64,000 nt of DNA, taken from NCBI GenBank assembly GCA_037379345.1, contig CM074518.1:16120001-16184000 (forward strand). The letters run 5' to 3'. Below are positions 1 to 64,000 of the stretch, in pieces. The notes under the pieces were generated by a model, which worked only from the letters and a program-made list of their open reading frames with translations, was not told the DNA's origin and did not search any database. The first letter of the stretch is position 1. Every line of letters starts with the position of its first letter. This DNA is from Perna viridis (Eukaryota). The translations under genes were made by a program, and so were the position numbers.

Positions 1-13147: not shown

Positions 13148-13557
13148 GATCATTATTTTTTCGAAATTCATCGTAATTGAAACGCATATTTTTATTTCTA
13201 TATTGTCGTGCACATTGTAATATTTTGTTATTTTTAAATGCTAAGAACAATTAGGTGGATTAAAACAATAAAATATAAGAGATTCCTTTTGTATTTTGTT
13301 CATTTAATCTTGTTTTCAGTGTTTTCAATTTTTTTTTCTAATTCTGTGTCTAGCTTGATATCTAATTTCGGCACATTTTCAAACATATATTTTTCCCCTA
13401 TGATATCATAGAAGTTGAATGGAAATCATATGATGTCGACACTATATAGAATTATTCGATAAATTATCCTCTCACTTCGATCAATAACAACGTTTATATG
13501 ACCGATTATGAAATGTAATTGCTTAAAAATAAGTTACAAAAACCTTTTTTACAATAC

Positions 13558-13771
13558 CAGATGTATGTGAACGCTTTTCCAAATCCACAACTGTCATGTT
13601 CAGTTTTGCAACTAAATCAAGAAGCAATTTGTTCTGCTGCTCTAAATGGGCCAAACGAACGGCGACATCAGGGTCGTTCAACAATAGTCTTCTTTCTTTC
13701 TGATCACCTTCTCCACTTGTTTGTGAACAGGAAATAGAAAATATCCACAACAGTTTCAACAGAATTTCCAT
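13558..13771 (-). CDS. Exon 1 of short-chain collagen C4-like protein (signal peptide, RRLLLNDPD, coiled coil)
   Basis: MEILLKLLWIFSISCSQTSG..ERRLLLNDPDVAVRLAHLEQQNKLLLDLVAKLNMTVVDLEK..HTS, then phase-1 donor G|GTATTG. The three exons total 214+72+479=765 nt, an uninterrupted 254-aa ORF. Confidence 0.85.
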
Positions 13772-13844
13772 TATGGTGACAATTTAGAGTATATAAAGTT
13801 CAACTGTGTTATCAGATATATTATGACCATGACATTCAATGTGA

Positions 13845-13905
13845 CACCTATATATAAACATCTTACTAAATGACGTTATGACTTTGTTCTCTGTCGCCAC
13901 GTCAA
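13845..13905 (-). promoter_or_regulatory. Putative core promoter: TATA box with CRE-like TGACG half-sites
   Basis: TATATATAG on the minus strand about 80 bp upstream of the ATG; TGACGT at about 13871 and ACGTCA at about 13899. Confidence 0.5.
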
Positions 13906-14811
13906 TACAAGATTTGCTTATAATCAAAAAGTACATTCTAAACATTTAACAAAAAACTTATTAATTTAAAAAAAAATAGAAATGTAGTATTAGATAATTA
14001 AAATAAAGAACAAATAAGTGACACTATTTTCCACTGCACTCACGTTAATAAACATAATCCTTACGCTATAATGAACGATTCAATGGTACATTGTGGCATT
14101 ACAGGCGCATATAAAACGCATTATTTCATATTAGACAAGAATAAGCTTTTATTATTGATAAAAACATGGTCATGATGTATTAATTTGTGTGAGTGAAATA
14201 TCACACGATAATGCCCTCTTCGTCATTGAAATAAACACAATAGTTGCTTTTAAAAAGTGCAGAATCGGTGTTATTCGTATCAAATATCTGGAAGTGATCT
14301 GGACAAGTTTACACCTTTATCAACTGGTTTGTGGCCCGTCGTCGACGGCAACATAATCGACATCAGCCCATTTTCAGTCGGTAAAGACAGTAATGTTCGG
14401 GAAATTAATCAAATAATTTTCTTGCAAAACAAGAATAAGCATTACAAAATAATTTGAAAATGTTCAAGACTGTTCGTGTTCAAAGGATTCAAATACATGT
14501 ATGAGATAAAAAGATTATGATATTGCATGTCTTCCCGTGCATCAATCCACGATCAATTTCAGTCAAAAAGTAGAGCCCACGGGCTTGATATAGAAAATAA
14601 ACAGATATGGTAAAACGCAACAAATGCGCAATCTTCTAACCCTTACAAAAATAGTGAGTAATTACAGAGAACACAAAAATGCATCCAATGAATGTAAATA
14701 CACCTTTAAGTAAACTCTGAAAGCCATCGACAACAAAAGTTATAAAATCCGAGGTAACAAAACGATGCCATTTGTTCCAAAGATGTAAAAATAGTGATTT
14801 AGAGATAAACT

Positions 14812-15488
14812 CGAGATAAAGGATACTTGAAAGAGACAGTGAAATCAGCCTCATATCTTGACCTACACTTAGAAATCGATGGTACAGAAAACTATTGACC
14901 AAACTTTACGACAATAGTGATGACTTTTTCATTCAGAATTGTCAACTTTCCTTTCATCTGTGGAAACATCCTATCAGCACCTGCGTATGGAGTGTTCCTA
15001 TCACTACTCATACGTTATGCCAGAGCTTGTCGAAACTACGCAGACTTTTTGTATCGCACTAGTATTCTAACAAATATGCTTCTGGAACAGGGTTATGTTG
15101 CTACAAGATTAAAGTCATCACTACAAAAGTTTTATGGTCGTCATTATGAACTCGTGAATCGTTACGGTGTATCCATGTACGTCAACTGATATGTTCAACG
15201 TGTCATAGTTTTCCTTTCCTCGTTTGTCTACCCCGGACTTGACTTTTTATGAGCAAATCGGAGGGAGTTTCTAGAGAAACAGAGGACGTTTACCATACCG
15301 ATACACGTGGTCCATGCTCCTAGTTTTTAATGGAGTCCGTGTTACGCATTTGCTTTTGTTACTTTGTATGTATGATTTCAGTTACTTTATGTTCTTTTTT
15401 GTGTATGTCTGTTTTCCATGTCTGGTTTTTGTCCCTGGATTACATTTTTTGATTATCGCTATGAACTTGGTTCCCTTGATTACTCTTT
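14812..15488 (+). mobile_element. 5'-truncated Naiad-type PLE, family 1
   Basis: Frameshifted EIKD..SASYLDLHLEID..KLYD..FSFRIVNFPFICGNILSAPAYGV, then the 3' UTR ending TTGGTTCCCTTGATTACTCTTTC. Confidence 0.9.
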
Positions 15489-16794
15489 CAAGTAAACTAA
15501 AAGTCAAAAATCGACACGAAGACATGTTAATGACTCAACATTTGACTGTGGACAGGCATATGTCTGCGATGGGGTTAAACGAGTTTTATAAGGCCTTATA
15601 AATAATTTTACTTTTATGAGAATACCGTTCTATCTTTGTATCTCATAATTTTGAAACAATATGGATTGCACCTGTAAATTTTTCATTATAAGTTATATTT
15701 CAAAGAAAATCTTCCGGAAACAATTTCGTTCCCTGCCTTATTTATCTTGAGTTATTAACTGTGACCTTTATAAACGGTGGATGTGAAACATTTTCTATTA
15801 GCAGGAATCAGTCAATTACTCCTTCCAAAAATATTGGTAAATTGTAATGGATTATTCAAACGCTTTTAACAAAACCAATATAAATTAGATAAATAAAAAC
15901 AATAACACTTTTTCAAAATACAATTATTTCGAATGAACAATTTTAACCTCTTAACGATTCATTCTTTGCGTTCCATAAACCGGTACGAATAGAACGACAA
16001 AAAGTAAAAAAAATATCTATTGGAAACACGTACTGTGTATACAAGAGAAAATGTTTTTTTTTTCTAATTTGACAATCTTTTAATTAATAATTGAATTGTG
16101 TGTTTTATATTGTGGTGAAATATCAAAATTGCATTAATCGTGACGATGAATCTAAGTGCTCCGTATTTATAACTGGGTGACATTCTAAATATCTTCTGTT
16201 TTCGAACAAAGAAAGTTTGAAATATATCATCAGGTAATATATATTTCAACTCTTTTTCAGTTCTTTGAACGACAGATCGACCAAAACGTATTTCCTTTAA
16301 TCGTTATTAACTCGTTTGTTCTCAGCCTTATCTTTACAAACATGGAAAACTGAATTTATTCATTCTGGTAATCAATGATAGAGCGTTTTAAGGAAGCGAT
16401 TGATTTTAAATTAAAAAAAAATGGCATAAGTAATAATAATTGTAAATTGCCAAGGGTTTCGGTAAGACTATTCTCATATTAAAGACGTAAAATTTGAAAA
16501 TATCCATGCGCTTTTTAAAGGCTAAATGAATTCACAAACATATTCTATTGTGAAATCTAATTAACATTATAAAGGAACTAAAATTAATGTACAGAACGGA
16601 GTAGTCAACGCCAATATATGCAAAATTAATTAACCCAGTTTTAAAGTAAATACTACAATAGCAATAACATTTTACACCAAATGAGTACAATGTATCCTTT
16701 ATATTGAGGTTTCAATTTAAACCACAAACATACAAAAATGTAAAATAATAAAAAACGAACATTAGTAAGGCTGTTTGTACCTTTCTTAATTTCT

Positions 16795-17170
16795 TACAAT
16801 TAGGCTTCAGGGTTATATTGCTACAAAATTTGAGTCATCACTACAGGTATTTTACGGTCGCCATCATGAATTACGGTGTATCCATCTGCCCCACGAGAAC
16901 CGATTTGTTCATCGTGTTATAGTTTCTTTCCTCTTTTGTCTAAACAGCCAATATATTTTATAAGCAATTCGTTGGGTGTTTCTAGAAAAGCAGATGTCGC
17001 TCCTTACCTGTCCGTGCTTCCACATTTTGATGGAGTCCGAGTTGCTCATTTTCCATTGTTTCTTTGTGTTGTTTTGGTTATTGCATGTTGTTTGTTGTGT
17101 GTGTCTGTTTTTCTTGTATTGTCTATAATCTGTGATTATATTCTTCTGCTTTCTGTGCAAATTTTTAATG
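16795..17170 (+). mobile_element. Older, diverged PLE family-1 3' fragment
   Basis: CAGGGTTATATTGCTACAA..TCATCACTACAG..TTACGGTGTATCCATCTGC plus a diverged UTR motif. Confidence 0.8.
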
Positions 17171-18439
17171 TGACAAAAATTTAGTTCAAGTGAAAACAAA
17201 ATTATTCAGTTCCAACGAAAAATTAAAAAAAATATGTTTTATTTTATAATAAAATTCACGATCCCAGCTTCAATTAACTTGGCTCTCCTCCCGTCTAGTG
17301 CTTTCCGCCTATGACACCAACATTATACTTTGATCTAACTGTCTTTTATTTTTATCATGTTTTATTGTATATTTATATTTAGTTCATGTTTTACCTCTGA
17401 TATGTGACTCCTTTTAACTTCTTTATATTTTATAATTCTTAAAATACCTATAGTTTAAGACATTTCAAAATGTTGACTCCAGTCAAGGTCGTCACTAGGC
17501 TTTCGCTTTGGTTAAATAATTATTTCTGTCATGTAATCCCCATCACGAAAGGTGTAGAATATATTATATTTATATGTGTAGCCAGTATTTTCTTGCTTAT
17601 CATCTGCTTAGAATATTGAATCGGACTATAGTATTAATGAATACGATTATTCTACTTGAGGCAAATAAGTCAAGTCTTTGCATTTTGTATGAAAATTATT
17701 GTAAACCTAAAGAAAAGACATACTCTTTACTCCTAACTAATAACAAAAACACTACACTGTATCTCCCGATTATTACACAAATTAACTGAACTCGGCAAGG
17801 ACTTTCTATATTGAAATTTACAAATTCACCTACATTCTAACTGACCAAATTTTCAGAAAGTAAAATCGTAAAGAAACACAAACTTCTTGCTACCTTTTTT
17901 ACAAGTTGAGTCAAACAGCACGAAAGTTCTTACTATGTAGTGTGTACTATGTACTGTTTTTGGTCCCCATAAAATATTGTGGGACCATTTTTAAGGATAA
18001 GCCTATAATGATACTCCACTGATATTCCAAGTATTCCTTGGACAATACGTTTACAGAAATTAAATATATATAGGTATCATCATGTAGCCCAATGTCTCAG
18101 CCTTCTAACCATATCAAACAAATTACAATAACATTTAGGTTTGTAGAGTAAAAGGAAACATAATTACCCATACCCAACAGAATAATCGGTTAAATTGATT
18201 TTGTAATGTAAAACCCCTAGAATATTTATGTCTTAATAAAAAATTGCTTATATGGTATGCCTTGTTTAGAACTATCACAGTGGATACTACCGGACTTCTT
18301 TTTGTGACTTGTGGCGATTTCTTTAGTATCAAAAATGGTAAGAAATCGGATTTTCAATTTTCCTATAAAAATGCATGAATTCGACTCCTTAGTTATTGCT
18401 CAAACAAGTTGGTCAAATTTGGTATAATTTGTTAATTGA

Positions 18440-20345
18440 TTCAATTTTCTACATAATAAAACCATTTAAAAAGGATGGAAAGCAAGTTAGTTCAAAATCA
18501 CCTATTCTCGTAGTGGCATTAATCTTATGTGGATACTTAAAAATTCTAAAGATTCACTTTAAAACCTAAAATCCACAGCTTTCCGGAAATAGTTCTCTCA
18601 AAACTTTTGACTTCTCAACTCTTTACACTACGTTGCCACATGATAAACTGTAATGTCGTTTGAAAGATCGTTTTCGTGATTCGTTTGCTGATTCGAAAAA
18701 AAGCATGTTGTTTTTAGTTACAAATGCAAATTACAAATTTCTAAAACATCACAGAAAGGTAAAAAGTATTACACAGAAAAGTATGTATGATAAAATATTT
18801 ACCACATTTGGAGGAGATATTTTTCAACAACAAGTTGGCATTCTAATGGGCACTATTTGTGCTTCTTTCAAAGCCGATTTGTTTTCGTATTAATACGAGA
18901 TTAACTTTCTTCAGAATCTCGTAAAGAATAAAAATATGAAAGATGTTAAATCCTTTTGGTAAATGTTATCATCATATATCCACCAGGAGGGGCCGTGCAC
19001 CTCTTATAGCGCATCTTTCTGTGCTGTTTCTAATCACAGTTTATGGCTAGAATAAATGAAAGCCTTTCCAAACAACATTTGGTAGAAAAATAAAACAAAA
19101 AATACCTTCAGATATTTGGACGATATTTTGGCTCTTCACAACGACATCTTTAATATTGTTATAGAAGATATATACCGCAGAACATAACAAATACCGATAG
19201 TAAAAATGTTCGTTTCTTGATATTAGTATTCATATCAATAATGGTAAACTAAGTACTTAAATTTACTATGTAAGGGATTTTCATTCTCAATTCTTAACTA
19301 TCCGTTTTAATACGGTATGGTCCCATTGGCACCATCACATAGTGTTTACATATCATTATTATTTCGACTTGTTTGCATTTGTAACAATGTTTCGGATTTT
19401 AACGAACAAAATCTTTATATAACCGATACAAGGAACTCATTCTCAACTACAGATGTACTTGTAAACGATTAAAACATTCGGATTTACCCCACCCTAAATT
19501 ATATGGTAATATTCTTCACAAAGTACAGAAAGCTCAATTCTCACCCAGTAAGTTTACAAAACCGCTGAATAGATTTATTTGGAACGAATATAGTTACATA
19601 TGATATTTTTGCAAAGTGTTAAATATACCATTTGTTGGTGTTAACATTGATTCATTCATAGGATCTTTACATAAAAACTAACATTCTATATTTAAAAGCA
19701 GTTTCTGGTATGACATAGTTTGTACCTTTATTGTATGACTTATGATAAACCTTAATTCTCAACTCTACATGGAAATAGTTTGGATCGATATTGCAGAGAA
19801 TAAGGACACATTTTTCGTAGATTTGAACTGGTATAAATCTCGCGCGTCAGTAAACTGCTAGTAGTCCTTTGTTTGTGCGATTGTGTAACGTATACACATG
19901 TAATCGGTTCTTTTAATTTCAAAAAAGGAATGATTTTTAGGTGAGCTTAATTGTGTAATATTTGCTCCACAGTGACCAAATCTAATAAGAGGAGGGTTGT
20001 GATCACGCCAAAGTACTTTAACGTGCCTCATGTATTGCTCCTGTCCTAAGTCAGGAAAGTATGGCCTCGGTATGACTTCTAACCTTTTTACCTTCATTAT
20101 TCTTTAATGTTGCTGGAGTCTATAAGGGCAACTATTTCGTTTTTGTTTTTTTTTTTTTTATTTTTTTATTTTTTTTTTTTTTTTTTTTTTTTTTTGTCAG
20201 CTGCAGCAGCCTGTCCGTAACATGAGGGTTTCTTTTATGTTAATTGAAAACCCATGGGTGACCTTAAGCTGACATTTTTTTCATCCCAAGGGGGGAGGGG
20301 GTTGCTGTCTCGTCTACATATTCATCATATCCATGTTACTAATTT
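18440..20345 (+). mobile_element. Degenerate Naiad-type PLE, second family (RT pseudogene plus long 3' UTR)
   Basis: Broken translations WILKNSKD, TFDFSTLYTTLPHDKL, GGDIFQQQVGILMGTICA..ADLF, TFRYLDDILAL, NYPF..VPLAPS..VYIS, ending GSLHKN* at about 19681. The 3' UTR differs from family 1. Confidence 0.85.
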
Positions 20346-22239
20346 TGGTATGTTATTATATATTTCTTTCCATTTAAGTTCAAATTTAGTACATAACTGA
20401 AAATCACAATCGGCATATTTATATAATCCGTCTATTCCATGAATATCGCCCATGTTGTAGTTTGAATTACAAGGCAATAGCTTCTATAAGTGAGTCTGTA
20501 TAACGTAAAATTTCACTTACACTAGAATCATTGTCTTTTTTAATTGAATAACATTTTGTATCGATTCAAAGAGAATTCTTTTGAGACACATTGTCACATT
20601 AAACATCAACACAACTTTCACGTATTATGTTATCTCGTATAATGTGACAACTTGTCCCATGGGGACAATTTGAATTCGTTTGCTTTTCAATTAAATAGTT
20701 TCTAGAAAATGAGCAACCTAGAAAAGTTTTGCAATATTAACAAGCTAATAAATGGATGATCTTAAATGCGTTAGATAGAAAGGTTGTTTCATTAGTTTAT
20801 AGAATAATCATAAAACAATGCAAAATCAATTATTCTTTAATCAGATTATGGAAAAAGCGTGTTATCCGACTACAAACACATTGTTAAGTGCTTTCTAACA
20901 AATATGGGGTATTGTAACAAAACGTTGCACATGTAAGTGAAGTTTAATTTTGCAGCTCCTAATTTATAAATCTGGATAATTTTTAGGGAGCCACACATAT
21001 TTCATAAATACCAACATTTCAAAGGGAAAAGTATTAACAGCAAGACCACAGCACACAATAAATTTAAATTGAACGGGGACATTATAAATCTCCTGTGTTT
21101 CGCATATATGGCTTACCAGATTGAATTGTTATTAACACCTCTTTGTTGATTTGCATTAAGTCATTATATGAATAACTGTTGAAAGAAGACATTGATCGTA
21201 TTTTGAAACTAAACCATTAGCAGTCCAGAACCTTCGAGTCAACAATCTATAGTTTCAATTGTGACTGTACAATGCATGATCATCATAGATGCCTGAATCT
21301 GATACATTTTCTGTTTCTTGCAAATGATCCTATCAGTAAAAAATTATACACTGACAATGTTTCGAGTTTTTGGCAGACATGTTGGAACCAGTTTATGATC
21401 TTTAGCTTCAGGACATTAATACAGAACATTTTCTGTTAAGGGAATATACGTCAACTTGAAACAGAATTAAACGTTTGAAGTAACTTCATTAGAGTCTTAT
21501 TTCCAACACAAATACAGACAAATATTTCATGACTGCGTGAATTTTATTCATGCCGTTCTAATGGATCATTCTCAACATGAAATTTCCTATAAATGTATTT
21601 CTGCATTCCTTTATGTCACTTTAAATATGTGATTATCCCGTTTGAACTTGTTCATCGATTGTTAGATTCAGAATTGCTGTAAGTATATGGTGTCGAACCG
21701 AAGGTATATAAAATGGATACATGTACCAAATTACCAAGACTACAATGACGATTGAACATGTAATAAATTGTGTGCTGAAAATTTTGAAAAGAACGAAGCT
21801 TATACATTGACTGTTCGCTACGAACCGTTCGTGTAAGTTTGTTTATTAAGCGTTAAGCTTCAATCTTTATTATCAATTACTTTATGTAATTGCTTTTTTT
21901 ACCGTGAAGCGTTTATGAAAAAAAAATTCTACACAACATGTATCATGAATACATTATATTAGCGTTCTTTTTTAAACATGCGTTTTATATTTGATGCGAT
22001 AAACCAAAAAGTAGGAGCAGATAAAATTTGTGAAACATCAAGTTTTCAAGCAAAACGAAATATATTTTCCAACGTTAGATGACACACGCCTGATCAAACC
22101 CGCTATGAATCTGTGCATGAGGAATATATACAAGTTATATCCAATGTTTTATGAGAATCATTCAAATCAGATAATCGTATTTTTATTGATGATAATGAAC
22201 ATATTTTTCACTTTGGTTTGAAATGGCCAAATCAGTATA

Positions 22240-22360
22240 GGCAGGGGACGCTAATTCTACCGGTACACCTTGTCCATTCTTCCAGTGTTTAGTGGAGTCT
22301 GTGTTGCTCATTTACTTTTGTTACTTTCGATTTTTTATTTTGATTAGTTTATTTTCTTAG
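22240..22360 (+). mobile_element. PLE family-1 3' UTR fragment
   Basis: GCAGGGGACGCT..CTACCGGTACACC..GTCCAT..TTTAGTGGAGTC..GTTGCTCATTT. Confidence 0.75.
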
Positions 22361-25300
22361 TTCATAGTTCAAATCGATTTGCAAGTCCATAATGGTATCT
22401 TTAAAAGAAGTCCGTTCTTAACTAGATATAGGCAATACATAAGATGGTGGCAATCATCTGAGCATGACAAGGTTATACAAATAAAAATTGACTGTGAATA
22501 GCTAAGCAAAACCGAGCACTGAATCGACGATTGCTAGCTGGGATAATTCACCATTGATTTTCACCGTGATATTGCATCATTTTATGGAATTGCTGTGCAT
22601 AGTGTTAGATTTTAAAATTTATAATGTATGAAGAAAGAACAGTTATGTAGACTAAAAAATTTTGTATTTTTATTTTGTATTTTTTTTTGTATTTTCACAT
22701 TCGTTTGATTCTTATTTTTTTTTTTTTTTGTATTTTTCACATGCGTTTGATTCTTATTTTTTTTTTTGTATTTTCGTTTTGTGTCTGCTTATATTTTTAC
22801 TACTTTTGTTTTACTTCTGTGTGTAATTTGACGTCAAATTGCAAGGCAAACTTTAAAACATATATTAGTGTCATTTGATATGATGTCAACATTGTAAAAT
22901 TTTGAAATTAACTTTTATCTTAGTTCCATAACAACGTTTATATGATCGATTTAGCAATGGAGTATATTAGAGAGACAAAAACGGCTACAGCTGCAAATTT
23001 GACCGAGATCTGACAAGACATACAGAGTATGTTCACCACTGATAACATTGGATGCTTTAAATTCCTCTTGGTAAAATATATAATGGGCGAGAGAGAAATC
23101 AGAGTCACGCACCCGAAATACCCCATCCCATCACCATCTAGAGCAAAAACAGAAGTGCAGCAAACCATACGCATGTAACTTTTCATCAATTATTTAATTA
23201 CAGCAACATTTTTATAAACAATTACCTTGGAATCTCAAACTGCGAACAGAAAAAAACTGGTCACTCATGGTGTATATAAGATGACATCATTTAATTTCAA
23301 AGCGTGCACGGATACGTACTACGTAGTTAATTACGACTTGGGGCCATTGTCATCTCAACGAGCGAGTCGATACTAACTATCTATCTAAAGGTGGGAGGGG
23401 ACTTCCTGAGGTGGTGTATCTGCAGACGAATATAATATATGAAATTTCATAAAATCCGAACGAGATCATGAATCAGCAATTACATTAATCGACCTGGAAT
23501 ATACTCTGCCTTGAGCTAGATGGCACCATTGTTCCAACAAGAGATAAAGATCTAGCTGATTTAATTGACTTTTTGTTTACTAAAACATCACCTGTTTGAT
23601 TGTATATATAAAGCACATTGTTTTCATTTTGCAGAAAGATTTCGCATACATATATTGCCATAGAAAATAATTCCAAAAGTAAAATATCCTTTAAAATGTC
23701 AATTCGCATCAAACGTTCGGGTCATACGGCCTTTATAATTACATACGTGTTGGTGTTATTTAAAGAATGATGACGTCACTGTAAAATAGGTAAACAATTT
23801 TAACCCTTTTCCGGATTTCAAATTAAGAAAAACGAACAATAGATAGCAATGTTTAGCTTCAATATAATTATTTTATATTTTACAGATAAACCTTATTGTA
23901 CGTATGTGTTTTAAGGAAGTATACTTCATTTCTCGACAGCATTATACCTTCTACTATTAATGAATTGCCTTATACCATAACATTTACAGGGACTATGTTG
24001 AGTATTGTAGTTATACAATTTAATGTAAATGTATAATGTACGTGTTTCTAATATGACGCCTTCATATCGTCAAACAGTATAAGTCGGTACAACCCCACCT
24101 TAAGCACCTGCGCACTGTCTCTTTTCTTTCGCTGTCGCTTCGAGACAAAACACTCATTTAAAAATGTTTACGCGATGATTTTACGGTTGAGAGGTTACCT
24201 AATTGAAATCAAGTATATAAATGCACACATTTAACACATACGATGACACAAAATCCATACGGGAGGAGGGGGGTTAAACGGAACAGTCGTTATTTTGGCT
24301 ACGCCTACGAACATTTTTGTTATAAAAATTACCGGATTTGTCATATTAGGAAAGGAATAATTCCTTCCTCGCTGTCGCTTGGTGTTATATAATCGAATAT
24401 AAATGCTGTACCCATGCTAAAATCAGTACAAATCTACCCCTTCCACGAATTACTTCGTAAATGACGTATCTTAAGTAGCAACTCGCTAGTGTGGGATAAC
24501 TATGTATTTATGCCAATGTTATGAGGTTTCAAACGCAAAAAATTATACTATTTTTATTACTTTATATGGCTTACATAAACTGAAAATCTGGATATGTTTC
24601 CTTCTACGATTTTAGATTTTACAAAGAGGTTCCTCAGACTACAAGTATTACTTTAGATTGAACTGAATGTCTTGTTACATTGAAGCTAATAGTCGTTTTG
24701 CTGATATATTGTATATTTGTTTGTATTGACTTTCAACTTCACAATCACCAAGAGTTCGTGTTTGATGATTATTTATATTGTCAGAAATAACTTAACTCCT
24801 TTTGACAAAATGGATCGGTCGGAGTCTCCATTGGTCTTGAAATGTTATTGACTGCTCTTGTTACTTTTTCATGATTTGTTATATCAAAGACAATTTATAG
24901 GAAACAATTTCTTTCACTGTCTTATCTGTCGTGAGTATTCGAACTATGGCCTTTATAAACGGTAAGTTGCTGTTATACTATTTTACAGGAATCAGCCAAT
25001 TTCTCCTTGCTAACAATCAGATAAATTGTAATGGAATTATAAAAAGTTATTACTAATACCAAATCAATGAAGTTCATACGTGCTTTTCAGGAAGTAAATA
25101 CAAGATAATAGCGTTTTTTTTTCCAAAGTACAATTATTTTGAAAGAAGTCCTCGTTGTTTACAAATACTTTTTGCGTTTTATAAACTGGTGTATATTGCA
25201 ACAATGTTCATTAGGGAAGAAAAAATCATTTTAGCTGTGTAGCAAAAACCTTTCAATCTGGAAAATTATTAAATTAAAGTGTAATTTACGTGATTTATCA

Positions 25301-25399
25301 GTCATGACATGACGATGACTATTAGGGATCCGTATTTATACCGACCCAAACAAATTATACACCAATATTATTGTAAAAAAACGGAACAAATGATGAATA

Positions 25400-26165
25400 A
25401 AAATATATAGTATTTGGTGGAATCTCCATACTTTGTAAAAAATAACGATTCCAAAGCATCTTCTAAATACACCGGAGAGAAGTCAAAATGGTGGACTCAA
25501 AAAAAAAAAAAGAGGACAATGCAGACACTATGAAGTCAGTCTCATATCAAAACCTACAGTTAGAGATCGATGAAAAAGGGAAAACACATGACCGAATTAT
25601 ATGACGACAAAGGCAATGACATCTCATTTCGTACTGTCAACTTTCCTTTCATCTGTGGCTATATCTCCCTTCAGCACGTGCGTATTGAGTTTTTATATCA
25701 CAACTCATTTATTATACCGGAGCTTGCAAAAACTAGGCGAACTTTTTGTACCGAGCTAGACTTCATACAATTAGATTTCTGGAACAGGATGATATTGCTA
25801 CAAGATTACAGTCATCACTAGAGTAGTTATCATGGATCGTTATTGCGTATCAATTTGTTCTATGAGGACCAATTTGTTTAACGTGTCAGTCTTCTTTTTT
25901 TCTTTCTTCCATCCCGAACGTGATATTGTATGAGCAACTCGATGGATATTTACAGACAAACAGAGGATGTTTACCTTACCGGTGTATCTGGTCTATGCTG
26001 CATATTTTAAGTGGAGTCCAGTTTGCTCATTTACTTTGGTTTCTGTGTCGTGTTGTTTTGGTTATTTCATGTTCTTTATTGTATGTGTCGATTTACCTTG
26101 CCTAGTTGGTATCCTTTGAATATATTCTTTTGATTTCGCTAGAATCTTGGTTTGTCTGATTGTTT
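25400..26165 (+). mobile_element. Older degenerate Naiad-type PLE copy
   Basis: YFVKNNDSKASSKYTGE.., GCAGACACTATGAAGTCAG, ELYDDKGNDISFRTVNFPFICG, and a diverged UTR (ATGAGCAACTCG..). Confidence 0.8.
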
Positions 26166-26287
26166 TATAACTTAGGGTAAAACTATAAATTTGTTCAATT
26201 TATGAACAAGGAAAACTTAAATATATCATTTCCAATTCCTTGAACGAAAAATCGTCCTACACGGATATGTCCATACTAGGGTAAAAT

Positions 26288-26600
26288 GCCACACATGTGT
26301 CACGCATGTACTTTAAAACACATGTGAAACAGGTGTATCACATGCGTATTACGCATGTTTCTTGCCACACACGGGAAACATGCCTGGCACACATGCGTTT
26401 ACATGCGTGTCATACACATGCGAAACACATGTGCCGGAAAACTCATGTATCAAGCATGTGTTTGGAATACGCATGTGACACTTGCGAAATGTACATGTGT
26501 TACACATGTGTTTGGAAACGCATGTAATACATGCTAAATTTACATGTGTAGTTTACATGTGTTGCATATGTGACATGTGCTTTAATGCATACATGAGTGC
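26288..26600. repeat. Subterminal CACATG/CATGTG array (left; mirror array at about 33890-34065)
   Basis: Dense short repeats in both orientations; these generate the spurious ORFs at 26297 and 26355. Confidence 0.85.
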
Positions 26601-27509
26601 CAGTTATTGTTTTAAGTGTAAAAATATTATTATGAAATTGATGCTTAAATATTGTTAAAATAAATTCCACAATCTGTTCCAATCCCATAAAAAATGCTTA
26701 TTTGCATTTTTATTTGTGTCTGTATACTACAAACAGTGGTTAGTTATTAATGTTATAGGTACATGTGTGTCTTAATACAGGTAAAGACATGCACGTACTT
26801 GTACATGTACACTGTGTATTTGACACCTACTGTATGTTCCTTTCAACTAATGGTCTCATTCTACTTGAACCACAAATTTGTGTTCCATTCTTGTTTATTA
26901 GACGACATACCAGACGAAGAAAAAAGTCAACTCCAGACAGTCTGTTTGTATAGGTTAATGGAAAACAAGCCTTGTAAATACAGTCATGTATTTGATGCAT
27001 ATATATGTTTGTTCCTGTTCAATTTGTTATTGTTCATTTTTGAATAAGAAAGTAAAAGTGACTTTGATTTACAATTTTATTATTTATTTTAAGAATTTTA
27101 ATATAAAAATTCAACTTAGCTCTATAATGTGGATGGGGATCGATATCCAATATGAATGTTTACGTTTCGTTCATAAATGCAAATCGTTTTCAAAATTGTC
27201 TAATATTATAATGGGGTCAATAAGGGTACAACCCGTACACGTTTAAGCATAAAAGTTGAAAGGATCATAATTCATACTTTGTGTGGTTATTTTAACTACA
27301 TAACGTTCATTACCCTGCAATATAAAGTAGATGTACATGTATTTACTCTTGTGGACCCCGTTGGGAATATAACATACTTTTCCGTTGTTTTCATACTGAA
27401 ATCCCTTTAACTTGAAGATTAAAGACGGCAGGATGTTACATTGTTTCTCTGACATCGACATGTCATATGGAGAAAAATTTGCGGACATTCAGAGCAAAAT
27501 AACATGACT

Positions 27510-27826
27510 TATCTTCATGTCAACTGATTTATTCAACGGGTCATAGTTTTCCTTCCCTCGTTTGTCTACCCCGAACTTGACTTTTTATGAGCAACTCGGT
27601 GGGTGTTTCTAGAAAAACAGAGGACGCTTACCCCACCGGTGCACCTGGTCCATACTCCCAGTTTTTAGTGGAGTCCGAGTTGCTCATTTGCTTTTGTTAC
27701 TTTGTATGTATGATTTTAGATACTTTATGTTCTTTGTTGTGTATGTCTGTTTTCCACGTCTGGTCTTTGTGCCTGGATTACATTCTTTTGATTACCGCTA
27801 TAACCTTGGTTCCCTTGATTAATCTT
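27510..27826 (+). mobile_element. PLE family-1 3' fragment nested in the DNA transposon
   Basis: AACTGATTTATTCAACGGGTCATAG (end of RT) plus a complete 3' UTR. Confidence 0.9.
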
Positions 27827-29024
27827 TTATGTACTTCAATAACTGGCAGATTAAGTTTTATGGTTTGATACAGCCAGTATGAAATATTCAGTAAAGTTAG
27901 GCATCGAAACGTAATATAATTTCACTGTTGAGTGTTGTTATTAATAACAAAGATCGTTACCTGTCTACATAAATATTCTTGACTTGTTGAAAAAGAAATC
28001 TGTTTTTTTTTTCTAAAAAAGTTTGTGTCTGATTGAAAATTTCTTAGGTACGAAATTAGTACTCGGAAAAATACAGAAAGAAATCTATTCTTTGGTAGCC
28101 TTAAATTTGCAATTTCATCTTGTTAAACAGTTTGAAATTAAGTTAAAACTAGTTACAGTCACAGTCGAGCAGCAAAGTGCCTTCGTGACCCCGAAATCCT
28201 TTGATCTCATTTGCAGTCATCCATGGCGGCGATAAATTTCCCGGGAAAATTTTACGCTCCCCCTGCTTCAAAGAATCATTAAATTAATTAAAATCAATTA
28301 GAAAATAGGTAAACAAAAAATCGTATCATATAACAAATAAATTCGTCAGCTAAATGACGTAAATACAAACATTTCAGACAAACCGATGAGGAAAAAGAAC
28401 GCATAGAAAGTCCCCCTCTCGAAGAACGAGATTTCATTGTTTTGATTTTGAGCCAATGGAAAAGCTGACAGAATTGCATTTCACTCGTCATATCTATTAA
28501 CAGAAGGGTTTTCTAGGTAGGTTGACCAATGAACTTCAAGATCTGAAACGGAATTTTATGTTCAAGGTCGCTCTCAATGTTTATTTGCAATACTTCGGAG
28601 GTTACCCAAAAAACATGTTGTCATTAAATTTTCTCCTGTATTTGTACTCTAATTCCTCTAAATCGGCTTTGTATGGTAAAATTAGAGTTGAAAATGAGTT
28701 ACATAGTATTCATTCAATTCTAACTTGGTAATCATGTGTAGGTTTTGGAATTTTTTTCTTATTTACCCCTCCCCCTTTGTTTTCCTTTGACAGTTTGAGA
28801 AAACATGACAAAAATTTACACACAATTGAAACATTATGGACTTTCTTCTTTTATTTATTGTGAAATACCATACAAAGATTTATCATGAAATAGCCATGAG
28901 AGCTGTCACTTCACTCAGTTCTCAGATTTCCTGGGGCGGACGTGGAAGTAACTCAAAACTTTTCGGTCAATTCGCCCCATTGGTAAAGTTAGTCAATCTT
29001 CGAGTAACACGTTATGGCAAGCTT

Positions 29025-29712
29025 TAAAGAACTTGAGATAAAGGATACTACAGACACTGTGAAGTCAGCCTCATATCTTGACCTACACTTAGAAATCGAC
29101 GGTAAAGGAAAACTATTGACCAAACTTTACAACAAACGTGATGACTTTTCATTCAGAATTGTCAACTTTCCTTCCATCTGTGGCAACATCCCTTCGGCAC
29201 CTGCGTATTGAGTGTTCATATCACAACTCATACGTTATGCCAGAGCTTGCCGAAACTACGCAGACTTTTTGTATCGCCTTAGAACTCTAACAAATAGGCT
29301 TCTGGAACAGGGTTATGTTGCTACAAGATTGAAGTCATCACTACAGAAGTTTTATGGTCGTCATCATGCATTCGTGGGTCGTTATGGTGTATCCATCTGC
29401 ACCATGAAACCTGATTTATTCCACTGATCATTGTTTTCCTTTCCTCGTTTGTCTACCCCGAACTTGACTTTTTATGAGCAACTCGGCGGGTATTTCTAGA
29501 AAAGCAGAGGACGCTTACCCTACGGATGCACCTGGTCCATGCTCCCAGTTTTTAGTGGAGTCCGAGTTGCTCATTTGCTTTTGTTACTTTGTGTGTATGA
29601 TTTTAGTTACTTTATGTTCTTTGTTGTGTATGTCTGTTTTCCATGTCTGGTCTTTGTGCCTGGATTACATTCTTTTGATTACCGCTATAACCTTGGTTCC
29701 CTTGATTACTCT
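29025..29712 (+). mobile_element. 5'-truncated PLE family 1, nested
   Basis: KELEIKDTTDTVKSASYLDLHLEIDGKGKLLTKLYNKRDDFSF..PAY* (GGA>TGA), the remaining C-terminus, and a complete UTR. Confidence 0.92.
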
Positions 29713-30865
29713 TAAAAATGAATGACTGTGATTGTTTTTAAACAAAATAATAAAAATGTGAAGGTAAGAATCCTAACTGTTAACACATAAATGAAAAAAG
29801 ACACGAACAAGTGACAATCATGCGCTGTCAAATCATTGAAAGGACAACCAAAATTGGGCCGATTTGTGAGCCTTGTGAGCGTTCTGCCAAGTGAAAAAGT
29901 GAAGATGGAAATGCGATTCAGACAGTCATCTACGAATTACATTTGTACCAGCCCCATTGTTAGATAAGTATTTATGAATAATTGAAAGCGATATATCCAT
30001 ATATATTTGATACCATTGTAAACTTTTTTTGGGATTCGCGCTCCTTCACGTGTATTAAGATTCACTGAATCTCCAACTCGCTTTTTTCATCGTTCTGATC
30101 CCAACCCGACATATCAATATCCAAATAAAAAAGAGGGGGGTTGTAGGGTCGGAGGAAATTCGGACTAGTACAAATGTAGCCAATGGGTACAAAATATAAA
30201 TATTCTTTGAACAAATATATATGCTGCGTTCTTCATAGATTTCATCTCTCTTTTGCCTTTTTGAAAGATTTCCAATAAAAAATGTTTATTTACACAAGTC
30301 ATCACAATTTGATGATATGCGGAATTCATGCAGAAATGTGCATGTAGTAGTCCAAGTCTGATTTGCATTTTCGGACGTGATACTTTGGGGTTTATGTTTT
30401 TTTTTTCTACTTAAGGGGAAGAAAACCAGGAAAGTTCATGGATCACAATATACAGAAATACATATACTGTAAATATATAGATATATCTACAGTCACTTGA
30501 CTTTCTTAACTTAGAAGATTCATTGATATTTACCTTAAAAAGGGGGCATCAATATCAGAGGGATATGGACATAAAAAGCATCTACAGAATTGCTGAGCAT
30601 ATAATAACTTTCTCAGTAAGTACACTTGCACTTGTAAAGTTGATACAGGTAAGAGAAATAATTGGTTTGTAAACTGTAGTTGTTGAATAGTGTAATGTTT
30701 TAAGGGGTGAAAATAATCATGCTTTGGACTTGATGATTTGTACCATGACAGTGTCTCTCTTCCCCAGGTTTGACAGATTCTAGATTGAACATATCAACCC
30801 TTATATTGAAGATGGTATGATGTTGGATTTACATCAAGCTATACACAGTTCTGTGATACAATGGA

Positions 30866-30866
<1 letters not shown>

Positions 30867-30918
<52 letters not shown>
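30867..30918. repeat. (TA)n microsatellite
   Basis: About 26 TA units. Confidence 0.97.
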
Positions 30919-30919
<1 letters not shown>

Positions 30920-31774
30920 CCTAAAAGCTGCATGTTTAGACTAATAGCTCTTGAAATATCATGTGCCTTGTGGGGTTTAGTTACGTACCTTGCTTTAACC
31001 TTGGTTCCCTTGATTTCTCTTGCTGTGCGACAGTGGGGGCTAGAAGACAATGAACAAAATATACCTGTAATGGGCATTCCTCTTATTTTCAAAAGGTGGT
31101 CTTCATGTACAACTTATTAAAATATTAATTTAGTGAGTTACAGTGCCCACTTTATATGTAGAAATAAAGAAACATGATTCTCTTCCAAAAGCATGCTCAT
31201 TTGAGCAGATTTGGTGTCCACTTTTTCAATATAACACTTGTGTACTAAGATTTGTGTGTAGGGCTATTTTTGCATATGTTCTAAAAGCTCATTGGATGAA
31301 CTAGTGGTATATCATGTATGTTACCTAAAAAGATGTTTGATAACTTTTAAGGCCTTCATAGAATTTCTTAATTACTTAAAAAACAACATTATTTACACAT
31401 AATCAATGCTATCAGTTTTTATGAAAATAAATGCTGAGCCACCTCCCCCTTTTTAACTCCATGATTTTTTTTATTTTGTGAATGAAAGACTTGTTTTTGG
31501 TGATTTTCTGGTAACACTCATGTTTTCACACTAAAATACAGTGTATCACAAAAGAAAATGTTGAATAAGGAAGAATTTTCAGAAATTTGAATTTTTATGT
31601 ATCATAGTGGAGCTGGACAAACATTCTAATCCGCATACATGAAATCTCAATTTTCCAATCTTGCACTTGCTAAGGTCTTTCTTGACTTGATTAAACTATA
31701 AAATTACTACAATCAATTAATAAGAACAATTATAAAAGCAATGATCCAATTAACTACTTACTAACAGAAAAAAG

Positions 31775-32346
31775 TACATTTCTTAACCCACCAGGCCTTA
31801 AAATTGGTCAATATATCTCAGATTTTTTTAAAAATCTATTATGCCATGTTGGTGTTTTTGCATTTATTGGCGTTTTCCACAATTTTTAATGTTTTTTTTT
31901 CAAATATCTTCTCCTCTGACTACTTGACCAATTGGAACCTAACATGGTATGAATGTCCTTTGGGGTATCCTGCTTATGGTAGGATGGTTGTAGAATTTCT
32001 TCACAAAATTTACTTGAATAAATGATACTAAAAACCCACATTTTTTTCCTTTTCTGCTAACTGACATATTGGAGGCAAATCACTCACATATGTAAACAAT
32101 ATTCATAAGCTTTTTTAGTAAATTACATACTTGATTTTAAGGTACACATTTTAAGCTTAATTTTGACTACTTTTAATCAGAATACACACAAATAATGTAC
32201 TTACAATGCATATGTCTAGGTTCAATGTGTTTTTGGTACTACATAGGTGTGGCCATTTAACCTGGAAGTGGTAAGTGAGACCACATCTCCTTGAAATGCA
32301 ATAATTTAACCAGATAAGCAATTTAGGCTCCTGGGAGCCTCTTGTT
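31775..32346 (+). mobile_element. Helentron-associated non-autonomous element (HINE-like)
   Basis: 3' end CCAGATAAGCAATTT-AGGCTCCTGGGAGCCT-CTTGTT (short terminal palindrome) and internal ATCTTCTCCTCTGA, resembling bivalve HINE repeats. A second HINE-like core with repeated GCTGTAACTTTG lies at about 32660-33000. Confidence 0.6.
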
Positions 32347-35300
32347 ACATCATGTGACAGATGATCAGTTTATACTTTATGGATCAGTTGTTTTGGTTTT
32401 CCATATTTACACATATTATCTAAATTATATACATTGTTAATTCAGACACTTGTTGATTTACTTGTCTATCAAATTTACTGAAATACAAAATGTTGATTTA
32501 TCATTTAAAGCGTTAAGAAAATTTAAAATGTTACTTTATTATTTCTGATAAACATTCTGATATTAACATCAACTGATCATCCATCATTTTATTTAACAAA
32601 ACCACTTTTAGATCCTACAGTGATCATTGTGGTAACATGTAAAGCTATATTTCTTTCCATTATCAGGGCCTTGCCATTATGTTACAACTTGTAACTTACA
32701 AGTCATGTCAGCGCTGTAACTTTGTCATTTGATGTAAGCTTGATATTTGGCATGTGGGTATATCAACTCAAGATGTATAAATGATCTTTGACCTTGAACT
32801 TTAACTGCAAGGTCAAATAATGTAATTAATTATTTTGAACACAGATTAGTGTCCAGGCTGTAACTTTGCTGTCATTTAGTGTAGGCATATTGATATTATG
32901 GTAGTATTGAGGGTATATGTATATCTGGTCAAGAGCATGTGTGACATTCCATCAAAATCAGACTGGAGGATAAAGTTGAAAGGGGGTGATCATCATAGCC
33001 AGGATAGAATAAGAGGGAAAAAAACAACATTTTCCTGGTTTCCGCCATTTCAGGCCATAAATAAGCGTTTTCTTCATTTTTGTATGAATTGATTGTTTCT
33101 TATATTTTTAAAATAGTAGATTTTAAAGGCTTTTGATATCTTTCATTCTGGTCATAATCATACATGCTTTGTCAAACATCAAATCACAAGAAAGATTTTA
33201 ACTTTCCAGAGCCGAGTCAAGTTTTAGAATGTTTTGTCTATACGTATTGTTGACCTCACTCTGTTAATCATATTGTGTTTAGTTTTTAGTATATTAAGAT
33301 GTATTTTAGGTCAAGCATTAGTTATTACAAGTTATGATTACTTACTTTGGCTGCAATTAATTAATTTTGTTTTCTATAAAACATTATCATATCCTTTATA
33401 ATACATATAATTTGGAAGAAAATCTAAGATATTAACAAATGTGCTTTATTGTTCGTTTGCTTTTGTTTTTATCTCAATACCAGTAAATGTTTGCTATTTT
33501 ACAGAAATTTAAACAAAGTGCAGCTCTTTACCGGTATATGCAAGTATTATACATCATAACTTAATGAAGATTCATTTTGGGGTTAATTTTCACTGATTAT
33601 CTTTACTTATTTATACAGGGATATGGTATAATGAACAGCAGGAAAGCAAATATGGAGTAATATAAAGAATCCGAATGATGAAACCTGGATTCGTAAAAGC
33701 AGATATCCATGTATCGATGAGGAAACCATATTCCTGTTATAAATTGTTCTTCTCAAAGCACTTACAACAGCTAATAATGAATAAAATTAAAACTAAAATA
33801 AATGATCCAATACAAATTCAATGCTGTTGCACTTGAGAACAATGATATATGATAAACCGCATGTTAGTTGGATTAGGAGGGCAATTGAAAGTATACATGC
33901 ACCATAATTTTCACATGAAATAATTACACCTGTGTCACATGTGTATTATTTCACACATGAAAAACGCATGTGAAACGCATGATTACATATGTGATTCATG
34001 CGTATTACATCTGTTTTTCACACATGTATCACATGCGTGTCACACGCATGTGAAACACATGTGTGGCATTTTTACCAGTGTAGCCTTATCGATACAAACA
34101 TGAAAAATTGAATTTATTCATTCTTGCAAACAATGATAGAGTGTTTTAATGAAGAAATTGAGGTTTATTTCTGGCATAAGTGATAATCTAAGCAATTTTC
34201 GAAAATGGGATACATCAGAAAGTAGGTTGGTTAGGTTGGTTATTCAACATGTTCCATTAACATTGCTATTGTTACATGAGCAACGGCCTTTAATATCAAC
34301 TCATACGTAATACATACCATATATGATAATGCCGAAGCAGAATTAGAATAAAAGATCCTTGCATTTTTGGAAGGCTTAGTGTATTCAACAAACTCCATTG
34401 TAAAGTTGAATAAACATTATAAAGAAACAAAAGTTAATAAACATAACAGATTAGTCAAGTACATATCATTGGTATTTTTTTTATATGTGCTTTAGATAAG
34501 CACGATATTTACGAAATAAAATAAACCTTTTTAAAGCATATTATAGTATAACAAAAACATCATTAAGATCAGATGATTAGAACGTAGCTTTTACATTGTG
34601 CTTTCAATTAAAACCTAAAATGTACACAAATGTCAAATATACACAATCCGACAAAACAATGAAATCTGTGTGATGTGACAAAAAATCATTTCAATTAAAT
34701 ACTAAGTTTTTCAGCTCCAACATAACATGATATTTTCAGAATAAAGTTCTTTATATAACCCTCCCAAGGTTATTTTGCGTCTTTGTTGTGTTTCGTCTCC
34801 CGTCTACTTCCCATGACGAGGCCCGTCAACTCTCTTCTTTTTATCACGTTTTATCCAAATTTATATTTATATTTAGTTTATGTTGTACTTCTTATATGTG
34901 GCTCCCTTTTACTTGTTAATATTTTAATTTTCTCAGAAACTTAATTTTTCAGTAACAGAATTTCTTGATACACCGCGGAATGCTTTCCTCTGTCGAAGTG
35001 TTTTGGTTTTTGCCTTCGTCAAGTGATGATATCAGTATATATCACGATGCAATAACAGAGTTTAATCCATGAGAAACACCGGACATAAGGGAACAACATG
35101 GTATTTTTCAAAATGCAAACCCCAACCAAAAAAGAGGATACAGCTGAAATGTAACTTATGGTTTATTTCTACGTACAAGCTTTGGTAAACTATATAAAGC
35201 ATTTGCAGTAGATATTTTGACGAGTATATAGCCATTTTTTCCTTATTTGAAATCAGCTGAGAATATAAAAATGACATAAAGTATGAAATATCTAGATAAT

Positions 35301-36072
35301 TATACTTGAGGTAAATATGTCCCGTCTTGACATTTGGAACAAAGATCATTGCAGACCCAAATCAAATATATTTACATGGTATAACTCGTTTTGGTACAAT
35401 ATTATATATTTGTTATCATTTCCATTTCAATTTAATACAAAACTGAAAATCCAAAGTCGGCATATTTATACATACCGGTGTATCTGGAATTCCTTCTACC
35501 TAGAATAAACTTTCAAACATGAACACTTAATAATGGAACAAGCCAATAGCTTGCAAAACTGAAAGCATATAACATAAAACATTTATTTGCGCAAAAATAA
35601 TTGTCTTGTTTCAATTGAATTATTGATTACAAAGAGAATTCATTTGAGACACATTGTCACATTAAACACCAGTACACTTTGACGTTTTATGTTATTCCGT
35701 GTAATGTGACAACTTGTCCCGCGGGAACAATATGAATTCTCTATTTCTTTTGTTTTTCAATTAAAAATTATCTAGAAAGTGAACAATCTAGAGAGTGTGT
35801 TGGTGTTTGCAACATCAACAAGGTAATAAATGGAAGGTCTTTTATGTGTAAGATAAAGAGGTGGTTTCATTAGTCATTACAATAATCATAAAAAAATGCA
35901 GAGTTAATTACTTTTCACTCAAAGTTGGCATTAAAATAGATGTGATCCGACTATGATACATTTGGTGAATGCAGTCCAACAAATATATAATAAAATACCT
36001 CGGAAAGTTGCATATGTAAGGGACATTTTATTTTCCAGCTCCCGATTTGAAAAATTAAAAATGTTTATTGAG

Positions 36073-36158
36073 GAGTAATCAAGAGAACTAAGATTCTAGC
36101 AGAAATAAAAAGAATGCAATCCAGGGACAAAGACTAGACTTGGAAAACAGACATACAC
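36073..36158 (-). mobile_element. ~85-nt PLE family-1 3' tip
   Basis: GAGTAATCAAGAGAACTAAG..CCAGGGACAAAGAC..GGAAAACAGACATACAC. It is absent from the paralogous sites at about 20985 and 44275. Confidence 0.85.
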
Positions 36159-39100
36159 ATACTTTATAAATATAAAAAATTGAAGAGAAAAAGTGTTAGC
36201 ACCAAGATCAAAGCACGCAAAAAAATTAACAGGGATAATAAACAGTCCCCCGTGAATCGTATATATGGCTTTCCAGATTAAATGGTTATAAATATCTTCT
36301 TTTTGTTTTGCATAAAGTCAATATACCAACAATGTGCATAATATACGTTGATTACACTTTGAAAGTCACTACTAGAAGTGTAAATACATGTCAAAACCAA
36401 CGAGTCGACAATCTATAGTTTTCTGTTTTAACTTTTCACTTATGAGTGTAAGATCATCATAGATTGGGTATTTATTATGAAGATTATGATTTTGTCATCG
36501 TTTCTCATGAATGGTGCTATCGACATAATATATATGACAACGTTTAAGGTTTTGTTGAGACCTCAGGATCTGTCAGAGGTCAACTTGAATTAGACTGAAA
36601 CAGACAAGACCAATAGAAATCTGACGTACTTATGAATGTCACGCCTCTCAGACCAAATAAAGGACAAAACAATAAACTCTGTTCACGTGTTATCAGATGA
36701 CCAATCGCTTCATTTACTATTGTTTACTACTACAACTGTATGTTTTACAATAACTCACGTGTAAATTATAATAAAACTCTTTCCAGTTTTCCGGAAATGT
36801 TGTAGTTCCGATTACACTTTATTATAAATACATATTAGGTTTTTATGATATTCTACCGATTCCATGCTGACATAAAAAAAAATATATGTAAATTTGACTG
36901 CGACGTAAGGATTTACTTTCAAGTAACTACTTCTATGGCGGCACACGCTTTCTTCTAAGATTTATTATTTACTAAATTATGTATTAACAGTCCCTCGGTT
37001 CATGGAAATATTACGTCATGCAATACTTTTGGTGTTTTCTGTTATAAAGAAGGCAATAAAAAGTAGTGGTGTGGATATATCAATTGGGAGTGTACATGAA
37101 ATTAAATTAAAACACGTTAGAACATACGAACATGTAATAATATCCCATTGACTTAATTAGAAAGCCATTTCAGGTATTCAATGTAACTTCATCTGGGTCT
37201 TACGTTCACCACCAATACGGATTTTTTTTTAATTACTGCTTGCTTTGATTAACAGCTGTAGCCTGACCAGTGGTATGAGGATTGACGACCCATGAATAGC
37301 CTCGAGCTGACATTCTTATCCCGGTGAGGTTGTTGTCTCCTTGATATATTCACCAGATCCATCCTTGTTATATTTTACAAAAAACAATTATTTTTTTTTA
37401 TAAAATTATTATTGAAATGTAAGTGTTACAGCCACCAATGTCCTACTAATATTTACAGCTTATACATTTTATACTGTAATTCAATACCCTTATGTTAGTT
37501 AGCAGTGTTTGTACTTATGCATTTTGCAGAAATGTATTTAAATATTTAAAATTGAATATACTCTTAATCTTGAACTTTATGAAAACAATCATTTTCCTTA
37601 TATTTAAATCATACCATTCTTTTGGAACATTTTCCATACAATATTTCTAATAATTGCATTTCTGACTGATTTCCTTTTTGTTACTTAAACAAACACTAAA
37701 ATACTGCAATGTATGTTGATGTAACACTTGAACTTTTTTTTACTTATTTGTAATTGCATAAACATTGTAAGCACATTTTGTTCAAATTTCAAAATGTTGG
37801 CGAAGCTAAGATAAATAAAATGGATACATGTGCTTCCGTTACGGTCTTAAGTCTACAATGAAAGTTGAACATGCATTTTTACGGAAACGCGTTTAGTAAA
37901 ACCGATTGCTTCATAAATACATTATACAAGTTTTGAATAGTACGTTCTTAGTTTTTAAAGATGCGTTTTATTTAACCTGGTAAACCGGGAATTATAGACA
38001 TACCACGATTTCAGATCGGCCGGCAAACATAGAATTCAAGGCAAGGAAGCGCCATAGTTCTTGAAAAATTCTTCGCACTTTTGTTTGAACTGGCTATTAT
38101 TTTTTTAACAATATGCACTACTTTGAATAGCGCGTACACAAGTCAGAAATTCTTTTTTTTATTATTTTTCATTTTAATCTGTCGTATCTATTACTTTGCA
38201 ATTTGACTGACAAACATTTTTGTTCATTTATTCGTATTAAATATTTTCTTCATTTTGGTCACAAAATGACATACATAAGACCGTTTATCATTGGCACTTA
38301 TCCCCAATGGTCTCTTATCTTCCCATGTATACATGTAAGTGACAACTTGATCTATAGTAAAAATTATCTGAACTTATTTATGATATATAATGTATTTGAG
38401 TCGAAGCCGTTTGTTCGTGGCTTGTTTTACCCAAAATTTATTGAACTACTATAAAGTGTAAGAATCAGGCAGAGTACAAGAAATAACAAAAACATGCATG
38501 TCAAAACAAAAAAAAAAACCACTGATCTGACAATATATAATTTCACTCAAGGCTGCTTTCTCTACGTGAAAAGAAAACATTATTTGATCTCTGCATCATT
38601 GGACTTGTTCAGAAAATTTTAATTAGAATGATAGTAAATTTAGGCGTTCGACAGAGTTATCTGCCCTTGAAATGTTTATTATCACTTCATTTCAATGAAC
38701 GTACAGCTCAATTTACCACAAATATATGAATATTTTTTTTTATTCCGATGGTGCAAATGGTCAACTTAAACTTTTTTAAATGATGGTTTTTGTTTTGTTT
38801 TGTTTTGTTTTTTGTTTTTTTGTTTGTTTTTTTTTTCACAAAATGTTCCATGCTTGATAGTTCTGTAATTGTTTACCTCGCAAGATTATGTCAAAAACTG
38901 TTTCTTGTCGCCGTCCCGTCATCAAAATAAATTAGTAAGTCTATATGGGCTTAGGTAAAATGAGTCCGTTGTTTTCAAATATGTAAGTAGTCCATCAAAA
39001 ATGGGAAAAGAAAATAATTTCATACATATCAAAATATCCAAATATCATATTAAGATTGTGGATAGCTTTATCAAAAAGTAGCACTGATTCTACGTATGTT

Positions 39101-40718
39101 ACCTGGGATTATTGACCATTAATTTCCTTAAAGCTGCTTTAGCTGCCAAATTTGTTAAGTTTTGATTCCACTGAATTTTGCAGATTCAATGAAAACAGTT
39201 TGTAGTAATGCAATTGAAGCAATAAATCTCGATAATGCCTTCAGAATATTGTGAAAACAACGTTTTGGTAATCAAAGAAGATCGATCGTTCAAATCTAAT
39301 TATTTTTCGCCATTATTTCCGAATATTGCCGACATGACATTCACCTGGGTTAAAAATACTTTCACCTTGATTAAATATAGCAATAAAGGATACGCAGGTA
39401 AGCACATGTCTTGTTTTCATTTCATTTCATCATTTTCTGGATTACTTTTCAAATAAATAATGACAATTACTGACCACATTTGTGCCATATTATATAATTA
39501 TACGTGAATTACAAAAGGATCCTTGCGTTTTATTCGATTTTTTTTTTCGTTTACGGAAAGCATGTCTTCCTTGCCGTTGATTAACTACTTTCGCTTTGCA
39601 ATCATATGTTTGTTTGTTTTTTTTTTAGAATCGACTCTTACAGCACATTCGCGAATTTAGGTCACCAGAAGTTACATGCATACGAACTTTATTTAAGTCG
39701 ACTTTTTTGTCTTGCAAGACAATATATGTATCGAGACCTATTTCATGTATTTAATTCATTTTATTTGTGGATATCAAATGAAATTATACACGAAAAGTAC
39801 AATTTCATAGAAAGTTAAGGCAAAGTTAAGGCATACTTCAACAGAGACTATTTTTTTTACGAAAATGACAGCTGAAGCAGCTTTAACTTCACCATATTCT
39901 CCCTGCATATCTTAATTTTCATTCGAGGAATAACCGCTATAACCTTGGTTCCCTTGATTACTCTTTGACAACATATTCTTTGGAATTGGTTCCTTACCAA
40001 GAATGGACACTTACTACCAAGTACGCGCTATTATTTATCTATGCATTCCGTCTTTTTTTATGGAAACATTGATGTGTAATGCGTTTGGGTTGTTATAAAT
40101 AAAGAGTTCTCAGAGATATCACCATGATAGATGAATCGCGTACATCAAACCTTAATTAAAGAATTTTAAAGATTCAAAGACGCAAAACAAATTTTCTTCC
40201 CCAAAAAACATTTTTGTTATATATATACTGGTTTAGGAAACGAAAAGAATTTTTTGTAAACAACGGGATTTTCATTCAAAATAAATGTTCTATGAACAAA
40301 TGTAATCAACTGGTATTTATTTCGCGAACAGTAGATATGCACGTCATAGGATTGGTGTTAGTAATAACTTTTTATAATTCCATTTCAATTGATCTGATTG
40401 TGAGCAAGGAGTAATTGACTTATTCCTCTACGTGGGAACAGCCTTACCGTTTGAAAAGGCCATAGTTTGAAAACTCAGGACAGATAAGACAAGGAACGAA
40501 ATTATTTCCGTTGAATTTTCTTTGATATAACTAATCATGAAAAATTAACAAGTACAATCAATCACGTTTCTAAACTAATAGACACTCCGACAGATGTGTT
40601 TTGTCATAAAAGTTAAGTTATCACTTATACTCCTGACAAAACATAATTATCATCGGCAAATGATACATCTAGTTGGTTGGTAACTAGAAAAAAAACAAAA
40701 ATAAATGTAAAAGTATGA

Positions 40719-41280
40719 AAGAGTAATCAAGGGAACCAAGGTTATAGCCGTAATCAAAAGAATGCAATCCAGGGACAAAGGCCAGACATGGAAAACAGAC
40801 ATACACAACAAAGAACATAAAGTAACTAAAATCATACACACAAAGTAACAAAAGGAAATGAGCAACTCGGACTCCACTGAAACCTGGGAGTATGGACCAG
40901 GTGCACCGGTATGGTAAGCGTCGTCTGCTTTTCTAGAAACACCCGCCGAGTTTATCATAAAACGTCAAGTCCGAGGTAGACAAACGAGGAAAGGAAAACT
41001 ATGACCCGTTGAATAAATCAGTTTTCATGGTGCAGATGGATACACCATAACGATCCAAGAGTTCATGATGACGGCCATAAAACTTCTGTAGTGATGACTT
41101 CAATCTTGTAGCAACATAACCCTGTTCCAGAAGCCTATTTGTTAGAGTTCTAGCGCGATACAAAAAGTCTGCGTAGTTTCGGTAAGTTCTGGCACAACGT
41201 GTGAGTTGTGATTTGAACACTCCATACGTAGGGGATGTTGCCACAGATGTCAGGAAAGTTAACAATTCTGAATGAAAAGT
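40719..41280 (-). mobile_element. 5'-truncated PLE family 1
   Basis: ..YGVFKSQLTRCARTYRNYADFLYRARTLTNRLLEQGYVATRLKSSLQKFYG..DLFNGS* plus a full UTR. Confidence 0.92.
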
Positions 41281-41294
41281 AAAAAAAATTGGAT

Positions 41295-41775
41295 TTTTTA
41301 TCGCCAACATAACTTTACAGTGCATGGACGTGTTTTTCAAAAGACGTTTGGTATTACAATAGGAACAAATTGTGCTTCTCTGCTTCTCTACCTATGCATT
41401 CAGTCCTAAAAGACTTACTTTGTAGTAAGCATCTACCTCAAAGGACTTGAGATAAAGGACACTACAGACACTATGAAGTCAGCTTTATATCTTGATCTAC
41501 ACTTAGAGGTCGTTGAAAAAGTAAAACCCATGACCGAACTATAGGACAATACGACATCTCATTCAACTTTCTTTTCAATTCTGTCAACATCCATACAGCA
41601 ATTGTGTATTGCGGTTTCATAACACAACTTATTTATTATGTCAGAGCTTGCCGAAACTGCGCGGACATTTTGTACCGTGCTAAAATTCTTACAATCAGGC
41701 TTCTGGAACAGGGTTATGTTACTGGTGCGCCATGGCCCGTGTTTTAGTGGAGTCCGGTTTTAGTAGCTTCATTTG
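41295..41775 (+). mobile_element. Older PLE RT fragment, head-to-head with 40719-41280
   Basis: GRVFQKTFGITIGTNCASLL, IYLKGLEIKDTTDTMKSALYLDLHLE, RLLEQGYV, with internal deletions. Confidence 0.8.
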
Positions 41776-41953
41776 CGTATACTTTGTAAATGCGATTGTG
41801 AATCAAACCAGACTCGGAAATTATTCGCCAGTTTCGATGATTAAATACAAATCAAATCATAAATTTTCCATAATAGGGTTGGCCATAACAGTCTGCAGAA
41901 TGGCGCCCAGACGTTTACGGAAATGATGTAATAAGGATTTCCCATAATTCATT

Positions 41954-42121
41954 GGTACTTAGAACTTGCGAAACGATAACGAAACGAAAAGAATCGATTT
42001 CGAAACGAAAAAAATCAAAACAAAATGAATCTAAACGAAATAAAAAGGGAATTTAACGACACAAGTCGAAACTAAAGAAAATGAAAGAAATCTGTAAAGA
42101 CGTTTCGCAGTTGATGGAACC
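41954..42121. mobile_element. MITE-like element with internal GAAAC repeats
   Basis: Termini GGTAC..AACTTGCGAAACG and CGTTTCGCAGTT..GGAACC are imperfect inverted repeats around CGAAA repeats. Confidence 0.55.
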
Positions 42122-42599
42122 AAAAAGTTTACCTATGTCGGACATCGCTGATCGGGATAATATGTTAGGATGAAATGATCGGTTAGCATTGAACATTTAC
42201 ATTTGTACCAGTTAACGATTCAGAACCATATATACTAATATAGGTCATATACATTAACAGGGCCCCGATATCTATAACTAGTCAGTTGTTTAATCTGGTT
42301 CCTAACCTGGTTCCTGGTCAATATCAAGATCGACAAAAATATCGCTAAGAATTTGAGTGAAACTTGTGGAACGAAGACATTACCCATACTTCCTGGTAAT
42401 CAGTTGTTTTGATTTAAAAACATTCAGGTCATCCCCGTTACAAAGGAGTAATCATACCAAAGGAACCAAGATTCCCTCGGAAGCCACCAGATTTTAGAGC
42501 ATATCGTATTTGTGCCATTTCGGATGTTGAAATCAAGCCTAAATCGGTGGCATATAATATTTGACGATTAGAGACTTTGACGAGTTCAGTCTTTGATTT

Positions 42600-45500
42600 A
42601 AACGAAAAATCGTACTACACGGAATTTGTTGATTGCTATTTTATCTATCATAATTAACTTTTCTGTCCTTAGCCTTATCATCACAAACATGAATAATTGA
42701 ATTTGTTCATTCTGGAAATCGATGATATAGTGATTTAATGAAGCGATTGATGTTTATTTCTGGCATACATGATATTTAAAGCATTGTCCATAGTTTTTTT
42801 TATAACCAGGGCAACGGGTTTTAATATGAACCCATACGTGATATATACTAACGTATGATATAACCAAATTATTACTAGAATATTGGTTCCCTTGATTACT
42901 CTTAAAAAATATCCATGCATTTTGTAAAGACTATTCATATTCAACAAACAGCAATATCGTGAAATCTTATAAACATTATAAAGGAACTTAATGTACAGAA
43001 CGGAATATTCAAATAAGCAACGCTATTATTAACGAAATAAAGAATAATTTTAAAATATAATACAATAACACAAACATTGTTACATGTAAGATGAAATGGT
43101 AACAACGCATCCTTTACATTGAGCTCTAAAGCGTACACAGATGTAGAATATTCACAATCTCACAAAATGATAGCAAAACGTGTTAATGTGATGAAAAAAA
43201 ATATTCAAGTAAAAACGAAGTCATGAAGTCCCTTCACGTGGGCTGTAGACAATGTAATCAATTATAATTCCTAAGATAAAGGACAATTGAGTCTTTTTGA
43301 CAAAATTAAAAGACCAAAGAAAGGGAAAATGCCTGAAATTTAGTTATTGGCTTATTTCTATGTATTAGTAACCTATATAATACATTTGAAATCAAGGTGT
43401 TTTATACATTTTATCCTTGTTTTACATCAGCTAAGAATATAAACCCGAAGTAAAATATCAAAGAATACGATAATTATACATGAAGCGAAAATGTTACTTC
43501 TTTGCACTTTGTACAGAGATCATTGTAGATCTAAAGATGACATATGTAACTATTTTTTTTATGATATCATATATCTGTTTTCTTCTCAATTCAAATTAAT
43601 TACATAATTGAAAAGTTTTAAACAAAAAAAAAAACACAGTATCTTTTTGCATTCCGTCTATACCGCGAGAACCTTCCATATTGTATTATAAATTGCATCT
43701 AGCAAGTATAACCTTTCAAACATGAACAGATCTTCATTACTAAATAATGAAACAAGCCAATCACGATCTGAAACATGACACAGTATACAAAATCCAACAT
43801 AGAACATTCATTTGCACAGAAATAATTGTTTCTATTGAACTATCAATTCAAAGAGAATTCATTTGAGACACATTGTCACGATAAACATGAAAACAATTTT
43901 CTCGTATTCTGTTATCACGTATAATGTGACAACTTGTCCCATGGAAACAATACGAATTCGTTTGTTTTTTTCAATTAAAAATTATCTAGAATATGAGCAA
44001 CTTAGAAAAGTGCATGTAACTTGACCATCTAATAAATTGAAGATCATTTATGGAAATGATACAGGGGCTGTTGCATTAGGCTATTAAAGATATCATAATA
44101 CATTACACTGCAAAAATATTTTTCGATAAATTTTGGGATAAAAATGCGTTTTATTCGATTACAATAAATTTGGTATGCGTTTTCTAACAAATATAGGATA
44201 TTACACCAGAAAACTGCACGTGTTAGTGAAGTTATATTTCTGAGCTTCCGATTCAAAAATTAAAATGTTCATTAAGGACTACACATAGTTTATTAATTCC
44301 AGAAATTCAAAGGGAAAATGTATCTACACCAAGATCATAGCATATGATAAATGCAATGGATAATATAGGATATAAACATGTATATTAAGCTTACCAGATT
44401 GAATTGTTTTTAATTTGTGTAGTTCACGTCAGTGTGCATAAAATTAATTTGCCAATAAGTGTTCAAAATATGCATTGATCGTATTTTGAAACTAAATAAA
44501 ATACATCATTAGAAGTGTAAATATACGTTCATAATCATCAAGTCTACGTTCTGTAAATTTCGGTTTTTAAGATTTCAATTGTGAGTGTTTGATCACCATA
44601 GATGCATAACTATAGGATATTTTCCGTTTCTTGTGAATGATCCTATCTGACAATGTTTAAGGTTTGTGTCAGACATGTTGGCACCAGTTTATGACCTTTA
44701 GCATCAGGATTTAAATACAAAATATGTCCTGTCAGAGTAATATACGTCAACTTGGCATATGATTACAGCTAGTTGAAGTACACCAGTTCCAATTTCAATA
44801 CAAATTTAGGAAGGCTAGTGAGTAATTTAAATAGCTCTTTGGGTAGAAATCTGTCCTACATTATACCCATGTTTCCTTTCTAACTACCACAGAAAACCTG
44901 TGTTATCTTTTGGATACTGAATAAAATTTGAATAGTTGTCAATTATGACAGTTAAAGGCAAATTAAAAGATTAAGGTCATCATAACTGACAGCTATTCAA
45001 AATTAAAAGACAGTGTCCAAAAGATACACAGGTGTTCTGTGGTAGTTTAGAAGGACACATTGGTATAATGTAAGACACATTTCTACTTTCAAAGCTATTT
45101 GAATTACTCACTAGCCTAGCTAGATTTGTATTGAAACTGGGACAGGTCTATTTCAACTAGTTGTAAACGTTTGAATGAACTTCATCTGGATCTGGTTTCA
45201 AATACATATATAGAAAAAAAAACGGTGTTTTTTTTATTAGTTTGGCTTTTATTCATACCATCATTATAGAACATTTTCAACATAACATTTTTAATGATTG
45301 CATTTATGTATTCCCTTATATCACTTAGACAAATACAAAATTACTGTAACATATGCTGATATACCGCTGAATTTGTTTATCGATTTTTAATTTCAGAAGC
45401 GTTGTAAACACAATTTTCAAAATGCTGGTGAAGGAGAAATCAATAAATGGAAACATGTACCACCATTACTGATGTTCCAAGGCTTCAATCAAGATTAAAA

Positions 45501-46760
45501 ATGTAATGGGGCATGTGGTAACGAATTCAGCTTATGCATAGATTGTTCTCTACGAACCATTCGTGTATGTCTTTTTTTATAACTATTATTTTATTTTACT
45601 TTTTTTTTTGGCGTTTGTTTTAACTCTCTTTAATAACTATGCTTTGAGGCATTTTGAAAAACAAATTACACCATTCCATACACCATACCAAATTCCATTG
45701 TATTAGTGTTGTATAGAATTTCCTTGAGTTTTACATGATGAGTAAAAATCAATGATTTCAGATAAGGGAGTCGTAAATAGAGTTAAAGGCCCAGCTGAGC
45801 GAGGAAAGATATTGGGAGTGAAATTGTGAAAACTGAAGATTTCAAGCAAAATAATATTTTCCTAATATTATTAAGGGTTGATCGACGGGTCTACCCAATT
45901 ATGAATTTTTGCATGATCTATTAAACTTCTTACAAGAACATTCAAAGCAAATAATCTTATTTTGATATTCATTCATGATAAGGAACGGTTTGTGTAATAA
46001 ACATGGACTTCATACTTTGGTTTGAACTGGCCACATTAGTATCTTTCACCGTGTCCACTGTGAATAGCGCTAACACAAGTAAGAAGGTTTTTTTTTATTC
46101 CTTTTTATTTAGTTTATGTATTTATTAACTTACAATTTAACTATATATTTTATATATTTGTATAGAATATTACTTCATTTTGGGTCACGAAATGACATAC
46201 ATAAGACCATATGTCATTGACACCTTATAACCAATGTTACCTTATCTTCCCATGTACTATAGTAGCATATTACAGTGAATAAACCGAACCTATTAATGGT
46301 CTAAAATGTAATTCTAAAGTCTAAAATTGGTTCTGCCTAATATTTAGTCGACAGAGTTTCTAGAGACCTGCGAATATATAAAACCGTAATGAAACATTTC
46401 GCTTAAGATTGAACGGCGTTTATTCAGAGATGATTTTCGTTAAAGAGTATTTCAATACATCTGATATTTCATCAACTGTTTTAGTAGCTTAATATGATTA
46501 TCCTCGTAATTAATTGAGTGACTAAGATTATGTCCAACACCTGACATATCACTGCTTGCACTATAAGTCACCCTATTCAGTCCACAGCTCCATCATCAAT
46601 TTGCAAGTCCAACAGTGGTTAGGCAAAACAAGTCCGCTGTTTACAAGGACGTAGGCAATCAATAACAATACATTAGTAATTAGTGCATTACAAAATTATT
46701 AAAGAAAAAACAAATTAATTGTAAAAAGCAAGGTCATAAATTAATTGCATTGATTCTACG
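42600..46760 (+). repeat. Copy 3 of triplicated segment
   Basis: Same collinear landmarks as copies 1 and 2. Confidence 0.8.
44766..45163. mobile_element. 398-bp fold-back MITE, Tc1/mariner-type (TA TSD)
   Basis: TA|CAGCTAGTTGAAGTA...TATTTCAACTAGTTG|TA with imperfect inverted arms of about 185 bp. The empty site GAAT-TA-AACGTTTGAA is at 21464-21479. Confidence 0.9.
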
Positions 46761-47433
46761 TTGTACAAATAACATAGAAAGTTACCAACTTTTTTCTGTT
46801 TGGCAATTTAATGTTCGTTTTTACTTCAATCCCGGAAATATTCTCCTAGAGCACGCAACCGTTTCTAGAAACATATTAAAGACGTCAAATTTTCTTTTGT
46901 CTTTGTTTTGAAAAAATCGATGACGCTGTCGCTTTTAAGACGTTTCATTGCTTAAGAGAACGAGTTACGAGGAATGCACGTTCGGTTCCTCATCATACAC
47001 GGGTCATCTCAACTAGCAAGGAGTCCTTTTCGAAAGAATTTTTTTTCCCAGTTGACCACTGAATTAGCTGTTAGTACGCGCAACAATATAAACATATTTG
47101 TGTAAAGTCTACTTATTTCACAGGTCTTGCCGGGCATATAACAAGACATTTTAACGGACAGCATTATAATTCGTTTATACTACAATATGTTAATTGGTCG
47201 GTTGCCACAAACTATTATTTTAACAAAGCATAGCTGATTTGGATCTTACTTAGTTGGAAATTAGTCAGTCTATATACTGCCATTAGTCCCGACAATTATG
47301 AACAATTAATTATATAATTAAAGAATTCATTTTGAAAATGAAAAGCGATATAGGCATGTACGCATGTATCATGCCAAAATTCTAGATCTAAAAATGAGGC
47401 ACCACATGTAATTTTCATGTATCATATTTGCAG

Positions 47434-47547
47434 GATATTTTCGTACGAATATTGCAATAAACGTTTGGAAAGTTTACTAATGAATTCTCTCCAGAATACG
47501 ATTATGGTCTTTATTCCATACATGGTTCAGTGGGATAATTCAAAAGG
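47434..47547 (+). pseudogene. Probable penultimate exon of HtrL-like gene, frame-disrupted
   Basis: tttgcag|..114 nt..AAAGG|gtatgt. The frame that joins the terminal exon reads YFRTNIAINVWKVY**..FHTWFSGIIQK(D), and TNEFSPEYDYG lies in another frame. Confidence 0.5.
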
Positions 47548-47820
47548 GTATGTTGCAACAAACATTGTATGGTTACTTGTTTGAAATGAAAAATTCCAAA
47601 CAAATAATTTTAGTATATCTAGACAGTCAAATATTAAATGGCCTTTACATTTATTTAACAGTTTCACTTTTAGATCCGCTTTGAGCAAATGTTTTTGTTT
47701 TTTGTTTGTTTGTTTTATGTTTGTTTGTTTGTTTTTGTTTTTTTGGGGGTGTTTTTGTGCGTTTGCTTGTTTTTGTTTTTTTTTTAAACAAGGTTAGCAG
47801 TCTCTACAATTTTATATAGA

Positions 47821-48135
47821 AAGAGTAATCGAGGAAACCAAGATTCTAGCGGAAATCATAAGAATGTAATCCAGGGACAAAGACCAGACATGGGAAACAG
47901 ACATACACAACAAAGAACATAAAAGAACCAAAATCATCTATATAAAGTAACAAAAGCAAATGAGCAACTCGGAATCCATTAAAAACTGGGAGAACGGACC
48001 GGGTGAACCGGTAGGGTAAGCGTCTTCTGCTTTTCTAGAAACATCCGCCGAGTTGCTCATAAAACGTCAAGTCCAGGAATACATGAAAGGGAAACTATGA
48101 CACGTTGAACAAATCAGTTTTCATGGTACGAGATG
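47821..48135 (-). mobile_element. PLE family-1 3' fragment in HtrL intron
   Basis: End of RT (MKTDLFNVS*) plus a full UTR. Confidence 0.9.
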
Positions 48136-48232
48136 TTGTAATTGATTGCTCGTATTCATAGATTTGTTTTGAAATTACTACAGTCGCTTTACATTTTATT
48201 TATATACATTTTTATTTGTATATAATTTGCAG

Positions 48233-49023
48233 ATGACAATAATGCTTCTGTTACATTTGTGACAGCTTTATATGATATTGGTAGAGGTACCTGGTCAAAA
48301 TGGACCAGGAAATTCGATACATACCTGGAATACTTCTCAAATATTGTGAAATTAAACTCACGCTTGGTGGTATTTTGCGAGGTCTCCACCAAAAAATCGC
48401 TACAACAACTATACGGAGAATTAGTGTCGCCTGTACATTTTGTGAAACTTTCATTTAAAGATTTAGAATTCTACACGTACAAACAAGCAATCAATCACGT
48501 AATGACATCTAAAGAGTTCAAAAATAATAACGCTATGTTGTCACAACCAGAAGGATTTTCCAAGTATTATGTCATTTTGATGAATAATAAACTATCATTC
48601 ATGAAGCAAGCTATTAAGAATAATATATTCAACAGTACACATTTCTACTGGATAGATGCTGGATACGGGCACGGAAACGATGCTATATTCAACGACATAC
48701 CGGGATGGATCCCTACAAAGTTACTACCTGTTTATGATAAAGTCTCGTTTATTCAGCTTAGCGATCCAGATTATTTCCGATCTTACGGTCATAAACTCCA
48801 CAAACTAGCAGTGGATCCTGCTTTTGTCGGTGGATATTTTGGTGGTCATTATCAACCCGTCATCGAACTGTACCATTTGTACAATAAAATATTCAGATCT
48901 TTACTGTTGGAAGATGTCGTTGATGACGACCAAAATGTATACTTATTTTGTTATTATGAACTTCCTAGACTTTTTCACCTCGTTCCTGGAAGTTGGTTTG
49001 ATGCATTTAAACTATTCGGATGA
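48233..49023 (+). CDS. HtrL/YibB-family protein, terminal exon
   Basis: Acceptor taatttgcag, phase 1. Reads VTFVTALYDIGRGTW..YLEYF..NKLSFMKQAIKNNIFNSTHFYWIDAGYGHG..GGYFGG..VVDDDQ..WFDAFKLFG*, the hallmark HtrL_YibB motifs. Confidence 0.88.
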
Positions 49024-50443
49024 AATGTTGATATGCGTACATGTAAATATTCTCCGCAACATCATTGGCGCGTAAATGATGATGTATTCCGTCATCACCA
49101 TTTCATAACTTTTTGTGGGCCATATATACAATTCCATAGTCGTTTATTTTCATATTGTACTCAAATAAACATATTATATTTCATGTTTATCGTCATATTT
49201 TTAGAATTGAAAATCACATGTTCTTTGTACATCAAGAAGCACCCTGGGTCGACACCATTGTTCAATAGGGTCAATTGGTTCATTTATATGTGTTAACGAA
49301 AAGGCAATATTGTAGTTAATATTGTGTTAAAATAAATTTAAATTAACGTATACTACACGTACACAGAAATATACGGTAAACCTAATAATATTGCGATGCG
49401 TTTTATTTCAAAATAAAAGTATTGCAAGGCTGTAATCGCAATATGAAAAAGAAAAACAATTGTTCAAAGATTTTCCCATTAGATTGTCCGAAAACAATCA
49501 ATTCAGCTGTATCTTAAGTGTGCAAGTATATAAAAAAGGGAATTCAGAAAGTCCTCTCAAACATTTCATCCAAAACGAGATGATATTTTTATAGAGAATT
49601 TGTTACTTGTTTTAATCAACTCATTCGAAATTACAAAGCAATCTTGCAAATTTATGATACTCTATTAGTATTCATACAACCGTATTATCAAAAGTAAGCA
49701 TATGCCAAAGAAATACGCCATTTATTCAATTTTGGCCCTTGGTCTACTTACGACAACAAAACTATTTTCGCAGATCCTGTCTAGACAACATATCAACTTG
49801 TTATTAGCAAGTGACTTAAGGTCAATTTCTTTGCAGACAATTTGTTGCCTTAAATTGTCAATTATCAAATCCCTGCTTTTCTTGTTAATATAATTGGACT
49901 AGACCCATACGTAATTTAGTCATGAATCAAAGAAGGATTTTACCAATTACAGAAGTTCACCCGTAGGTCGTAAAGCTCGATTTTCTGAACATTTATTACC
50001 GGAAGCACGTGAGTTCATTTTGATATAATTTTAAATTCTTTAATGAGAAACCGTTTATCAAAAAATGCACTTTTTAACTTTGAAATCTGTCCTGTGTTCG
50101 ATGTCATTCTCATGGTTGCAGTATCCACATACTGCACAATTAAAACTAATTTTATTGTACATGTAAATAAAATAATTAACGTTGTCTCGAATTCATTACT
50201 GACAAAGTGGGGAGGGGGTACTTGTAATAAAATCTGACATAAACTAATTTTAGGGTCATGTAGAAGATGCTACATGCTGTTTGTGTTTGATAATACTATT
50301 CCGTAAATGCCAAAGATAGCACAATTAATTAAAACATACTTCTCTATAAAGTTCATATCTCTTCAATTTGAAATGGAAATATCAAATCAAGTAAATCAAG
50401 AAAGGTAAGAATTTGAAAAAAATAACATATATTTAATTTTCAG

Positions 50444-50502
50444 ATGGCATTTCTGCTACATTGGTGACAGCTTTATATGATATTGGTAAAGGAACCTGGA
50501 AT
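50444..50502 (+). pseudogene. Truncated HtrL-like exon start, copy A
   Basis: aattttcag|AT GGC ATT.. = (D)GISATLVTALYDIGKGTWN, same phase as 48233, then homology is lost. Confidence 0.8.
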
Positions 50503-50912
50503 ATTAGTTACCATTTGACACATTATACGAATCTTTTCCGGTGCTTAAAAATGAGGAGAATTATAAATTGTTATTACTAAATATAAATCCATAACAATCA
50601 CTTCATTCCTTTTATTGCAATATAAATTATGGTCATTTCCTTTAAGTTCCTTCCCTAATGGTGGTCATTAGCGAGTATATGTTCTTAGTTGTAGACATAA
50701 CTTACAATACATTTTTTATTAGTAACCATTACAAAATATATGCTTTTCAAGCAGAGAGAGTCAAAATGGCAACACACTTGTAAGGAGATTTTTCGATGAA
50801 AATGTTCAAATATAGATGAGTATTTACTTAAATAATTTATGTTAACATTGCTGTCTTTAAAATAAAAATCTTCCTATGAAAGCAATTATATAAAAATGAA
50901 CAGTTGTTATGA

Positions 50913-51112
50913 AAGCGTAATCAAGGGAACCAAGGTTATAGCGGTAATCAAAAGAATGTAATCCAGTGACAAAGACCAGACATGGAAAACAGACATACAC
51001 AACAAAGAGCATAAAGTAACTAAAATCATACATACAAAGTAACAAAAGCAAATGAGTAACTCAGACTCCACTAAAAACTGGGAGCATGGACCATGTGCAC
51101 CGGTAGGCTAAG
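50913..51112 (-). mobile_element. PLE family-1 3' UTR fragment
   Basis: Inserted in unit A only; empty site TTATGAAA|CTTAATC at about 52217-52231. Confidence 0.9.
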
Positions 51113-51327
51113 CTTAATCCACATTTCATTTCTCTTTCAACAGTACTTTTTCCACCGTTTATTCAACCTATCAAAACATATAGTATAGTTTGACCTTTAA
51201 TTTAGGTACGAAGCGTCATCGACGTCCTACATATACCGGTATATATTCTCTGTCAAATCAAGTAAATCAAGAAAGGTTAGAATTTGAAAAAAAAAAAAAA
51301 AAGAACTAACCAATATTTAATTTTCAG

Positions 51328-51390
51328 ATGACATTTCTGCTACATTGGTGACAGCTTTATATAATATTAGCAGAGATATTGGTCAAAAAT
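51328..51390 (+). pseudogene. Truncated HtrL-like exon start, copy B
   Basis: ttttcag|AT GAC ATT.. = (D)DISATLVTALYNISRD. Confidence 0.75.
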
Positions 51391-51529
51391 GGCTACAATT
51401 GAAAGAAGAAAAATCAAAGATACTCCTTTAATCAGCATTGTGTTATCGTCATAAATGCTTTAAATGTTTGTAAAAACAATTGTCGATGCATCAAAACATA
51501 TGTACAATTAAGGAACATCAAAATAAAGT

Positions 51530-51790
51530 ACAAGACCATAATGTTCATATAGGATATAGAGAAAATAAACTTACACAATGTAGACTACATGACAAAATAC
51601 AAAACAATGACGGAAGATAAGGTAAACAAGACAGCATAAAAATACTAAAGCAATTGCAATAAGAACACAAAAAATACGGGAGTGATATTTGGTGCTCCGA
51701 AAGGGCAAGCATGTCATGCTATGTTAGCGGCATATGTCGCATTGCTGGTGAGTAAAATCCAGTGAGTTGAAATAATACGGACTATAGTCA
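51530..51790 (-). mobile_element. Diverged PLE 3' UTR remnant
   Basis: Reverse complement GCAATG..ATGCCGC..GCATGACATGCTTGCCCTTTCGGAGCACC..ATATCACTCCC..ATTGC. Confidence 0.55.
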
Positions 51791-54149
51791 CCGAAATTAA
51801 AATACTAGTTACCATTTGACTCATTATACGAATCTTTTCCAGTGCTTAAAAATGAGGAAAATGATAAATTGTTATTACTAAATATAAATCCATAACAATC
51901 ACTTCATTCCTTTTATTGCAATATAAATTATGGTCAGTTCCTTTAAGTTCCTTCCCTAATGGTGGTCATTAGCGAGTATATGTTCTTAGTTGTAGACATA
52001 ACTAGACTTATAATACATCTTTTATTAGTAACCATTACAAAATATATGCTTTTCAAACAGAGAGCCAAAATGGCAACAAACTTGTGAGGAGATTTTTAGA
52101 TGAAAATGTTCAAATATAGATGAGTATTTCATTAAATAATTTATGTTAACATCTTCAAAATAAAAATCTTCCTATAAAAGCAATAATATGAAAATGAACA
52201 ATTGAAATCACAGTTGTTATGAAACTTAATCGACATTCCATTTCTCTTTGAACAATACTTTTCTCACCGTTTATTCAACCTATCAAAATATATATAGTTT
52301 GACCCTTAATTTAGGTACGAAGCGTCAGCGAATTCCTACATATACCGGTATATATTATCTGGCAAAACATGTATGGCTCAAAATCTTTCTGTCGAGTGTC
52401 ATGTTTTTCAAAGATGACGCCAGCAGTTGTGTGTGATTGTTTTAACGTTAAACGCTAACGCACAGCGTTAAAACAGGTCTCACAGATTCCGGTCGTCGAG
52501 TCATCAGCGATATAACAACATAGCGTTGAGTCATTAACAAAGTGATATGCTTATCTCCGTCCTTCATATGCACAGCCTAACTTCATATGTGCGTAATATG
52601 CCACGAGTTATACCATTTATTAAATATTAATGCAAGCATTCTACTCTCGCATTGTTAATCCTTGTCTTTTGCGGTATTTGTTGTCACATTAGTTCCAATT
52701 GAAAAACCCAAGTACTTAAACATATAAATCAGTTGTAACCTATGTGTTGTTTGTGGTTTTTATTGCTTTATTTTATTTTTTATTTGGTTATTTTGTTTGC
52801 TTGGTTTTTAATTTGTCTATTTTTGTTTCTATTCGTATATTTTGTTTTGCAATAAATGTATATAAATGTTGTCAACTTCTAAATGGTTTTGAGAGGCTGT
52901 TTTAGTTTGTATTACACTCCAAAGAGTATTGATTCGTCTACTTTGTCAGGCAGTAAGTGATTATGGTAAAATAAATCTAGTTTTTTTAGGACTGGACTGT
53001 TATTAGAGGTAGGTATTTTGTGCCATTTTTCTTTAAATCATTTTACATCTCTACTTCTTAACTCCTTTCTTGATGCCAATTCAATTACAAAAAAGAACAA
53101 TGAAAGTCTGCACCTTTATCTATCGACAAACTTAATGTGACAATAAACAATACTAGATTCAGACGGATACATAAATTTTGTGTCATTCTGAGAATACAAC
53201 GAATATGTATTTGATTTCGTTTAATGAAAAAGGAATATACATATTAGAACTGATACAAATTGAATATTTACACAGTATCATGATTTATTTTTGTTTCTTT
53301 TTGCTCTTTGTTTATTTTGTTTTGTTTTGTTTTGTTTTTTTTTTGTTGCCTTTACTGTTTCGTTTGTGTTTTGTTTGTATTTTAATTTATTCTTTACTCT
53401 CTAAACATAATTTTGTATATTGATATTGTGAATTATTCCCAGAAAGCTTGTACACATCAGGCCAACGTTGGCGAGTTGTTGGTACGCTTGGCAACTTGTT
53501 GGTGTTGGCATGCCATTAATTGTATAAAACACCGTTTCTATTTCTGTGCATTATACACATATAAAACGTATCAAACAAGTATTTACATATATGTATGTCC
53601 TCCCTTAGCACCAAATGTTTTCCTTCAAAAAATGAATGATTTTGGAAAAAATAGCTATATAATAAAGAATGATTATAATAGTTTAATTTAGGAAGACGAT
53701 CTAAAACAATGCAATTAAATGTAATAAAAAGGTTTGTATAATCGATAGTCTTTTTACAGCACAGTTCCCATTAATATCTTCTTGGGTGTGGTGTATTTAC
53801 TTTATACTGGAAGTAGCTTAAAGATAATTAAGGGCCATTGTTTTCATGATAATTTCTTTGACGTGTCCATGTTTCATTATGCTGCCAGAGCTTGCTTTCA
53901 ATTAAATGTGTAAACTTAAGAACTTATATATGCTTCGATTGGTAATCCTAATCTTTGTAAAAGCATATTTGTAGAAACAGCAGAGCAAAACTCGGTTTAC
54001 TACCAAGTCTTATTTAACAACTGACTGGACATTTATCACTAATTAATCTTGGTGATAACCAGTGGTAAATATTTATTTTGTGTTATATAAGACAACCATA
54101 GCATTTAGTCTCCATGAATAATTTCGTTATATAATAGATATATTTTTTT

Positions 54150-54371
54150 TATAACTACACTCTCCAACGGAGAGATAGTGGAAAATCATAAATCTGTGTT
54201 ATCCTCTTTTGGTCTCTCCAACAAAGACGATGATTGTGATTTACCGTCAATATACTGGATTCCTAAACTCCACAAGAATCCATACACATATTAATAGTAC
54301 ATTTTTTCGTTAATTTTAGGACTCTTAACATTGATCTACCATTAATTTTTGAACGTAAATACAACAACAAC

Positions 54372-54415
<44 letters not shown>

Positions 54416-55757
54416 AGCTAGATCGGCAAAATCTACAGCTGACAAAGAGGGTCTCGCCTCTAGTCTTACCACAACACTTGTTACAACCGTAGAGGTATTA
54501 ATTCAATGTTGATCCTGAAAAAATCGAAAGATCTTTTGGAGACCGTCAATTCAAGATTATTATCAGAATATAATAGCATTAAAACCCAGGTTTATTCAAC
54601 ACTGTATACTTCTTTTCCCTATACTCAGTTAAAATCCAGACTCAAAAACATTATACATCGTTGTTTCTCAAAAAAAAAAAAAATATGGTACACCTAGATA
54701 CAAATATACAATTCTAGGTAAAGATTCCTCATACTTTGTGAAAAATAATTCCAAATCATCTTCCAACTATACAGATGAAGATGTTTTCAAAATGCTAGAA
54801 TTTTCGATTAACAACACATTTGCCAAAGTGGTGGACGCGTTTTTCAACAAACGGTCGGCATTACAATTGGAACAAATTGTGCTCCTCTACTTGCTGACCT
54901 ATTCATTCGCTCTTATGAGGCTGACTTTATTGCAGATCTGATCCGAAAGAAAGAACATCGTTTATCGGTTAGCTAGATCCGTTAATCTCAGTTTCCGCTA
55001 TATATAGATGACGTGTCATCGTTAAACAACCCTAGTTTCGGGGATTTGATACATCGCATCTACTCCCAAAGAACTTGAGATAAAGGATACTACAGACACT
55101 CTGACGTCAGCCTCATATCTTGACCTACACTAAGGTAGATCGATGGTAAGGAAAACTGTCGACCAAACTTTCCAACAAACGTGATGACTTTTCATTAAAA
55201 ATTACATTCAGAATTGTCAATTTTCCTTTCATCTGTTTCAAGATCCATTCAGCACCTGCGTGTGGAGTTCATTTCACAACTCATACGTTATGCCAGAGCT
55301 TGCCGTAACTATGCAGACTTTTCGTATCACGTTAGACTTTACAATTAGGCTTCTAGAACAGGATGATGTTGCTACAAGATTGAATTCGTCGTTACAAATG
55401 TTTTATGGTCGTCATCTTGAACTCGTGAATCGTTACGGTGTATCCATCTGCACCATGAAAACTGATTTGTTCAATGTGTCATAGGTTTCCTTTCCTCTTT
55501 CGTCCACCCTGAACGTGACTTTTTTATGAGCAACTCGGTCGGTGTTTCAAGAAAAGCAGAGGACGCTTACCCTACCGGTGCACCTAGTCATGCTCCGAGT
55601 TGTTAGTGGAGTTGCTCATTTACTTTTATTACTTTATATGTATTATTTTAGTTATTTATGTTCTTTGTTGTGTTTGTCTGTTTTCCATGTCTGGTCTTTG
55701 TCCCTAGATTACATTCTTTTAACTTCCACTATAATATTGGTTCCCGTGATTACTCTT
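54150..55757 (+). mobile_element. Longest Naiad-type PLE family-1 copy (RT pseudogene plus 3' UTR)
   Basis: TTLSNGEIVENHKSVLSSFG..DLPSIYWIPKLHKNPY; ILKKSKDLLE..STLYT..LKSRL; GGRVFQQTVGITIGTNCAPLLADLF; YIDDV; ends DLFNVS*. Multiple frameshifts. Confidence 0.92.
54290..54415 (+). repeat. Inserted retroposed 3' end with (AAC)n(AAT)n tail; related copy at about 57001-57088
   Basis: TATTAATAGTACA..TTTTCGTTAATTTT..GGACTCTTAACATTGATCT..CCATTAA..GTAAATACAA occurs at both loci; here it interrupts the PLE RT. Confidence 0.75.
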
Positions 55758-58500
55758 AGAAGACATAAGATTACTTAAGAAAACGCCATATACTCAGTAT
55801 GCATTTAAGACGCATGATTGGTCACTCCTTTCTTTTTTTTAGTGATCAGAAGCTACATACTTTGCATTCCGTTAATTGTGCATGTTTGTAGTAATATTCA
55901 TATAAACAGCCAGTCCGAAATCGACAACGAACATTCCTTTTTTCAATGATATCAGATATCATTCTATTTAAAACATAGAACATCGAATTTATGTGACACA
56001 TGATCGGAAGACGATTGTTTCTGGCTTTCTGGATTTTGCCCCGATATTGTCACTTGTTTTTTTTTTTTTTTTTGTTTTGTTTTGCCTGTTCCTTTTGACT
56101 TTGCCTAAAGTTTCGTTTATTTCATTATTACCCTTCATTTTGGTAATTAATGGTTTTCTCTATACTGAAAACTTAAAATTATTCGAGGAAAAACTTATCG
56201 TGTTCCCCCCAGTTTTAACTGTTTATCTCGAAAATTAAAATATCGTGAATATTTTCTTCAAAATTACGATAAGATTTAAGGAATAATTGCGAATTGAAAA
56301 CTGTGCGAAAATGGGTTGATATCAGAAATAGGGGTCACTCAAATTTGCATATTTACAGTATCAAGTTATTTTTCTTTCTCAAATAACTTCTTTCTCATTA
56401 TTTGCCTTCATAATTGTTTCTGTTTAGTAATATTGCATCTAGTTGATAGTATTACCCTATCTCTATAGTATTTCAGATTTAATCGCAGAAAGATATGGTT
56501 TATGTGGGGTTACCTACATCAGAGCATCACTGATGCACTTAATGGTCTATAGGATCCTGTTAACGTTCTTCAATAGTTTCGTCTGCCCTTTTACCAAAGA
56601 AAGAGCTCACTTTATGAAGCGAACAATCAGACACGATGAGAATTGCTAATAAAAAGAGAAATGAAAAAGACAATCAAGTCCGTATCCCAGGGGTAAATTA
56701 GTATGGCGGAAAAAGCATTTATGTGATAAATGATAAAAGTTATTACTGTCACGTTAAAGAAATTTCTCTCTGAAGGCTGTGGTATTTTTCCATTAGCTCC
56801 ATCACAAAAGTCAAACCGATGGTATTAAAGCTTGATAAAGGGTAATAAGTTGTATTAATAATTAAAAAGACAAAGGATGTAACATACAATGATGGACTAA
56901 AACTTGAATTAAGTATATAAAGATCTGTCAATTTTAAACCAAAATCGAAAGCCGTGAATCCCAAAACTGATATTGTCTTATATTCTGTACATGCCTACCG
57001 TATTAATAGTACAACTTTTCGTTAATTTTTGGACTCTTAACATTGATCTGCCATTAACTTTTGAAAGTAAATACAATAATGATAATACATGAGAGCCACA
57101 GTGTCTTAATTAAAACGTTTTATATGACTTAATGGAATAATTTTATGTTTTAGACATCTTTCCATTAATTGCTATTAGTGTTGATAAAACCGTTTCTAGC
57201 TTTTTCTGCTATTTTTAGATCGCGTTAACGTTATTATTACCAAAAATAAGTAAACCTTCATTTTAAACACACGTTCTACGTTTAATTTAATACAGTTATA
57301 TGCATTTTTTTATAATTTTGACAAAAGTATGCTGAAGGTTAGTGTAAGATAATGTTATCAAATTAAAAACACACAAAAAGTACATTCGCTACTAGAACTA
57401 TAAATTTAGTCAGTTTCAACCATTTTCAGTTTCTTAAAATAAATAAAAAAACATAAGAATGTCAAAAGGGTGCATGGTTAACTCGTGGAAGTATAATGCC
57501 TAGACTTCCGTGGTCAACTTAAGTTGAAAATCTTATACATGGTTGTTATGGAGATGGTAATTAAACGGTTAGAGTAGTTATAAAACTGCCTCATCTAGTT
57601 AAATCTGCAATTTAGTCATTATAAGATGTAACTAATGTGATAGACGCACTGGTTTCATAGGGAACAACCGCAGATCCGGCTTACACCCCCTGTATACCAT
57701 TTTATTTAGTAGTTTGCGAAATAGTGAAAATCCATATAAAATGTTTTAAATGCCTACAAATTTATATTCAGTTATATCGGAATCAAGTTCGGTGATGTAA
57801 ATTCAAAGGTATGTTCATTCAAGTTTATCTTTGAGAAAAACTAGGAACATCTATGAACTAGAAATATTTAGTATGATCTAAAGAAGACGGAAAGTGTACG
57901 TAAAGAGACAAAACATGCCGACCAAACAAAACAAAAACAAACAAACAAGCAAACAAACAAACAAAAAAGAAAGAAAACGAAAAAAGAAAGAACGCTAAAA
58001 ATAAAATTAAAATGAAAAATAAAATACATCACACCAGATTAAATAAACGCTTGAGGAACCTGATTTGAGATGCGGCAAAGTTGATCTGTGATAAATAGTG
58101 TAGTTGGGCATCAACCTTCACCTACAACAAAATACACAGTAATACAATACAATTCAAAAGAGATTCAAAAGATATCCCAAAGTTTAAACCGAATAACAAC
58201 TTACTAACTTCTCACAGACGTGTTACTAATCAGGTCACAGGAAATTGAAATAAACTCAATGATTTAAAGAAATCACGGCTTTTAGAATTTTATGAAACCC
58301 AATCCTGATACCTTACACTATCCATCTGTCAGTCAGCCAAATCGAAACTTGCTGAAGTGGACTCCAGTGTACTATAAAAATGTTTCGTTTCATTTCGATG
58401 CATATAGTTTCGTTGTGCTCTTTACCAATACTCCTGGTTCTCGGTTAGGCACTCCCGTTTGATCGATATCAAAATGTACATCATTTTACAGGACCAGTTT

Positions 58501-58662
58501 ATTGATTTGTTGACAAGTCCGTCACACGTGTGACATGGGAACGCAAAAAGTTTAAAGCATATTAGCGTGTAAGTGTTATCCATTGATTTATTGACAAGTC
58601 CGTCACACGTTTGACATTGGAACATAAATGATTTAAAGCACATGGCCTTGTAAGTGTTATCC
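58501..58662. repeat. Two-unit 81-bp tandem repeat
   Basis: ATTGATTT(G/A)TTGACAAGTCCGTCACACGT(G/T)TGACAT..TTTAAAGCA..TGTAAGTGTTATCC occurs twice. Confidence 0.9.
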
Positions 58663-58879
58663 TTTGAAACTTTGCTGGCAAAGATTGAAAAATAATTTCT
58701 TCAGTGTTAATGTAATTCATACTTACTCTGTTCAATAAATGCCATTAATGATCCAGGGGTTAAACATACTAGCCCAGGAGGCTGCCACGGCCACAAGGAA
58801 ATTAAGATTTGAAATGTTACTAGCTATGCAAGATCATCCGGATGCCAAGGGCTATTGCCCAAACTAAGGTTGACTAGCT

Positions 58880-59100
58880 CATCGTTAAATTTGTAGTATG
58901 GGATCACTTGAGTAAGAAGAACATCACTGCTATTTTGAACAAGTCCATAGAAGAGCAGCTAGATACATCAATGAAGGATTTTCAAAAGACAAGTAGTGTC
59001 ATTTCTATGCTACAGAAGTTGGAACTAGAAAGCTTTCTGGAGTGGAGATCCAAGTAGAGAACCAATATGCTGTACAATGTTATTAACAATGATTTAGCTA
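58880..59100 (+). mobile_element. CR1/L2-group LINE RT C-terminal remnant
   Basis: Frameshifted VVWD..KKNI / EQVHRRAARYI / SSVISMLQKLELES..R..MLYNVINN matches the LExVQRRAAR..SVTxML block. Confidence 0.7.
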
Positions 59101-59969
59101 GCGCTCGTCATTTTCGCCTTTTCCAAATGGATTTCATAAATAACAAAATGTTTTAGATTGTTTTCATAAATTAAAATTTGAAAAGTGTAAAATACATTAA
59201 AATTTCCATTCAAAAAGTATCTCAGATAAATTTTCATGACCTTAAATATAAATGTTAAAAACTGTCAATCGAAAGTTACATAATTTCACCTGGCCTTATG
59301 CTCTGACAAGTTTATGACCCCACACTTGGTAATTACCTCGTCAACCAGGTGTGAAATTATACATTCTATTGTTGTTAACCTGGCATCCTTGATATGTGCA
59401 TGGTTAATAATCCTTTAAAATAACAACATTATATCAATTTTTTTATCATTAGGAACACAAAAGATAATCCTAGGGTTCTCACTCGTCTTCAGCCAGTCAT
59501 TTTCGACCGCTGAAAAAGGTTCAAGTTTACTGAGTCAATTCTGATTTTCTGATATAACTTATATATATATCCTTATTTTAATGATTAGTCGTGTTAAACA
59601 ATTTCGATTTTTATTGGATGCTGACTGATATTTACTCCCGTATAAAAACAAACCCTTCACAAACCTCACACATATATGGCTATCTAATTTAGGAATTTAA
59701 GTGCACACATTATATATACAATGTCTCCGATGTGTGTTTGGTCATTTAATGGATTTCAATTAATTTTAACGCAATACTGGACAGTTAGGAAGTATCAATC
59801 AGTGATAAATATTTATTTTACGATTCTCCTTTCATCTTAAACCAAATCACAATGATTACCAACTTCTTGAAATCGACTCATGATCCGGGGTCAAAGATTA
59901 CTAAAGAATTACCACCCAGCAGTAAGACATCATGGAGCAACCATGTACAGTTCGAAATTCTACAGTTGA

Positions 59970-60212
59970 CTATAGCTATGTGACCAAGCTCCTTTTTATC
60001 TGTCTAGTTTCTGCTTTATCGTCTGGTGACTGTGAGAGGGGATTTAGTAATATAATCTGATCAAGACCTATCTTAGGAACAGGCTCAAGATTTCATCAGT
60101 CAATTCTCTTCTAAAGATCTGTCTCCATCCTTCTGATTTGAGGAGTTTTAGGTTGAAGAGGGCTTTTGAGGTGTGGTGTTTGGCAGAGGACAGGAGGACT
60201 TTCTCTTATTAG
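59970..60212 (+). mobile_element. hAT transposase C-terminal dimerisation-domain remnant
   Basis: ALSSGDCERGFSN / NLIKTYLRNRLKISSVNSLLKI..F..KRAFEVW..DRR with one frameshift. Confidence 0.75.
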
Positions 60213-60684
60213 TTGAGTGGCAGGTCATACCATATTAGTAGCTTTTGTCAAATAGTAGCTGTTTTTAGACTGAATGCATCAAAGATTTTTCATGGTGTAA
60301 AAAATCTATTTTTCTTATAGTAACTATTTTATTTTATTATGTAATACAAGTTTTCTTCCAGAAAATAAGTTATTTTGTTGTAACATTTATTATATTTATT
60401 GTTATGCCTGTATCTGTAAACTTAAAATAAATATATTAAGTGTGTTTGTGTCTTTAGTTTATGATACTATTGACTATTTACAAAATTCTGCTGCCCATAA
60501 TATGTCGTTCGCATTGATGTCCATATGGATCCTGCACTGTATTGAAAGATGAAGAATACATGTAATTTCAAGCTAGTGTAAAATTTAACCACTGACCAAT
60601 TAAAGTGTCATTGGAATGAAAGTTTTAGCTTCTTTGAAGAAATGAGAGCCCTGTCATGTTGACTTGATTATTACATTTGTACAT

Positions 60685-61626
60685 CAGTTCTGGAAAACTC
60701 CAAATTCATTATTTTTATTGAATTAGGAGGTAATGGTTACTCATTTCATTAATTCTAGAGCCCAAATTTACCAAAAAATTAATGTATTTTTATATTTCTT
60801 TTTTTTTTATTTTCCCAAAGAGTTTAATGCAAACATCAGTTCTTTGAAATATGAATTTTTTTTACTTGTATGAGAGTGGGAAGTATACATTAAAAGATGA
60901 GATGATCGGTTAGCATTGAACTTTCGGTAATATAGCTGAGAAATGCCTAGTTTCTGAGTTGTTTTGATTGAGAAACACTCGATCTTAAATAGAGCGTATC
61001 TCAACTTTTCTTGATGTTTACACATCTTAGCCGATTGAGGAACTGTTGCGTTACACAACAAAGTTCAAAGTTAAGTTTGTACACAAAACATTACAACACA
61101 AACTCATATGAGCTTTTAAAACAGGCATAGGCTTTGAAACATTCTAAAATGTCAAGTATAAATTATTTAGTAAGTAATGTACAACTGTACAATATGTCAA
61201 AAGATGTGAAGTGGATGTATTTTATCAATCGACCTAAAAGTTTCAGCTCACTAAAATTAGTGATTTTTTAAATTCTGAACCAAGTCCATACATTGAGAAA
61301 ATCATTAATTGATTGGGAATTACATGTAAGTTTAGTAGAGTATTTGCCTGGATGTTGAAAGCAAGCCAGTGGCATAGAATATTTGGCGATTAGTGACTTT
61401 GAAGACTTCTGTAGATAAAATTTGTTTCCGCAGGTAGAACTTAAGAAAATCATCTGCTCTATCCATTGAAAGTTGTTAGACAATGCTGAATCTTATTGAA
61501 AGAATTGAAATAGGTCAAAGTTACCACATTCATTAACCATATATGCATGTAGGCATAAAGATACTAAATTCCTTAAAAGTAACCAAAATTCGATAACATT
61601 AACAAATTTGGAGTTTTCCAGAACTG
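60685..61626. mobile_element. 942-bp non-autonomous TIR transposon
   Basis: Perfect 22-bp TIR CAGTTCTGGAAAACTCCAAATT / AATTTGGAGTTTTCCAGAACTG, flanked on both sides by ACAT. Confidence 0.8.
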
Positions 61627-62029
61627 ACATGTATCCTTTCTTTGAACATCACCAGACCATTTGGCATTATGTTAATAGTCACTTGTGGCTTGATTGCATT
61701 TCTGTGTTCATTATTCTATGTGATGCAGGCAGTTCCAAAATATCTGCCAAAAATAACTTAACTGGGTATTCATGAAATGATAAAAACAAAATCTTAACTG
61801 ATAGTTTCTAACATGTACATGTAGTATAATAATGATTTCTAATGAATATAATGCTTACTCAATGCATCAAAATAAAACACATGTAGACATTGTAAGGCAA
61901 CAGTAAATATGGTGAATAAGTTAATATCTATTGTTGTTTGTAGTTATGTTTGGTCATCAGAACACATGTCGGCCCATTTTCACTAGCCTTCTATAGATTA
62001 GGTTGATTTTCGCTGTTTATGATTGGTTC

Positions 62030-62163
62030 CACATCATTTATTTCTGGGCCTTTTACAACTTGCTTTATTGCTTTATGGTAGGAGTTTTGCCCATCATTGG
62101 TGAAGTGTAGAGGTTTAGTTGTTTGTGGTTTGGCAATCATACCATATCTCCTATTTTTATATT
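62030..62163 (+). repeat. Diverged 3' end of a common bivalve interspersed repeat
   Basis: GGGCCTTTTA..TTGGCAATCATACCATATCTCCTATTTTTAT resembles, from memory, an abundant mussel retroelement tail. Confidence 0.45.
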
Positions 62164-62267
62164 GTCTTTTTTTATATGTATTTAACTCAAATTTTATGTT
62201 TCTTTTACAGTTGTAAAGCTAAAAAAAACTATAAATACTGGACATATACATGTAGTTGGTGAATACT

Positions 62268-62475
62268 ATGGAATCTCTAGGGTCTGTGCAACAGAAAATT
62301 TCCTGTGTATTTGAAACATCAGTTTTAGAAGAACAGTCAAACAAAAGATCCTATCAACAGTATAAGGTTGTGGCCATTGATAATATTAAACAGAAAGCAT
62401 TAGAAGATAGGATTGGAGATGCTAAGGCTACAGAAAAACTTGATGGAACTTGTGTTTATTTTGCTGAATTTCAAG
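62268..62475 (+). CDS. RLIG1: RNA ligase 1 (C12orf29), first coding exon
   Basis: MESLGSVQQKISCVFETSV..YKVVA..KAL..ATEKLDGTCVY matches vertebrate C12orf29 (MKRLGSVQRKMPCVF..PTEKVDGTCCY) and has ligase motif I, KxDG. The upstream acceptor tcttttacag at 62210 implies a 5' UTR exon. Donor G|gtatat, phase 1. Confidence 0.93.
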
Positions 62476-63102
62476 GTATATAATCATGTTGATGTAAAAT
62501 GTACATGTATATGTACATGTACACGTATCTTAATCAACTTTACAAATGGTGAACTTGATTTTGATCTTTTGCATAAAGACATAAAGTAGCTCACCTTATT
62601 CATCTAACTCAATAGAACATGTGTCGTTACATGTATATGATACTATAAAAACTAATTTATATATTTAATCAGCATACTGTTTACTGATTACCTATTACTC
62701 CAATTACTGCCATTTAAATACATGTAATGATATATTTGATCATTTTTGATGTTCGCATACATGTATCTTTTACATTAAGCTGCTAATTGATTTGCCAATG
62801 CAGTAACATGTATCGGTATACATGTACGTAGCTTAGTTAAAGTACTTGACACGTGTCAATGAATTTTTATGATCAAACTTTTTAGGATTGTAAGTAATGG
62901 TATGTTCTTAAGAAAATTACAATCCTGATTCAAAACATTGACAAGTTGTGATACATTTGTGTATATCTGTCAATATGTCAATGGGAACACAGTTCATCTG
63001 AAACTGCTGATAGTTTTCCATTTAATTTTGATTCTTTATACTTGATCCTATCTCGCCCAAATTTGGATTTCTTACTAACTTGTATGTAATTGAAACTTTC
63101 AG

Positions 63103-63257
63103 GTAAACCCTGGCTATGGGCAAGGTTAGACAGAAAGCCAAATAAAAACACAGACAAGAAATTCAAGAAGTTTCAACAACAAAAACAGAAATGGAAATCA
63201 GATGGAAAACAAGGAATAGAGCCTACTTTTCAGTGGAATATACAAACAGATTTTAGG
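63103..63257 (+). CDS. RLIG1: RNA ligase 1 (C12orf29), second coding exon; the gene continues beyond the window
   Basis: ctttcag| phase 1: [35 protein letters not shown]|gtatga, matching [29 protein letters not shown]. Confidence 0.93.
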
Positions 63258-64000
63258 GTATGATCAGAAAACTTGTTTTATGTATGACTTCCTTTTTTTT
63301 TTTCTTTTTTTTTATACCCCCATTTTTCAGACGGACATTTTATGGTAAGATATACATTATCATTATGTCTACTTGTTGTAAGGTAACTCATTAATCATAT
63401 GAGCGGTTAGATAATTTTGGTAAGTTGTCATTGAAGAGAACTCTCTTTCATTATTGATTGTTTTCCTCCTATTTTTCATCGTTGTTTGACTTTTGGTGAT
63501 TGAAAAAGAATGACAGCATATCATGTGCAGATGTTAATTCAAGGAATTATTGTTGTATTTTTTTTCTATTTGTAATAACCTTAATCATATGATGCACACT
63601 TAGTAACACTTGTGTAGCTAATTATTTTCAAGTAGGCACCACACACATTGAGATACATGGTCATACATGTATGGAATTTCAAATTGTCAACAAAAAAAAC
63701 CAAACAAAAACAAAAACACAATTTTATGAGTAAATCAGCAATGTTAATTATACCACAATCTCATTTAAAAATGGTGCAAATGAGACAAACAAATCAAAAG
63801 AAATACTACATCCAAAATTAAATATTTAATTTTGAATTTGTACCATTTAAAAAAGAATGAATTTTTGTGCAGAAATATCTTGTGGACAAACAGAATTATG
63901 ATTCCAATTCTAAGATGATTTTTGGATTTGACTAACAAATTTCAAAGGCAGAACCCTTTTGTAAGTTGTTGGTGCTATCAATTTTTCGTTTATTATTCAT

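What the first reader, a model, noticed from the sequence alone, without database searches (positions are those of the whole stretch)
20567..20678. Strongly conserved double-palindrome element in all three segment copies
Seen at 20567-20678, 35630-35740 and 43849-43960: CAAAGAGAATTCWTTTGAGACACATTGTCAC (31 nt, one variable base) and TAATGTGACAACTTGTCCC (19 nt, invariant), with variable spacer and flanks. Each block holds a GNGACA-N3-TGTCNC palindrome, 60-61 bp apart. The two blocks are also inverted repeats of each other (TTGTCACATTA/TAATGTGACAA), and GAATTC brackets the unit. The first site read on the minus strand (GTGACAATGTGTC) fits the DMRT/doublesex-type ACAATGT core, and TGACA is a TALE-homeodomain half-site. 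Inference: an undescribed cis-regulatory module for a dimeric factor, or a structured ncRNA, and possibly the selected core of the triplication.
Basis: partly seen in the sequence, partly recalled or inferred. Interest (0 to 1): 0.72.

Follow-up and report, generated by a model that had tools for sequence, protein, structure and literature searches.

The report
Triplicated mussel hairpin, likely new microRNA
Three old tandem copies of a non-coding stretch in a mussel genome each keep two nearly unchanged, mutually complementary ~22-base arms around a freely drifting loop, the pattern of a likely lineage-specific microRNA gene that has not yet been seen as a small RNA.

Summary
Three ~70%-identical non-coding segments share a 30/31 and a 19/19 invariant block, the only invariant runs over 12 nt (permutation p about 5e-4). 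There are exactly three copies in the 723-Mb genome, so it is not a MITE family. The host is a mytilid mussel (inferred from a neighbouring protein). The two blocks are the two arms of one hairpin. The arms are 20/22 and 20/22 invariant; the 35-36-nt spacer is 23/36, near background. This is the saddle profile of microRNA genes, and the minus strand folds at z -4.2 to -4.5 in all copies. The N3 'palindromes' are not enriched genome-wide (49 versus 42 control), and a DMRT-type site fits only one block. Against a canonical microRNA: the precursor is 79-80 nt (molluscs are reported under 80), the lower stem is patchy, there is no CNNC, no compensatory change, the strand is unresolved, and no small-RNA data could be tested. 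No Rfam match; it is not Mir-1994, whose two true genes lie on another contig. Verdict: likely a new lineage-specific microRNA family in three paralogs (0.5); a DNA regulatory module is the main rival (0.27).

The parts
20580..20659 (-). Copy 1 hairpin, predicted 80-nt precursor in the minus-strand register (5p arm 20659-20638, 3p arm 20601-20580); the plus-strand register would be 20582-20661
35643..35721 (-). Copy 2 hairpin, predicted 79-nt precursor
43862..43941 (-). Copy 3 hairpin, predicted 80-nt precursor; two changes at the loop end of arm 1
20567..20597 (.). Block 1 (30/31 invariant): 12-nt flank with GAATTC plus 18 nt of arm 1; also 35630-35660 and 43849-43879
20640..20658 (.). Block 2 (19/19 invariant), arm 2; candidate mature strand in either orientation; also 35702-35720 and 43922-43940
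20604..20639 (.). Variable spacer or loop, 36 nt (35 in copy 2), 23 of 36 columns invariant
20652..20668 (.). Short 7-bp inverted repeat overlapping the outer end of arm 2; on the minus strand it stays 7/7 paired in all copies through G.U and would compete with the base of the long stem
   Evidence: sequence
20672..20677 (.). Outer GAATTC, predicted to pair with the GAATTC at 20573-20578 across a 10-nt bulge
16290..22540 (+). Triplicated segment, copy A (approximate ends; interrupted by dispersed-repeat insertions)
34050..39130 (+). Triplicated segment, copy B (approximate ends)
42630..46770 (+). Triplicated segment, copy C (approximate ends)
16324..16440 (.). Second conserved block of the segment (about 80% pairwise), not a hairpin, with invariant GATA-type and Fox-type words (labels recalled); possible enhancer; also 34082-34190 and 42670-42780

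Best explanation
The element is a hairpin-forming pair of nearly invariant arms around a variable loop, present three times in a tandem triplication, and is likely a lineage-specific microRNA gene. It would be transcribed, more likely from the minus strand, as part of a non-coding primary transcript. Drosha and Dicer would release a ~22-nt duplex from a 79-80-nt long-loop precursor. Block 2 would give the mature strand (minus-strand 5p, seed GGGACAA; or plus-strand 3p, seed AAUGUGA) and repress mRNAs through its seed. Selection on the mature and star strands would keep the arms fixed while loop and flanks drift. Shown: copy number, conservation profile, complementarity. Predicted: the fold. 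Inferred and untested: transcription, strand, cut sites, targets.
For: Saddle profile: arms 20/22 and 20/22, spacer 23/36, background 54-59%; PMC4105746 (passages) describes this profile as near-universal for microRNAs. The two best-conserved runs are complementary: 54 of 57 cells paired over 19 pairs on the minus strand, 50 of 51 over 17 pairs on the plus strand; slid controls 20-53%. Minus-strand fold z -4.36, -4.51, -4.22, with 0 of 200 shuffles as good in each, past the -3.5 filter used in PMC2082411 (passages). A 22/22 duplex with 2-nt overhangs can be drawn whose ends nearly coincide with the ends of the invariant blocks. No protein similarity was found between the copies beyond short low-scoring frames, and copy 1 had zero depth over 20460-21979 in 3 of 3 raw RNA-seq runs (19-25% of each read) and 1 contig set, so it is not an exon of an mRNA expressed in those samples. 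The non-complementary positions and the N3 'spacers' are invariant too.
Against: The precursor is 79-80 nt with a 35-36-nt loop; MirGeneDB 3.0 gives a median loop of 15-16 (SD about 8) and under 80 nt for molluscs, and this genome's Mir-1994 precursors are 57-58 nt. The in-register lower stem has 4-8 of 13 pairs, against 12 and 7 of 13 for the two controls. No CNNC and no basal UG in 30 of 30 register-strand-copy cases. No compensatory change in the arms. The strand signal conflicts: invariant mismatches and the spacer fold favour minus (p 0.042, 0.48, 0.026), but 2 of 3 paralog changes in the stem keep pairing only on plus. Invariance of 12 further nt outside the duplex is not required by the model. 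No match among the listed microRNAs of eight molluscs including a Mytilus species. No orthologue could be examined.
Confidence: 0.5

Rival explanations
1. A DNA cis-regulatory module: two inverted copies of a composite transcription-factor site, part of a ~150-bp enhancer carried along in the triplication and acting on the flanking short-chain-collagen-C4-like or HtrL-like gene. The hairpin would be a by-product of the inverted sites.
For: Block 1 matches the DMRT1 13-bp core at 10 of 13. Identity stays raised over 20567-20725. The segment holds another conserved, unstructured, enhancer-like block and lies 5' of both neighbouring genes. No compensatory changes and no RNA reads at copy 1.
Against: The N3 palindrome is not enriched genome-wide (49 versus 42). 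The DMRT core is absent from block 2. The N3 positions and inter-site differences are invariant in all copies. The conserved lengths and the loop dip fit ~22-nt arms better than 6-13-bp sites (inference).
Confidence: 0.27
2. A structured RNA that is not a long-loop microRNA. On the minus strand the whole ~33-bp stem has the size of a canonical pri-miRNA, so Microprocessor would cut 13 bp above the base: the invariant arms would be the lower stem and the variable upper stem the product (51-52-nt precursor). Alternatively a cis-acting hairpin switch in a rare transcript.
For: Basal UG at -14/-13 in 2 of 3 copies in this register. The spacer folds better than shuffles on the minus strand in copies 1 and 3. 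A competing 7-bp hairpin stays paired in all copies.
Against: The upper duplex has 18, 13 and 14 pairs and only -9 to -12 kcal/mol. Sequence-level invariance of a lower stem with a drifting product is the reverse of the usual pattern.
Confidence: 0.13
3. No function: a decayed fold-back or transposon relic that predates the triplication, with the high identity due to chance or short gene-conversion tracts.
For: The inverted repeat extends loosely into the spacer and out to the GAATTC words. Unrelated fold-back repeats are common in this genome. Only three sequences support the statistics.
Against: Permutation and Markov tests give p about 2e-4 to 2e-3 for the joint pattern. Conversion would have to hit two separate tracts in all three 70%-identical copies and skip the spacer. 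No dispersed family and no target-site duplication by inspection.
Confidence: 0.1

Closest known systems
Canonical bilaterian microRNA genes (MirGeneDB 3.0, PMC11701709)
   Same: Two ~22-nt arms with 16-19 predicted pairs, central mismatch, U at a plausible position 1, saddle-shaped conservation, local paralogs.
   Different: Loop 35-36 nt and precursor 79-80 nt, at the stated mollusc limit; patchy lower stem; no CNNC or basal UG in the registers that keep the conserved arms; expression not shown.
Mir-1994 (Rfam RF03386)
   Same: The plus-strand arm 1 shares the first 7 nt with miR-1994a-3p as printed in PMC7328434; occurs as local paralogs.
   Different: Seed differs at nt 8, the 3' half differs and the arm differs; the element has no RF03386 hit, whereas two true Mir-1994 genes lie on contig C12.
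DMRT/Doublesex binding site (PMC1931443)
   Same: Block 1 holds a 13-bp imperfect inverted repeat around a central A/T, 10 of 13 identical to the DMRT1 probe.
   Different: One site per copy only; explains 13 of about 50 invariant bases; says nothing about block 2 or the complementarity.
MITE / fold-back non-autonomous transposon
   Same: Imperfect terminal inverted repeats around a short spacer.
   Different: Three copies, all in homologous flanks; no target-site duplication; more conserved than its flanks.

Membership tests
microRNA (canonical) | Two arms of 20-27 nt pairing with about 19 +/- 1.6 bp | tested here: met
   Predicted 19, 18, 17 pairs on minus and 17, 17, 16 on plus; ranges
microRNA (canonical) | Arms more conserved than loop (saddle profile) | tested here: met
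   20/22, 23/36, 20/22 among three paralogs; orthologues not available
microRNA (canonical) | Precursor length within the mollusc range (<80 nt) | tested here: inconclusive
   79-80 nt, loop 35-36; cut sites are only predicted
microRNA (canonical) | Lower stem and processing motifs (CNNC, basal UG, CmR); common, not obligatory | tested here: not met
   No CNNC or UG in 30 of 30 cases; full CmR only in copy 1, minus strand, register +1; lower stem 4-8 of 13; controls 12 and 7 of 13
microRNA (canonical) | Small-RNA reads from both arms with uniform 5' ends and 2-nt 3' overhangs | not testable with these tools
   No small-RNA library among the 24 runs listed
Mir-1994 | Same seed and mature sequence; match to RF03386 | tested here: not met
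MITE | Many dispersed copies in unrelated flanks | tested here: not met
   3 hits by DNA search; 16 versus 26 control at 2 mismatches; 4 versus 2 at 1 mismatch; these searches give lower bounds
MITE | Target-site duplication | tested here: not met
   Flanks are inverted, not direct, repeats (sequence)
DMRT/Dsx site pair | 13-bp inverted repeat around a central A/T in both blocks | tested here: not met
   Present in block 1 only
DMRT/Dsx site pair | Protein binding or enhancer activity | not testable with these tools
   needs EMSA, ATAC/ChIP or reporter
H/ACA snoRNA | Pseudouridylation pocket, second hairpin and ACA box (features recalled) | tested here: not met
   An ANANNA word follows the minus-strand hairpin, but the stem has no pocket, the downstream sequence is not conserved and Rfam gives no gathering-level hit

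The most novel reading that the evidence does not exclude
A mussel-specific hairpin locus that breaks the rules for mollusc microRNAs: either a long-loop precursor at or beyond the 80-nt limit whose processing is gated by a competing 7-bp hairpin at the stem base, or a Microprocessor substrate whose lower stem is frozen in sequence while the released ~22-nt duplex diversifies between paralogs.
Probability: 0.12. Interest if true: 0.65.

Novelty: new member of a known kind. Interest (0 to 1): 0.36.

Why it matters
If confirmed, it is an undescribed mytilid microRNA family kept in three diverged paralogs, which implies dosage or tissue-specific use. Its precursor sits at the length limit reported for molluscs, a constraint that MirGeneDB 3.0 calls unexplained, so it would be a test case for that limit. 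Lineage-specific microRNAs are common, so the general surprise is modest. If it is instead an enhancer, it marks a strongly selected regulatory module beside two poorly understood mollusc gene families.

Tried and rejected
Rfam at gathering level: 0 hits in the window; at E up to 10, 8 hits on the three loci, none a credible match to the element (one chance snoRNA score overlapping the left flank, E 1.7). Further copies: none by DNA search, by each arm with mismatches, by BLAST or covariance model in 100 kb on each side. Four other places share a 9+9-nt inverted core (6 versus 0 control); they share no more than the searched core. Metagenomes: 0 hits for both arms; 79 hits for one 17-mer, 0 of 79 with the partner arm (best 6 mismatches in 18). 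No RNA holder listed for copy A. Copies 2 and 3 were not examined for RNA reads. Literature: 6 core words gave 3 unrelated papers in the search listing; supplement searches of PMC7773633 (2 files; I did not check that they hold sequences), PMC11067994 (1 file with sequences) and PMC7488030 (6 files) gave no match. A bivalve miRNAome paper that I recall was not held and bioRxiv supplements are closed; either could list this RNA. A second hairpin in the upstream conserved block was rejected (z -0.6 to +1.2). Coding or pseudogene exon rejected: frameshift in copy 2, stop inside block 2 in the best frame, no remnant of the neighbouring genes. Model R1 had a mis-registered structure and was not used. 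SECIS, Y/sbRNA, RAG-like ends and heat-shock elements were considered from recalled features and do not fit by inspection. Earlier scan notes: none.

Full report
Setting. The window is AT-rich (about 32% GC) and lies on contig C8 of a 723-Mb, 46-contig genome. An HtrL-like exon at 48226-49020 (Pfam PF09612) has its best named relatives in Mytilus at 58-59% identity, 26 hits among 309 candidates. The host is therefore inferred to be a mytilid mussel. A gene on the minus strand with exons at 13526-13783 and 8104-8613 looks like a short-chain-collagen-C4-like gene (label recalled; no Pfam hit). Between these two genes lie three co-oriented copies of a segment, about 16.3-22.5, 34.1-39.1 and 42.6-46.8 kb, about 70% identical pairwise and broken by repeat insertions. 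No convincing coding similarity links the copies, and no remnant of either neighbouring gene lies in them.

Observation. The two blocks are present as stated. They are the only invariant runs over 12 nt in three alignments of the segment, and the background three-way identity is 0.54-0.59 in the well-aligned parts. Permutation gives 10 of 20000 for a 30/31 window and 4 of 20000 for two runs of 18 or more; an autocorrelated model gives 7 and 10 of 5000. Genome-wide there are three copies: 3 DNA hits, no arm-2 match with fewer than 2 mismatches elsewhere and 16 total against 26 control, 4 against 2 for arm 1, and nothing more in 200 kb of flanks by BLAST or covariance model. These genome searches give lower bounds.

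Anatomy. The blocks are the two arms of one hairpin. On the minus strand 19 pairs are kept in 54 of 57 cells; on the plus strand 17 pairs in 50 of 51; slid controls give 20-53%. The minus strand folds at z -4.36, -4.51 and -4.22; the plus strand at -2.64, -3.86 and -1.49. Conservation runs 14/15 (left flank), 20/22 (arm 1), 23/36 (spacer), 20/22 (arm 2), 12/16 (right flank). A 22/22 duplex with 2-nt overhangs can be drawn on either strand, giving a 79-80-nt precursor with a 35-36-nt loop. Outside it, the two GAATTC words are predicted to pair across a 10-nt bulge, and a 7-bp inverted repeat overlaps the outer end of arm 2. Copy 1 had no reads over 20460-21979 in three raw RNA-seq runs, 19-25% of each read, or in one contig set. 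Such libraries do not test a microRNA.

Why a microRNA is the best reading. Fixed arms with a drifting loop is the profile described for microRNAs in PMC4105746 (passages), and bimodal conservation with z below -3.5 was the discovery filter in PMC2082411 (passages). The arm lengths and pair counts fit MirGeneDB 3.0 (PMC11701709, passages and first part of section 9). Under a two-binding-site model the N3 spacers and the three differences between the sites should tolerate change, yet they are invariant (inference). Block 2 is the likelier mature strand: positions 2-20 are invariant as a minus-strand 5p, and positions 1-19 as a plus-strand 3p.

What counts against it. The loop is more than twice the median and the precursor is at the reported mollusc limit of under 80 nt. 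As an in-genome control, the two Mir-1994 genes on C12 have 57-58-nt precursors, lower stems of 12 and 7 of 13 pairs, and CNNC at +18 and +22. The element has 4-8 of 13 and no CNNC or basal UG in 30 of 30 cases. No arm pair shows a compensatory change. The strand is unresolved. Two invariant mismatches become G.U on minus, and the spacer folds better than shuffles on minus in 2 of 3 copies; but 2 of 3 paralog changes in the stem keep pairing only on plus. Transitions are 49% of differences here (464 of 954), so these wobble signals are weak either way.

Rivals. A DNA module remains plausible (0.27). Block 1 matches the DMRT1 probe of PMC1931443 at 10 of 13 (passages), and the segment holds a second conserved, unstructured block. 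But block 2 lacks the DMRT core, the 13-mer occurs 3 more times in the window and once in 200 kb of flanks, and the N3 palindrome is not enriched genome-wide (49 against 42). A different RNA reading (0.13) puts the Drosha cut 13 bp above the stem base, with basal UG in 2 of 3 copies; its product duplex is weak (18, 13, 14 pairs) and not conserved. A functionless fold-back relic (0.10) conflicts with the statistics and with the absence of a dispersed family.

Comparison with what is known. No Rfam family matches. The element is not Mir-1994: it shares 7 nt with the sequence printed in PMC7328434 (one table passage), and the true genes are elsewhere. It is absent from the microRNA tables of eight molluscs, including 62 known and 11 novel Mytilus galloprovincialis calls, in PMC11067994 (passages and supplement search hits). 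Supplement searches of PMC7773633 (passages) and PMC7488030 and a full-text search for six core words found nothing relevant. In bioRxiv 10.64898/2026.07.10.737777 (passages) the commonest zebra-mussel loops are 13-16 nt; its supplements were not seen. One recalled bivalve miRNAome paper was not held. No orthologue turned up in metagenomes or in earlier scan notes.

Verdict. A real, selected, three-copy hairpin. It looks like a microRNA gene but cannot be filed as one without small-RNA reads, and it misses the optional processing motifs. New member of a known kind if confirmed; interest 0.36.

Noticed in passing
window 16324-16440, 34082-34190, 42670-42780: Second conserved block of the triplicated segment (about 80% pairwise), three copies genome-wide, with invariant GATA-type and Fox-type words (labels recalled); not a hairpin. 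Its first 9 invariant bases equal the start of Mga-novel-2 in PMC11067994, probably chance.
   Followed up: partly
window 16563-16574, 34413-34424, 42972-42983: Invariant 12-mer with a TATA-like core in all three segments; could mark a promoter on the plus strand.
   Followed up: no
L130 about 1470-1590 (G000:C6, near 40615768): Very stable ~120-nt fold-back (-64.6 kcal/mol) related to a 52-bp tandem repeat in L134 on C14; likely a repeat family.
   Followed up: partly
L127 1495-1559 and 1784-1847 (G000:C12): Mir-1994 pair, 289 bp apart, both above the Rfam gathering score.
   Followed up: yes
window about 44851-45076 (L002 2511-2736); also about 8817-8900, 10241-10345, 26280-26580, 33920-34100: Long fold-back sequences, likely MITE-type insertions; the first sits inside copy C only.
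   Followed up: no
window 48226-49020, 50452-50541, 51321-51392: HtrL-like exon followed by two short degenerate partial duplicates.
   Followed up: partly
window 8104-8613 and 13526-13783; L111 4-467 and 9636-9791: Tandem pair of short-chain-collagen-C4-like genes (label recalled); the copy before the window matches in two frames and may be broken.
   Followed up: partly
window 4450-5200, 11660-12680, 14800-15500, 25500-26150, 27515-27830, 29030-29720, 40720-41720, 47820-48135, 54750-55760: Many 5'-truncated copies of one retroelement with reverse-transcriptase-like frames; the pieces inside 15900-25000 drew RNA reads from other copies.
   Followed up: no
PMC11067994 supplement row 276 versus window 20651-20658 (minus): An abalone small-RNA call shares its first 8 nt, and 12 of its first 13, with minus-strand arm 2, but comes from a 50-nt precursor and the other arm; weak lead only.
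   Followed up: no
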